Part shown: positions 1 to 64,000 of the stretch, in pieces
How positions within the stretch are numbered: the stretch's first letter is position 1
Layout of the letters: each line of letters begins with the position of its first letter
Origin: Haliotis rubra
Lineage: Eukaryota
Assembly: GCF_003918875.1 (NCBI RefSeq)
Contig: NW_025766514.1
Location: 868,001-932,000 of the forward strand
Direction: 5' to 3'
Length of the DNA: 64,000 bases
The notes under the pieces: model-generated
What the model was told of the DNA's origin: nothing
The model's input: only the letters and a program-made list of their open reading frames with translations
Databases searched by the model: none
Position numbers and translations under genes: made by a program

Positions 1-911
1 ACTGAGAAGCCTGCTTCTCATGTCATGTTGGCATGTAACGAGGAAGGTCATCCACCAAGATGCCTGCTTCTCATGTCATGTTGGCATGTAACGAGGAAGG
101 TCATCCACCGAGAAGCCTTTACAGCTAGTGACAGGACAACACAACTTGTCTCAGTCAGTCAGGACTAGTTTCAACAAAAATATCCAAGAAACTATTGCCA
201 AGGTAAATGAAATAATAGACAGTTTCTCCACCATATTTGTTTGATAGAATGTTAGACTTGCATTTCTAAACAATTCTAAGCTAAAATAGAATCCTTTATA
301 CAAGAAACTGTTGTATGACTCACTTCAGTTATGGTGCCATAACTCGGGATGACTCTAAAGCTTCTCATTTAGACCCTGCTGCTCCAGCTCTATGCTACTT
401 TCCTTCATACTACTTCCCCTTCTTGTCAATATGGTCACAAATAGTTTATCAAAAACACATATTACGTGTATTTAGTACAAATGTAATGCTGCCAGTGTAG
501 GTGAGTGAGTGAGTTAGGGTCAATGACAGTATAACGGACCAACCAATGGACAGCAGGGCTTCTTCCGACAATAATAACAACACCTAGGGGTTGGAAATTA
601 GCCTCCTGAACATCTCCGAGTCTGACCCCTGTACATGTTGGTTTCTACAGTGGTCCTGGATACACACATCAGTCTTTGCTTGTGAATGTTGTGGTATCTA
701 TGACGACACTGTGTATGTGAACAAAGTCTAGGAAACACAAATACATTGTAAAGGTCTATAAAAAGAACCTTAAATAGTTCTGTAGTTGAAACTGTTTACA
801 GTTCTATAGTACAACATGTTCCAGGGGTTCTGGTAGAATTGGTGTCCTCAACACTCAACAGTTTTCATCCGTGGACTGAGACAGATACAAGGAAGTGTCC
901 ACATCAGAGTT

Positions 912-1150
912 GAGTGTCTGCATGCCTAAGTGTCTGCATGTCTGAGTGCCTGCTTGTGTGAGTGCATGTCTGAGTGCCCGAGAGTGCTTGTCTGAGCGTC
1001 TGCTTGTGCGAGTGTCTGCTTGTCTGAGTGTCTAAGTGTCAGAGTATCTGAGAGTCTGCATGTCTGAGTGTCCCAGAATCACTTTTACAAGTCTGCTTGT
1101 GTGAGCGTCCGCTTGTCTGAGTGTCCGCTTGTGTGAGAGTCTGAGTGAGT
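912..1150. repeat. Degenerate ~16-bp tandem repeat (GAGTGTCTGCWTGTCT)
   Basis: visible periodicity. Confidence 0.75.
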
Positions 1151-1688
1151 GACTAGGCCAGCAGCTCCCCTAGGTACGTAATGCTGATGACGACAATCTC
1201 ACACATCACAAGCATGTCGGCACAGGTCGGCAATTGCTTCTGGAGATGAATGTTGATGACATATTCACATTGTGTGTGATAGAATCTCAAGGACTTGTGC
1301 AAGAGTCTTTGTAGCCACCAGTACGTAGTGGCCACGTGTGAAGCGCCACTTGTATGTTAAACACATTCTGATACAACTGATGGAAAGTGGAATCAAAACA
1401 ACTATTGGTCATGTTTCTATCATCACTGTGAGCGCCCCTTCATCCTGCTGTACACTGCACACAGAACATCTTCAACACTGGTGTAACAAACATGGAATTG
1501 AGTTGTCTCCCTTTGACATCCTTGACCTTGCTGCATCAGTTTCAGGGATGAGTGAAAAAGATCCAATGACACCAGCGCGATTAAATCTTTGGAAAATTCT
1601 CATCCCTGCATATTACACTGTACTTCATAACATAACCAGTGATGAGAAAATAACACATACTGTCAAAATTAGCATTTAGAGAATCTGG

Positions 1689-2277
1689 CAGTCTAAGTAA
1701 ACTTAGGCTCAGTATTATTCGTTACACTGCTATACTGAGTCTAACAAAACCTAGTAGAAGGTCGCGTCAGCTAACCTTTTGGACTGACCAATCAAAACAC
1801 AGCTTACCAAATCGCGAAAGTTAACATTCGCACATACTGTTTGAACCTTTACCTAAAAAACCCGAACTGGAATGCTATTTTCCGCACGATCGCTTCCGAG
1901 TGATACACGCAATGAGTAAACAGTCACTGAAAATAGCGCTTTTGTCAATACTCAAGGATGTTATCTTGCGAAAATATAAGCAAATAGTAACCATGTCATT
2001 AGAAACCCATAAGCGTATATACTGCAGGTCAAATATCTGTGTTTTATGCAGATTTTCATTTGTTGATAGATCAGTGCCAACGACCAGGGAAGAGAAAATT
2101 CAAAAAACGTTTTGTAAGTCCCGCCGAACCCTAACAAGTAGTCCTTGTCTAATTGGTTAAATCCGTTCGGTCGTCTTGCGTTTGATTGGACGGTCATAGA
2201 TCGCTCAAAGGTAGCTGACGCTACCTTCTACTAGGTTTTGTTAGACTCAGTATAGCAGTGTAAGTTTACTTAGACTG
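1689..2277. mobile_element. MITE (non-autonomous DNA transposon), ~70-bp TIRs, 10-bp TSD GAGAATCTGG, in presumptive 3'UTR
   Basis: CAGTCTAAGTAAACTTA..CACTGCTATACTGAGTCTAACAAAACCTAGTAGAAGG at left is the reverse complement of 2208-2277; TSD at 1679-1688 and 2278-2287. Confidence 0.9.
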
Positions 2278-2368
2278 GAGAATCTGGAGACTTATGAGAA
2301 ACACTTCCAACACTGTGGAGAACTGTGATGTGGCAGTCATGCATGCATGCCCCGCCATTAATGAATCA

Positions 2369-2609
2369 TCAGATGCGTGTACAGTGATTGGAGGCAGTCA
2401 ATGGCTCCGTCTCCGGGGGATCATAGTCATACTTGGGGTTATAACCCAGGTCATCCATGGGGTAGCTGTGTTCCATGTAGGTCTGCATGTACGGGGGTGC
2501 AGTTGGCTCGGGGGGAGGGGGGTGGGTACGCCATTAGGGTCTCCTCATGCTCTGTATCTTCGTGTTCACGTACCCGCTCTGTGACGCCACAGCAGCACTT
2601 GGTGAAGAA
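2369..2609 (-). CDS. SLC6-like exon 14, cytoplasmic tail: FFTKCCCGVTERVREHEDTEHEETLMAYPPPPPEPTAPPYMQTYMEHSYPMDDLGYNPKYDYDPPETEPLTASNHCTRI*
   Basis: attttcag acceptor at 2610. The stated translation needs one base removed from the G6-A-G6 run at 2510-2522; stop TGA at 2371-2369. Confidence 0.8.
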
Positions 2610-2906
2610 CTGAAAATACATTGCGGAATGTCAAAACTTAGACCAGGAAACCTTAAACCCTGCGAGTGAGTCTGTGTTTTACCGATGACTTACAACTGCA
2701 GAAGGGGTGGTGGGGTACCATTATGTATTCAAAAATGTGTTCATATAATTACATCATTAACAAAAAATTACATTGACCATTTAAAAGTAATTTCATTTTT
2801 GTAGCAAGTAAGTCTCTCATGTTTGACTGTGTGTGGCCACTGGCTGTGTGTGTATGACCACTGGCTGTCCGTGTGTATGACCACTGGCTGTGTGTGTATG
2901 ACCACT

Positions 2907-2943
<37 letters not shown>

Positions 2944-5900
2944 CCACTGGCTGTGGCTGTTCGTGTGTATGACCACTGGCTGTGTGTGTATGACCACTGG
3001 TTGTGTGTGTGTGACCACTGGCTGTCCGTGTGTATGACCACTGGCTGTGTGTGTATGACATACCCCAGGTCCATGTGTGGTGAAGAGTGTGTGTAGCGCT
3101 CCCAGCAGGATGCCGATGTAAGGGAGGACAGCGATGCACCAGCTCACAATCTTCCACGGCTTGGGGAACGTGTAGTTAACCTCCTCATACATCAGATCAC
3201 GGTCATACGTCTTCAGGAACAGCGTGAACCACATGCCCTGTTGGGAGTACACAAACATATAAACCATACACCCTGTGAGGAGTACACAAACATATAAACC
3301 ATACACCCTGTGAGGAGTACACGAATATATAAACCATACACCCTGTGAGGAGTACACGAATATATAAACCATACACCCTGTGAGGAGTACACAAACATAT
3401 AAACCATACACCCTGTGAGGAGTACACATGAACATATAAACCATACACCCTGTGAGGAGTACACGAACATATAAACCATACACCCTGTGAGGAGTACACG
3501 AACATATAAACCATACACCCTGTGAGGAGTACATGAACATATTAACCATACATCCTGTGAGGAGTACACGAACATATAAACCATACACCCTGTGAGGAGT
3601 ACATGAACATATAAACCATACACCCTGTGAGGAGTACATGAACACCCATGCATCCTGTGAGGAGTACACGAACATATAAACCATACACCCTGTGAGGAGT
3701 ACATGAACATATTAACCATACATCCTGTGAGGAGTACATGAACATATAAACCATACATCCTGTGAGGAGTACACAAATTACGGATACGACTGTATGCTAC
3801 AGCTATAGGTGTGGACATGTACTCACTGCAGTAAAGAGTGCTGAGACAAATAACCACAGACCCATGATGATTCTCTCAGCCAGGGCAAAGTTCTGTTTCA
3901 CTGAAACACAAGATGAGTCTGCAGAATGCTTCACTGACTGGTGTCAGTTTTACACTGCTTCTAAAAACATCCAGAAATATCCCGGTCCCCAAATGGTATG
4001 ACAGAAAGACTTGTCTTGAATACATGAATAGGTTTTGTTTGGTACTGGTTACCAGCATTAGACATACAGTGCACCCTGGCTATAATGCCACCTTGGATAT
4101 AATGCCATTTGCCAGAATGGATTTCCTGTCTAAATAATACCCTGGTTATAATGACAAACTGGATGTAATGCCATTTGCCAATGGTTTTTGGAACGAAAGT
4201 CATTTTCAGGTTAACACATGTGACAATACACTTCCAGCCCCCTACAAGAAGTCACCTGCAGCCCCGAGACGCTGGGATTTTCCAGTCATTCAAGGCTCAT
4301 TACCGCAGACATAACCTCAGTCACCTTGTTGATTGCGTAGGGCCTCTAACTGCCTTGATTGTTAGCGTTATGAGCATACCTAGTGTGGAGTTTGGTGCTA
4401 TATAAATGGACATATTATTATTATTATTACCTGGTTATAATGCCACTCTGGATATAATGCCATATTTTCTCCTAGACAAACGGTGGCATTATAACCAGGG
4501 TATACTGTACGTGGAGTCTTGTTCAAGAACACATGCTCTCAATGTCAGATTCACATAGATTATCTCGTGTTAAAGTTAAACATCAGCACTGTCAATGATA
4601 CGTGCTAGAGTGATATACTCACCATACACAACCAGCAGGCCGAACGCCAGCAGTATAACCAGTATAAACTGAACTTTAGAGATGGACTGGTCGATGAGGA
4701 TGAAGTAGTACATGCCTGCCTGAAGAAGAAGAACACCAAGTCAGTCATGTATTACACACCTGTATCTACCGTGGTTGTCTATAGAATCCCCAATATATAT
4801 AAACGACACACATGTATCTACCTTTAGCAACACATGTATCTACCTTGGTTGTCTGTAGAATCCCCATTCCTTTAACGACACATTTATCTACCTCGGTTGG
4901 CTATAGAATCCCCATTCCTTTAGAGACACACCTCTATCTACATTTAGCGACACACCTGTATCTACCTTTAGCGATACATGTATCTACCTTGGTTGTCTGT
5001 AGAATCCCCATTCCTTTAGCAACACACCTGTATCTACCGTTAGCGACACACATGTATCTACCTTTAGCGACACACCTGTATCTACCTTTAGCGACACACA
5101 TGTATCTACCTTTAGCAACACACCTGTATCTACCTTTAGTGACACATGTATCTACCTTGGTTGTCTGTAGAATCCCCATTCCTTTAGCAACACACCTGTA
5201 TCTACAGTTAGCGACACACATGTATCTACCTTTAGCGACAGACCTGTATCTACCTTTAGTGACACATGTATCTACCTTGGTTGTCTGTAGAATCCCCATT
5301 CCTTTAACGACACATTTATCTACCTTGGTTGTCTGTAGAATCCCCATTCCTTTAGCAACACACATGTATCTACCTTTAGCGACACACCTGTATCTACCTT
5401 TAGCAACACATGTATCTATCTTGGTTGTCTGTACAATCCCCCATGCCTTTAACAACACACCTGTATCTACCTTTAGTGACACACCTGTATCTACCTTTAG
5501 CGACACACCTGTATCTACCGTTAGCGACACATGTATCTACCTTGGTTGTCTGTAGAACCCACATTCCTTTAACAATACACCTGTATCTACCGTTAGAGAC
5601 AGATGTATTTACCTCTAACAACACACCTGGATCTAACTTCAGCGACACACCTGTATCTACCGTTAGCGACACATGTATCTACCTTGGTTGTCTGTAGAAT
5701 CCCCATGCCTTTAGCGATACACATGACGACGAAGGTCATGAGCAGGTGGATGACGATCTTGCTGCAGCACTTCTTGTCTATCCACTCCTCCAAACTGTCC
5801 ATGATGTTGTCCACGATAGTCAATGAGCCCACCACCTGGGCACAGATATGTAACAACATCTCCGAACACTGCACACTGGAAATGGCTTCAAGTTTCCCGA

Positions 5901-8900
5901 ATATCAAAATGGTATTTTGTGTACCTAGAATTTGCTTTGACATTAGAGATTAACTCACTAACACATCTAATAACTTTCAAAATCAATGCAGGCCTGAATG
6001 TGATGGTGAAACGCTTGGCCACTTTAACAGTTACACAAGAAATGGGCTTCACACGTTGTACCCATGGGAGAATCGAACCCAGGACTTCGTTGTGATGAGC
6101 AAACGCTTTACCCACTAGGCTACCCCACCTCCCCTGTCACCCCTGTAACAAACAACAGGAAATAAACACGTATATGTATCTGATCACTACAGCACAGCTT
6201 AAGGTATATGTATCCGATCACTACAGCACAGCTTAACGTATATGTATCCGATCACTACAGCACAGCTTAACTCAAGACATCGGGTTAGTTACTGTTTTCC
6301 ATTAAATGTCCTTCATATTAAGCATCCATTTGTAATTGTGTCAGATTGTCCTGAAATTATTTATAGCTTGGTCACATTTCGCCAACTCACCAAGAACATG
6401 AGACCGAAGAGGAATGCAGACAGGAGGAAGAGGAAAGCGTAGATGGGTGGAATGTTGAGCACGGTGAACGCTGCCGGCATCTGCCACAGCACCAACCCTG
6501 GACCCACTTGATCTGAAACACACAAACACACACTAGGATAAACACAGCTCAGAAATTATGGAATTCAGAACCAACTGTGCCAGAACTCAGAACCATCTTA
6601 GTCTGTATAATGGAACTCACAACTTACTCTGCATGCTGAACTTGGTATGCTGGAACTTAACACTTACTCCGCATGCCAGGACTCAGAACTTACTCCGCAT
6701 GCCAGGACTCAGAACTTACTCCGCATGCCAGGACTCAGAACTTACTCTGCATGCCAGGACTCAGAACTTACTCCGCATGCCAGGACTCAGAACTTACTCT
6801 GCATGCCAGGACTCAGAACTTACTCCACATGCCAGGACTCAGAACTTACTCTGCATGCCAGGACTCAGAACTTACTGCTGTTTGCCAGACTCAGAACTTA
6901 CTCTGCATGCCAGGACTCTGCTGTTTGAAGATCATGTCACCTAGGTACGGCGCCATAGCGATTGGAGGGAGCTGGCTGCAGAGTGCGTAGACACCAATCA
7001 TAAGAACCCAAGTGCTGCAAAGGAAGAAAGAGGTGTTGTACACTTGAGCATCATCAGAGTTGACAGGCTACGATGCTGTGTTGTCTCCTCCTTGAACTGA
7101 TGGCACTATATAATGGTACTTACATGACGGTACTACATGACGGTACTGGTATATGAGGGTACTATATGATGGTACTGCTATATGAGGGTACTATATGATG
7201 GTACTCACATGTTTCGTATTGACCTCCCCTTGCCACACATCTTGCCCATGGTTGCAGCGATGATGGTCCACACCGGCAGCGAGTTCATTACCACCAGCAG
7301 GGACTGATGCCAGCTCTGTAGGGGAACACATACATCATAGCTCATATGTTTACGGAGAATTAATTACATCCAACAGAACCTGGTGTGTATAAATACATGA
7401 GGGAATGTATTCTTGGATGTTGGCATGGAGTATATGTACATGTAAAGCACTGTACTCTGGGATGTAGGCATTTTGTATACGTACACATAAAGAACTGTAT
7501 TCTGGGATGTAGGCATGGTGTATACGTACACATAAAGAACTGTATTCTGGGATGTAGGCATGGTGTATATGTACATGTAAAGCACTGTATTCTGGGATGT
7601 AGGCATGGTGTATACGTACATGTAAAGAACTGTATTCTGGGATGTAGGCATGGTGTATATGTACATGTAAAGCACTGTACTCTGGGATGTAGGCATGGTG
7701 TATACGTACACGTAAAGCACTGTATTCTGGGATGTAGGCATGGTGTATATGTACATGTAAAGCACTGTATTCTGGGATGTAGGCATGGTGTACATGTACA
7801 TGTAAAGCACTGTATTATGGGATGTAGGCATGGTGTATATGTACATGTAAAGCACTGTATTCTGGGATGTAGGCATGGTGTATATGTACATGTAAAGCAC
7901 TGTATTCTGGGATGTAGGCATGGTGTATAACGCATACATGTAAGCACTGTATTCTGGGATGTAGGCATGGTGTATATGTACATGTAAAGCACTGTATTAT
8001 GGGATGTAGGCATGGTGTATACGTACATGTAAAGCACTGTATTATGGGATGTAGGCATGGTGTATATGTACATGTAAAGCACTGTATTCTGGGATGTAGG
8101 CATGGTGTATACGTACATGTAAAGCACTGTATTCTGGGATGTAGGCATGGTGTATATGTACACGTAAAGCACTGTATTCTGGGATGTTGGCATGGTGTAT
8201 ACGTACACGTAAGGAACTGTATTCTGGGATGTTGGCATGGTGTATATGTACATGTAAAGCACTGTATTCTGGGATGTAGGCATGGTGTATACGTACACGT
8301 AAAGCACTGTATTCGGAGTTGTAGGAGTACACTTGCTTGAGGTAGGCGAGGGCAGCGGAGCGGTCAAGGTGGGTGTAACCGTAGCCCAGCACAGCCAACA
8401 GACAGGACAGAGCAGCTGGACCCATCACAAACAACACCTGCAAACGAAGGCAGAAACGTGATGCGTCTTGACAAGGTACACTGCACTACATTGACAGAAA
8501 CTTTGGCAGCCATTGGGTCCTCCTCCATAATTGTTGCTATGGTATTTTAACTGAAGTAATTTCTTTAACCCTTTCATAACTTTTATGGTTAAAACAAGAA
8601 CTCGATCTTGATGTACATACTTAACATTGTACGTTCAGGTTTTTCCAATTTCCAAAGGTCAAAGACCTCTGTTTGTTTTTTACATATTTAACAAATAAAA
8701 GCAAAACAATATGCTGAATTTACTCAAGATTCTGTTGATATACATCAGATAATATCCAATAGAAATGATTTAAATATTATTCAATTCCTTCTTTGTGAGG
8801 CCCAGTTAAATCTGATATCAGCACTGTAGAGAGGGAAAATGTAAGCTCCCATGAAGGTGAAAGGCACTAAAGTGAGTATCTACCCATCCACAGAAGCGTC

Positions 8901-11900
8901 CCCCCGAAGCCAACGAGGAGGAAGATGATGACCCACACAATGGCTAACGTCACCGGCATCAGTGAGACCTCCGCCTTCCGCGCAATCTCCGTGAACTTCC
9001 ATTGAGGAAACCCATCCATGGAATCCACACCAGTGGAGAGCTGCAGAAACTCGTGTCTGTAAGTAAATACAATACTCTCATCATAGGGGCAAGCAAATAC
9101 TGTACTCTCATACTTTCAACTGCTTAATAATAACACAATCTGTGCAATTAAAGCACTAACATTACTACCCTGGTCACTGGGTCAGTGTATACCTCCACCC
9201 CAGCTGCCTGTGAGGCACGAGAAGGTTAATGGTTACATGACCATCCCATCCCACCGGGTACTAGTGTTGGGAATTGGTTTCAATCTCATAATGTTGATTG
9301 CTTCATTACAACTGATCAATCATCGAAAATAATTGCATTATTTATGAAATTTTCCAGGTTCTTTTTTTTTGTTAATGCAAAAAAACATAATGAAAAAAAC
9401 ATGTAGTTCTTTGGGTTTTTTGTGTGGCAAATTTCACATCTTGAAAGGATGACTAGTATGTTAGGAACAAAAGTCTTCCTGGAGTCTTTAAGATAAATTC
9501 AATCATGCCTTGGAACAAGCTTGTAGTCGTTATGAAATGTAACTTACAAAACCAAACTTGTGAAAAATATTGTTAATGCAAAAAGTGTTCCAGAATTGTT
9601 TGTGTTCGATTATGAGAAAACATGATCGATTGCTTGGTCGTTTAGTCACTGTGACCTATCTTCGATTTTTTCAATTAATCGGACCACCACTACCGGGTAC
9701 CCATTCACTGCATGGTAAACAGAGACAATTTTGAACAAAGTCACTGGCCTAGAGTACAACCACATGTGTTACATGTACTTTGTTGTGGGGAAGGACTGAA
9801 GTCCAAGACACTCTCAGGAATCAAGCTGCCAAACACGGTCACCCATCAAAGGATTCCCTGCAACCAACTCTGCTTCACTTCCACTGATTTACGATACATG
9901 TGCTCTTTGCACAAATCCAAACAACACCACTGTCTCTGAGTGACTGATGAATAAGATATGTGTTAGCTCTCTAAGAGTGAGTGAGAGAGTGAGTATGGTT
10001 TAACGCTGCTTTTAGCAATATTCCAGCAATATCGCAGTGGAGGGCACCAGAAATGGGCCAGCTCTCTAAGAGTGAGTGAGTGAGTTATTATTTAACGTCA
10101 CATCGGCAATATTGCAGCCATATCGTGACGAGAACATATTTGATTTTGAAGTGGAATATATGTATAATATAAACCTGTCAACGAAGGACAGTAAAACAAC
10201 TAGAATATCACAATTAGCTCTCTAAGAAGTATTTGAACAAAGCACCAACTGTCAAGATGAAGTCAATGTAGCATGCGGGTGACAGCTGACCAATTTAACC
10301 CCCTTTGGTAATGTAAAACATCTCTGACTTACCTGTAAAACAGCTCCTCAGCTCTTCGGTAGGATTTCATGTTGTTCAAAATTCTACAACAGAAAAGTGC
10401 ATTCTTGACAGTGTCAGACAATAGAGGAGGTTCAAGCCCTATCTACCACACCAAAATGACAAAAATATAAAGGATAAAAATCTTTCAAGAAACTCATTCG
10501 ACCTGTTCATTCAACTTTAAAACTTTCCATTCCATGACAACACTGACTGACCGAGTATGGTTTTTAGCGGCTTTTAGCAATATTCCAGCAATATCACGGC
10601 GGGGACACCAGAAATGGGCTTCACACATTGTACCCATGTGGGGAAAGGAACCCGGGTCTTCGGCATGATGAGCGAACACTTTAACCATTAGGCTACCCCA
10701 CCGCCCCTACTAGTGACAGTGACTCAGTTCAGTGCTACATGGTGTCCCAGAGTTGGACTGACATTCATTCAGTAAGCCTTGGATCTGCATAGGTAAACGT
10801 CTAACTGATTTTTTCAACAAGCTTCAAATGACCGTTGCCAACAGACAATTTGTTGTAGTTGTATTTGTGTCTGTTACCATGGTTACTTACTTCACTTCTG
10901 AAAAGCCATCATAGCAGAAGGGCTGGTCCACTATAGCCTTACAGTTGCCCCACACATATGGCTGCTCGGAGATGGCGATGAAGGCGTAGGTGCCGAACTG
11001 GGCCACGATGGGGGCAAGGTTGGTGAGTCTCAGCAGCAAGTCTATCACAGCCACAACACCAACACCTGTAACAATAATTATAATAATAATAATGATAGCT
11101 TATTTGTATTACGCTTTTTCCATACTTGGATATTATGCTCAAAGCGCAGTGAGGATTGATCCTGTAACACGGATATAGAGGGACTAGACATGGCAGACAT
11201 GATAGCCACTTACAAGTGTAAAAGTGCGCACAGCTCGCATACCCCCGCTTCCCACTGTGGGACTTGGAGGTGAGGTGAAATAGGGTTTAACGTCGTACTT
11301 GAGAATGTTTCGCTCATATGACTTAAGCTGGTTTAATAGTGCTAGCCCACAGAGATACCATGCCACAGTGAAGCATGAATACCCCACTCAGACACATTAT
11401 ACTGACTCCAAGCCGACCAGTCCTTGTTGTACCCATGTTGAACTGATTCATGCCGAGCGCCAGGCAGGAGCCAACAAGCACCATATTTGAACGTCTTTTG
11501 GTATGACACGGACGGGGATCGACCCCGTGACCTTCTCCGGGCGGATGCTCTAACCACTACACCACCGAGGTGGTCTTGGGACATGGACATGACTGATATT
11601 GATATATACAATTGGTACATATGACATGAAGAAAGACAATGAAAAGTGAAAAGTTAACATCACACTTTGAATAATCACATTTTGCAAAAAGAAATCGCAC
11701 AAGGCACATCTGTTGGTCATGATTAACTTGTGTGTTAAGTTTGGTGAACCTAACATGTATAGTTTCAGTGCTCCGGACAAGACAACCATCAAACACATTT
11801 TGCACTATGTCGTGTTTCTATGGAAACAGAAAAAAAAAAATTCTGATAAACTTCAACTTAGCAAAAGCCACATCTGTGAGTGTTGACTAACATATGTATG

Positions 11901-13484
11901 GAGTTTGGTGAATCCAGTAAGTAAACTTTAAGAGATATGCACCAGACAAAGTTTCGAGACAGAAGGAAGGACGGAAAGAACGTTATATACCCCCATTACT
12001 TTGTAAGCGGGGTATAATAATAAAATCTGTAGAAAACTTTAAGAATATAGCTACTTATGATTTAACAAGTACCTTCCCTGATAAGCTTTCATCTGTATTG
12101 ACACACTAGCGTCCACGTGGATAGACTTACCCTTCCAGATAGGGAAGAACATAGAGAATATACCCACGATGCCCTTCTGTAGGTAGCCACCCAGCTTGAG
12201 CTGGATATACAGGGCCGGGGTGCAGATGAAGAATGTCAGGAGGTACAGCGCGATCACCGACATCCCCCCTGAAACATCAGTACATAGTGTAGAGTGAGTG
12301 AGTGGGTTTCAGTTACAAATAGTTCCCAAATATAAGTACCTTGGAATGTTCATGACAAGTAAGCTAACATGGATTTCAACTCATTCACAACTTTCACAGC
12401 AAGAGAGAAAAGTAACTTTCGGATTGATAAGGTTCATCATAACTTGACATTACCAGATCATTACTGTTATTTGACAGGATCACTGTACCAATACTAGAAC
12501 ATATGGATCAGAGATTTAAGGGTTTCAAGTATGAAGAACACATCGAGAAGATTCATCATCAGTTTTGCAAACAGATGTTGGGAGTTGGAAGAAAACGAGT
12601 AACACAGCTGTTCTAGGTGAACATGGATGATGTCACACTTGCTTGATAACGGTGTTAGCATCTACACCGAAATGTCGGTGACTATCCATAGTACTTGGTT
12701 TTCCTTCATCTTTACAACTTCTAAAATGCCTCTCAAAGAAGTATTGTATATAAAAAAACGTATCAAGCTTTGGTTGAAAGTACTGCATATGCCAGACGAC
12801 AGACACTCGAAACAGAGCGAGTTCTACTGCTGCTTTGAACGGTATTCCAATTATAACGCAGTATGTCAGCCTTACTGTCTAGGAAAGCCTGGGGTGATAC
12901 AGGCTTCAAATGTTCACCACTCAGGTTCAGCCCACAAGGAAAGGTATGGCGTAGACAAACATGAGTAGAACAAACTGGGATTTGGATCCACAAAATTTGA
13001 TTTTGACATGCATGAGAGAGACGAACTCACCTCAGATATTTGTTGCACCTCAGACCTCTATTATGACGTCATGAATGTCTACAGTTAAGATGCGCAGATT
13101 GATGCTCATGCTGTTGATCAGTGGATTGTCTGATCCATACTCGATTATTTACAAACCACCGCCATATAGCTGGAATATTGCTGTGTGGCATAAAACTAAA
13201 CTCACTCACTCACTCCCTACAGTTAAGAATTCTAAGGATTGTGACACGGTAAGCATGACATTAGCGTATACAAGTAACTTGAAAAATACGTAGTGAAACT
13301 TTACAGGACACTCTCTACATAAATGTTCACCAAATTTTCTCCCTGAAATATGTCGACACGCTTGCTGCAAATGTACGACCTGATCACGTGACTTACCCTC
13401 CGGCGGCCTCATGAAGGACAGGTAGCAGGTGAACAGCGATATGAAGATGAACTGCATGGGGTTCCAAGGGGCTATCTCTCCCAT
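2369..13484 (-). CDS. Atypical SLC6/NSS (SNF-family) 12-TM transporter-like gene, 14 coding exons, ~614 aa: 13484-13397, 12268-12131, 11065-10891, 10383-10333, 9056-8884, 8437-8297, 7315-7209, 7014-6902, 6512-6391, 5835-5683, 4719-4623, 3900-3827, 3237-3064, 2609-2369
   Basis: Hand-spliced, all GT-AG, phases chain 1,1,2,2,0,0,2,1,0,0,1,0,0. SLC6 landmarks are in the right order: LKLGGY...FPIWKGVG (TM2-TM3), PYVWGNC...FC (EL2 cysteines), AEELFYR..LQLSTG, GPGLVLWQMP (EL4), AGMYY (TM10), YTFPKPWKIVSW (TM12). Needs removal of one base at 8900-8905 and one at 2510-2522. Confidence 0.9.
2826..3060. repeat. Minisatellite (GACCACTGGCTGTGTGTGTAT, 21-25 bp) with embedded (TG)n, starting at the exon 13 donor
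   Basis: direct inspection. Confidence 0.9.
3064..3237 (-). CDS. SLC6-like exon 13: GMWFTLFLKTYDRDLMYEEVNYTFPKPWKIVSWCIAVLPYIGILLGALHTLFTTHGPG (TM11-TM12)
   Basis: cccaacag acceptor, gtatgt donor, 174 nt phase 0-0; Y..YxFPxW..GW-like motif. Confidence 0.9.
3238..3775. repeat. 35-bp minisatellite (~15 copies) duplicating the exon 13 splice acceptor
   Basis: minus-strand unit ...gtactcctcacag|GGTGTATGG versus real ...gtactcccaacag|GGCATGTGG. Confidence 0.92.
3827..3900 (-). CDS. SLC6-like exon 12: KQNFALAERIIMGLWLFVSALFTA (first half of TM11)
   Basis: tgtttcag acceptor, gtgagt donor, 74 nt phase 1-0. Confidence 0.85.
4067..4507 (+). mobile_element. Non-autonomous pogo/Tigger (Tc1-mariner superfamily) element with a DDE_1 remnant; contains a short LINE-type 3' end with (ATT)n tail at ~4352-4429
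   Basis: TA|CAGTGCACCCTGG...CCAGGGTATACTG|TA; remnant VTIHFQPPTRSHLQPRDAGIFQSFKAHYRR resembles Tigger FLPPNTTSxLQPxDxGII..FKxxYR; second copy at 48276. Confidence 0.88.
4623..4719 (-). CDS. SLC6-like exon 11: AGMYYFILIDQSISKVQFILVILLAFGLLVVY-V (TM10)
   Basis: ttcttcttcag acceptor, G|gtgagt donor, 97 nt phase 0-1; matches GGMYxFxLxD...xYG. Confidence 0.92.
4755..5722. repeat. Compound minisatellite (24-bp and ~50-bp units) duplicating the 3' end and donor of exon 10
   Basis: repeated minus-strand GCTAAAGGAATGGGGATTCTACAGACAACCAAG|gtagatac, nearly identical to the exon end (AKGMGILQTTK). Confidence 0.92.
5683..5835 (-). CDS. SLC6-like exon 10: VVGSLTIVDNIMDSLEEWIDKKCCSKIVIHLLMTFVVMCIAKGMGILQTTK (end of TM8, TM9)
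   Basis: gcccag acceptor, AAG|gtagat donor, 153 nt phase 0-0. Confidence 0.88.
6038..6134 (-). mobile_element. tRNA-derived SINE family A, partial
   Basis: A box TAGCCTAGTGG and B box GGTTCGATTC on the minus strand; ~13 copies in window. Confidence 0.85.
6391..6512 (-). CDS. SLC6-like exon 9: QVGPGLVLWQMPAAFTVLNIPPIYAFLFLLSAFLFGLMFL (EL4, TM8)
   Basis: tgtttcag acceptor, gtgagt donor, 122 nt phase 1-0; GPGL motif. Confidence 0.92.
6620..6918. repeat. 26-bp minisatellite (~11 copies) duplicating the exon 8 donor
   Basis: minus-strand unit GAGTCCTGGCATGCRGA|gtaagttct. Confidence 0.92.
6902..7014 (-). CDS. SLC6-like exon 8: TWVLMIGVYALCSQLPPIAMAPYLGDMIFKQQSPGMQ-N (TM7)
   Basis: ttcctttgcag acceptor, A|gtaagt donor, 113 nt phase 2-1. 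Confidence 0.88.
7209..7315 (-). CDS. SLC6-like exon 7: SWHQSLLVVMNSLPVWTIIAATMGKMCGKGRSIRN-I (TM6)
   Basis: cccctacag acceptor, gtgagt donor, 107 nt phase 0-2; positional equivalent of VWxDAATQIFFSLG...YNxxxNNCYR. Confidence 0.88.
7385..8315. repeat. 45-bp minisatellite (~20 copies) duplicating the exon 6 3' end and donor
   Basis: minus-strand unit AATACAGTGCTTTACRT|gtacrtatacaccatgcctacatcccag. Confidence 0.93.
8297..8437 (-). CDS. SLC6-like exon 6: VLFVMGPAALSCLLAVLGYGYTHLDRSAALAYLKQVYSYNSEYSALR (TM5, EL3)
   Basis: tttgcag acceptor, CGT|gtacgt donor, 141 nt phase 0-0; the donor lies in the first unit of the 45-bp array. Confidence 0.82.
8884..9056 (-). CDS. SLC6-like exon 5: HEFLQLSTGVDSMDGFPQWKFTEIARKAEVSLMPVTLAIVWVIIFLLVGFG(GRFCGW) (TM4)
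   Basis: ttacag acceptor, gtagat donor; 173 nt as given, 172 needed, so one extra base in the C6 run at 8900-8905. Confidence 0.85.
9140..9935 (-). mobile_element. 5S-rRNA-derived (SINE3-type) retroposon with CORE-like centre, interrupted by a hAT MITE
   Basis: minus strand 9894-9836 TCGTAAATCAGTGGAAGTGAAGCA-(25 nt)-TGGGTGACCG matches 5S box A/box C spacing; body homologous to 13805-14080. Confidence 0.65.
9262..9692. mobile_element. hAT-type MITE, 8-bp TSD CCGGGTAC
   Basis: TAGTGTTGG...CCACCACTA termini; TSD at 9254-9261 and 9693-9700. Confidence 0.85.
10333..10383 (-). CDS. SLC6-like exon 4 (51 nt): K-ILNNMKSYRRAEELFY-R (EL2)
   Basis: ttgtag acceptor, AG|gtaagt donor, phase 2-2; AEELFYR resembles SLC6 PxEEFWxR. 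Confidence 0.85.
10545..10707 (-). mobile_element. tRNA-derived SINE family A, full length
   Basis: GGGGCGGTGGGGTAGCC head, GCTGGAATATTGCTAAAAGC tail. Confidence 0.9.
10891..11065 (-). CDS. SLC6-like exon 3: VGVVAVIDLLLRLTNLAPIVAQFGTYAFIAISEQPYVWGNCKAIVDQPFCYDGFSEV (TM3, start of EL2)
   Basis: ttacag acceptor, gtaagt donor, 175 nt phase 1-2; W-x-x-C...C of EL2. Confidence 0.9.
11069..11160 (-). mobile_element. 5'-truncated LINE/SINE 3' end (L2/CR1-like stem-loop plus (ATT)n tail) abutting the exon 3 acceptor
   Basis: GCGCTTTGAGCAT...AAAAGCGTAATACAAAT...(ATT)n. Confidence 0.6.
11265..11576 (-). mobile_element. tRNA-derived SINE with a Meta/MESC (RUDI-like) central domain
   Basis: GGTGTAGTGGTTAGAGC A box, GGGTCGATCCCC B box, then GTCATACCAAAAGAC..AAATATGGTGCTTG..CCTGCCTGGCGCTCGGCAT..CAGTATAATGTGTCTGAGTGG. 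Confidence 0.75.
11620..12018 (+). mobile_element. Helentron-associated non-autonomous element (HINE/DINE-1-like)
   Basis: two internal subrepeats containing AGTTTGGTGAA, GACAGAAGGAAGGACGG microsatellite, 3' hairpin ATACCCCC..GCGGGGTAT. Confidence 0.7.
12131..12268 (-). CDS. SLC6-like exon 2: GMSVIALYLLTFFICTPALYIQLKLGGYLQKGIVGIFSMFFPIWK-G (TM2)
   Basis: tgtttcag acceptor, G|gtaagt donor, 138 nt phase 1-1; matches SLC6 GGGAFLIPY...ELALGQ...PLFKG. Confidence 0.92.
12305..12830 (+). pseudogene. Decayed non-LTR retrotransposon reverse-transcriptase C-terminal fragment
   Basis: LQIVPKYKYLGMFMTSKLTW ... YGSEI ... IEKIHHQFCKQMLGV ... TAVLGEHG with frameshifts. Confidence 0.7.
13085..13215 (+). 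mobile_element. SINE family B, 3' fragment
   Basis: GATGCTCATGCTGTTGATCA..CCGCCATATAGCTGGAATATTGCT..AACTCACTCACTC. Confidence 0.85.
13397..13484 (-). CDS. SLC6-like exon 1 (coding part): MGEIAPWNPMQFIFISLFTCYLSFMRPPE-G; degenerate TM1
   Basis: ATG at 13484, in-frame TGA upstream at 13508-13506, donor G|gtaagt; likely acceptor tttcttccag at 13601 makes 13600-13485 5'UTR. Confidence 0.78.
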
Positions 13485-13804
13485 GATGCTGGCTGGTTGG
13501 TCTTGTCAATCACTTGCAGTATCCAATCAAAGTGTTCGTAAAGACTCCACCCAGAAGTGTAACTGTACTGTCAATGTCATGAACAAACCATGGTTGAGAT
13601 CTGGAAGAAAGTTTCAAATAATTGATAAATGTATGTACTGGTTTACGTTCTTGTAAATATTTGTCATTGCGCCAGATACAGGGTGACGCAGTCGCCCTCT
13701 GCTTTTGGCCACCCTCAGGAATATGGGTGAAAAAAATAATTTTATCAGCAGATGACACCTGAAACAAATCAACTCCAGTCAACAGCATGTGTAAGTAATT
13801 ATAT

Positions 13805-14080
13805 AATAATACTAATGGCAATTTATACAGTGACTGTTTTCACACATTTGTGCATGCTCAAAGTGCTATCACATTATTACCCCGGATAACCCAAGCTGTC
13901 CATGAGGCGCTAGCAGGTTAACAGTCACATGACTTATCCTAAAAGGTACCCATTTCCTGCTGCGTGAACTGAGGCAACTTTGAACAAACTCGCTTGCCTA
14001 AGGTGAGACCACATGTATCACATGTGCTTCATTGTTGGGAAGGACTGAAGTCCAGAAACTCTCAGGAGTTAAGCTGTTAC
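13805..14080 (-). mobile_element. Second, 5'-truncated copy of the CORE-like SINE seen at 9140-9935
   Basis: shared GGTACCCATT..CTGC..GTGAAC..TTTGAACAAA..GGAAGGACTGAAGTCC..CTCTCAGGA. Confidence 0.7.
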
Positions 14081-14177
14081 ACACTTATTCCATAGCTTAC
14101 ACTTGTATATTTGAGTTCATTTGCCTTCACATCCATTTTCTAGTTCACTACATGCCAGAAAAACTGCTGATGCGACA

Positions 14178-14396
14178 TAACATATGTTAAAGTTGGGATT
14201 ACACTTTCTCAGTAGAGTATGGTTTCTTGTATTTGTGTTAGACCCAGCCGGGTTTTGAAACCACACTTATAGAGTCAGGCATCTAATCGCCAGGGCACAA
14301 AGTCAACCATCTAACCCACTCAGCCACCACAACTTCCAAACATACTAGAATCTGTACTTAACTGAGGAAACGTAATCCCAAATATAACATGTGTTA
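14178..14396. mobile_element. Interspersed repeat: tRNA-like core flanked by ~58-bp inverted repeats; related copy at 16770-16990
   Basis: 14178-14235 pairs with 14338-14396; minus-strand TGGCTGAGTGGGTTAGA A box; B box GGTTCGAATCC in the 16.8-kb copy. Confidence 0.7.
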
Positions 14397-14649
14397 CACT
14401 GACCCATTTCTAAATGGTATTGTGTATTCATGCTGATGCAATGTTCAATTTTAAATCATTCACTCATTTTCAGCTCACTTAAAATGGAAACCATATCAGC
14501 CATGTGAGGAAACCCAAATTGCCAGAAACTGAGACATTTTTCTGTGCCTAATGAATGAAGTGTATGTTATGTGCTAATGCTACCTCTTAATCAGGGGGTA
14601 TGCAAACTCTGTCCTTTGATAGGATTCAGAAATTACCAGTAGCCATTTA

Positions 14650-14935
14650 CATACAAAAGAAAAGGGAATTCTTGACAGTGACAGAGAGTGGAGGAGATTC
14701 AAGCCCTATCTACCACACTAAAAGTGACAAAAATATAAGGGTTAAAAATCTTTCTAGAAACTCATTCTACCTGTTCATTCAACTTAAAACTTTCCATGAC
14801 AGCACTGACTGACCGAGTATGGTTTTATGCCATCACCAGAAATGGGCTTCACACATTGTGCCATGTGGGGAATCGAACCAGTATCTCTGGCATGACGATC
14901 GAACGCCTTAACCACAAGGCTACCCCACCTCGCCC
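14650..14935. repeat. Local duplication of intron-3 sequence 10385-10707, including its SINE A
   Basis: TTCTTGACAGTG..TTCAAGCCCTATCTACCACAC..GAAACTCATTC..ACTGACTGACCGAGTATGGTTTT followed by the SINE in both places. Confidence 0.85.
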
Positions 14936-15448
14936 ATTTACGTCCGAATGCTATACTAGTGCTACAATGTAACCTAACAAACTGTGCTCTTTACGTCTGT
15001 TTGTAGCCAAGAACAAATTTCCATTGGAACAAGAAATATGATGTTATCTGTCATCTCAGTTGATTTGTTTTCTTGGCTATAATCACCAGGAATCAAGGAA
15101 GGGTGTCTTCGTACCAGAACATATTTCATATGACATGACACAGGCAATACGTGAGACATTGAAAACAAATTATCTGCTTCTGAGTTTGGAATAGATGGAA
15201 TGAAACCTCACACTTTGAAGACACTCACCCCCCTCATAAACAACAGCACTGACTCTCGGCCAGGACTTCATTACCACTCACAACCACCAGAAGTATTAGG
15301 AAACCATAGAGCATGAAATGCTCCCAAGATTAAGTACTAGAAATATTTTCACAATGCTGATTGAAAACGACCCTGCAATGGTAAATCTGTGATGTGAACC
15401 TCAGTACCCTATTAAAGATCACACTGTCTCCCCACCTTACTTGGCATT

Positions 15449-15599
15449 ACGGGGCTAGTCTAGTAGTCAAAGCCTTCACTCGTCATGCTGACTCCGGACT
15501 CCCCACATGGGTACAATGTGTGAAGCCCATTTCTGGTGTTCCCCCCCGTGATATTGCTGGAATATTGCTAAAAGTGGCGAAAAACTAAACTCACTCACT
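15449..15599 (+). mobile_element. tRNA-derived SINE family A
   Basis: homology to other copies, ACTC tail. Confidence 0.85.
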
Positions 15600-16388
15600 T
15601 GTCATTACCACATACAATCAGAGGCAACACATAACCAGTATTTTCTTCCCAATTCCTTCCATGCTTTGTTCATGCATTTTAGTCAGATTAGCTGTTACAG
15701 GTACTGGCAAAAAATATATGTAAAAAAAAAAATCAGTATCCATATACATGTATTTCATATTTCATCTGGTGAGAATTAAAATGCTAAATCTGTTTTTCAG
15801 ATGACAATGTATTTCCCTTTTTGTTTTGTTCATAATCTTCTGAAAACCATTTCGATTACATTTCACCAAATCACAATGATTTTTACAATGTTTTGGTAAT
15901 TAATACGACACGACATATCTAGCTGATGTTCTATTAGTATTTCAAGGAGTTGTTGTCCTAGTGACAGGGAAGTAACAACCATTCAAAGCTGAGGCAAGTG
16001 GAATACACAGAGTCAGTGAGACAAACAAGGCACACGGATTACACAGGATTGTACAATCACCAGCTTCCATAAGAATGTAGTGCAGGCATTGTATACATTT
16101 GTTCTTTCAAAAAAGAAAACAAAATAGATCAAAAGGGTCATTGTGTCACAGATTTCGGAAGAACATAGACTGGCAGACAGATCACAAACTAAAATATCAT
16201 GATGTCAACGTCCATCACTTGCCTGTGTACATCGGTTTTCTGGTATAAACATTCATTAAAGGCATTAGATAAACCACTGTATATGGCCCTAACTATTACA
16301 TACAATATAACCATGCCAGTTTGTGGTCTTCCACACATCACATCTGAGTTTACCCTGAGGAAGTCCCAGAGGATGATGAAGATGTTGT

Positions 16389-16437
<49 letters not shown>
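16389..16437. repeat. (GAT)n microsatellite
   Basis: direct. Confidence 0.95.
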
Positions 16438-17159
16438 AGAAGTGTTTTTCAGTAAGCCAGAAGAAGATACACACAGTATATGATGATGATAAAAGAATAA
16501 TTTTCCCACCAAGAGTACATACAGTATTCTCCTGGAGCAACCACCAGACAATCCCAGCTCACAGGATGTTCCCTACAAGCAGGAATGTTGGTGCGTCAAG
16601 CACTTCCTTGACACAGGGATGTTGATGATTCATTAAACTAGCAATTAATATGAGCATCCTTGTTTGAGGCAGCTCAAGAAAAACAATTCTCTGCAATGTA
16701 AGCAGCTTAATTAATTTCACAAATGTACATGAAAAATTGGTCTCCCTTTTTACAGTGATACAAGTATTTTAACACATGTTATATTTGGGATTAGACTTTC
16801 TCAGTAAAGTACAGATTCTAGTACTTTTGTTGGGTTGAGTCCCACCTGGGATTCGAACCCACACCCTCAGAGTTAGGCACCTAATCACCAGCACACAAAG
16901 TCAGCAGTCTAACCGGCTTCCACAAAAATGGAAGTTACATAACTGGTTACTCAATCTAGACCAGAGACTTTGTGTACCCCTTCTCATAAGTGTAAAATAC
17001 TTGACAGACAACAAACAGAGTGATCGCTCACTGTATCCACCAGCTCATACAATAACTGACTACACACAGAAACATTGTCAATTAAATGACCCTGCTGATA
17101 CCCCTGCATCTCACAGAGTCTCTGAACACTCACAGGTCAGTTCTGTAGGAGATACACGG

Positions 17160-17390
17160 CAGGAGTGGAAATAATTGCTAGTGTACTCCGGAACAGCGGC
17201 ACATGTAAAATCACTTGCCCTGATAATTTTTCCACTATACCGGCCGTTTTCTTGTTGTTTTTAAAATAAACAACATAATTAACATTGGAAAGTCAACTGG
17301 ACACCGGTACAGTGTGATATACAAATTTGCTTGCCCGACAGAAAAAAACACTGGACTCGGAAGTCAGGCAATGGGTTATTTCCACCCCTG
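17160..17390. mobile_element. hAT-like MITE
   Basis: CAGGAGTGGAAATAA / TTATTTCCACCCCTG TIRs; only CACGG duplicated in flanks. Confidence 0.7.
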
Positions 17391-17414
17391 CACGGGTGAT
17401 GGACTAATGACATA

Positions 17415-20400
17415 AGTCTCCAGGAATCTCTATCATGTTGTAAGGGGCAGATGGGGAACTGGGTGACAGTCCAGGAATCTCTACATGTTGTAAGGGGCAG
17501 ATAGGGAGAGGGTGACAGTCCAGGAATCTCTACATGTTGTAAGGGGCAGATAGGGAGAGGGTGACAGTCCAGGAATCTCTACATGTTGTAAGGGGCAGAT
17601 GGGGAACTGGGTGACAGTCCAGGAATCTCTACATGTTGTAAGGGGCAGATAGGGAGAGGGTGACAGTCCAGGAATCTCTACATGTTGTAAGGGGCAGATA
17701 GGGAGAGGGTGACAGTCCAGGAATCTCTACATGTTGTAAGGGGGCAGATGGGGGGAACTGGTGACAGTCCAGGAATCTCTACATGTTGTAAGGGGCAGAT
17801 AGGAAGGTGACAGTCCAGGAATCTCTACATGTTGTAAGGGGCAGATAGGGAGAGGGTGACAGTCCAGGAATCTCTACATGTTGTAAGGGGCAGATAGGGA
17901 GAGGGTGACAGTCCAGGAATCTCTACATGTTGTAAGGGGCAGATAGGGAGAGGGTGACAGTCCAGGAATCTCTACATGTTGTAAGGGGCAGATAGGGAGA
18001 GGGTGACAGTCCAGGAATCTCTACATGTTGTAAGGGGCAGATAGGAGAGGGTGACAGTCCAGGAATCTCTACATGTTGTAAGGGGGAGCAGATGGGGAAC
18101 TGGGTGACAGTCCAGGAATCTCTACATGTTGTAAGGGGCAGATAGGGAACTGGGTGACAGTCCAGGAATCTCTACATGTTGTAAGGGGCAGATGGGGAAC
18201 TGGGTGACAGTCCAGGAATCTCTACATGTTGTAAGGGGCAGATAGGGAGAGGGGTGACAGTCCAGGAATCTCTACATGTTGTAAAGGGGCAGATAGGGAG
18301 AGGGTGACAGTCCAGGAATCTCTACATGTTGTAAGGGGCAGATAGGGAGAGGGGTGACAGTCCAGGAATCTCTACATGTTGTAAGGGGCAGATGGGGAAC
18401 TGGGTGACAGTCCAGGAATCTCTACATGTTGTAAGGGGCAGATAGGGAGAGGGTGACAGTCCAGGAATCTCTACATGTTGTAAGGGGCAGATAGGGAGAG
18501 GGTGACAGTCCAGGAATCTCTACATGTTGTAAGGGGCAGATAGGGAGAGGGTGACAGTCCAGGAATCTCTACATGTTGTAAGGGGCAGATGGGGAACTGG
18601 GTGACAGTCCAGGAATCTCTACATGTTGTAAGGGGCAGATAGGGAGAGGGTGACAGTCCAGGAATCTCTACATGTTGTAAGGGGCAGATAGGGAGAGATG
18701 GGGAACTGACAGTCCAGGAATCTCTACATGTTGTAAGGGGCAGATAGGGAGAGGGGTGACAGTCCAGGAATCTCTACATGTTGTAAGGGGCAGATAGGGA
18801 GAGGGTGACAGTCCAGGAATCTCTACATGTTGTAAGGGGCAGATGGGGAGAGGGTGACAGTCCAGGAATCTCTACATGTTGTAAGGGGGAGGGTGACAGT
18901 CAGATGTTGGGGGCAGATAGGGAGAGGGTGACAGTCCAGGAATCTCTACATGTTGTAAGGGGCAGATAGGGAGAGGGTGACAGTCCAGGAATCTCTACAT
19001 GTTGTAAAGGGGCAGATAGGGGAACTGGGTGACAGTCCAGGAATCTCTACATGTTGTAAGGGGCAGATAGGGAGAGGGTGACAGTCCAGGAATCTCTACA
19101 TGTTGTAAGGGGCAGATGGGGAACTGGGTGACAGTCCAGGAATCTCTACATGTTGTAAGGGGCAGATAGGGAGAGGGTGACAGTCCAGGAATCTCTACAT
19201 GTTGTAAGATAGGGAGAGGGTGACAGTCAGGATCTCTACATGGGCAGTCCAGGAATCTCTACATGTTGGAAGGGCAGATAGGGAGAGGGTGACAGTCCAG
19301 GAATCTCTACATGTTGTAAGGGGCAGATAGGGAGAGGGTGACAGTCCAGGAATCTCTACATGTTGTAAGGGGCAGATAGGGAGAGGGTGACAGTCCAGGA
19401 ATCTCTACATGTTGTAAGGGCAGATAGATAGGGTGACAGTCCAGGGACAGTCCAGGAATCTCTACATGTTGTAAGGGGCAGATAGGGAGAGGGGTGACAG
19501 TCCAGGAATCTCTACATGTTGTAAGGGGCAGATAGGGAGAGGGTGACAGTCCAGGAATCTCTACATGTTGTAAGGGGCAGATAGGGAGAGGGTGACAGTC
19601 CAGGAATCTCTACATGTTGTAAGGGGCAGATAGGGAGAGGGTGACAGTCCAGGAATCTCTACATGTTGTAAGGGGCAGATAGGGAGAGGGGTGACAGTCC
19701 AGGAATCTCTACATGTTGTAAGGGGCAGATAGGGAGAGGGTGACAGTCCAGGAATCTCTACATGTTGTAAGGGGCAGATAGGGAGAGGGGTGACAGTCCA
19801 GGAATCTCTACATGTTGTAAGGGGCAGATAGGGAGAGGTGACAGTCCAGGAATCTCTACATGTTGTAAGGGGCAGATAGGGAGAGGGTGACAGTCCAGGA
19901 ATCTCTACATGTTGTAAGGGGCAGATAGGGAGGGGTGACAGTCCAGAATCTCTACATGTTGTAAGGGGCAGATGGGAACTGGGTGACAGTCAGGAATCTC
20001 TACATGTTGTAAGGGGCAGATAGGGAGAGGGTGACAGTCCAGGAATCTCTGCATGTTGTAAGGGGCAGATAGGGAGAGGGTGACAGTCCAGGAATCTCTA
20101 CATGTTGTAAGGGGCAGATAGGGAGAGGGTGACAGTCCAGGAATCTCTACATGTTGTAAGAAGGATAGCAGATGGGGAACTGGGTGACAGTCCAGGAATC
20201 TCTACATGTTGTAAGGGGCAGATAGGAGAGGTGACAGTCCAGGAATCTCTACATGTTGTAAGGGGCAGATAGGGAGAGGGTGACAGTCCAGGAATCTCTA
20301 CATGTTGTAAGGGGCAGATAGGGAGAGGGTGACAGTCCAGGAATCTCTACATGTTGTAAGGGGCAGATAGGGAGAGGGTGACAGTCCAGGAATCTCTACA

Positions 20401-21107
20401 TGTTGTAAGGGGCAGATAGGGAGAGGGTGACAGTCCAGGAATCTCTACATGTTGTAAAGTTACATGTTGTAAGGGGCAGATAGGAGAGGGTGGGGAGACT
20501 GACAGTCCAGGAATCTCTACATGTTGTAAGGGGCAGATAGGGAGAGGGTGACAGTCCAGGAATCTCTACATGTTGTAAAGGGGGCAGATAGGGAGAGGGT
20601 GACAGTCCAGGAATCTCTACATGTTGTAAGGGGCAGATAGGGAGAGGGTGACAGTCCAGGAATCTCTACATGTTGTAAGGGGGCAGATAGGAGAGGGTGA
20701 CAGTCCAGGAATCTCTACATGTTGTAAGGGGTAAGCAGATAGGGAAGGGTGACAGTCCAGGAATCTCTACATGTTGTAAGGGGGCAGATAGGAGAGAGGG
20801 TGACAGTCCAGGAATCTCTACATGTTGTAAGGGGCAGATAGGGAGAGGGTGACAGTCCAGGAATCTCTACATGTTGTAAGGGGCAGATAGGGAGAGGGTG
20901 ACAGTCCAGGAATCTCTACATGTTGTAAGGGGCAGATAGGGAGAGGGTGACAGTCCAGGAATCTCTACATGTTGTAAGGACAGGAATCTCAGATAGGGAC
21001 AGGGTGACAGTCCAAGAATCTCTACATGTTGTAAGGGGCAGATAGGGAGAGGGTGACAGTCCAGGAATCTTTACATGTTGTAAGGGGCAGATAGAGAGTG
21101 GGTGACA
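17415..21107. repeat. 49-50-bp minisatellite, ~3.7 kb (GGGTGACAGTCCAGGAATCTCTACATGTTGTAAGGGGCAGATAGGGAGA)
   Basis: direct; two interspersed unit variants. Confidence 0.97.
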
Positions 21108-21825
21108 TCATTATTCCTGCACAAATTATTTTGCTCATTATAAGTTACAGTTTCATAATTTCACAAAACATTGATGATTCTGTCGAGATACACAGACCTA
21201 GGACAACACTGGTTTTGAACAGACCAGGAAAAGCCCTTCCAGCATTAGTTGACTTCATTTGCCACTGACATCCAGCTTCAAAGAAAATCAATGAAAAATC
21301 TTGACTTTCAATCAACCTCACAGTATGTATTTTACGTGATGCTTGCAAAAACTGACTTTCATGAACTTTGATATAAATGTTGTGTGTCTGTCACATGTTT
21401 GACTTGAATCCCAGTTCCATCAAGGGAATCTTAAGCTATGTAAACACAGTTCCATCAAGGGAATCTTAGGCTATGTTTTTAACGGCAATCAGACCTTATC
21501 TTTTTTTAATGATCTGATTTCAACAAGTAGAGTGTCGGGTGCATACTTGTCGTAGGATACTGTACAAGTGAATCAACGTTATGGACCTTCAAGAAGCCAC
21601 CTTCAGACACAAAGAGGACACTGCACCTGATGTCAATGATATGACTGTCATATAATATACAGACTATTTCCATTGTGTCAAAAGTTACTTACTACGCACA
21701 TAGAATGAATACAATGAGAACCTGTAGTAGCCTCACTGGTATCCCATATCTGTATATTCACGGTGTTACAGTTATGTATCAACTGGCTTGTTGGTGGTTT
21801 ACGGACGCACCTAGCAATATTCAAG

Positions 21826-21828
<3 letters not shown>

Positions 21829-21886
<58 letters not shown>
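21829..21886. repeat. (TG)n microsatellite within a decayed SINE B copy (~21790-22050, minus)
   Basis: direct. Confidence 0.85.
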
Positions 21887-21890
<4 letters not shown>

Positions 21891-22244
21891 TTTGGGAGTG
21901 TGTGTCCGTAATTAATCAAGTCTTGACCAGACAATCCAGTGATTGCATGAGCATTGATCTTTGTAATTGGGATATGATGACGTGTCAGTGAAGTGGGCCT
22001 GACTACCTGATCTGTTAGTTGCCTCTTACTGCATTCAACCACTATGACAGACAACTAGTCCGTTCAATTGTTTAGTGTCACTGTGACTAAAAAGCCCTGA
22101 GCCTCCCTATGATGGCCTGTGTTGAAGTTGGTCGCTAATTATTTTTGGACATTTGCTGTCAACACTCTTCTGCCACCTTACTGGTGAGGACAGCTTCTTC
22201 TTGGTCATGTAAACATTTCTCCACAAATGAAGTCATTCCAATAT

Positions 22245-22479
22245 TCCGAGTTAGAATGAACGTTCAGTAACCCATGCGTGTCGTAAGAGGCGACTAACGG
22301 GATCGGGTGGTCAGGCTCGCTGGCTTGGTTAACACATGTCATCGGTTCCCAATTGCGCACATCGATGCTCATGCTGTTGATCACTGGATTGTCTGGTCCA
22401 GACTTGATTATTTACAGACCGCCGCCATATAGCTGGAATATTGCTGAGTGCGGCATAAAAACTAAACTCACTCACTCAA
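22245..22479 (+). mobile_element. SINE family B (no tRNA head visible), 12-bp TSD TCATTCCAATAT
   Basis: TSD at 22233-22244 and 22480-22491; (ACTC)n tail; other copies at 34143-34355(-), 42420-42580(-), 38990-39085(-). Confidence 0.9.
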
Positions 22480-23511
22480 TCATTCCAATATGCATACGAC
22501 TTGGAAGACGGTTCAGGCAGAGCCCAATCTGTTTGTAAAGATTGAGAATGTTAATTGAATTCAAACCCATAAGAAGCATTGCAACTATTCAACAGTACTC
22601 TGGTGACAAATGAAGTGGGTCTCCCCGCTGTACAGTGAGTTGCCAATCATCCATAACCACAGCTATAGTCCGTTTGATTTCATTTGAGACCGATTGTTTG
22701 CTCACTAACACAAAATCTAATAATTGCAACAAAACCAAATTTTGCGCAGTCACTTGAAATCGACAGACCAACTCTGATGATTTCAGAGATGCCAACCCCA
22801 AACAAAATAATAACTAAATACTTAAAATCATGACGGATTCTGAGAAAGATAATATGACTATAGGCTTTAATTCACATACCATCAGCATTACATTTCTTCT
22901 TATCGCCTCTTTTGGGCGTAAATGTATTTAATCGATGAAAATATATGTTTTTGGTCTATAAATCCGAATTTTAATTAATTTTCTTCAAATTTGGTAGAAT
23001 TCCTAGTGCAATCGTATTGGCGTAGTTTGAGGCTAAAATTCGTAGTGACTACAATAAAATCGTAGAGGTTGGCATCTCTGTGATTTGTCTCAATTTTGGA
23101 CACCTGAATAAAAAAGTTGTTTTACAAATGATCATTATTTTGTTGTCATTTCTGCTATTTATTATGAGGGAGGACCACTTGCTGGTAGAACAATCATTCA
23201 TTATAGGTATGCAGGGCAAACTTTGATATGTTAAACATACAGGTGTCTTGATGTACAATCTTCCTGTATGACAATATCTGTATGTTATCAACATTGTCGT
23301 TCCTGATGGAAGCTGCAAATCTGATACTGTATTATCTTGAAGCTCTCACTTTTATCCTCTTGCCATCTGATGTGACAGAGGAAGGAACCTGACAGCCGAA
23401 AGTTGACGCCCTGTTCATACAGATAGTGGCTGGAGTTTACAGATTCAGTTGGGGTCACTTGACAATATTCTACAATTCCATCAAGCCATCATCCTGAGAA
23501 TCCTACACACT

Positions 23512-23670
23512 GGGGGCGGTGGGGTAGCCTGGTGGTTAAAGCGTTCGCTCGTCACGCCGAAGACCAGGGTTCAATTCCCCTCATGTGTACAATGTGTAAA
23601 GCCCCTTTCTGGCGTCTCCTGCTGTGATATTGCTTGAATATTGCTAAAAGCAGCGTAAAACTAAACCCAC
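23512..23670 (+). mobile_element. tRNA-derived SINE family A, full length (tRNA-Asp-like GTC loop)
   Basis: GGGGCGGTGGGGTAGCCTGGTGGTTAAAGCGTTCGCTCGTCACGCCGAAGACCAGGGTTCAATTCCCC. Confidence 0.9.
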
Positions 23671-23833
23671 CCTACTCCCTGAGCTGAAGTATGCCACCTG
23701 GTGATGTATCTGGTTCCATGCAGCCTGTCAGCATGGACAATGTTCTACTTAATACATGCAAACTGCTATGGCTGCATTATTCAGCCACTCCTTGTATCTA
23801 CTCTGTCAAGTTGGAGGGATGACATAAAATCTG

Positions 23834-24385
23834 CCAATTCGTTGGTTTCACATTAATTTTCGACTCGCTGTGCGCATGCGCAGAGCGTGTAAAAATATCC
23901 ACGGGCCAACTTCCGGTTTGGTCGTAAGCTTTACCGATAGTGTAAACACATTCTAAAGAAAGCAAAAATCAAAACAAATATATGGTTTTATGTCGAATTT
24001 AACTGATCTCAATTCATTTATGAATGGAAGGGACCGGAATTAGTTAAATAAATAGCTTAACGTTTGTTAACAAGCTCTTGTATAAACACATCTCACCACC
24101 ACCCGTCCACCGTCCTTCCTGCACATCCCCTTCTCACAAGTAAAAACACATCTCTGATGCAATGCCACCAAAATAGGACATCAATTATTGAAAAGCATAG
24201 GCAAATGGATGGATGTACTCAACTATGAACAGTTGTCACGCGTAAATAATATTCATACAGCATTTATTTAGAGTGTGTTTACAATATCGCTAATACGACC
24301 AAACCGGAAGATGACCAGTGGATATTTTTACACGCTCTACGCATGCGCACAGCGAGTTGAAAATTAATGTGAAACCAACGAATGG
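23834..24385. mobile_element. MITE with ~130-bp TIRs
   Basis: ATTCGTTGGTTTCACATTAATTTTC..TTCCGGTTTGGTCGTA pairs with 24260-24383; no clear TSD. Confidence 0.85.
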
Positions 24386-24532
24386 TGAGTGATATGTGAC
24401 AAGGTAGACTTACAAGAAATACTACTACTACTACAGAATTAGATTGGTTGCCAGGACTCATCAAGCTCCGGGCAGGAAACAGTAGGGATTGGTGTTAGCC
24501 GCGGACAATCCGATCATGCACTTATACTGAGC

Positions 24533-25673
24533 AGTTGATGTATTCATCAGATGTAATGTAGTTCACAGTTGATATAGTCATCAGATGTAATGTAGTTCAC
24601 AGTTGATGTATTCATCAGATGTAATGTAGTTCACAGTTGATGTAGTCATCAGATGTAATGTAGTTCACAGTTGATGTATTCATCAGATGTAATGTAGTTC
24701 ACAGTTGATGTATGTCATCAGATGTAATGTAGTCATCAGAGGTAATGTAGTTCACAGTTGATGTAGTCATCAGATGTAATGTAGTTCACAGTTGATGTAG
24801 TCATCAGATGTAATGTAGTTCACAGTTGATGTATTCATCAGATGTAATGTAGTTCACAGTTGATGTAGTCATCAGATGTAATGTAGTTCACAGTTGATGT
24901 AGTCATCAGATGTAATGTAGTTCACAGTTGATGTAGTCATCAGATGTAATGTAGTTCACAGTTGATGTAGTCATCAGATGTAAGTGTGTAGTTCACAGTT
25001 GATGTAGTCATCATGTAATGTAGTTCACAGTTGATGTATTCATCAGATGTAATGTAGTTCACAGTTGATGTATTCATCAGATGTAATGTAGTTCACAGTT
25101 GATGTAGTCATCAGATGTAATGTAGTTCACAGTTGATGTAGTCATCAGATGTAATGTAGTTCACAGTTGATGTAGTCATCAGATGTAATGTAGTTCACAG
25201 TTGATGTAGTCATCAGATGTAATGTAGTTCACAGTTGATGTACAGTTGATGTAGCAGATGTAATGTAGTTCACAGTTGATGTAGTCATCAGATGTAATGT
25301 GTTCACAGTTGATGTATTCATCAGATGTAATGTGTTCACAGTTGATGTATTCATCAGATGTAATGTAGTTGATGTAGTCATCAGATGTAATGTAGTTCAC
25401 AGTTGATGTATTCATCAGATGTAATGTAGTTCACAGTTGATGTAGTCATCAGATGTAATGTAGTTCACAGTTGATGTAGTCATCAGATGTAATGTAGTTC
25501 ACAGTTGATGTAGTCATCAGATGTAATGTAGTTCACAGTTGATGTAGTCATCAGATGTAATGTAGTTCACAGTTGATGTATTCATCAGATGTAATGTAGT
25601 TCACAGTTGATGTATTCATCAGATGTAATGTAGTTCACAGTTGATGTAGTCATCAGATGTAATGTAGTTCACA
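24533..25673. repeat. 34-bp minisatellite (CAGTTGATGTAGTCATCAGATGTAATGTAGTTCA)
   Basis: direct. Confidence 0.97.
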
Positions 25674-25825
25674 AGTAAAAGTCTGCCTTCTGGGTCCACT
25701 TAGCTCCATGGAAAATTTGATTTTTCTTCATAAAAACACATCTACCCTTACCGGATTTCAGCTTTCAAAAGTTTTATGTTACAACAAAGGAACTTATTAT
25801 AGCCTTCAAGATAGTATAACCAAAC

Positions 25826-27132
25826 ACATCATATCAGTACTGGACACTAGTATTACCACACATCATACCAGTACTGGACACTGGTATTACCACACATCAT
25901 ACCAGTACTGGGCACTAGTATTACCACACATCATACCAGTACTGGGCACTAGTATTACCACACATCATACCAGTACTGGGCACTAGTATTACCACACATC
26001 ATACCAGTACTGGACACTAGTATTACCACATACCACATCATACCAGTACTGGACACTCAGTATTACCACACATCATATACCAGTACTGGGCACTATTACC
26101 ACACATCATACCAGTACTGTATTACCACACATCACACATCATACCAGTACTGGACACTATTATTTACCGCACATCATACCAGTATTACCACATTATCATA
26201 CCAGTACTGGACACTAGTATTACCACACATCATACCAGTACTGGACACTAGTATTACCACACATCATACCAGTACTGGACACTAGTATTACCACACATCA
26301 TACCAGTACATCATACCAGTATTACTGACACTAGTATTACCACACATCATACCAGTACTGGACACTAGTATTACCACACATCATACCAGTACTGGACACT
26401 AGTATTACCACACATCATACCAGTACTGGACACTAGTATTACCACACATCATACCAGTACTGGGCACTAGTATTACCACACATCATACCAGTACTGGACA
26501 CTAGTATTACCACACATCATACCAGTACTGGACACTGGTATTACCAGTACTGGGCACTTATTACCACACATCATACCAGTACTGGACACTAGTATTACCA
26601 CACATCATACCAGTACTGGACACTAGTATTACCACACATCATACCAGTACTGGACACTAGTATTACCACACATCATACCAGTACTGGGACACTATACTGG
26701 TATTGAGTACACACTAGTATTACCACACATCATACCAGTACTGGGCACTAGTATTACCACACATCATACCAGTACTGGGCACTAGTATTACCACACATCA
26801 TACCAGTACTGGACACTAGTATTACCACACATCATACCAGTACTGGACACTAGTATTACCACACATCATACCAGTACTGGACACTGGTATTACCACACAT
26901 CATACCAGTACTGGACACTTACCACACATCAGTATTACCACACATCATACCAGTACTGGACACTAGTATTACCACACATCATACCAGTACTGGACACTAG
27001 TATTACCACACATCATACCAGTACTGGACACTGGTATTACCACACATCATACCAGTACTGGACACTGGTATTACCACACACATCATACCAGTACTGGACA
27101 CTGGTATTACCACACACATCATACCAGTACTG
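25826..27132. repeat. 34-bp minisatellite (CACACATCATACCAGTACTGGACACTAGTATTAC)
   Basis: direct; contains palindrome CCAGTACTGG. Confidence 0.97.
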
Positions 27133-27929
27133 AGATCAATATCTGAGATCACATGGTGTACTTTTCCCTGCTGATCGACAGCTAATGAGTATGACTTGAG
27201 TGGGATGTGAGCTTGCTGTAGGCTTTTGTCAAGTTAATTATAATCTGACTGTATAGCCCCTGTCACAGCTTGCTAATCTTACTGGTCAGCCCACGTTGGA
27301 TTTAGATCATGTACTTGAGTCCACGACAAGACTTGTCGAAACTTGGATCATATGATACTGTGTTGTGAAATTTTACCCCGGTTACCAAATCTCACTCTCC
27401 AACCTGTAAGACCAGCAATTATTGAGCAAACCTTGGGACAACTCTCGGAAGTTGTGTTTATATTACAGTGCTATGTGAGCATGCATACTGGACATTTACA
27501 TCAACTACCACAGGAGACATAACTCAGCCATCCATGGACAGTCACTGTACAAGAAAATACAACTTAATTCCATTGCTTTTGACAAATGGACGTCAGAAAT
27601 GTCTGACATCTTGGAAATGGAAAAACATCTTGTCTAGTGAATTTTTATCTGACACCTAATTTTTTAATTGATCAAGTTTTGATCGCCTGAATTTGAGATC
27701 TAATGTTCTTTTCTACATGTAATACTCGAAAAAATCTTTTAACCAATATACTGATTGCCCTAGAATAAGCATTATGTATGGTGTTCACTGCATTTAGAAA
27801 ACATGTTATTGTTCATACATTCTAGGGGGAAATACTAGATGTCCACAAATAACTAGCAGGATCGCTGACATCTTTTCCCATCATGATCCAGGTGACTTGC
27901 TTGCCAGGCACTCAGTACTGATCCATGTT

Positions 27930-29340
27930 AGCTACAAGGTTGACTGGGCACCTACCACTGCCACCTGTTGACTGTTGCATGGCAGGTGCCCTGCCAGCTG
28001 GCATGCAACTGCCATTGGCTCAGAAGAGCTACAAGGTTGACTGGCTCCTGCCACTGGTCCAGGTGAGCTGCAACATTGACTGGCACCTAGCACTGGCTCA
28101 AATGACCTACAAGGTTGACTGGCATCTAGCACTGGCTCAAATGAGCTACACGGCATGTTGAGCTACAAGGTTGACTGGCTCCTGCCACTGGCACTGGCCA
28201 GCACTGGCTCAAATGAGCTACAAGGTTGACTGGCTCCTTGACTGGCACTCTAGCACTGGCTCAGAGCTGGGTTGACTGGGCACTCCAGCACTGGCTCAAA
28301 TGAGCTACAAGGTTGACTGGCACCTAGCACTGGCTCAAATGAGCTACAAGGTTGACTGGCACCTAGCACTGGCTCAAATGAGCTACAAGGTTGACTGGCA
28401 CCTAGCACTGGCTCAAATGAGCTACAAGGTTGACTGGCACCCAGCACTGGCTCAAATGAGCTACAAGGCTAACTGGCACTCTAGCACTGGCTCAAATGAG
28501 CTACAAGGTTGACTGGCACCTAGCACTGGCTCAAATGAGCTACAAGGTTAACTGGCACCTAGCACTGGCTCAAATGAGCTACAAGGTTGACTGGCACCTA
28601 GCACTGGCTCAAATGAGCTACAAGGTTGACTGGCACCCCAGCACTGGCTCAAATGAGCTACAAGGTTGACTGGCACCTAGCACTGGCTCAAATGAGCTAC
28701 AAGGTTGACTGGCACCTAGCACTGGCTCAAATGAGCTACAAGGTTAACTGGCACCTAGCACTGGCTCAAATGAGCTACAAGGTTGACTGGCACCTAGCAC
28801 TGGCTCAAATGAGCTACAAGGTTAACTGGCACCTAGCACTGGCTCAAATGAGCTACAAGGTTGACTGGCACCTAGCACTGGCTCAAATGAGCTACAAGGT
28901 TAACTGGCACCTAGCACTGGCTCAAATGAGCTACAAGGTTGACTGGGCACCCAGCACTGGCTCAAATGAGCTACAAGGTTGACTGGCACCTAGCACTGGC
29001 TCAAATGAGCTACAAGGTTAACTGGCACCTAGCACTGGCTCAAATGAGCTACAAGGTTGACTGGGCACCCAGCACTGGCTCAAATGAGCTACAAGGTTGA
29101 CTGGCACCTACCAATGGTCCAGGAGAGCTACAATGCTGGCAGGTACCTACCAATGGTCCAGGTGAGCTACAAGGTTGACTGGCTCCTATCACTGTTCCAG
29201 GTGAGCTACAAGGTTGACTGGCTCCGATCACTGGTCCAGGTTAGCTACAAGGTAGACTGTCACCTACCACTGGTCTAGGTGAGCTACAAGGTTGACTGGC
29301 TCCAACCACTGGTCCAGGTGAGCTAAAAGGCAAACCAGCC
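27930..29340. repeat. 39-bp minisatellite (GAGCTACAAGGTTGACTGGCACCTAGCACTGGCTCAAAT)
   Basis: direct; diverged units at both edges. Confidence 0.97.
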
Positions 29341-30587
29341 ACCTACACCAAGCAGCAAGTTCAATTACATGTGGAGGTTTCTCATCTTGATTTATTGTAT
29401 AGCAGCTACTATAGATCAGGTTTATTGGAAATTCTATTGTGTCCAAACCTTAATTAAAATTTTCAAGAAGTTCTTGAGATCTCTGTACAGCAACATATTC
29501 CCCTGTCACATATAAATACAGCCGTATTGCTGGACACACTATCTTGCTGACTCGTTAAGATTTGTCAATGCCTTTCCCAAGTGATTTTTTTTTACAAAAA
29601 ACAAGACACCATACGAAGCAACTTGTAAGCAGTAACTTTTGCTATGTGGGTGAACAAATATTTCCTAGATCATACAAAAAATGTATATTCCTGTTTAATT
29701 TATAATTGATTATTGTTTTGTAATTGATTTTCCATGATGACACACTTCCCTGAAAAAACATCTGAACAGTTTAAACAATTGAATTTCTGAAGGATTTACA
29801 ACCACTCATCGTGTAGGGTACTGTGGTACAAAGCAAGCTTAGGGCTAATGTGATCGTTACTCTCATACTTTAACATTGACTTACGATAGACGTAGCTCTA
29901 AAGCTATTCTGTACAATGGCACCCAGGTCCATATTCCCCACAAACTATAAAAGCCAAATGAACTCTAATCTTTCGACAATTATTCGTTTTAAAAATGACC
30001 TGTGCATCTGAGTGATAATGAAGGCTGTATCACTGATAGATTCACATCCATGTCATTATCGCGCAACTGTAACAAATATCATTACATCTACAGGAAAACA
30101 GCACTCAGGACTAGCAACAATTATGGGCAATTATAATTATCTCTATAATTACCATCAAAATACTATATTCCACACAACTGCTTGACAATGCAACCTTTTC
30201 TTCAGAAGCCTGAGCCGTCCCTAGTCGGCCTCATCAGTCCTGAACCAATGCTAATTGCCTGAATTAGCAGGATAAATATCACATGACGTCGTAGATGTCA
30301 GCATCAAACCCTTGTTAATCATCTCTAATGAGCAGCAATTTCAGAATGTGTGGGCATTTGCCAGGTGAAGACCTGGCAGACCAGCGTACATAGCGACTGA
30401 GACAGCAATTAACATGCAATTTACAAGCCTGGTATTTGATTCATATCGTAATGAGAGTAATGTGTTACATGCTGGGAGTGGAGATTAGCAGGATAAGATG
30501 GAAGGCGGCGAGGATGCCACCATATCCATCACATGACGCATATTCACGTCCTATTATCTCTCCAGCAACATGTTTCTGTTTATGAGA

Positions 30588-31818
30588 TGAATCAACAAAC
30601 TCAGTCTCCTATTACACAGTCTCCCCCCATGTCTGAATCAACAAACTCAGTCTCTGATTACACAGTCTCCCCCATGTCTGAATCAACAAACTCAGTCTCT
30701 GATTACACAGTCTCCCCCCATGTCTGAATCAACAAACTCAGTCTCCTATTACAGTCTACCCCCATGTCTGAATCAACAAACTCAGTCTCTGATTACACAG
30801 TCTCCCCATGTCTGAATCAACAAACTCAGTCTCCTATTACAGTCTACCCCCATGTCTGAATCAACAAACTCAGTCTCTGATTACACAGTCTCCCCCCATG
30901 TCTGAATCAACAAACTCAGTCTCTGATTACACAGTCTCCCCCCATGTCTGAATCAACAAACTCAGTCTCTGATTACACAGTCTCCCCCCATGTCTGAATC
31001 AACAAACTCAGTCTCTGATTACACAGTCTCCCCCCATGTCTGAATCAACAAACTCAGTCTCTGATTACACAGTCTCCCCCCATGTCTGAATCAACAAACT
31101 CAGTCTCTGATTACACAGTCTCCCCCCATGTCTGAATCAACAAACTCAGTCTCCTATTACAGTCTACCCCCATGTCTGAATCAACAAACTCAGTCTCTGA
31201 TTACACAGTCTCCCCCCATGTCTGAATCAACAAACTCAGTCTCTGATTACACAGTCTCCCCCCATGTCTGAATCAACAAACTCAGTCTCTGATTACACAG
31301 TCTCCCCATGTCTGAATCAACAAACTCAGTCTCCTATTACACAGTCTCCCCATGTCTGAATCAACAAACTCAGTCTCTGATTACACAGTCTCCCCCCATG
31401 TCTGAATCAACAAACTCAGTCTCTGATTACACAGTCTCCCCCCATGTCTGAATCAACAAACTCAGTCTCTGATTACACAGTCTCCCCCCATGTCTGAATC
31501 AACAAACTCAGTCTCCTATTACAGTCTACCCCCATGTCTGAATCAACAAACTCAGTCTCTGATTACACAGTCTCCCCCGAAGTCTGAATCAACAAACTCA
31601 GTCTCTGATTACACAGTCTCCCCCCATGTCTGAATCAACAAACTCAGTCTCTGATTACACAGTCTCCCCCCATGTCTGAATCAACAAACTCAGTCTCTGA
31701 TTACACAGTCTCCCCCCATGTCTGAATCAACAAACTCAGTCTCTGATTACACAGTCTCCCCCCATGTCTGAATCAACAAACTCAGTCTCTGATTACACAG
31801 TCTCCCCCCATGTCTGAG
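30588..31818. repeat. 46-bp minisatellite (TGAATCAACAAACTCAGTCTCTGATTACACAGTCTCCCCCCATGTC)
   Basis: direct. Confidence 0.97.
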
Positions 31819-32788
31819 TCCTCAACTGTTAATGGGATTTGGTTAAAATAAAAAATCAATGATTTGGTTCATAACAAGCGATCGATCCAGATATCCGTTT
31901 GATGATCACATGATCTCCTTTGTGTTTCAACATAGAAGTGCATGCAGCTTGATTCCTGTACCTCCACTGCCCACAACTGAACCTCAAACAAGTCCCTTGT
32001 AAAAACTTCCACGCAATGGCAGCCAATCATTCTGATAACTGTATCTGATGAGAGGGGACAAAAACATGATGAAACACCACAATCTCACTTGGCATCGTGC
32101 CATGTTGGCCAGAAATGTGAAGAAATGTTTCAACTCCCTGTGTGTGAGGTGGGTGGAGCCATTCTTCATGAGCTAATTGATCATTATGACCAGAACTGAT
32201 GGTAATCTGTTATATATCACATCTAATCAATGTTTCTAGATATTCTCTCAGTATGTTATAACATTCATAACGCCCAGTAATACCAGGCCGTAGAGGCCTT
32301 GATCTTCCATCCATGCTGCTTCACAAATACACCTCCCCCACCATCAGCGCTGTGTGTGTGTGGTATTACGAACATCTGAACACCATCTATAGAATTTCAA
32401 TGAATTTGTGTACGGACTTATTGATAACGTAATTTTCTTTTGGAAAATAGTTAGTGGAAATCAATATCCATAAGAAACCGAAACCCAAGTTCTGTTTATT
32501 CATCTGCTAGCATTTCATATTTAGATAATCTTTTTCATGCCTACAATGTGCTTTCCCGCAGATAAATAACTCTTTCACAGCTTCAGATTACCTGCTGCTC
32601 TGGATGTTTCTGGAATCAGGTTACACTTTGATAACACTATCAACACACTGTCAGAGACCATGGTAACTGGCGTAACGCAAGGACATATTGACATCTCAAA
32701 CATAACTAGAACAAGAAGTGGTAGATTCCCTGTGAAGCACACATAACATATAAAAAGTTGGCACCAGTATTTCTGGCACATGAATTTC

Positions 32789-33325
32789 AAGGGATTTATC
32801 CTGCTGCCATATAGCTGGAATACTGCCGCATAAAACTATATAGCTGGTATACTGCTGAGTCCGGCATAAAACTAAACTCACTCACTCAAGGGATTTATCC
32901 TGCTGCCATATAGCTGGAATACTGCTGAGTCCGGCATAAAACTAAACTCACTCACTCAAGGGATTTATCCTGCTGCCATATAGCTGGTATACTGCTGAGT
33001 CCGGCATAAAACTAAACTCACTCACTCAAGGGATTTATCCTGCTGCCATATAGCTGGAATACTGCTGCTGAGTCCGCATAAAACTAAACTCACTCTCACT
33101 CAATAGGGATTTATCCTGCTGCCATATATACTGCTGGAATACTGCTGAGTCCTGAGCATAAAAACTAAACTCACTCACTTTATCAATAGGGATTTATCCT
33201 GCATAAAACTGCCATATAGCTGGGTAATACTGCTGGGAGTCCTGCTGCCATATAGCTGGAATACTAGTCCGCAAAAACTAAACTCACTCACTCACTCCTG
33301 CTGCCATATAGCTGGAAGGGATTTA
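32789..33325 (+). repeat. ~70-bp tandem array formed from the 3' end of SINE B plus flank
   Basis: unit AAGGGATTTATCCTGCTGCCATATAGCTGGAATACTGCTGAGTCCGGCATAAAACTAAACTCACTCACTC. Confidence 0.9.
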
Positions 33326-34142
33326 TCTTGTATTTGACCAATGGAGTGTTCTGTATTCATTTAGCAGTTGTATAGCCTTCTAAACTCTGGTCCAAATTAG
33401 TTTGAACCTGTTTAGGTCTCCAAATGCAGGCCCCAAGTATTGCAGAAGAAACATGGTAATTACTGTGCAGCACAACATACAACGAAAATGAGGTGCAATG
33501 GTTGTGTATGATCTTCTTCTCAAATGGACAAGTAATGGGTGTCCAGCAAAACATTATTCCTTCTCGATCAAAAACATCCGAACTTCACATCCAAGATTGA
33601 CAACATGAAGAACTTGATTTCTCATGAAGAAGTAGGATATTCTCATTATACCGGGAAGGTCTCGCAGGACAGGCCTCAACAAAAGACATCATTCAAAAGG
33701 ATAAAAAATCTGTATAAAATTTATACTGCATAATTGGCTGTTGGTATTCCACACAGACGTATCTGATAGCCCTCATGTAACAGGCACACAGCGACTCTAC
33801 ACATGGCTGCTGTACACTGATACATAGGCTGGGAAGAGACTCAACGTTGTTTCTGCCCCAACAGCACGTCTTTGTAAAACAGCACCCACCAATCACACAC
33901 TGGGGGATACAGCAGTCACTTTGCTCAACATCCTTGAAAGCTTTATTTCTTGAAAACCTTCTCCTTAAGAACTGTTGTTCTGATGTACCGTGATCGAGCA
34001 AGGGTTAACACCGATTATAAGCCGTAAGTGAAACAGGAAGGAAGTCCGCCATTATCAACAGCATCAGTGACATGCAGAGCTGCAACCTCGCACACCAGGG
34101 TGACACAACCAGGTTAAGTAACATCAACAATCTCAGCATGTA

Positions 34143-34355
34143 AGTGAGTGAGTGTAGTTTTATGCCACACTCAGCAATATAAGGGCTACATAGCGGCGGT
34201 CTGTAAATAATCCAGTATGGACCAGACAATCAACAGCATGAGCATCGTTCTACGCAAATGGGATATGATGACAACCAAGTCAGCGAGCCTGACCACCCGA
34301 TCCCGTTAATCGCCTCTTACGACAAGCATGGGTTACTGAAGATCAATTCTAACCC
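34143..34355 (-). mobile_element. SINE family B, near-complete
   Basis: reverse complement of 22245-22479. Confidence 0.9.
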
Positions 34356-34516
34356 TACAGATTTTTACATAAGAAATCTGTAGGGTTGACTATCAACAGC
34401 CACCTTACCATTACTCCAACTTGCTAGATAGTTTGACAAGTGAGTCCATGGACCTAGAATGTAGATGTCCTCTGACCACAAAACAACAAAGATATCAGAC
34501 TCAGCAGATTTACAGA

Positions 34517-35072
34517 CATTCTCTTCCCACAGAGGTTACTCGTCATATCTTCCTATGAACCTCTGTTCTAATACGGCCATATTTCCCAGTTCTCGTAAAA
34601 TCCCCTAGCGGCAAAAGATCGCAACACGAATTATCTCCCTTCTGTCTATCCAATCAGAACACGTGTAACATCGATTTAGATCCAACCTGACTAATACAAG
34701 CAAATATGGGGCCACAAATATCCCTCCTCTGCCGGGGAACTTGTGTTGACGTGACACACAAGGCATTTAATGGCAAGCTTATCCGTTGTCAACGAGGGCG
34801 AGGGAGACGCCATTGAAGCGCTATTACATGACTGAGTTCTGTCTAGAAGGAACGTTTGCGCATCGCGCAGGGGAAGAGGTTCTAGTTTTCCCGAAGCATA
34901 CGGAAATTACCGAGACCTTGCGAATGATCACTTTTGAAACAACGTCGCTGATTGCACAACTAAATCTGATTGCAACCAATCACGAATCCTGAACACTCGC
35001 ACCACGAAAGGGCCGTATTAGAACAGAGGTTCGTAGGAAGATATGACAAGTAACCTCTGTGGGAAGAGAATG
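34517..35072. mobile_element. MITE with ~62-bp TIRs and 9-bp TSD ATTTACAGA (Mutator-type TSD length)
   Basis: CATTCTCTTCCCACAGAGGTTAC...GTAACCTCTGTGGGAAGAGAATG; TSD at 34508-34516 and 35073-35081. Confidence 0.92.
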
Positions 35073-35091
35073 ATTTACAGATTGAAACACT

Positions 35092-35563
35092 GTGAGTGAG
35101 TTGTTCTTTACATCGCTTTAGCAATATTCCAGCAATATCACGGCGGGGGACACCAGATATGGGCTCCACACATTGTACCCATGTGGGGAATTGAACACGT
35201 TCCTTCTGTGTGACAAGCGAATGCTTTAATTACTAGGCTACCCCCGCCACCCTACAGACTTCCAAGGTATTACAATGAAGTGTGACCGACATCATGCTCA
35301 CAACCGAGGGATTAATACCCACATGCAACGCACCTGGTTTCAACATTCTCCTCAACAGGTCACAGGTTCACTGAAACTGTCATGTCTTCCATACAGCAAG
35401 AGTGGGCTTGGTGTAACGCCACTTTTAGCAATATTCCAGCGATATCACGGCGGGGGACACCAGAAATGGGCTTCACACATTGTACCCATGTGGGGATTCG
35501 AACCCAGGTCTTCAGCGTGACGAGCCAATCACAAGGCAACCATAAGGCTACCACCACCCCACC
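35092..35563 (-). mobile_element. Two SINE A copies (35092-35252, 35412-35563)
   Basis: homology to family A. Confidence 0.85.
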
Positions 35564-37650
35564 CCACCCACCCCATATACAGCAAGAAGAACATGACTGG
35601 CTAGTCAAATAAAGCCCCCCAGTTTGCTGGGCAGAGCTGCCCCCCTTAGGCATGCCAGTAGAGTATGATGGCAGGTTTGAATCCATGATCTCTCCAGAAT
35701 ATGTTGCTAGCTTTTCACATGCATTCTTGCGTTTCATCAAGTGGAAAATGCCTAAGACCAGCGTCAACTCCCGGACATCCTCCAACATCAAGTTGACAAA
35801 TCTGGATCAAACTGACAGATTACAGTCATCTGTCATTAAAACCTGAATACTACACAGGCCAAGATTAAACAACAATCCCAGAAAAACCTATCAAGTATAT
35901 CAGTCTAGATATGTTACAGTAATAATTCAAAATCTTACTTGACAATGAGGACATGTGAAGCACTGCAGGCCTTCTCTGCCAAACACTATGATTATAATAT
36001 CTTGTTGATTCTTTAGGCATTTGCAGTGGTGATATGGCAAGATATGGTGAAATGTTTCTCATTTTCCTTTCAAAATATTTGCTAGCTACCAGCTAGAGTG
36101 TTTGTGAGTAGTCATGTCAAGGTCCTCAAAGGCTCATTCAGACAGTAAGTGGGCAGATCACAAATCAGACATTCTCCAGATAAACCTCAGACCAACATGC
36201 AAATTCATTGAACAACATAGAATCCCATATAAAATCAATGATTCATTTTTGAATTCTGAAGTTCAGTTAATGTTAATCTGAAAAGTGATTTTCAGTAAGT
36301 TTTATGAAGATTTGAACAAAAAACGTCTGATGTGTGTCAATGTGCGGATCCAACTGTCGCCAGAAGTGGGTTGAATATCCACAGTGAAGAGGCACCATGC
36401 AGTGGGCAAATAACACAGGTCTCACAAAAAATACACACACAAATCAATGCTGTTTCTTTTTGTAATGTAAACATGTCGATCGGAGTCAAACTTCAAGGAA
36501 CTTAACACCATGGCTTTTAAATATTTAACACACACTGTGACAATGACATGATTGGTTGTTTGTTGCAAGCTCGACACAATGACAAGCACCACGGGATGAA
36601 GCTGGATGGAGGTTGTCATTGACTACAAGAAACAAGCTCACAGTTAGAGGAGCAGGCACTGCTGAGCTGGTTATAAGTGTGAGTGAATCCATGATCTGTC
36701 ACCACACTTACAGGTTAAATACACCAAATCAGAATCCGTAGTTTAACAAGCACTTATTGTAGTGAACCTTCAGTGCAGACTGAATCATCTGAAAGCTGTG
36801 ATTGGGTAATTTTGTGTAAGATTTTTGTTTGTTTTAAATGTACATCCATCCAGTAATTAAAACTGACCATATTGTTTAATATCTAGTGCTATCTTTATTT
36901 ACTGCTGACTTATACTGAATGTGACCACCGGTATTTTAAAGCAGTTGACATTTTGTGTGGGACTGGGGTTGGTACTTGGCAAATTGGCTGGATGAGGTGG
37001 TCATATTTTATATTTTTATTGCTTCTTTAAGGCCAGACTAAGCACACATGTACCTGTAACAGCTCTTAGTTAATATTTTTAAAAACATAATGTAATTATA
37101 CAGTCTCTGCCAATGCCATGCTTCAGAATGAACCAGGCAGGGAGTCCGGGATGGGAAAGTTCCAAGTCAGTCCCTCCTGGATTCCGCGATTCCGCTGTTG
37201 CAGAATAAATTGCAGAAATTACCTTTTGATGTAGAAAAACGTCCGGTCCGCGGAAAATGCATTTTTATGCAGAATACCTGCAGAATTTGCCATTTTTCTG
37301 CCGCGGAATTGACTTGTTTTGAAAGCTGAATCAAGATTGACTATTAACCGAATTGAAAAGTAAGGGTAAATGTCAAAAGTATGATTGGTTACACAAAAAC
37401 GAACTGAGACATTTGATCTAACGATATTTTTCAAATATTCACGTATAAAGATGATTTATTCATTAAAGGTAATATTTTCTTCAGCACTTTACAATAATAT
37501 TATTTGAATTTTTCACTGCAAAAAAATCGATCTTTCTGAAGATCGAAATTGCATTATTTTGTGTTGTTTTTCAAGTTTTTAACTGCAGAATTCTTTGCAG
37601 AATTTTGAAAAATTGGATGCAGAATTTACTTAAATTTGCCAGGTAATTCT

Positions 37651-38920
37651 TAACAAGAAGACAAAGTCATCAATATCCCCCGCAATGGCAAAATACTCTT
37701 CATGATTATGTCTACGAGTTATGTTTATGTCAAATATTAAGGTGTGTATATAGAAAAGTGGAAGGAGAGTATTGAAAGGTGTTTAAAGTTCTGCTCTAGA
37801 AAGGAGCACTATCACCAATTTCAGTCTATGTCAAACTTGTTGCCATGGAAATGCCAAAAATATTTTATTCAGAATTCCAAAACTACCAAAAGGCACCAGT
37901 ACACCACCAGATCTATGTATGTGCCAAGTTTGGTGAAGAAATAGTGAACGGTTTTAGAGTTCAGCTCCGGAAAAGTGTACTACCACCAATTTCAGGCTAA
38001 GTCAAACTTGTTGCCATGAGAAACGCCAAAAATATTTTATTCAGAATTCCAAAACTACCAAAAGGCACCAGTACACCACCAGACAAATCTTTGTGCAAAG
38101 TTTGGTAAAGAAATAGTGAACGGTTTTAGAGTTCTGCTCGGGAAAAAATTTCAGGCTTACTCAGCCATGGAAACGCCAATTTCAGGCAAATTAGTCAAAC
38201 TTGTTGCCATGGAAACGCCAAAAATATTTTATTCAGAAATCCAAAACTACCAAAAGGCACCAGTACACCACCAGATCTATGTATGTGCCAAGTTTGGTAA
38301 AGAAATAGTGAACGGTTTTAGAGTTCTGCTCCGGAAAAGAGCACTAGTACAATTTCAGGCTTAGTCAAACTTGTTGCCATGGAAACGCCAAAAATATTTT
38401 ATTCAGAATTCCAAAACTACCAAAAGGCACCAGTACACCACCAGACAAATCTATGTGCAAAGTTTGGTAAAGAAATAGTGAACGGTTTTAGAGTTCTGCT
38501 CCGGAAAAGAGCACTAGTACAATTTCAGGCTTAGTCAAACTTGTTGCCATGGAAAAGCCAAAAATATTTTATTCAGAAATCCAAAACTACCAAAAGGCAC
38601 CAGTACACCACCAGATCTATCTATGTGCCAAGTCTGGTAAAGAAATAGTGAACGGTTTTAGAGTTCTGCTCCGGAAAAGAGCACTACCACAATTTCAGGC
38701 TAAGTCAAACTTGTTGCCATGGAAATGCCAAAAATATTTAATTCAGAATTCCAAAACTACCAAAAGGCACCAGTACACCACCAGATCTATCTATGTGCCA
38801 AGTTTGATGAAGAAATATTGAACGGTTTTAGAGTTCTGCTCCGGAAAAGACAAATGTGCACGGACGGACGGACAGAGTCCATTTTAATACCCCCCGCAAA
38901 ACGCGTTGCGGGGGATAAAA
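37651..38920 (+). mobile_element. Helentron-associated non-autonomous element with an internal 170-bp tandem array (~6 units)
   Basis: T|AACAAG start, GAGTTCTGCT recurring at 38321/38491/38661, (GGAC)n, 3' hairpin CCCCCGCAA..TTGCGGGGG. Confidence 0.85.
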
Positions 38921-39430
38921 ATTTGTCACGGAATCCAGGAGGGACTGCCAAGTATTCAATGCTTGTCATAGGTTTGTTGTAAATGTCACACAACACCATT
39001 CCAGTTACATGACAATGGCTATAAATAGTCCAGTCTGGACCAGACAAACCTGTGACTGACATTTAGCAAGTCATACCATGACATACCATGTGATACTAAG
39101 TAGGATATCTGAAACATTAGGAAACACCACTGAAAGGCTCCCAATGTCAAGGACAGTTTTGTGAAAGTGAAACACTTTTTATGTAACTGATTCACGTACA
39201 AGGAAGCGAGGTGGCTTAGGTCACCAGCTGTACAGAAAGGACAGATCTCTTGGGTATACAGTTTATATAACTTAACCCTTTGTTCCCAATGTCTAATGTC
39301 TAATGTACAGAACACAGCAACTGCTCACAGACAGATCGTCACTTTCAGAGCGTCTTGTAGTCCCATTATTTCCTGAGTTTGTCTGGGTTCATCTGATTCT
39401 GAAGGCACAACTTTTAACATGATCAAATTA

Positions 39431-39886
39431 CAGTGGAAGCTGTCTAAACTGGCACAGGTCGGGACTGAATAAATAATGCCGGAATGTAGAGCTGACACGG
39501 TTACCTACAACAAGAACTAAACCATTTTTATCACTCTCATATACATTGTTGTATAACGTGGTGCTCTCAATTTCTTTCTCAACTCACTAATTACATGTAC
39601 AAGTACACCCATACTGAACTAAGGTTAAATTATCTTTGTCGGCAACCATGTAGTTTCAACACAGGATTACTGACTCCTTGCCATGCGCCGGATTAGACAG
39701 CGCTGATAACTGTATAAACACATATTCGGGTGCCTCATTTCATGCCGAGATCCGGAATTGACAGCTGCCGGATTGCAGAGCTTTTAAATGATGATAAATT
39801 TACTAGCCATGGACGGGACTGAGATTTTATGCCGATGTTGACAACTTGCCGGATTGGAAAGCTGCCGGTTTTGACAGCTTCCACTG
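39431..39886. mobile_element. pogo/Tc1-type MITE, TA TSD
   Basis: TA|CAGTGGAAGCTGTCTAAACTGGCA...TGCCGGTTTTGACAGCTTCCACTG|TA. Confidence 0.88.
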
Positions 39887-42282
39887 TATAACAAAAATCC
39901 AGCAAAGCATGACACTTCAATAGAAAAAACCCATGAAAAATCCATAAAAATAAGGGCAAATAGTATTATGGTTTAAACAAGCCATAGCCTGTTATGGAGC
40001 CCAGGGTGCTGTTGTTCAAAAGTTATGGCCACCTTAGCTCTAAGATTGCTTTGTACAACGGCACCCAGCGTTATAATGAGATGTGGTGATTCAGCCTCTG
40101 TACCCACTGTGATGTCAGGCACCAGCTTGATTTTGGGACCCGGCTTTCGGGAAGAAATGTTGAAAGGCTCCCAGGACCAGTAAGTAGCAGTAGAGTCTAC
40201 AGCCTGGTTACAGAAGCATGTCAGGGAGTGAGACCAACAACACAGGGAAAACAACCTCACTTACACAACTTTGGAGGTTGCATACTAAATATCAAAATGT
40301 CAAGAAATTGCTAAATTGGTATCATTTGTAGAAAAATGTGTCCCGAATCTAATTATGTAATAAAAATAGCAAGTCACCATTTGTTTGACAAGTGGCGCCT
40401 CCTTGTGGCACCGTCTGTAAAAATAGTATGTCAATAAAAGTTCTCTTAAAAGTAAATTGTTTACTTTTATTATTCAATATGTGTTTTTTTATAAGATATT
40501 TCAGTATTGATACGAAATAAAGCTGGAAAATAATTTTTTAAGGCAGTATGTAGGATTTGACACATTAATTAACTTCTAAAAAAACAGGAATTTAAACAAA
40601 ATATTGATTCATCAATGAAAAAATATTTTTATAATAACAATTTTTTTTATAAAATGAATTCACACTAGATTAATATTCAAAAATAAAAAAAAATATGTTA
40701 CCAGAGGGTATCAACATTATCTCCAATTAAAACTGCATACCCAAATTAAATTTGATAAGGGGAGATAACTCTTGCCCAGGTTTACCTCAGGATAAATGCT
40801 TGTGTGGCCAAAATATCATGAAGTATGATGAGAAGCAAGATAAAGGGAAATAACTGTGTAACATAAATACGCGGTCCTACTGTCACATCCCGTCGCATAC
40901 GGTATTCGCACAAACCACGGTATCCAACCTCTTTAGGTCAGCAGTGCTATAGACATTTATCTAGTGTTTGCCATGATGCAGAAAACTTGCTTATTGGATG
41001 CACACATTATCTCAAATATGCAGTGAATCTAGAAACTTGTGTCATTGTTGATGCAATGCTACTGGGCCCTTAGTTCAGATAAGCTAAACTTCAAAAACTA
41101 AATGTTTGCCAGTTAACCGCTCAGAGCTGCGTTACCTGACCTACGTTACCCTGTTTTTTTGTCGTTATTAAACAATCACAGTTGATGTCTTCATGAAAGT
41201 TCCAAACTGAAGTTGACGCCCAAAAACATGTCCATGACTCCCTCTTATGACAACAGTTAGTCATGATGACTCCTTAAGTTTTATGCCTAGAGGAAACACT
41301 GTTATCCCATTGGTGAAAAGGCAAGCACCACCGTGATTCCGGGATCACAGGATCCTGGGAGCCAAGGGAAACAACTCTGCCCAGCAACATGCAATACCAC
41401 TGACCCACATGTGCAACCCAATAACAATCGTGAATGTAAATCCAGCAAGCATCAGTGACATATCCATGATGTTATTTACCTATGCCTCAAAACCAAATCC
41501 AATATTGTTATAATAAATATTTTATCCTGTTTCCACTGAAACATAAAAAAGGACAATTTAGAAATTCAAATATTCCAAATGCTAGAACTACATACCAGAC
41601 AAGTTTCCAGCAAAATCTATAATTCACAACTGGTAGACACTGTGCTTCATGAGGCTACCTTGAATCCCTTCTGATGTTGGATGTACATGTACTAATAAAG
41701 CATGTTGGTTAGACACACAAATGGAGAAAGTTTACATCCATTAAAACCTTTTTCTCTCCTAGCATTACTAGTTACAACCAAGAAGTGGCACAAGGCCAGA
41801 AATCAAAGGCAACACTATGTTTTTACGATACTGCCAGTGAATCCTGAGCATGAAGAGAAACTGTCTACTTAATGGCGAGGTATTACGTCACACTTGGCGT
41901 GGAAATGTCAGTGTGAGAAGTATGTTCCCCAGGGAGTGGAGATGAAAACGGCTTACACAATAAGCTCTGTGCTGAAGTGTGTGTAGCATGCTGAGGGAGA
42001 CGTTGATGTGATAGTAACTGACGCCATTACATTCTTGAAAGCAACTTGTTCCTCATATCATACACCAGTTGATGTCCACTTGAGCGTTTACAGGTCATTG
42101 TGGTTTGTTTATCGCTAAACATATGTGCCATCTTCTTGTTTCTGCTGATGGCAGTGAATACACTAGGGAAATATCTTTACAAGGACTTTTATGCTTTACA
42201 GTTTTCAACAAACAACCTCAATTTGTTGTTAGATCTCTGCAGCAGTGTCAACCCTTCAAATCCTCCTGGCCCAGTGAGTAGG

Positions 42283-42367
42283 TGAGTGGGTGGGTGAGTG
42301 GGTGAGTGAGTGAGTGAGTGAGTGAGTGAGTGAGTGAGTGAGTGAGTGAGTGAGTGAGTGAGTGAGT
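42283..42367. repeat. (GAGT)n microsatellite, probably an expanded SINE tail
   Basis: direct; same motif as the SINE A/B tails. Confidence 0.9.
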
Positions 42368-44098
42368 TATACCTCAGCTGACAAAAAGCGATCCCCAACA
42401 CCCTACCATGCTGGCTATGAATGAGTGAGTGAGTTTAGTTTTACACCACACTCGGCAATATTCCAGCTATATGGCGGTGGTGTGTAAATAATCGAGTCTG
42501 GACCAGACAATCCAGTGATCAACAGCGTGAGTATCAATCTACTCAACTGAGATATGATGACATGTGTCAACCAAGTCATGGCTATGACATGAAGCCCTAA
42601 TGAGGGAGATATGTTAATCAGCAGATCCTGGTACTGCTGCAGCTTGTGTCTGAGGGCCTGGTGATACATGCTGCCAAGTGCATGGGTACATTGGCAGCTT
42701 TTGTTGAGAATGAGGGAGTGAGTTTAGTTCTAAGCCCCTTTCAGCAACATTCACAGGAGGACTTTTTTTTAGAAATATACACAAGTTTGCCTAGTTTGCA
42801 CTCTCCCTGAACCACATTATTTTCCCTGCTGCCCGGCCCTCCCTACAATGCTAAAGCGCTAATTAGAAAAAAAGTTTTTATTTCCCCAGGTTCTGAATCT
42901 CAGGCCATTCATCCTATGCTTGACATACCTAGGTCCTCACATTGGCCACTCAGCTTGTAGAAACAAAGGTACGGCGTTCTCACACTGCTAATTACCTCCC
43001 AGTTAGCAAGTGCTGGGACCAAAGAGATTACCAGTAACAGGATGTTAGTTGTCAACTGGCCATTGACAGGTTGACTGGCTATTTTAGTCCAATATGGGGA
43101 GAGGGTGTCGGATTGTACAGATTAATAGTGTCATTGGGACCAGAAAATGGTGTCGGAATTTGGACTGTACAGATGTCGGATAATTCAATGTTTAAATGAT
43201 GATAATATAGACGAACACTGCCGGGGCCCAAGAAATATGTTGGAATTCACAGATTATCAGATAATTCAGATGTCGGATTATGCAGAGTCTACTATATTCA
43301 GGGACTTAAGCGTTAGTCTAAAGTTTGCCTGCACTTTAGTTTCACCATGGTGGGTCCTCTACTACTATGACCTGCGAGGGGGGAAGCCACAGATGATTCT
43401 CGTCAAAGTGTAGAGTAGATGTAGATGACAGTTTAACTCCTGGCATCATGTACACTGTGTCACCGAACATAGGGAACGATGGCTGCAAGAGGCTAACTGC
43501 AGACGTCCTGCTGACATTTGGATTGACATTTACCTCACCGTGTCATCACTGGTGTTACAATATTTTGAAGTCATTGCTTTCTATTTTTTGGGTCATAGAT
43601 CCATAACCCTATTGTCTTCAAAAGACACAAAACACTCAATGTTTGGAAATAAAATCCTCAAAAAAGACACCTTATGATATCAATTTTATGTAAACATATC
43701 GTCGAATCATTCAGTTAATGAATAGCAGCAACTTCTCTTTCTAAAATAACTACAGAGTTATGTCCCTTGTCCTTTTCTCTGAGAATAAACCTGACACACA
43801 ATGAAGATTTCAGCAGACAACGGCCATGAATTATTCAAAACAAACCCATATTCCCGTCCTGTAGATCATATTTGTGAAGACACTTCTTGATCCATTTAAG
43901 AAAATATGAAGCTGTCAAAAAATACAGTTATTCCCTAGAGTCTGAATATGACAAAACACCAGTGATCAGGAAAACGATAGAAATATGGCCAAATAGACAC
44001 TGACTGAGGAATCCCAGACTAAACTTGAAGTTGTGGGTTGGGGGTGAGCTGGTCACACCTGTCTTGTATACAGCACAGACGCTACTTCCATGACTTAT

Positions 44099-44263
44099 AG
44101 GGGTGGTGGGGTAGCCTAGTGGATAAAGCGTCCGCTCGTTACGCTGAAGACCCGGGTTTGAATCCCCACATGGGTACAATGTGTGAAGCTCATTTCTGGT
44201 GTCAACCGCCGTGATATTGCTGGAATATTGCTAAAATTGGTCTAAAACCATACTCACTCACTC
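44099..44263 (+). mobile_element. tRNA-derived SINE family A, full length
   Basis: A/B boxes and ACTC tail. Confidence 0.9.
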
Positions 44264-44282
44264 TGTTCTATGGATGTTTAAT

Positions 44283-44515
44283 ATACCATCAAAAAAAGTA
44301 GGGGATATAGGATTTACAAGATTGATAAAATGCAAATGATGAAGCCAAGGAGGAAACAGATGATGAAGAGAAATTAAGGGAAAATGTGACAATTTATTCC
44401 ATTCCTTTGGAAATGTTTCATCTGTATGGATATATATTACTTTTCTCATATGCATTGGCATTGGCTAGTGGCATGCTCGCAAAATGGAATATCCCCTACT
44501 TTTTTTGAATGGTAT
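44283..44515. mobile_element. Tc1/mariner-like MITE
   Basis: ATACCATCAAAAAAAGTAGGGGATAT / ATATCCCCTACTTTTTTTGAATGGTAT inverted termini in TA context. Confidence 0.8.
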
Positions 44516-45261
44516 ATTATTGTGATACAAGACTGATAACAAAACAAAGTAACATTTAATGTCTCCAGCAATGAGCAGAGCACAGCCTCCAGTTTAGACT
44601 AACATCTAGTCTCTGAAATGAACATATTTCACAGAGAAAAACCAGTTCCTAAATTATAATCATGAAATAAAGTAAAGAGAATCTGTGGAAACCTAGACGT
44701 GCAGGCTTTCAGGGTCTGTATAACAGACTACATCCAGATGAAAGTCATAGTCACAGGGAACAGTCACAGCTGACACGACTGCCCCGAAATTCTGACAAGT
44801 GATAGTAGGGTTCTATGGATATGTACATTTCACAGAAACACAGTCTTAAATCATTATCCAGAAAAGTATGGGCTCCCTAAACAACCAGCGGTTCCATATT
44901 CCTCAACCCCAAACCTGTTGATGGCACCGCACAGTTTGCTGGATAATCAGTGATAATGGCTGCATGTTGGATGATGTCATACATCATGAAACATAAGAGT
45001 ACAGTTTGTACATCAATGTATGCACTAGTGTTTATACAGCATGTTGGAATGCCTTCCATAGAACAATAGGACCATTCCGAAAAATAAAAACCAATGAAAA
45101 TCATCCATGTGACGAGTCAAGGAACCGGTTAAGCACATTGCGAATTGGACTGTACTGTACTTTTTTTTGCTGGATACGTTTCTGAAGTACAAGACAGCTG
45201 CCCACTATAATGCTACAGACATGTTCAAGGAGCTGCAGGAGAAGGGTGAAGCGCCAGTGAA

Positions 45262-45687
45262 GCTGAAGGGGTCTTTGTCGGCACGGGTACTACAGATATG
45301 TACCCCAGGTAGTTTCTGTATACAGAAACGTACCTTGGCCATAATGAGAATACAGAAACGTACCTAGGATGATTCCATTCCCATTGTGTCGTATTCTTGA
45401 CCGGAACTGTCATATTGTTGTATTAGATACTTTTGATTGCATTATGTAAGTAATGAGAATACACAGTAACGGATATTTCGCGATGCACATGAATACCACT
45501 CGGGATCAGTTGAACGGGAACAACTACATACGGTTTCGCTTTTGGATTGCGGAATATGGACTCGTCCGTCTTTTAGGGTACCGGGTACGTTTCTGTATTT
45601 TGACTTTGTTTAGGGTACATATCTGTATACAGAAAGGTACCTGGGGTACGTATCTGTAGTACCTGTGCCGACAACGACCCCTTCAGC
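45262..45687. mobile_element. Mutator-like MITE, ~70-bp TIRs, 9-bp TSD GCCAGTGAA
   Basis: GCTGAAGGGGTCTTTGTCGGCACGGGTACTACAGATA...TATCTGTAGTACCTGTGCCGACAACGACCCCTTCAGC; TSD at 45253-45261 and 45688-45696. Confidence 0.92.
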
Positions 45688-46416
45688 GCCAGTGAAGCAT
45701 ACAAACTAATGGCTGACAACTTCTCATTGTATGCTTCATTACTGACTCACCAACACCTAGAATGTCCATGAAACAATTAGGGTGAAGCACCCTGGTTGTT
45801 CCTGTGTAACACCTAGTCTCTGAAATGAACATATTTTACGAAAAAACCCAAAATAAAGTGTTCCTAAAACATAATCATAAAATATAATGAAAAGGAGTCT
45901 AGAGACTTTCTTCATTTTCAGAAACTGTTGAAATCTAGACTTGCAACATATTCTAGACTTTTCTATTGCTTTCTTGGATATATTTGTTTCAGGGTATGAC
46001 AGACCAAGTTTGAGGTGACTGTAAAGAAGTGGTCCTGTCATCCACACATACATGAGACGGCCAGCCAGCTGGATCACATACCTCACACTGCAGCAGTATC
46101 TCCTAGACCCAGGCCCACATGTATTAGTCTGTAGGGGAAATGTCAGGGAGGAGGCGGTCTAGCCTGGCTATGATTAACTATGACGTTAATTAAAAGTGGT
46201 GGTCATTACCACTGACCAGCGCTGACCTGGACAATGTGGGGTCAATGGTGTGGTCACTAGGGTATCATTATAACATAATGTATGAGGCACTCTCCAGTTA
46301 CCAGCATGGGAGGGGGAAAAGTTAGGGCTCATGATGATAGTGTGGAGAACAAGTGGATGTCACCATGGTAACAGAGGTGTTGCACTGTATGACCTAATGA
46401 CAGGTCAGTGGGTACA

Positions 46417-46710
46417 GGGGCGGTGGGGTGGCCTTGTTGTTAAAGTGTCTACTTGTCACGATGAAGACCCGGGTAACCAAACCCTCATCTCAGGTATCGC
46501 TAAATTAGGAACCAAACCCCCATCCTCAGGTATCACAACAAGAACCAAACCTCATCACAGGTATCACAACAGGAACCAAACCCTCATCCTCACAGGTATC
46601 ACAGATTCCTCATATGGGTATGATGTGTGAAGCCCATTTCTGGTGTCCCCACCATGATATTGCTGGAATATTGCTTAAAGCGGCGTAAAACCATACACAC
46701 TCACTCACTC
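46417..46710 (+). mobile_element. SINE A interrupted at its B box by ~4 units of the neighbouring 32-bp minisatellite (46474-46603)
   Basis: GAAGACCCGGGT|aaccaaaccctc...ggtatcaca|GATTCCTCATATGGGTA. Confidence 0.8.
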
Positions 46711-46736
46711 AGTGGGTACATCTCCCAGGCCTTTCC

Positions 46737-47791
46737 AACAGGAACCAAACCCTCATCACAGGTATCTAAACAGGAACCAAACCCTCATCACAGGTATCTA
46801 AACAGGAACCAAACCCTCATCACAGGTATCTAAACAGGAACCAAACCCTCATCACAGGTATCTAAACAGGAACCAAACCTTCATCACAGGTATCTAAACA
46901 GGAACCAAACCCTCATCACAGGTATCTAAACAGGAACCAAACCCTCATCACAGGTATCTAAACAGGAACCAAACCTTCATCACAGGTATCACAGGTATCA
47001 CACAACAGGAACCAAACCCTCATCACAGGTATCTAAACAGGAACCAAACCCTCATCACAGGTATCTCACAGTATCACAACAAGAAGGAACCAAACCCTCA
47101 TCACAGGTATCACAACAGGAACCATCGCAGGTATCACGGCACTCCCTCATCACAGGTATCTACAACAGGAAAACCCCTCATCAAACCCCAAACCTCATCA
47201 CAGGTATCACAAACAGGAACCAAACCCTCATCTCAGGTATCACAACAGGAACAAACCTTCATCACAGGTATCTAAACAGGAACCAAACCTTCATCAGGTC
47301 ACAGGTATCTATCACAACAGGAACCAACCAAACCCTCATCACAGGTATCACAACAGGAGGACCAAACCAAACCCTCATCACAGGTATCACAACAAACAGG
47401 AACCAAACCCTCATCACAGGTATCACAAACAGGAACCAAACCCTCATCACAGGTATCACAACAGGAACCAAACCTTCATCCACAGGTATCACAACAACAG
47501 GAACCAAACCCTCATCACAGGTATCACAACAGGAACCAAACCTCATCACAGGTATCTAAGGTATCACAACAGGAACCAAACCCTCATCTCAGGTATCACA
47601 ACAGGAACCAAACCCTCATCACAGGTATCTAAACAGGAACCAAACCCTCATCACAGGTATCTAAACAGGAACCAAACCCTCATCACAGGTATCTAAACAG
47701 GAACCAAACCCTCATCACAGGTATCTAAACAGGAACCAAACCTTCATCACAGGTATCTAAACAGGAACCAAACCTTCATCACAGGTATCAC
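46737..47791. repeat. 32-bp minisatellite (ACAGGAACCAAACCCTCATCACAGGTATCTAA)
   Basis: direct. Confidence 0.96.
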
Positions 47792-48275
47792 AGGGTGAAT
47801 GTCATGGAGGGTGAGGTTGACTGAGGGTGAGACTGTCATGAAGGGTGAGGTGGCGTGAGGGTGAGTCTGTCATGGAAGGTGAGGTGGAGAGTGGGTGAGT
47901 CTGTCATGGAGGGTGAGGTTGAGTGAGGGTGGGTATAACTGTGACCTAGTGACAAAAGATCATTGTGTCTCTAAAAATCATCCCCACCAGACACTTCTCC
48001 CCTCCTCATTATTCTCTCCTGCATGCACATTGTTTTATCTGGAGCCTAGTACTGGGTGAGTGTATTTACCTCTGACAGTCAGCCCCCACTTAGTACCCTA
48101 CATCCATCATCCCTCACTCAGTCATCCCCAGCTCTCACCACCACACATGTTCACATGGCCTACGCAAGTATTGTTTCCAAAATGTGTTGATTAAAAGGTT
48201 GGCAGTGATTCCTACATCAGTTGTAGGCATGACTGAAGCCACAATAACATGTCAAGTCCTCATTAACACACGTAA

Positions 48276-48913
48276 CAGTACACCCTGGATATAATGTCAC
48301 CCTGGATATAGCACCATCCTGGATATAACATCACCTGGATATAATGCCACCCTGGTTATAATGCCATCCTAGATATAATGCCACCCTGGTCATAATGCCA
48401 CCCTGGTTATAATGCCACCCTAGATTTATTGCCACCCTGGTCATAATGCCACCCTGGATATAATGCCATGTTTTTGCCAGAACAGATTTCCTGTCTAAAT
48501 AATATCCTGGTTATAATGCCAAACGGTATATAGTGCCATTTGCCAATGGTTTTTGGAACAAATGTCATTTTTCCCTGGTTATAATTCCAATTGCTCTCGC
48601 TGCATGTAGTATACATACCTTAATTTGTTAATTGACATGACTCAAATTTATTGTAAACGCAATAATGCTTAAAGTAGTCTTAGACAGGATAACACATGTG
48701 ACAATACACTCCCTGTCACCTACAACAAGTCACCTCCAGACCCAAGATGCTGGGATTATCCAGTCATTCAAGGCTCGAAACCGGAGACATAACCTCAGTC
48801 ACCTTGTTGATTGCATAGGGCCTCTAACTGTCCTACCAGGTTATAATGCCACCCTGGATATAATGCCATATTTTCTCCTGGACAAACAGTGGCATTATAA
48901 CCAGGGTATACTG
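48276..48913 (+). mobile_element. pogo/Tigger non-autonomous element (same family as 4067-4507) with amplified 18-bp subterminal repeat
   Basis: CAGTACACCCTGG...CCAGGGTATACTG|TA; SPTTSHLQTQDAGIIQSFKA remnant. Confidence 0.88.
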
Positions 48914-48924
48914 TATGCGGAATG

Positions 48925-50130
48925 GGCACTACAATGTTATCATGTACACACACAACTCTGGTATAGGAAGGCACTACAATGTTATCATGTACACACAACT
49001 CTGGTATAGGAAGACACTACAATGTTGTGTCATGTACACACACAACTCTGGTATAGGAAGACACTACAATGTTGTGTCATGTACACACACAACTCTGGTA
49101 TAGGAAGACACTACAATGTTGTGTCATGTACACACACAACTCTGGTATAGGAAGGCACTACAATGTTGTGTCATGTACACACACAACTCTGGTATAGGAG
49201 GCACTACAATGTTGTGTCATGTACACACACAACTCTGGTATAGGAAGACACTACAATGTTGTGTCATGTACACACACAACTCTGGTATAGGAAGGCACTA
49301 CAATGTTGTGTCATGTACACACACAACTCTGGTATAGGAGGCACTACAATGTTGTGTCATGTACACACACAACTCTGGTATAGGAGGCACTACAATGTTG
49401 TGTCATGTACACACACAACTCTGGTATAGGAAGGCACTACAATGTTGTGTTATGTACACACACAACTCTGGTATAGGAAGACACTACAATGTTGTGTCAT
49501 GTACACACACAACTCTGGTATAGGAGGCACTACAATGTTGTGTCATGTACACACACAACTCTGGTATAGGAGGCACTACAATGTTGTGTCATGTACACAC
49601 ACAACTCTGGTATAGGAGGTACACTACAATGTTGTGTCATGTACACACACAACTCTGGTATAGGAAGGCACTACAATGTTATCATGTACACACACAACTC
49701 TGGTATAGGAGGCACTACAATGTTGTGTCATGTACACACACAACTCTGGTATAGGAAGACACTACAATGTTGTGTCATGTACACACACAACTCTGGTATA
49801 GGAGGCACTACAATGTTGTGTCATGTACACACACAACTCTGGTATAGGAGGCACTACAATGTTGTGTCATGTACACACACAACTCTGGTATAGGAGGCAC
49901 TACAATGTTGTGTCATGTACACACACAACTCTGGTATAGGAAGACACTACAATGTTGTGTCATGTACACACACAACTCTGGTATAGGAGGCACTACAATG
50001 TTGTGTCATGTACACACACAACTCTGGTATAGGAGGCACTACAATGTTGTGTCAGGTACACACACAACTCTGGTATAGGAAGGCACTACAATGTTGTGTC
50101 ATGTACACACACAACTCTGGTATAGGAGGC
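48925..50130. repeat. 46-47-bp minisatellite (CACTACAATGTTGTGTCATGTACACACACAACTCTGGTATAGGAAGG)
   Basis: direct. Confidence 0.97.
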
Positions 50131-50594
50131 AACACGATGGTTTGTCAAGTAACACATATTGTAATGGAGTGTTGACAAGACTTAGTATATCCCTTACATC
50201 TATACAAGGCTGCCATCCTCGATCAATGCAGATACAATCGTGTCCTGTATATAGATGTGCTACTGGTGATGTGGCCGCCAGGGGGTATCAATGTTTGTCA
50301 ATGAAGGACTCTCAATTTGAGTCTCCACAAGCACCATTTAATTAAATGAGCTGCAATCCATCCTGGCTGGACTCCATCAACTTTACATTCATACATCTCG
50401 TATTCCCCACCATCAACATTCAATTGAATGTACTGTGATTGTGTTGAAATTGGAGGCCCAGCAGTAGACGGACCCCGGAGGCTATATGCACAGGCACTGA
50501 ATAACCAACTTTGTATATGTCGATGTTATCATGTTCATGTCAACTTCTAATCAGAAACAAAATCTGAAAAGCACTTTACCATATCAGGGGGATA

Positions 50595-51065
50595 GGGTAT
50601 ACGTGATGCTTGGGCAGCCAGACAAATACTGGCAGTCTGACATGATTCACTGACACTGGATCACGTGGAGAGGGTGCTTGGGCAGCCAGCCAGATGACAG
50701 TCTGACATAATACAGCGTGATGCTTGGGCAGCCAGCCAGATACTGACAGTCTGACATGATTCACTGACACTGGATCACGTGGAGAGGGTAAACGTGATGA
50801 CATTTCACTGGGCAGCCAGCCAGATACTGACAGTCTGACATGATTCACTGACACTGGATCACGTGGAGGGTATATGTGTGATACTTGGGCAGCCAGCCAG
50901 ATACTGACAGTCTGACACGATTCACTGACGCTGGATCACGTGGAGAGGGTATGACATGATGCTAGTGCAGCCAGCCAGATATTGACAGTCTGACACGATT
51001 CATCGACACTGGATCACATGGAGAGGGTATGACATGATGCTAGTGCAGTCAGCCAGATACTGACT
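50595..51065. repeat. ~75-bp degenerate tandem repeat
   Basis: GGCAGCCAGCCAGATACTGACAGTCTGACATGATTCACTGACACTGGATCACGTGGAGAGGGTA recurs ~6 times. Confidence 0.85.
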
Positions 51066-52584
51066 CACGTAAAGCGAATACAACATGATCTCATGGTTCT
51101 GGTGAGGTGGGACAAGAGCACCACCAGCACTAGACTGACAAGGAGTGTTATACATACAGTGAAGGTTCATCACACATCCAAGCCTTGCGTTACTTCCAGC
51201 AATTATGCTTGAATAGGACACAATACCTTGAGATGAAGTAATGCAAGAAACATCCTGATGCTGCCTCAAGACGTACGGCCAGAACCTCTGTGCAGATGCC
51301 ATTTGTGGTGAATTATTGGCCATTGAGAGTGTGATCCAATACAATCAGCACACTGGGTTCTACAATGTGGGCAGCTTCCAGGCGGAAACCATTCACACGG
51401 CCATCGTCCAGACCAGGCAGGATCAATTGAAAACTGAATCCAACTCACGTCTAGAACCATTTGTCTACATTACCCTAGCTCAAGATGAAATTAAGCATTG
51501 TTCTCCACATATATTTATTCCTGGGTAAATTTTTAAATGAGGTAATTATATTTCTGGGACAAAATGTTAGGCTATACTCACAGCAGGTACTGAAGGCAGT
51601 GCAGAGCTCCGTGAATGCTCACCATACGTTACAGTCAGTAGATCCTCTGATTCGGGTCAGAATATGCCATACACTTGCTACGAGCAACAACTAAAAGTCT
51701 AGTGGTGAGTTTGGTTTTACGCTGCTATTAGCAATATTCCAGTAATATCACAGCAGGGTACACCAGAAATAGGCTTCATATATTGTACCCATGTGCGGTT
51801 TGAAACCAGACAAATGGCATGAACAAAGGAAATATATGGCATATATGTATGCGTTCAGGGGAATTTGACTAAATATGGCATATATGTACGTGCCAGGGAA
51901 TTCGACTCTGTACCTACATAGGTCAGTGACATGAACCCTAAAAGTGTTAAGTGAAAAGTGTTAAGTGAAAGGCAAAAGTGAATGACAAAAGTCAAATCTG
52001 AAAGTCATAAAAGAGACGAACCACAGCAACAAATCAATATGACACTATTTGACTGGATAATGATATACTATCTGGCCATTGGACATAACGACTAAGAACC
52101 TATGCCTCCTGACAGCATTTCCCTACAGACAGAATTTATGATGCAAATACAGTTTTATCGCTGTGTACTGTTTTATTAAGCGATACTGAAAGTAGAAGGA
52201 ATCCTTACTACTTACTATTTAATTGTGAAACATCAAGCATAACCCCTTGCTTTGAATTTCTATCAGTCAAAATTTCATAACTTAAACCATCTGTCAAATT
52301 TAAATTTTATCCATTTATAACAGGTGATTGACTGCCATCTGAACTCTGTATGTATCAAAATATAACACACACGGATGTAGGTATTGTCAAGTGCTGTAAT
52401 AGCTAGCATGTAGTTAACATACAACAGCTGGAAAATATCATCCAAAATACTGGTAAATGTGATTCTATATTCTGCCTTATGACAAGCCATTATCAATCAT
52501 ATTGACACGACCTTATAGCTAATTTGCATAAACAATCCCAGTACACGGCATCTACTCATTCAGCTGGGCATAGAGTGGTCACCT

Positions 52585-52743
52585 GAGTGAGTGAGTTGTT
52601 AAACCACTTTTAACAATATTCCAGCAATATCACGGTGGGGGACACCAGGAATGGGCTTCACACATTGTGCATTGCGGGGAATCGAACCAGAGTCTTCGGC
52701 GTGACAAGCGAACACTTTAACCACTAGGCTACCCCACTGCCCC
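52585..52743 (-). mobile_element. tRNA-derived SINE family A (further copies at 51705-51800 and 54384-54534)
   Basis: homology to family A. Confidence 0.88.
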
Positions 52744-55597
52744 GGTCAACTGATACAGCAGTTAATGTACATCAGATGTATTGCCGATCATGTACCTGGA
52801 CATAGTACAAGGAAACAATGGTGATTGATGAAATATTGTAGGGCAAAGCTCACCTGTTGTCCTCTGAGTTGATTCATCAGCTGCTTGTTATATCACTGTC
52901 ATATCCAATCCCAGTCTGCTTATCCTAAAATGGAAAAATTGTGGAATGTAGAAACGTGTTTAATGATCCTAACATCAAAGGAAATGAAGTTTTGTAGACT
53001 GAAGGCACAATCATTGCTGTTGATATATCAAAAACACATTGTGCCTTGTAGCACAATGACTTTTACTTGGATAAATATGACGGATATTGCAAATGCCAGA
53101 TACAATCATTACAGATATTTTAGGAAAAGGAAAGCTTTATAATCACTACAGGGCTGATATGAGACATGAGAAAGCTATATGATAACCTGCAACTATACTG
53201 TTTGTTGTTTCCTTTGTTTGTTTGTTTGTTTGTTTAATACTGCTCTCAGCAATATTCCAGCTTATCTGCTGTACTTTTCATCAGGAACAGATGTACAGTT
53301 GCATCTGAGTTATCTCCCCATTACTCTTCAATGATATTAAAAGCCACATGAGTTGTCTGCCCATCAAGATTATCACCCTTCAAGTTCAATGGCATCAGAA
53401 TTATTTGCCAAAAGGTGTGGAAGAAGCCCCCAGCCGACCATCCAATCAATAGATGAAGTTCCGTGGTATCATTGACTGTCAATAGGTGGCGCTGTATTCA
53501 GAGAGGCAGATGCCACAGTGACCGATAACTAATTTGACCTTGCCAACAATAGTGACCAGTTGTTTGAACTACACTAATGACTTAATGCCTGCAGGAGGTG
53601 TGATGGCTGGCTGCCCAAACATGGCCTCCAATGTGAAGTCATGGAGACAAAGTCAGTCCGCCATTTTCAGTAAATAACAAAAAAGCAAGTCCTGTACCTC
53701 AACATACCTCCTTATACACAGTTTCATCAAGACATCCTCAATAATTCATGAGCCAGGGTCTCCAAAATGAATTCTAACTTCCTGCTGACTTAGAAATGTG
53801 AAACGTAAAATGTTGATAAAACCCCTGAGGAGCAAAGAGCACCAGTTAAGCAGTTTCTTTTTAGGAAAAATTCCATAAAGTAGAATAACAGAATCAGAGA
53901 TATATGCTGGAAACAATCCCTACCTTGATTCGAACTTGTGCAACTTGTTCTACTGAACATAAGCTCTTAAAAGGTTTTTGAATTCCCCAGTTTTTCAGTA
54001 TTTGCCTGGTATGTACACACAGTTTCACACGGAAATTATTACACATAGCTTCACAAGGAAATTATAAATGGCTGCGATCAGAAAACAAACCCTATCTCCT
54101 TATCAACTCATGTTGCAATGGAAATAATAATTTTTTAAATTTCTAAAATTCCAGAAAGGCAAAATGGAAGAATAATACTGCCTGCCAGATGTGAGGACCA
54201 CCATACAACATGTGACAAAACACACAGGGAAGGCTTCATAAGATAACATATAATAATACTATAGTTTCCAATGGGAACTTTTGTTTAAACATGACATATA
54301 AAAGTACACAAAAATACAGACAGACTAAGCCCATTTCTATATTCCCTCCAAAACTTCATTTGTCCTCGTAATATTCAACTATAGAGTGAGTGAGTGAGTG
54401 AGGTTTTACGCTGCTTTTAGCAACATTCCAGCAACATCACGACAGGGGGATATCAGAAATGGGCTTCACCCATTGTACCCATGTGGGGATGAACCTGTGT
54501 TTTGGGCGTGATGAGCGAACACTTTAACCACTACTGTGTGCATCACTAGAAGTGTGTGTTGTAGTAAACAATCTGCTTTCTGTTAATAATAGCTCTTCTT
54601 CCTGGTAAATATTACATGAAATCCATGATATCATGATAACACATCCCAATCTCTTTATCATCTCCAGTCTCTATCTGGAAACCATGTCACTAACACTACT
54701 CTTGCTAGACATAAACTTTCTTTGGAAATGTTTCAAAATTGAAGCCAGGTGACATACAAATTGTACGTTTATTTACAACTTCAATTACAACCCAAAGTTG
54801 AGAATGCTGCCATGGTTGGTGTGTGAAATAATTATCCTTATATCGCGTTTGTTTCAAATCTATCAGAACATAACAAACACAAGACTGAATGATACAGCCG
54901 GGATGTGAATTTAGTAACAGCATTTTGTCTTCAACAAAACATGTCTGACATAAAGTTTAAATGTAGTATCTCCCAGTTGCCTGATTCCACAGTAAAACCT
55001 CACAGACCAGCCATGATCTATGATATAATAGATCAGTCATATTGACACGTGAGGCTGCTACACCCCGGAACAAGAGGACTTAGGAACATTGGGAGTCTTA
55101 CTTTCAAATTCCACTGATTTATGAGGAGTTGTAGGTTGAAATGGCAAAATTGCTGCAATTATTTGTGATTTTTTGTCGATGTGTGAGTAGGTGGTGAGAG
55201 AGATGATAGGCCCTCAGTAAACAACATTAGTAGAAAGGAAGGTAGTATAATCGGATTTCCCCCTTACAGCACAAGATGTATTACAGAAGTGTTCATGATT
55301 TGATATCGATTCTATACACGACCAAAGTTGTGGACTGAAGAACAGTGTACACTATCTGTCCTTACAACACACAAGACGATGACGCTTGTGTCCTGACTGA
55401 TCTACCCATCTATAATTATACTTCACACAAAACTCACTTCTCAAATCGTCCAAATAATTGTTTTTAAGATAGTTGTGTACATCAGTTCCTCAAAGATTGA
55501 TTAAGCAAGGACCTGCATTGAAATGACAAATTAACAATATTCACAAACTGACAGACAAGTTGAAATATTGTTTACAAGAAATAACTTTCACAAGCTG

Positions 55598-58500
55598 TTT
55601 GACACACACACAGCTTTCACATGATGTTTGACACACAGCCTTCACATGATGCTTGACACACCTTCACATCATGATGTTTGACACCTTCACATCATGTTTG
55701 ATGACACCAACCACATCGTGATGTTTGACACACAACAACATCATGATGTTTGACACACAACCTTCACATGATGTTTGACAACCTGTACATGATGTTTGAC
55801 ACAGAACCCGGTATCATGATGTTTGACACACCTTCACATGATGTTTGACACACCTTCACATGATGTTTGACACAGAACCTGTACATGATGTTTGACACAG
55901 AACCTGTACATGTTTGATGTTTTTGACACAGAACCTGTACATGATGTTTGACACAGAACCTGTACATGATGTTTGACACAGAACCTCACATGATGTTTGA
56001 CACAGAACCTGTACACTGATGTTTGACACAGAAACCTGTACATGATGTTTGACACAGAACCTGTACATGATGTTTGACACAGAACCTCTGATGTTTGACA
56101 CAGAACCTGTACATGATGTTTGACACAGAACCTTCACATGATGTTTGACACAGAACCTGTACATGATGTTTGACACAGAACCTTACACATGATGATGTTT
56201 GACACAGAACCTGTACATGATGTTTGACACAGAACCTGTACATGATGTTTGGCACAGAACCTGTACATGATGTTTGACACAGAACCTGTACATGATGTTT
56301 GACACAGAACCTGTACATGATGTTTGACACAGAACCTGTACATGATGTTTGACACAGAACCTGTACATGATGTTTGACACAGAACCTGGTACATGATGTT
56401 TGACACAGAACCTGTACATGATGTTTTTGACACAGAACCTGTTACATGATGTTTGACACAGAACCTGTACATGATGTTTGACACAGAACCTGTACATGAT
56501 GTTTGACACAGAACCTGTACATGATGTTTGACACAGAACCTGTACATGATGTTTGGCACAGAACCTGTACATGATGTTTGACACAGAACCTGTACATGAT
56601 GTTTGACACAGAACCTGTACATGATGTTTGACACAGAACCTGTACATGATGTTTGACACAGAACCTGTACATGATGTTTGACACAGAACCCGGTACATGA
56701 TGTTTGACACAGAACCGGTACATGATGTTTGACACAGAACCTGTACATGATGTTTGACACAGAACCTGTACATGATGTTTGACACAGAACCCATTACATG
56801 ATGTTTGACACAGAACCTGTACATGATGTTTGACACAGAACCTGTACATGATGTTTGACACAGAACCTGTACATGATGTTTGACACAGAACCTGTACATG
56901 ATGTTTGACACAGAACCTGTACATGATGTTTGATACAGAACCTGTACATGATGTTTGACACAGAACCTGTACATGTTGTTTGATACAGAACCGGTACATG
57001 TTGTTTGGCACAGAACCTGTACATGATGTTTGACACAGAACCTGTACATGATGCTTGATACAGAACCTGTACATGATGTTTGACACAGAACCTGTACATG
57101 ATGTTTGACACAGAACCTTAGAATAGAATAGAATAGAATAATACTTTAATGCCTTTTCAGGAATTTGTGTTACATCAGCAGAGCTACTGACACATTAGAG
57201 AGATACCAAACATATTTACATAAATTCTTTGATTTAGGTATCTTCACATTTGTTTAAGAGAGATATGGTACTTGGAATAAAGGATGTACGGGCTCTCTTA
57301 GTTTTCACAATTGGAACTTTGTAGCAGCGGCCTGAAGGGAGGAGGTTGTATTCCGAATTTAAGTAGTGAGTACGGTCAGATATGATTTTGACAGCTTGAT
57401 TCACGATTTGCCGCTCATATATTGATGATAAACATTCAAATCTGACTACAGTGATTTTACTTGCAGTGTTAACTATTTTGTCTATTTTAGATTTGAGATG
57501 AACTGAGAGAGACTGTACCAACAATGGAAGGAAAATGTTAAAATACTCTGAATAAATGGTACATATAAAGATGATATCACAGATGGGTTAACATTAAAAG
57601 ATCTCAGTTTACGCATGAGATGAAGATGTTGTTGACACTTTTTGTATAGGGCTTCAGTGTTAGAGTTCCAGTTCAGCTTAGAGTCAATGAAGGTTCCCAG
57701 ATACTTATACTCCGACACTGTCTCAACACATTCACCGTTAATTATCACTGGAAGCATTTCATGATGCTTGACACACCTTCACATCATGATGCTTGACACA
57801 CCTTCACATCATGATGCTTGACACACCTTCACAACTCATGATGTTTGACACAACTAACCACCACATGATGTTTGACACACAACTCTCACATGATGTTTGA
57901 CACAGAACAACTGTACATGATGTTTGACACAACAACTGCCACATGATGTTTGACACACAACCTGTCACATGATGTTTGATGAACCTTCACAACCACAACC
58001 CACATGTACATGATGTTTGACACAACCTTCACCTGTACATGATGTTTGACACAGAACTGCCAAATGATGTTTGACACACAACCTGTCACATGATGTTTGA
58101 CACAACCTTCACATGATGTTTGACACAGAACCTGTACATGTTTGACACAGAACCTGTACATGATGTTTGACACAGAACCTGTACATGATGTTTGACACAG
58201 AACCTGATACATGATGTTTGACACAGAACCTTCACATGATGTTTGACACAACCTTCACATGATGTTTGACACAACCTTCACATGATGTTTTGACACAGAC
58301 ACTTCACATGATGTTTGACACAGAACCTTCACATGATGTTTGACACAACCTTCACATGACACATGTTTGGCCACCTTCACATGATGTTTGACACAGAACC
58401 TTCACATGATGCTTGACACAGAACCTGACATGATGTTTGACACAAACCTGTACATGATGTTTGACACAGAACCTGATGTTTGACATGTTTGTTTGACACA

Positions 58501-58833
58501 GAACCTGGTACATGATGTTTGATGTTTGACAGAACCTTCACATGATGTTTGACACAGAACCTTCACATGATGTTTGACACAGAACCTTTCATGATGTTTG
58601 ACACACAACTGCCACATGATGTTTGACACAGAACCTTCACATGATGTTTGACACAGAACCTTCACATGATGTTTGACACACAACTGCCACATGATGTTTG
58701 ACACAACCTTCACACAACTGATGATGTTTGACACAACCTTCACATGATGTTTGACACAACCATCACATGATGTTTGACACAACCTTCACCTGATGTTTGA
58801 CACAACCTTCACATGATGTTTGACACAACCTGT
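55598..58833. repeat. 25-bp minisatellite (ACATGATGTTTGACACAGAACCTGT), split by a LINE insertion and ending at the hAT element
   Basis: direct. Confidence 0.97.
57119..57758 (-). mobile_element. 5'-truncated Rex1/Babar-type LINE (RT C-terminus, 3'UTR, (CTATT)n tail), one frameshift
   Basis: VETVSEYKYLGTFIDSKLNWNSNT..KKCQQ.LHLMRKLRSFNV..FIQSILTF..CWY and HYLNSEYNLLPSGRCYKVP..KTKRARTSFIP..ISLLN; ATTAAA followed by (TATTC)4. Confidence 0.88.
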
Positions 58834-61147
58834 TAGAGTTGTGACGATATATCGATACTTGAATAGTCGTGATATTAAAATCAGACGATACAATATATCG
58901 ATACGATCCATGTGTATTGATTCACCGACGATATATACTTGCTAAAAGGTCGCCCACATTTGAATTGTTTTTATTCATACATCATCGCGAATTTCGCGAC
59001 CGATGAAAACAACAGGGGAGCGCCATGTTTCAGGTTGCTAGGCGACGTTGAATCTCGCGAGATTTCGGCACTTCTCGCATGCGCACAAGGAAAATGGTCG
59101 CTGACGACGCTGTGTTTTTGAAGCCTGGTGCAGGATATAAAAGCAAGGTGTGGAAGCACTTTTTACTATCGAGAGATAAAACTCAAGTGGCATGTACCTT
59201 CTGTGATGTGAAAGCAACTTATCGAGGAAACACGACAAACATGTCGACACACTTGAAAAGGCACCACCCCCTGGAATACGATCTTGTTACAAAGACTGAC
59301 ATCGTGACTGACAACAAACGGAAAGTCAGTGCAAGTGGAACTGTACCGCAAATGTTTGAACATTCCTGCATGTATTCCCCTGGAAGTGATCGATCAAATG
59401 GGATAACCAAAGCATTGACATATTACATTTCAAAGGTATGCAACCTTTTTCCATTGAGGAAAATGAGGGTTTTATTAATTTTGTTCTCGTTTTACATCCC
59501 CGATACAAACTGCCAAACAGAAAAACTGTGTCTCAGACTATCATTCCCAAACTGTATGAAGAAACCAAATCTTCAGTTTTGTCTGATTTGAAAACAAGTG
59601 AAAGGGTAGCACTCACCACTGATGGTTGGACCAGCCGTGCCACACAAGCCAACATATCTCCAGTGCTTGGGAGATTGTGTCACATGTTCTCCAGACCAGG
59701 GTCATTGAGGAAAGTCATACTGGAGTGAATATTGGGAAAGTGCTTAAGGATGCTGTGGAAGAGTGGGGCATTGCTGACAAGGACCCAGCTTTGGTTACTG
59801 ATAATGCAGCTAATATGGGTGTTGCTGCTGAAGTTGCAGAACTAAGGCCATACGTCTACTGCTTTGCACATACGCTGAACCTGGCCACTCAACGTGGCTT
59901 ATCTCCAGCTTCAACCAGCAATATATGCCACATTAGTTTCCAAAGATATCCAGAGGAAAGAGAGTGACATCAGCACACTCACTGAAAGTGATGTCAGAAA
60001 TTTGGAACTACTTCTTGAACTTTTGGGACCCCTGAAGAGAGCAACAGAGGTATTGTGTGATGAAAAAGTGCCTACAATTTCCATTGTTGCTCCAATGCTG
60101 TATCTCATCAAAACCCAGATGACCCCCAATGATGATGATTCTCCTCTTGTCAAAGATGTAAAGCATGCAATTGAGGTATAGTTAAACAAGCGATACACCA
60201 AACCAGAAGTGCAGCAGGTCCTTCATCAGTCTTCTGCGATGGATCCTAGGTTCAAGACTCTTCCATTCTTGAAAGAAGACCAGAAAGCAACAGTGTTTGC
60301 TGAACTGGCTACATGTATTGCAGAATATTGTGACAGACGTCACCTGGTATGTCCACATACTATTTCACAAATTAAATCTCAAATATACATGATTTGTGCC
60401 ACACCGTCAAATTTGAAAACTTATCCACTTGATTAAAAGAATATGTTAAATTGTTAATCTCAAATTTCAATTCTAAATTTTATAAAATGTAATTTCAAAT
60501 GTTCAGTTTGAAAAGGTTCTAACCTAAATTCAATTATTAGAAATTCAACCTTTATTCAGTTTTTTGACTTCTTGAATTATCAGTTTTTGTAATCTGTATA
60601 TTTTCAGGAACTGGTTGATGTGAAGGATGAGCCCAAGGATGATACTGCCCTCCCTGACCTACCAGTACCACCGGCAATTGCTGGGATCGAGATGGATACA
60701 CCTGAACTTGATACTCCTGCTGCTGTCTGTGGCATAAAGAAAGAGCCAGATGATAGTGCTGTACAGTCCAGTGCTTCAACCTCTCTCTCGGCTCTGTTTG
60801 GTGTTGTGTATGTTGTTAAGGTGGAACCCGGTCCAGGGGATGGAGACACTGAGGGGGCCAGCAAATCCTCATTGGTTTGTGTACAGGAGGAAATTGATAA
60901 ATACAGGAAAGAGATTCCTCTAAATGTGGATTTAAATCCTTTGGTGTGGTGGAAATGTCACCAGCAGGTCTACCCAATGTTGTCACAATTTTGCAAGTCC
61001 TTGCTCTGTATCCCTGCAACTTCTGTTCCTTCCGAGAGGGTATTTTCAACTGCTGGTGTTATTGTCACTGCACAAAGGGCCAACCTGAGTTGGAAACATG
61101 TTGACAGGATGATTATCCTTAAGAAGAATCTTAAAAGGTACTTCTGA
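58834..61147 (+). mobile_element. hAT (Ac/ZBED1-like) DNA transposon, 5' TIR present, 3' TIR not found in window
   Basis: TAGAGTTGTGACGAT terminus with subterminal CGATA repeats, followed by a transposase. Confidence 0.88.
59094..61147 (+). pseudogene. Disrupted hAT transposase: BED zinc finger, DDE core, hATC dimerisation domain; one intron at 60347-60607
   Basis: SKVWKHF..CTFC..NTTNMSTHLKRHH; LTTDGWTS; VTDNAANM; CFAHTLNL; DPRFK; WW..YP.L..IPATSVPSERVFS. Frameshifts near 59435, 59648 and 59900, stop at 60179-60181, RWNS segment absent; CTG|gtatgt...ttttcag|GAA phase 0. Confidence 0.9.
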
Positions 61148-61721
61148 ATTTCTATTCAAAATCAAAAGTACGTTTTAAATATTCTGAAATTAAGGAATCA
61201 GTGATGTACTGTCATATTCATCTACACTGCAGTGGGAACACTGATCTGCATTGTCGTGAATGACATTCATGTTAAAAGGATTTAATTTAAAAGTTGTTCA
61301 AATGTTCAGAACTTTATAGCTTTGTGCTGATCTGTTACTTCACACTTCCTCATTAGTACCTCACACCTCTGTGATCACAGAGGTATTACTGTTCAATAGA
61401 TGAACACTACTTATACACACTAGACTACTTACAAATACTTGAAGAGGGTATGATAACCTGTCAGTGCTCACTTTAGTCATGTATTTCATTTTGTCATTTA
61501 TGCTTTAAATATTGGAGCATTCCATGTACATGTACTGTGACTGCATACTACATGATACTAGTCTGGTGCTGTTTGTTTATAATATTGTTTTATCTTTTTC
61601 TGTTGTTCTAAAACTCTTTATTGTGTCAATATCAGATATTAACTGACACAAGGATGTCAGGCTGTCAGCAACATTAATGTTACATAATCATCCCTACCGA
61701 CACCTACTCAGTTTTGTTTAT

Positions 61722-63250
61722 AACCCCAGCCCCAGTCTCAACCCCTTCTCCAAACCCAGCCCCTTCTCCAACCCTAGTCTCAACCCCTTCTCCAACCCCA
61801 GCCCCAGTCTCAACTCCTTCTCCAACCCCAGCCCCTTCTCCAACCCTAGTCTCAACTCCTTCTCCAGTCCCAGTCTCAGCCCCTTCTCCAGTCCCAAACT
61901 CCCAGCCCCAGCCCCTTCTCCAACCCCAGCCCCAGTCTCAACCTATTCTCCAACCCCAGCCCCAGTCTCAGCCCCTTCTCCAACCCCAGCCTCAGCCCCT
62001 TCTCCAACCCCAGCCCCAGTCTCAGCCTATTCTCCAACCCCAGCCCCAGTCTCAGCCCCTTCTCCAACCCAAGCCTCAGCCCCTTCTCCAACCCCAGCTC
62101 CACTCTCAGCCTATTCTCCAACCCCAGCCCTAGTGGTAACCCTTCTCCAACCCCAGCCCCAGACTCAACCTATTCTCCAACCCCAGCCCGAGTCTCAGCC
62201 TCAGCCTCAGCTCAAACCCCAGCCCAAGTCTCAGCCCCTTCTCCAACCCCAGCCTCAGCCCCTTCTCCAACGCCAGCCTCAAACCCCTTCTCCAACCGCA
62301 GTCTCAGCCCCTTCTCCAACCCCAGCCCGAGTCTCAACCCCTTCTCCAACCCCAGCCCCCACCCCTTCTCCAACCCCAGCCCCAGTCTCAGCTCCTTCTC
62401 CAACCCCAGCCCCAGTCTCAGCCCCTTCTCCAATCCCAGCCCCAACTTCTTCTCCAACCCCAGCCCCAGTATCAGCTCCTTCTCCAACCCCAGTCTCAGC
62501 CCCTTCTCCAACCCCAGCCCCAGTCTCAGCCCCTTCTCCAGCCCCAGCCCCAACCCTTTCAAACCCCAGTCTCAGCTCCTTCTCCAACCCCAGTCTCAAC
62601 CCCTTCTCCAACCCCAGCCCCAGTCTCAGCCTATTCTCCAACCCCAGCCCCAGTCTAAACTCCTTCTCCAACCCCAGCCCCAGCCTCAGCCCCTTCTCCA
62701 ACCCCAGCCCCACTCTCAACCTATTCTCCAACCCCAGCCCTAGTCTCAGCCCCTTCTCCAACTCCAGCCCCAGCCTCAGCCCTTCTCCAACCCCAGCCCC
62801 AACCCCTTCCCCAGTCTCAACCTGTTCTCCAACCCCAGCCTCAGCCTATTCTCCAACCCCAGCCCCAGTCTCAGCCTCAGCCTCAGCTCAAGCCCGAGCC
62901 CCAGTCTCAGCCCCTTCTCCAACCCCAGCCCTTCTCCAACCCCAGCCTCAAACCCTTCTCCAACCGCAGTCTCAGCCCCTTCTCCAACCCCAGCCCCAGT
63001 CTCAGCCCCTTCTCCAACCCCAGCCCCAGTCTCAACCCCTTCTCCAACCCCAGCCCTAGTCTCAGCCCCTTTTCCAACCCCAGCCCGAGTCTCAACCCTT
63101 TCTCCAACCCCAGTCTCAACCCCCAGCCTCAATCCCTTCTCCAACCCCAGCCCCAACCTCAGCCTCAACTCAAACCCCAGCCCCAGCCTCAACCCCTTCT
63201 CCAACCCCAGCCCCAGTCTCAACCCCAGCCTCAACCCTCAACCGTCTCAG
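61722..63250. repeat. C-rich hexamer-based satellite (~30-bp unit CCTTCTCCAACCCCAGCCCCAGTCTCAGCC)
   Basis: direct; source of the 460-aa Pro/Ser/Gln ORF. Confidence 0.95.
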
Positions 63251-63854
63251 ACTCAACCTCGGGCAGATTGAGCATGAGTGTTGTGTTAAAACTTCTAACA
63301 TAAGCTGGTCTGTCATTCTCATTAATGTCTGTGAAAATTACAAATCTTTACTCCTAAATAACCTCCCTCAACAATGGGCAAGATACTGCAGAGAGCAATA
63401 CCAAACATGCTTAATGAAATTTCTGTTCCTTATTTTACGGAAAAAGGTATAAACGTCTTGCAGGAAAGTAATTGGTTGGTCCAGAATGACTGGTAAGCTG
63501 TGTGTGGTGTGAGAGGAATCACGTGGACTACCTATTGAATCCTGTGGTAAAGTCTGTGGTATTCTTGTGGACACAGCCAGGATGGAGAGGAGTGTTCGGC
63601 TGGCAGAACACAATCTCAGCTTAGGTTCTAGCATTTAAAAATCAATACCATACTTAATCGGTTCTTAACGCCAACAACCGGCTCCATTCCATCCCTACTA
63701 AGGAAGAGAAAAACGTAGACAAGATAGGTGACAGCTCAAGAATGCAAATATTACTCTTTGCCTCAAGCAGCATCTTTATTTCTCTGTGCTACCATACATG
63801 TATGTTGAAGTACTTTAATAATAACTCAGGAAAGAGTGAATGTTCAGCCTGCAG

Positions 63855-64000
63855 TGGTAGAGCTGATACAACAGTAATACAACTGATACAACAGTTGTAC
63901 AACTGGTACAGAAATGGTACAGATGGTACAACACAGTGGTGCAGCTGGTACAATATAGTCGTATAGCTGGTACAACAGTGAGGTACAGCTGGTACAACAA
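63855..64000. repeat. Degenerate tandem repeat (GCTGGTACAACAG-like), runs off the window end
   Basis: direct. Confidence 0.75.

Follow-up and report, generated by a model that had tools for sequence, protein, structure and literature searches.

A mollusc-restricted branch of the SLC6 family with replaced ion-binding residues in the abalone Haliotis rubra

The abalone gene described here (14 exons, minus strand, 13600 to about 2255 of the window, i.e., of the whole 64,000-nucleotide stretch of Haliotis rubra DNA that was analysed) encodes an SLC6-like protein. It raises the question of what such a protein does when the residues that usually hold Na+, Cl- and the substrate have been replaced. 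The best explanation of the whole, to which we give a probability of roughly 0.55, is a mollusc-restricted SLC6 branch that has lost its ion sites, with a function as transceptor or adaptor being favoured.

Gene structure and transcription

The 614-codon frame of the window matches, exon by exon and with 96% identity, a Haliotis rufescens protein named "sodium-dependent proline transporter-like" in RefSeq (P0036). The 14 exons rebuild P0036 exactly at the H. rufescens own locus, with ag/gt at all intron ends. Spliced mRNA contigs of 2470 and 2417 bases from two public runs (X1 and X2) join the segments 13603-13396, 12267-12129, 11041-10891, 9056-8901 and 8438-8300 and support the first six exons and the start codon; from their lengths, they should end near 2257 and 2272. 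The gene is real, expressed and correctly spliced, and the limits of the coding sequence (13484 and 2369) had been set correctly in the preliminary description.

The start-codon exon includes a part of the 5'UTR (13485..13600) and is preceded by the acceptor ttcttcCAG at 13601-13603, up to which the mRNA contigs of both runs were matched; a further ~393 bases of 5'UTR in the mRNA are located upstream of 14299. Between 13600 and 13484, upstream of the ATG, each of the three frames contains stops, the mRNA contigs have no room for an upstream coding exon, and all 31 orthologues begin alike. An alternative first exon with the canonical GNxWRFP, which the preliminary description had considered, is absent.

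The coding part of exon 1 (13397..13484, donor GG/gtaagt) covers Met1-Glu29 and the first base of codon 30, i.e., the entire short N-terminus and TM1. Exon 2 (12131..12268) encodes GG, TM2 and the beginning of the TM2-TM3 loop, and it alone matches the Pfam SNF profile when the window exons are scanned one by one (16 bits, E 0.005). TM3 (LRLTNLAP) and the beginning of EL2 with its Cys pair are encoded by exon 3 (10891..11065), which is followed by a 51-base micro-exon in EL2 (10333..10383, ILNNMKSYRRAEELFYR). The latter is based on 51 otherwise unplaced bases of the mRNA record and on the depth of X1 and X2 in the bin 10300-10499, which equals contig depth x 51/200; 10333-10383 has the strongest splice sites of all in-frame 51-base candidates, and the same micro-exon is found in H. 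rufescens. Exon 4 (8884..9056, containing the G run 8900-8905) encodes the end of EL2 and TM4, and exon 5 (8297..8437; mRNA match 8438-8300) TM5 and the start of EL3, its 3' end being the first unit of a 45-base tandem array. The open reading frame 8879-8825 (ILTLVPF...) was rejected as an exon, TM5 being coded at 8437-8297.

Exon 6 (7209..7315, boundary set by the orthologue) encodes TM6 with VVMNSLPVWT and the loop GKMCGKGRSIRN, and exon 7 (6902..7014) TM7 (TWVLMIGVYALCSQLPP) and EL4a; the string "TSFFLCS" upstream of 7014 was rejected as coding, since it results from translating the polypyrimidine tract of the intron. VGPGL, EL4b and TM8 follow in exon 8 (6391..6512), the last residues of which are GLMFL, and the end of TM8 (TIVDNIMD) and TM9 in exon 9 (5683..5835), whose donor is present in many copies within the tandem array 4804-5722. 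TM10 (AGMYYFILIDQS) is encoded by exon 10 (4623..4719), the KQNFALAER loop and the first part of TM11 by exon 11 (3827..3900), and the end of TM11, EL6 and TM12 by exon 12 (3064..3237), the acceptor of which is the final unit of the 35-base array 3236-3774. The last exon begins at 2609; its coding part (exon 13, 2369..2609, stop 2371-2369) encodes the cytosolic tail with CCCG, EPTAPPY, YPMDD, DPPETEPL and the C-terminal TRI, and its 3'UTR (2255..2368) contains the poly(A) signal variant AGTAAA at 2270-2265.

A single-copy branch of the SLC6 family in gastropods and bivalves

Within the SLC6/NSS family, the abalone protein falls into an orphan branch that is single-copy and restricted to molluscs. 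Roughly 45 members turned up, the named ones all coming from gastropods or bivalves; the orthologue group is single-copy and so far confined to gastropods and bivalves, and a search for a paralogue in the window's own genome found none. P0036 and the gastropod and bivalve orthologues represent the same gene, with no change in the 14-exon structure or the divergent motifs; there is no difference in kind, and the window copy has two extra single bases (see below). The gene tree tracks the species tree, the branch to a canonical SLC6 measures ~10 changes per site, and the identity to canonical SLC6 proteins is 16-21%. The preliminary description had suggested an undescribed lophotrochozoan SLC6 subfamily. 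The subfamily is indeed distinct and conserved, but "lophotrochozoan" is too wide, because all named members are gastropod or bivalve. The clade is without description in the literature searched; the proteins are already present in RefSeq and UniProt under automatic names, which are mutually inconsistent (proline, GABA-2, betaine, taurine, glycine-1, B0AT1, ine).

With a curated cut-off of 27 bits, the Pfam SNF profile (PF00209) scores 102.3 bits for the Solemya orthologue, 45.8 for Plakobranchus and 27.3 for a Mya fragment, and P0036 is annotated with PF00209 in precomputed tables. The closest solved relatives are GAT3, TauT, PROT, GlyT1 and DAT. The AlphaFold model of the 96%-identical orthologue (pTM 0.84; made from 31 sequences only, and possibly imposing the family fold) has twelve membrane helices, the same number as the hydrophobic segments noted earlier, and superposes on the Drosophila dopamine transporter (dDAT 4xph) with Z 36.9 and an rmsd of 2.9 Å over 506 residues; Foldseek gave E 1.8e-17 and TM 0.81. 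According to this model, the 12-helix LeuT/SLC6 fold is kept. The model places 8 residues before the first helix, in line with the unusually short N-terminus described before. The EL2 Cys pair, VGPGL and AGMYY were all found in the spliced frame. The EL2 disulfide pair (W-G-N-C...F-C in exon 3; C126 in at least 90% of members), the TM6 break, the TM2 tyrosine and the TM10 aspartate are retained.

The clade possesses motifs of its own: W-N at the start, SLPxWT in TM6, TIVDN, and EP[TS]APPY in the tail. W7, N8, P269, W271, I274, D378, N379 and P570-x-A572-P573-P574 are invariant in 31/31 orthologues, and Y575 is present in 30/31. The cytosolic tail combines a P[TS]AP + PPY motif with an acidic DPPExEPL and a C-terminal [ST]-x-[IM] PDZ-type ligand. 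Note that APPY is not the textbook PPxY. The gene is under strong purifying selection, with dN/dS of 0.042 versus H. rufescens (dS 0.516, dN 0.022).

Replacement of the ion and substrate sites

In canonical SLC6 proteins, Na1 is built from an Asn in TM1, a Ser/Thr in TM6 and an Asn in TM7, and Na2 involves G-L-D/T-S in TM8; the Cl- site of the eukaryotic members consists of a Tyr (TM2), Gln and Ser (TM6) and a Ser (TM7). Their TM1 contains the unwound segment G-x-x-x-G-L-G-N-x-W-R-F-P, which provides Na1, Na2 and substrate backbone contacts. The divergent strings quoted in the preliminary description were all recovered in the spliced minus-strand frame: TM1 as FIFISLFTCYLSFMRPPEGG (spanning exons 13484-13397 and 12268-12131), TM3 as LRLTNLAP without the YY pair, TM6 as VVMNSLPVW, TM7 as GVYALCSQL and TM8 as GLMFL. 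Chance does not account for the missing canonical motifs, as the replacements recur in conserved form throughout 31 orthologues.

The sites were mapped by profile alignments to GAT3 and TauT and by column counts over these 31 orthologues, which supports the earlier claim that the residues forming Na1, Na2, the Cl- site and the S1 portion in TM1 are missing. The Asp-Ser of Na2 in TM8 is replaced by M367 (30/31) and F368 (28/31), the Na1 Asn of TM7 by Y300 (26/31), the chloride Gln of TM6 by V263 (Leu in 25/31) and the TM2 Glu by Q52 (30/31). Position 304, which belongs to the Cl- site in TM7, is variable (V10, S8, C7). The TM6 Ser of the Na1/Cl site is kept as S267 in 19/31, and the TM2 Tyr of the Cl- site as Y38 in 25/31.

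For TM1 (positions 1-29), no alignment was obtained with hmmscan, hmmsearch or hhalign: positions 1-36 of the SNF profile were never matched, and the hmmsearch and hhalign alignments begin at the GG before TM2. The TM1 sequence WNPMQFIFISLFTCYLSFMRPPEGG is a helix without Gly or Asn, modelled as a single helix of residues 9-25, and between the conserved Trp and the GG it is 9 residues shorter than the canonical one. The canonical TM1 Asn could not be placed (S23 is the nearest candidate), and the mapping of this TM1 onto the canonical TM1 is uncertain; bivalve members possess a central Pro in TM1, at which the helix might still be broken. Bulky hydrophobic residues have taken the place of those that bind Na+, Cl- and the substrate backbone; from the residue types, the pocket appears to be filled. 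We consider it very probable that the abalone protein cannot act as a Na+/Cl--coupled symporter.

Possible functions and known systems

Because the Na+/Cl- sites are lost and the clade shares a gene under strong selection, its role is probably a different one from ordinary uptake driven by sodium. The loss of the coupling sites, together with the tail motifs EP[TS]APPY, DPPExEPL and [ST]-x-[IM], hints indirectly at a transceptor or adaptor recruiting trafficking and scaffold partners instead of a concentrative carrier, and we tentatively put this forward. The SLC6 fold would be retained as a ligand- or conformation-sensing module with its output going through the conserved cytosolic tail, where P[TS]AP + PPY, DPPExEPL and [ST]-x-[IM] may recruit the partners. 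On the other hand, PDZ ligands and motifs for trafficking also occur in the tails of canonical SLC6 carriers. It is conceivable, though more speculative, that the SLC6-fold protein common to gastropods and bivalves gave up transport several hundred million years ago and has since served as a receptor or adaptor in the membrane. In that case, the former substrate and ion cavity, now packed and hydrophobic, would together with the rigid TM1 form a sensing or structural module, and the invariant tail with P[TS]AP-PPY and the PDZ ligand would provide the link to ESCRT, ubiquitin ligases and scaffolds. If true, this would be the first conserved "pseudo-transporter" clade in the SLC6 family.

Nearly as likely as a transceptor or adaptor is an ion-uncoupled carrier that would alternate between outward and inward states and move a neutral or hydrophobic solute downhill or by exchange, without Na+ or Cl-. 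ApcT, AdiC, CaiT and LAT1 function with a LeuT fold without Na+, so losing the ion sites need not end transport. In favour of a carrier, the predicted fold persists with its TM6 break, and the two residues of the extracellular gate are conserved in most members (R26 in 22/31, D430 in 27/31), together with AG-x-YY in TM10. The preservation of S267, Y38, D430 and mostly R26 is in keeping with transporter-like gating, which counts against the transceptor view. Furthermore, conservation is highest in the segments of TM3, TM6 and TM8 that line the pocket, positions 91, 266 and 267 within the pocket vary between lineages, as substrate sites often do, and dN/dS is 0.04. Against such a carrier stand the shortened, Gly-free TM1 and its single modelled helix; to our knowledge, TM1 is unwound and rich in Gly in all characterised LeuT-fold carriers, whether coupled or not. 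The protein also lacks the N-terminal gate arginine, and among its buried residues no conserved Lys or Arg is evident that could replace Na2, as such a residue does in ApcT and CaiT.

The two extra bases of the window, which the preliminary description had missed, are located in homopolymer runs: one in the G run 8900-8905 (six G, one more than in the mRNA contigs and H. rufescens) and one extra C at 2524-2526. Taken literally, the first insertion alone shifts the frame of the spliced window, leading to a stop after 231 codons, and neither insertion is present in H. rufescens. If real, they would make the gene a transcribed pseudogene or null allele, with a product that ends after TM4 in this animal or one haplotype. 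This is improbable: conspecific mRNA contigs of both runs have five G instead of six at the first site (inferred from 15 unplaced bases by a counting that is exact at two other junctions, and applying to 8900-8905 only), every splice site is intact, and dN/dS is equally low along the gene (0.032 before, 0.054 between and 0 after the two sites). As the mRNA lacks the first extra base, both are probably homopolymer errors of the assembly; with an overall dN/dS of 0.04 instead of the ~1 of neutral evolution, the gene is not a decaying pseudogene.

An ordinary Na+/Cl--dependent amino-acid, osmolyte or GABA transporter, as suggested by the RefSeq and UniProt names, by the SNF scores above the cut-off in orthologues and by the best solved relatives (GAT3, TauT, PROT, GlyT1, DAT), appears close to refuted, as the names disagree between species, the identity to any canonical member is 16-21%, Na2 is Met-Phe, the TM7 Asn is Tyr, the Cl- Gln is Val/Leu, and GxxxGLGNxWRFP is absent from TM1.

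The Na+-independent APC carriers ApcT, AdiC, CaiT and LAT1, which form separate families, share with the mollusc protein the LeuT fold, which in them works without Na+. In contrast to it, they keep an unwound, Gly-containing TM1, and several have a Lys or Arg at Na2. Yeast Ssy1, human SGLT3/SLC5A4 and SLC38A9 are non-transporting or sensor members of carrier families. They too have a carrier fold under selection, in their case for signalling, a role that we propose tentatively for the mollusc protein. [quoted passage not shown] With Ssy1, SGLT3/SLC5A4, SLC38A9 and SNF-10, the mollusc protein has no sequence relation past the superfamily. From the SLC6/NSS carriers (dDAT, human SERT, NET, GAT3, TauT, GlyT1, PROT) it differs in lacking the N-terminal tail and GLGNxWRFP, in its unalignable TM1 that is 9 residues shorter, and in the TM8 Met-Phe, TM7 Tyr, TM6 Val/Leu and TM2 Gln. 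It resembles them in the 12-helix LeuT fold of the model, the TM6 break, the EL2 disulfide, the TM2 Tyr, the TM6 Ser, the G-x-Y and gate Asp of TM10, the EL4/TM8 framework P-x-A...L-x-I-P...Y-A-x-L-F, and the PDZ-type C-terminus.

Relatives, tree and selection

The first relatives of the SLC6-like gene on the minus strand (614-codon frame, 13484-2369) were obtained by using its 57-residue TM3 exon as the query of an exhaustive HMMER search. Among the eight proteins returned, those of Plakobranchus (gastropod) and Solemya (bivalve) are full-length and that of Mya is a fragment. Two proteins of the exhaustive search (P0001 and P0007) were rejected as relatives; they are RCC1-like repeat proteins whose similarity is to the Gly/Val-rich start of the query. 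Word searches, first with the Solemya protein and then with an alignment of the family, brought the membership to ~45 proteins (E 1e-105 to 0). All named members are from gastropods (Haliotis, Patella, Littorina, Pomacea, Batillaria, Nucella, Biomphalaria, Physella, Bulinus, Plakobranchus) or bivalves (Solemya, Mytilus, Ostrea, Saccostrea, Magallana, Pinctada, Ylistrum, Mercenaria, Ruditapes, Mactra, Mya), and the first match outside the family is a canonical fish transporter (E 1e-5, 21% identity). The orthologues are already present in RefSeq and UniProt under automatic names that vary by species (proline, GABA-2, betaine, taurine, glycine-1, B0AT1, ine); note that at least seven different, misleading transporter names are attached to them in public databases.

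In a maximum likelihood tree of 35 members and one canonical outgroup, the gene tree matches the species tree across gastropods and bivalves. Support is 100/99 for the gastropods and 100/100 for the window's protein together with that of H. rufescens; heterobranchs, caenogastropods, mytilids, oysters and imparidentian clams form separate clades, and the branch to the canonical outgroup measures ~10 changes per site. Searches with the exons of the gene found no paralogue in the window's own genome. The family is a group of single-copy orthologues that dates back at least to the divergence of gastropods and bivalves. P0040, a 599-aa protein from a Logan assembly, sits beside the gastropods with a branch as long as 1.8 changes per site; its source may be a further class of molluscs, and in that case it would help to date the clade.

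The preliminary description had left room for a decaying pseudogene with dN/dS near 1. Between the window and H. rufescens, dN/dS is 0.042 (dS 0.516, dN 0.022; 156.5 synonymous and 30.5 non-synonymous differences); the gene is strongly constrained and not decaying, and the 25 amino-acid differences, polarised on other gastropods, are split evenly between the two lineages.

In the exon-by-exon Pfam scan, the TM2 exon alone matches SNF (PF00209), and weakly (16 bits, E 0.005). A PF00209 search of the animal's own 1.38-Gb genome gave no SNF match at the gene's own locus among the scored matches, and the gene is therefore far from the family profile. The same search gave more than 150 exon-level SNF matches elsewhere in this genome. 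Many of them, spread over many contigs, span only profile positions 280-370; as sequence matches, they suggest that this abalone genome has a large SLC6 expansion or many fragments.

Fold, lost sites and possible function

A structure was predicted with AlphaFold from the family alignment, with the H. rufescens orthologue P0036 in the first row; this protein, 96% identical to the window's frame, stands in for the window protein and supplies the residue numbering used here. The predicted model (mean pLDDT 79.9, pTM 0.84) has twelve membrane helices, with TM6 broken at residue 267 and the last 70 residues disordered. Foldseek matches it to the Drosophila dopamine transporter (dDAT; E 1.8e-17, TM 0.81), and VIA-align superposes residues 1-548 on dDAT chain 25-599 with Z 36.9 and an rmsd of 2.9 Å over 506 residues. 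At the level of the predicted model, the SLC6 fold proposed in the preliminary description is thus borne out.

TM1 is short and unrecognisable. The model has in its place a single predicted 17-residue helix (9-25) with eight residues ahead of it, which agrees with the short N-terminus noticed before. In the alignment of the family profile with GAT3 and TauT (E 7e-21), the matched part starts at the GG ahead of TM2 and runs through TM12, and hhalign against a canonical sequence begins at the same GG; therefore the first 29 residues have no detectable likeness to canonical TM1. The Pfam SNF match is limited to profile positions 37-519. From the conserved Trp to the GG there are 25 residues in the clade vs 34 in dDAT (counted by hand on the known dDAT sequence), and the centre of the TM1 helix reads V-Y-P-A-Y in bivalves and F-T-C-Y in Haliotis.

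The sites were mapped by profile alignment to GAT3 and TauT and by column counts among 31 orthologues; the functions of the canonical residues are known from the structures of LeuT, dDAT and GAT1. At the Na2 site, the Asp and Ser of TM8 correspond to M367 (30/31) and F368 (28/31). The TM7 Asn of the Na1 site is Y300 in 26 of the 31, and the TM6 Ser shared by the Na1 and Cl- sites corresponds to S267 (19/31). As to the Cl- site, its TM2 Tyr corresponds to Y38 (25/31), its TM6 Gln to V263 (Leu in 25/31), and its TM7 Ser to the variable position 304. The Tyr-Tyr pair of the substrate site in TM3 is T90-N91 in Haliotis, with Tyr at position 91 in 21/31, and the buried Glu of TM2 is Q52 in all orthologues except one (30/31). 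The G-x-G of the unwound region of TM6 is P269-V-W271, with P269 and W271 both invariant. The Asp of the extracellular gate in TM10 is D430 in 27 orthologues, and 22 have R26 at the outer end of TM1. Judged from these aligned columns, the side chains holding Na1, Na2 and Cl- are gone in the clade, and the earlier claim that their motifs are missing holds for TM1, Na1, Na2 and the Cl- site alike. A Na+/Cl--coupled symport would very probably be impossible for such a protein.

The clade has invariant features of its own: W7-N8, S-L-P-x-W-T-A-I in TM6, T-I-V-D-N after TM8, and Y452, F457 and E461 in the loop after TM10. Furthermore, the tail is conserved; it contains E-P-[TS]-A-P-P-Y, then Y-P-M-D-D and D-P-P-E-x-E-P-L, and ends in [ST]-x-[IM]. 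We take P[TS]AP to be the classic TSG101 ligand motif; PPY presumably resembles NEDD4 WW ligands, and the C-terminal [ST]-x-[IM] is assumed to be a class I PDZ ligand. N-myristoylation of the Met-Gly start was considered and rejected (the Gly is followed by Glu, and only 16/31 members have Gly2).

We prefer to read the protein as a sensor or adaptor, with a probability of roughly 0.45, a reading that stands close to that of a carrier. The SLC6 fold would have been retained as a module, either rigid or ligand-sensing, and partners would be recruited through the conserved tail. We favour this reading because every active LeuT-fold carrier that we know of, coupled or not, has an unwound TM1, because the bulky hydrophobics (Met, Phe, Tyr, Trp) at the ion sites would fill the cavity, and because the N-terminal gate segment is missing. 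An uncoupled facilitator or exchanger is nearly as probable, as the TM6 break and the gate pair are kept, the pocket-lining segments are very highly conserved, and lineage-specific changes occur at the pocket positions 91, 266 and 267.

Transcripts, reading frame and repeats

The gene is real and expressed. Two small public RNA runs of one study (X1 and X2) gave mRNA contigs of 2470 and 2417 bases, pieces of which match the window in mRNA order at 13603-13396, 12267-12129, 11041-10891, 9056-8901 and 8438-8300 with 0-3 differences each. The junctions 13397/12268 and 12131/11065 are canonical gt/ag and base-exact, if chance matches of 1-2 letters are allowed. Between 10891 and 9056, 51 mRNA bases are left without placement, and the depth of X1 and X2 in the bin 10300-10499 equals the contig depth times 51/200. 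Among the in-frame 51-base candidates, the micro-exon at 10383-10333 (minus strand) has the strongest splice sites (tgttgtag ahead of it, gtaagt behind it). Two other runs (X5 and X6) have reads over exons and introns alike with 2-3% differences, and are therefore DNA from another animal.

The first 393 bases of the mRNA record map upstream of the stretch covered, so there is at least one further 5' exon. It adds no coding sequence, since each of the three frames is closed by a stop between 13600 and the ATG at 13484; an alternative first exon carrying GNxWRFP, which the preliminary description had allowed for, therefore does not exist. P0036 (614 aa) matches the gene model almost perfectly, and four exon boundaries were corrected from it. 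Mapped onto the H. rufescens locus, the 14 window exons yield P0036 exactly, with ag and gt at all intron ends. The model also agrees with the lengths of the mRNA contigs, whose predicted 3' ends (~2257 and ~2272) lie at a poly(A) signal variant (AGTAAA, 2270-2265). The strings quoted in the preliminary description are found in stop-to-stop open segments of the minus strand. Several candidates were discarded: the ORF 8879-8825 (ILTLVPF) as TM5, absent from the mRNA contig; the acceptor 7042 with VYNTSFFLCS, a weak site in what is the polypyrimidine tract of the true acceptor 7014; and the donors 7224 and 6941 and last-exon acceptors 2506 and 2482, all ruled out by the orthologue alignment.

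Relative to H. rufescens, a single base is inserted in exon 4 of the window (8900-8905, six G; GGCTTCGGGGGGACGC vs GGCTTTGGAGGACGC) and another in exon 13 (2524-2526; TACCCACC vs TATCACC), the latter identified from the H. rufescens orthologue only; the literal spliced sequence reaches a stop after 231 codons. Alignment with H. rufescens locates the exon 4 problem in the G run and not at the donor GGG (8883-8885). The mRNA contigs break at 8901 after five G and leave 15 unplaced bases before the next exon, where six G would leave 16. Since this kind of count comes out exactly at two other junctions, the mRNA carries five G and reads GGRFCGW, the conserved frame. A true null allele is improbable: these conspecific contigs contradict the first extra base, both sites are homopolymer runs (of G and of C), and dN/dS is equally low before, between and after them (0.032, 0.054 and 0). 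The two extra bases are probably assembly errors. If so, other genes of this assembly may likewise look like pseudogenes, and homopolymer frame breaks in a conserved gene matter for pseudogene calling here.

The window's DNA is eukaryotic, and the introns of the gene are long and full of tandem arrays. Minisatellites abut exon ends at 3236-3774, 4804-5722, 6662-6918 and 7406-8325. Together with a fifth at 2828-3059 (periods of 21-48 bases, 3-32 copies in TRF), they begin or end exactly at exon boundaries of the gene and hold copies of the exon end with its splice site. Extra copies of the ends of exons 5 and 9 are present in the H. rufescens locus, too (L035, 14020-14081 and 19001-19031). The summed depth of four intronic stretches (9900-10100, 10500-10700, 11300-11500, 13100-13300) is huge in each of the four runs, reaching 1e5 for RNA and 1e7 for DNA, and there are opposite-strand joints between 10571 and 13186. 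These stretches are copies of one abundant short interspersed repeat, two of them inverted within the gene's introns. Beyond the gene, a 3.7-kb array of a 49-base unit (17419-21107; ~73 copies with 84-94% matches over three adjacent TRF blocks) explains the G-rich, GC-skewed block of the composition profile. At least nine more large minisatellite arrays, with periods of 25-170 bases and 0.9-1.5 kb each, lie in 24532-63226 (e.g., 30588-31817, 48925-50156, 55719-57118), and minisatellite content is unusually rich across the whole window.

Comparison with known SLC6 proteins

To our knowledge, substrate uptake is Na+-coupled in every SLC6 protein characterised so far. Among Na+-coupled LeuT-fold carriers, no feature is regarded as more universal than the Na2 site. 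A specialist would not expect an SLC6 clade that has been conserved for so long to lack both the Na2 site and a broken TM1, although coupling has been lost elsewhere in the wider superfamily. The clade is a natural experiment on what the SLC6 fold does without ion coupling, at dN/dS 0.04. Since farmed oysters, mussels and abalone have the gene, and in single copy, it also lends itself to a clean test of the reuse of carrier folds as sensors or adaptors. In the literature searched, no paper was found that describes the clade or the loss of its sites. An unnamed 'sodium neurotransmitter symporter' is up-regulated during shell repair in a bivalve mantle study (PMC8382897); no link between it and the clade was found.

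By profile and fold, the clade belongs to SLC6/NSS, but it lacks the working features of this family in TM1, Na1, Na2 and the Cl- site. Its nearest solved relatives (GAT3, TauT, PROT, GlyT1, DAT and SERT) are all equally distant from it, and therefore no SLC6 subfamily name can be assigned. The nearest published idea is SNF-10 of C. elegans, an SLC6 protein required for protease-triggered sperm activation, with unknown cargo, for which a review assumes import (PMC10136096).

What the first reader, a model, noticed from the sequence alone, without database searches (positions are those of the whole stretch)
3238..8315. Four introns of one gene are built from tandem amplifications of their own splice junctions
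Seen: four unrelated minisatellites (45, 26, 24/50 and 35 bp) each begin inside a coding exon and copy the exon edge plus the splice site. They are the exon 6 donor (~20x), exon 8 donor (~11x, consensus GTAAGT), exon 10 donor (AAG|gtagat, dozens) and exon 13 acceptor (~15x). They make up most of introns 6, 8, 10 and 12, leaving unique cores of only about 35-110 nt. Smaller repeats also start at the exon 7 and exon 13 donors. Inference: recurrence at splice junctions is hard to explain by random minisatellite birth. It suggests a splice-site-anchored amplification process, selection to lengthen minimal introns, or a VNTR-tuned splicing switch. The spliceosome must pick one site among many near-identical decoys.
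Basis: partly seen in the sequence, partly recalled or inferred. Interest (0 to 1): 0.85.

Follow-up and report, generated by a model that had tools for sequence, protein, structure and literature searches.

The report
Splice-junction repeats in abalone-type transporter gene
Four or five introns of a transporter gene in a mollusc (probably abalone) are filled with tandem copies of their own exon-intron junction, an already described kind of repeat ('mirage' minisatellite) that splicing usually ignores; the one open point is that here they sit only in the introns that would otherwise be the shortest.

Summary
In a 14-exon SLC6-like gene on the minus strand, arrays of 45, 26, 24/50 and 35 bp span the exon 6, 8 and 10 donors and the exon 13 acceptor, adding about 18, 10, 27 and 15 decoy sites; a decayed 14-mer at the exon 7 donor is a fifth. 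These are 'mirage' minisatellites, described in amphioxus (PMC3087553, PMC3902484) and, as one locus, in human F7 (PMC1557585), where only the exon-proximal site is used. This scan has found the same pattern in many other genes of this genome. Four spanning arrays against 0.6-0.7 expected is real locally (P about 0.003, post hoc). But all sit in the five introns that collapse to 50-125 nt, where spanning is expected from geometry (3.0-3.3 expected); none of the 16 junctions of longer introns is spanned. That argues against amplification aimed at splice sites as such. Introns 11-13 and the exon 11 acceptor have the same positions in a distant homologue, so at least intron 12 predates its array. 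Best reading: tolerated, fast-turnover repeats. No RNA, raw reads or abalone orthologue could be obtained, so site usage, copy number and ancestral intron length are untested.

The parts
2451..13484 (-). Host gene: 14-exon SLC6/SNF-like transporter model, E1 13484-13397, E2 12268-12131, E3 11065-10891, E4 10383-10333, E5 9056-8884; last exon uncertain (2609-2451 preferred, 2659 start possible)
   Evidence: GT-AG and phase continuity; exons 2 and 9 hit only SLC6 proteins, weakly and in the right order
8297..8437 (-). Exon 6; its last 29 nt are the first copy of the 45-mer
7406..8325 (-). 45-bp array spanning exon 6 donor, 20.4 units; decoys at +45 to +225 are in frame and open, later ones lie behind a stop
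7209..7315 (-). Exon 7
7098..7211 (-). Decayed 13/14-bp array at exon 7 donor; one intact donor copy at +85
6902..7014 (-). Exon 8; last 17 nt copied in the 26-mer
6610..6918 (-). 26-bp array spanning exon 8 donor (core 6662-6918), 10 GTAAGT decoys, all behind a stop 8 nt into the intron
6391..6512 (-). Exon 9
5683..5835 (-). Exon 10; last about 40 nt copied in the 48/50-mer
4757..5722 (-). Mixed 22/24/48/50-bp array spanning exon 10 donor, 27 GT decoys; intron collapses to 50 nt
4623..4719 (-). Exon 11 (97 nt, same length and phase in homologue L001)
3827..3900 (-). Exon 12 (74 nt, same in L001)
3236..3774 (-). 35-bp array spanning exon 13 acceptor, 15 CAG decoys; the real site differs from all decoys; intron collapses to 67 nt
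3064..3237 (-). Exon 13
2828..3059 (-). 21/23-bp array abutting, not copying, the exon 13 donor

Best explanation
These are mirage minisatellites. In a genome where minisatellites are born and expand often (27 arrays, 32% of this window), a 25-50 bp duplication in a 50-125 nt intron nearly has to include a junction (shown as arithmetic). The duplicate is silent if the site nearest the exon is still used, first donor or last acceptor (inferred from human F7 and amphioxus; exon definition would give this), so it escapes selection and grows into the intron by slippage or unequal exchange, while the exon copy is held by coding constraint and the intronic copies drift (shown as sequence pattern). 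Rare use of decoys mostly gives a stop or frameshift and is presumably removed by nonsense-mediated decay (inferred). Why short introns host the arrays is not settled: either they favour birth or retention, or array turnover eroded their unique sequence.
For: Unit anatomy and one-sided growth into the intron. Same definition and harmlessness in amphioxus Adh3, globins, TnC, PGBD5; most upstream donor always chosen among identical ones in F7. Conditional on host intron, expected spanning 3.0-3.3 versus 4-5 seen. Intronic copies carry amino-acid-changing differences and spreading stop units. Terminal functional copy differs from the homogenised interior, as described for mirages. Homologue L001 has the same exon 11, 12, 13 boundaries without arrays. 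Twenty other arrays in the window touch no known coding junction.
Against: No RNA seen here, so use of the exon-proximal site is assumed. Uniform birth does not explain why 5 of 7 arrays fall in the 5 shortest introns (P 1e-4 to 3e-4; rank test P 0.001-0.003; both post hoc). Decoys are as good as or better than the real donor by U1 match and no shared RNA fold hides them.
Confidence: 0.62

Rival explanations
1. Arrays are kept because they hold near-minimal introns above a length floor: once an intron's unique part is 37-100 nt, collapse to one copy would splice badly, so selection sets a lower bound on copy number.
For: Arrays sit in exactly the five introns with the shortest remainders; intron 10 collapses to 50 nt, only a donor, a branch-like motif at -22 and a pyrimidine tract; no intron of the gene is now under 194 nt.
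Against: Ten to thirty copies are far more than needed to pass a floor; short remainders can be a result of array turnover (decayed copies lie in the remainders of introns 6 and 8); ancestral lengths unknown; the distant homologue's introns 11 and 12 are 328 and 1177 nt.
Confidence: 0.15
2. A mutational process aimed at exon edges or splice sites (polymerase pausing or R-loops at donors, repair tracts ending where conserved exon meets polymorphic intron, or CATG/GTAC seeds common in donors) creates the first duplication.
For: 6 of 7 arrays in the gene span or abut a junction, 5 at donors; CATG or GTAC is in 13 of 23 units versus 7.3 expected (P 0.008, pattern chosen after looking); scan notes report 3-5-fold enrichment in other genes (not checked).
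Against: None of 16 junctions flanking longer introns is spanned; donor bias 4:1 not significant (P 0.19); arrays are not significantly close to dispersed-repeat edges (P 0.08-0.13).
Confidence: 0.13
3. A copy-number-tuned splicing switch: decoys are used to send message to decay, or, at exon 6, to add 15-residue modules to a loop.
For: Five exon 6 decoys and four exon 13 decoys are in frame and open; in human duplicated genes boundary repeats often show alternative transcripts.
Against: A unit divisible by three arises one time in three and 29 of its 45 nt come from the coding frame, so an open frame is expected; three units carry a stop; the four arrays are unrelated and have no shared logic; known mirages give no aberrant mRNA.
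Confidence: 0.06
4. The arrays are inflated or invented by the assembly.
For: If the genome is the H. rubra Nanopore/Illumina hybrid assembly (species from scan notes only), repeat interiors are hard to polish; exon 5 has a one-base frameshift in a G run; no reads were seen.
Against: Units differ by recurrent substitutions shared among copies and show higher-order patterns and decayed edges; exon copies differ from interior copies; arrays are under 1 kb, well inside a long read. Copy number may be off, existence hardly.
Confidence: 0.04

Closest known systems
Mirage minisatellites of amphioxus (Adh3, globins BflGb6/9, TnC, PGBD5; PMC3087553, PMC3902484; original Canestro et al. 2002 not held)
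   Same: Unit spans an exon-intron boundary, donors or acceptors, several per gene, unit 10-72 bp at Adh3, many copies keep GT/AG, boundary copies escape homogenisation.
   Different: Mollusc rather than cephalochordate; 10-28 copies against 2-7 in the globin and PGBD5 cases; strict link to the shortest introns not reported in the papers read; instability and splicing fidelity untested here.
Human F7 intron 7 37-bp VNTR (PMC1557585)
   Same: First unit spans the exon-intron junction and gives a ladder of identical functional donors.
   Different: Single locus with 5-9 sites and experimental proof that only the most upstream is used; here four to five junctions in one gene, one an acceptor, no experiment.
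Internal tandem repeats at exon-intron boundaries in human segmental duplications; intron gain by tandem duplication (PMC2812944)
   Same: Tandem repeats at boundaries that could alter splicing.
   Different: Those create new introns or alternative transcripts; here intron 12 and the far end of intron 10 are at old positions shared with a distant homologue.

Membership tests
mirage minisatellite | Tandem repeat of minisatellite-size units | tested here: met
   TRF periods 45, 26, 24/48, 35 with 10-32 copies
mirage minisatellite | Unit spans an exon-intron boundary | tested here: met
   Exonic part matches 25/29, 17/17, 35/38, 8/11
mirage minisatellite | Copies duplicate the splice signal (GT or AG) | tested here: met
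   18, 10, 27 GT decoys and 15 AG decoys
mirage minisatellite | Boundary copy excluded from homogenisation | tested here: met
   Real exon 13 acceptor and exon 6 tail differ from all or most interior copies; not so for exon 8
mirage minisatellite | Length polymorphism or instability between alleles | not testable with these tools
mirage minisatellite | Normal splicing, no aberrant mRNA | not testable with these tools
   No RNA available
intron gained by tandem duplication | Intron position absent from homologues | tested here: not met
   Intron 12 and the acceptor of intron 10 are shared with L001; introns 6 and 8 not tested
SLC6/SNF transporter (host gene) | PF00209 match above cut-off | tested here: inconclusive
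   Exon-by-exon only: exon 9 PF00209 E 0.28, PDB SLC6 hits E 0.4-1.3 for exons 2 and 9; joined model not searched

The most novel reading that the evidence does not exclude
In abalone, junction-copy minisatellites are a routine way in which near-minimal introns get and stay longer: they arise or are retained mainly in 50-125 nt introns, and selection on intron length sets a floor on copy number, giving thousands of natural ladders of identical splice sites for testing how the spliceosome picks one.
Probability: 0.2. Interest if true: 0.62.

Novelty: new member of a known kind. Interest (0 to 1): 0.3.

Why it matters
As a single locus it is another example of a described repeat class, apparently not yet reported for molluscs in the papers I could search. 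It would matter more if the short-intron link holds genome-wide: that would tie minisatellite birth to intron length evolution, and the acceptor ladder (last of 16 AG sites used) would be a natural test of exon definition against first-AG scanning. Practically, such arrays can mislead gene prediction and exon-primed PCR.

Tried and rejected
Orthologue hunting exon by exon gave no abalone gene: representatives search found two distant single-exon homologues, three homologue searches were blank, exact look-ups blank; these blanks are limited by the length filter and say nothing on absence. Atlas search uninformative; PDB search blank or spurious for exons 6, 10, 13. Rfam: nothing. RNA folding as a common way to hide decoys rejected: z +2.7, +2.3, -0.6, -2.6. 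Arrays at dispersed-repeat edges: not significant. General palindrome enrichment in units: none (P 0.77). Intron creation by the arrays rejected for intron 12. The 2002 mirage paper is not held; it is cited through PMC3087553 and PMC3902484. No report of mirages in Haliotis found.

Full report
Gene. The region holds a minus-strand gene of 14 exons from 13484 to about 2451, with GT-AG introns and continuous phase. Exons 2 and 9, searched alone, hit only SLC6 transporters, weakly but in the right order; the spliced model was searched exon by exon and the joined step was left out. One break exists: a run of six G near the end of exon 5 puts exon 6 out of frame by one base. That may be an assembly error in a homopolymer or a real broken allele; I could not test it. 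The organism is not given; scan notes call the genome Haliotis rubra (unchecked), whose assembly is a Nanopore/Illumina hybrid with 1.3-1.4% heterozygosity.

Observation. The four arrays are as described. The 45-mer holds the last 29 nt of exon 6 plus 16 intron nt; the 26-mer the last 17 nt of exon 8 plus 9; the 48/50-mer about 35-40 nt of exon 10 plus the donor, with a 22/24-mer deletion derivative that keeps the donor; the 35-mer 24 intron nt plus about 11 nt of exon 13. Matches to the real exon are 25/29, 17/17, 35/38 and 8/11. Decoys number 18, 10, 27 and 15; one, three, five and none are identical to the real site over 18-23 nt. The exon 7 donor repeat is a decayed fifth case with one intact donor copy at +85. 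The exon 13 donor repeat only abuts the donor.

Chance. The window has 27 minisatellite arrays covering 32% of its bases. With each array collapsed to one unit and wholly exonic births excluded, 0.6-0.7 should span one of the 26 junctions; four do (P about 0.003). This is post hoc. The informative split is by intron. After removing repeats, the introns with arrays at junctions have the shortest remainders: 37, 52, 79, 86, 97 nt against 181-1065 nt (rank test P 0.001-0.003). Given those host introns, geometry alone predicts 3.0-3.3 spanning arrays of 7, so four or five is unremarkable (P 0.3-0.4 and 0.08-0.12). Junctions of long introns are never spanned (4/10 or 5/10 against 0/16, P 0.014 or 0.004). 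So in this gene the unexplained fact is not that arrays cover splice sites but that they are in the short introns (P 1e-4 to 3e-4 under uniform birth). That may be cause (short introns favour birth or retention) or effect (turnover erodes unique sequence); I could not separate these without orthologues.

Age of the introns. A distant homologue from another animal assembly (L001) has exons of 97, 74 and 180 nt in the same phases as exons 11, 12 and 13 here (97, 74, 174), aligning above shuffles, with introns of 328 and 1177 nt and no junction arrays. Intron 12 and the 3' end of intron 10 therefore predate the arrays, and the exon 13 acceptor matching the homologue is the last AG of the ladder. 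This is indirect support for use of the exon-proximal site.

What decoy use would do. All exon 8 decoys lie behind a stop 8 nt into the intron; all exon 10 decoys shift the frame or lie behind a stop; five exon 6 decoys and four exon 13 decoys are in frame and open. The exon 6 open frame is expected from construction, its copies carry amino-acid changes relative to the exon, and three units carry a stop, so nothing suggests selection for coding modules. Decoys match U1 as well as or better than the real donors and no common fold hides them, so position must decide. In human F7, identical downstream donors are functional but only the most upstream is used, even when in-frame options exist. For the acceptor ladder, use of the last AG needs a local branch point or exon definition; a branch-like motif lies at -23 of the real site but also in most decoy units. 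This step is inference.

Comparison. Repeats spanning exon-intron boundaries were named mirages in amphioxus Adh3 and found in globin, TnC and PGBD5 genes; units are 10-72 bp at Adh3, both boundaries can be hit, arrays are unstable, splicing is unaffected and the mechanism of origin is stated to be unclear. The sequence-level defining features are met here; instability and splicing fidelity were not testable. I found no paper on mirages in abalone. The scan has noted the same pattern in at least a dozen other genes of this genome, some with RNA said to show only real sites and 3-5-fold enrichment, others with none; these are unchecked notes and not counted as support.

Verdict. Real, known in kind, most likely tolerated (0.62). 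Interest 0.3.

Noticed in passing
window 8884-8910 (minus strand, end of exon 5): A run of six G puts exon 5 one base out of frame with exon 6; the only break in the gene model. Homopolymer assembly error or broken allele.
   Followed up: partly
window 58836-61700: hAT-like DNA transposon with a BED-finger transposase in several frameshifted pieces, wedged between two minisatellite arrays.
   Followed up: partly
window 17419-63999: About 19 further minisatellite arrays (units 17-170 bp, up to 3.7 kb) in 50 kb without recognised coding exons; some are tandem copies of parts of dispersed repeats (32838-33179, 37986-38850) or sit inside one (46475-46603).
   Followed up: partly
window 4072-4515 and 48281-48921: Two copies of a non-autonomous element with 17-bp tandem subterminal repeats; one fills half of intron 11.
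   Followed up: no
window, all arrays: CATG or GTAC occurs in 13 of 23 repeat units against 7.3 expected; possible seed motif, chosen after looking.
   Followed up: partly
window 2451-13484: The SLC6-like protein is very divergent: no close full-length relative turned up in the exon 13 searches.
   Followed up: partly
L001 2110-2587: The distant homologue ends in a coding 24-bp repeat and a 34-bp array that starts across its apparent stop codon.
   Followed up: no
window 23837-23961 and 24263-24383; 34517-34578 and 35011-35072; 1722-1779 and 2207-2263: Pairs of inverted terminal repeats marking small non-autonomous transposons.
   Followed up: no
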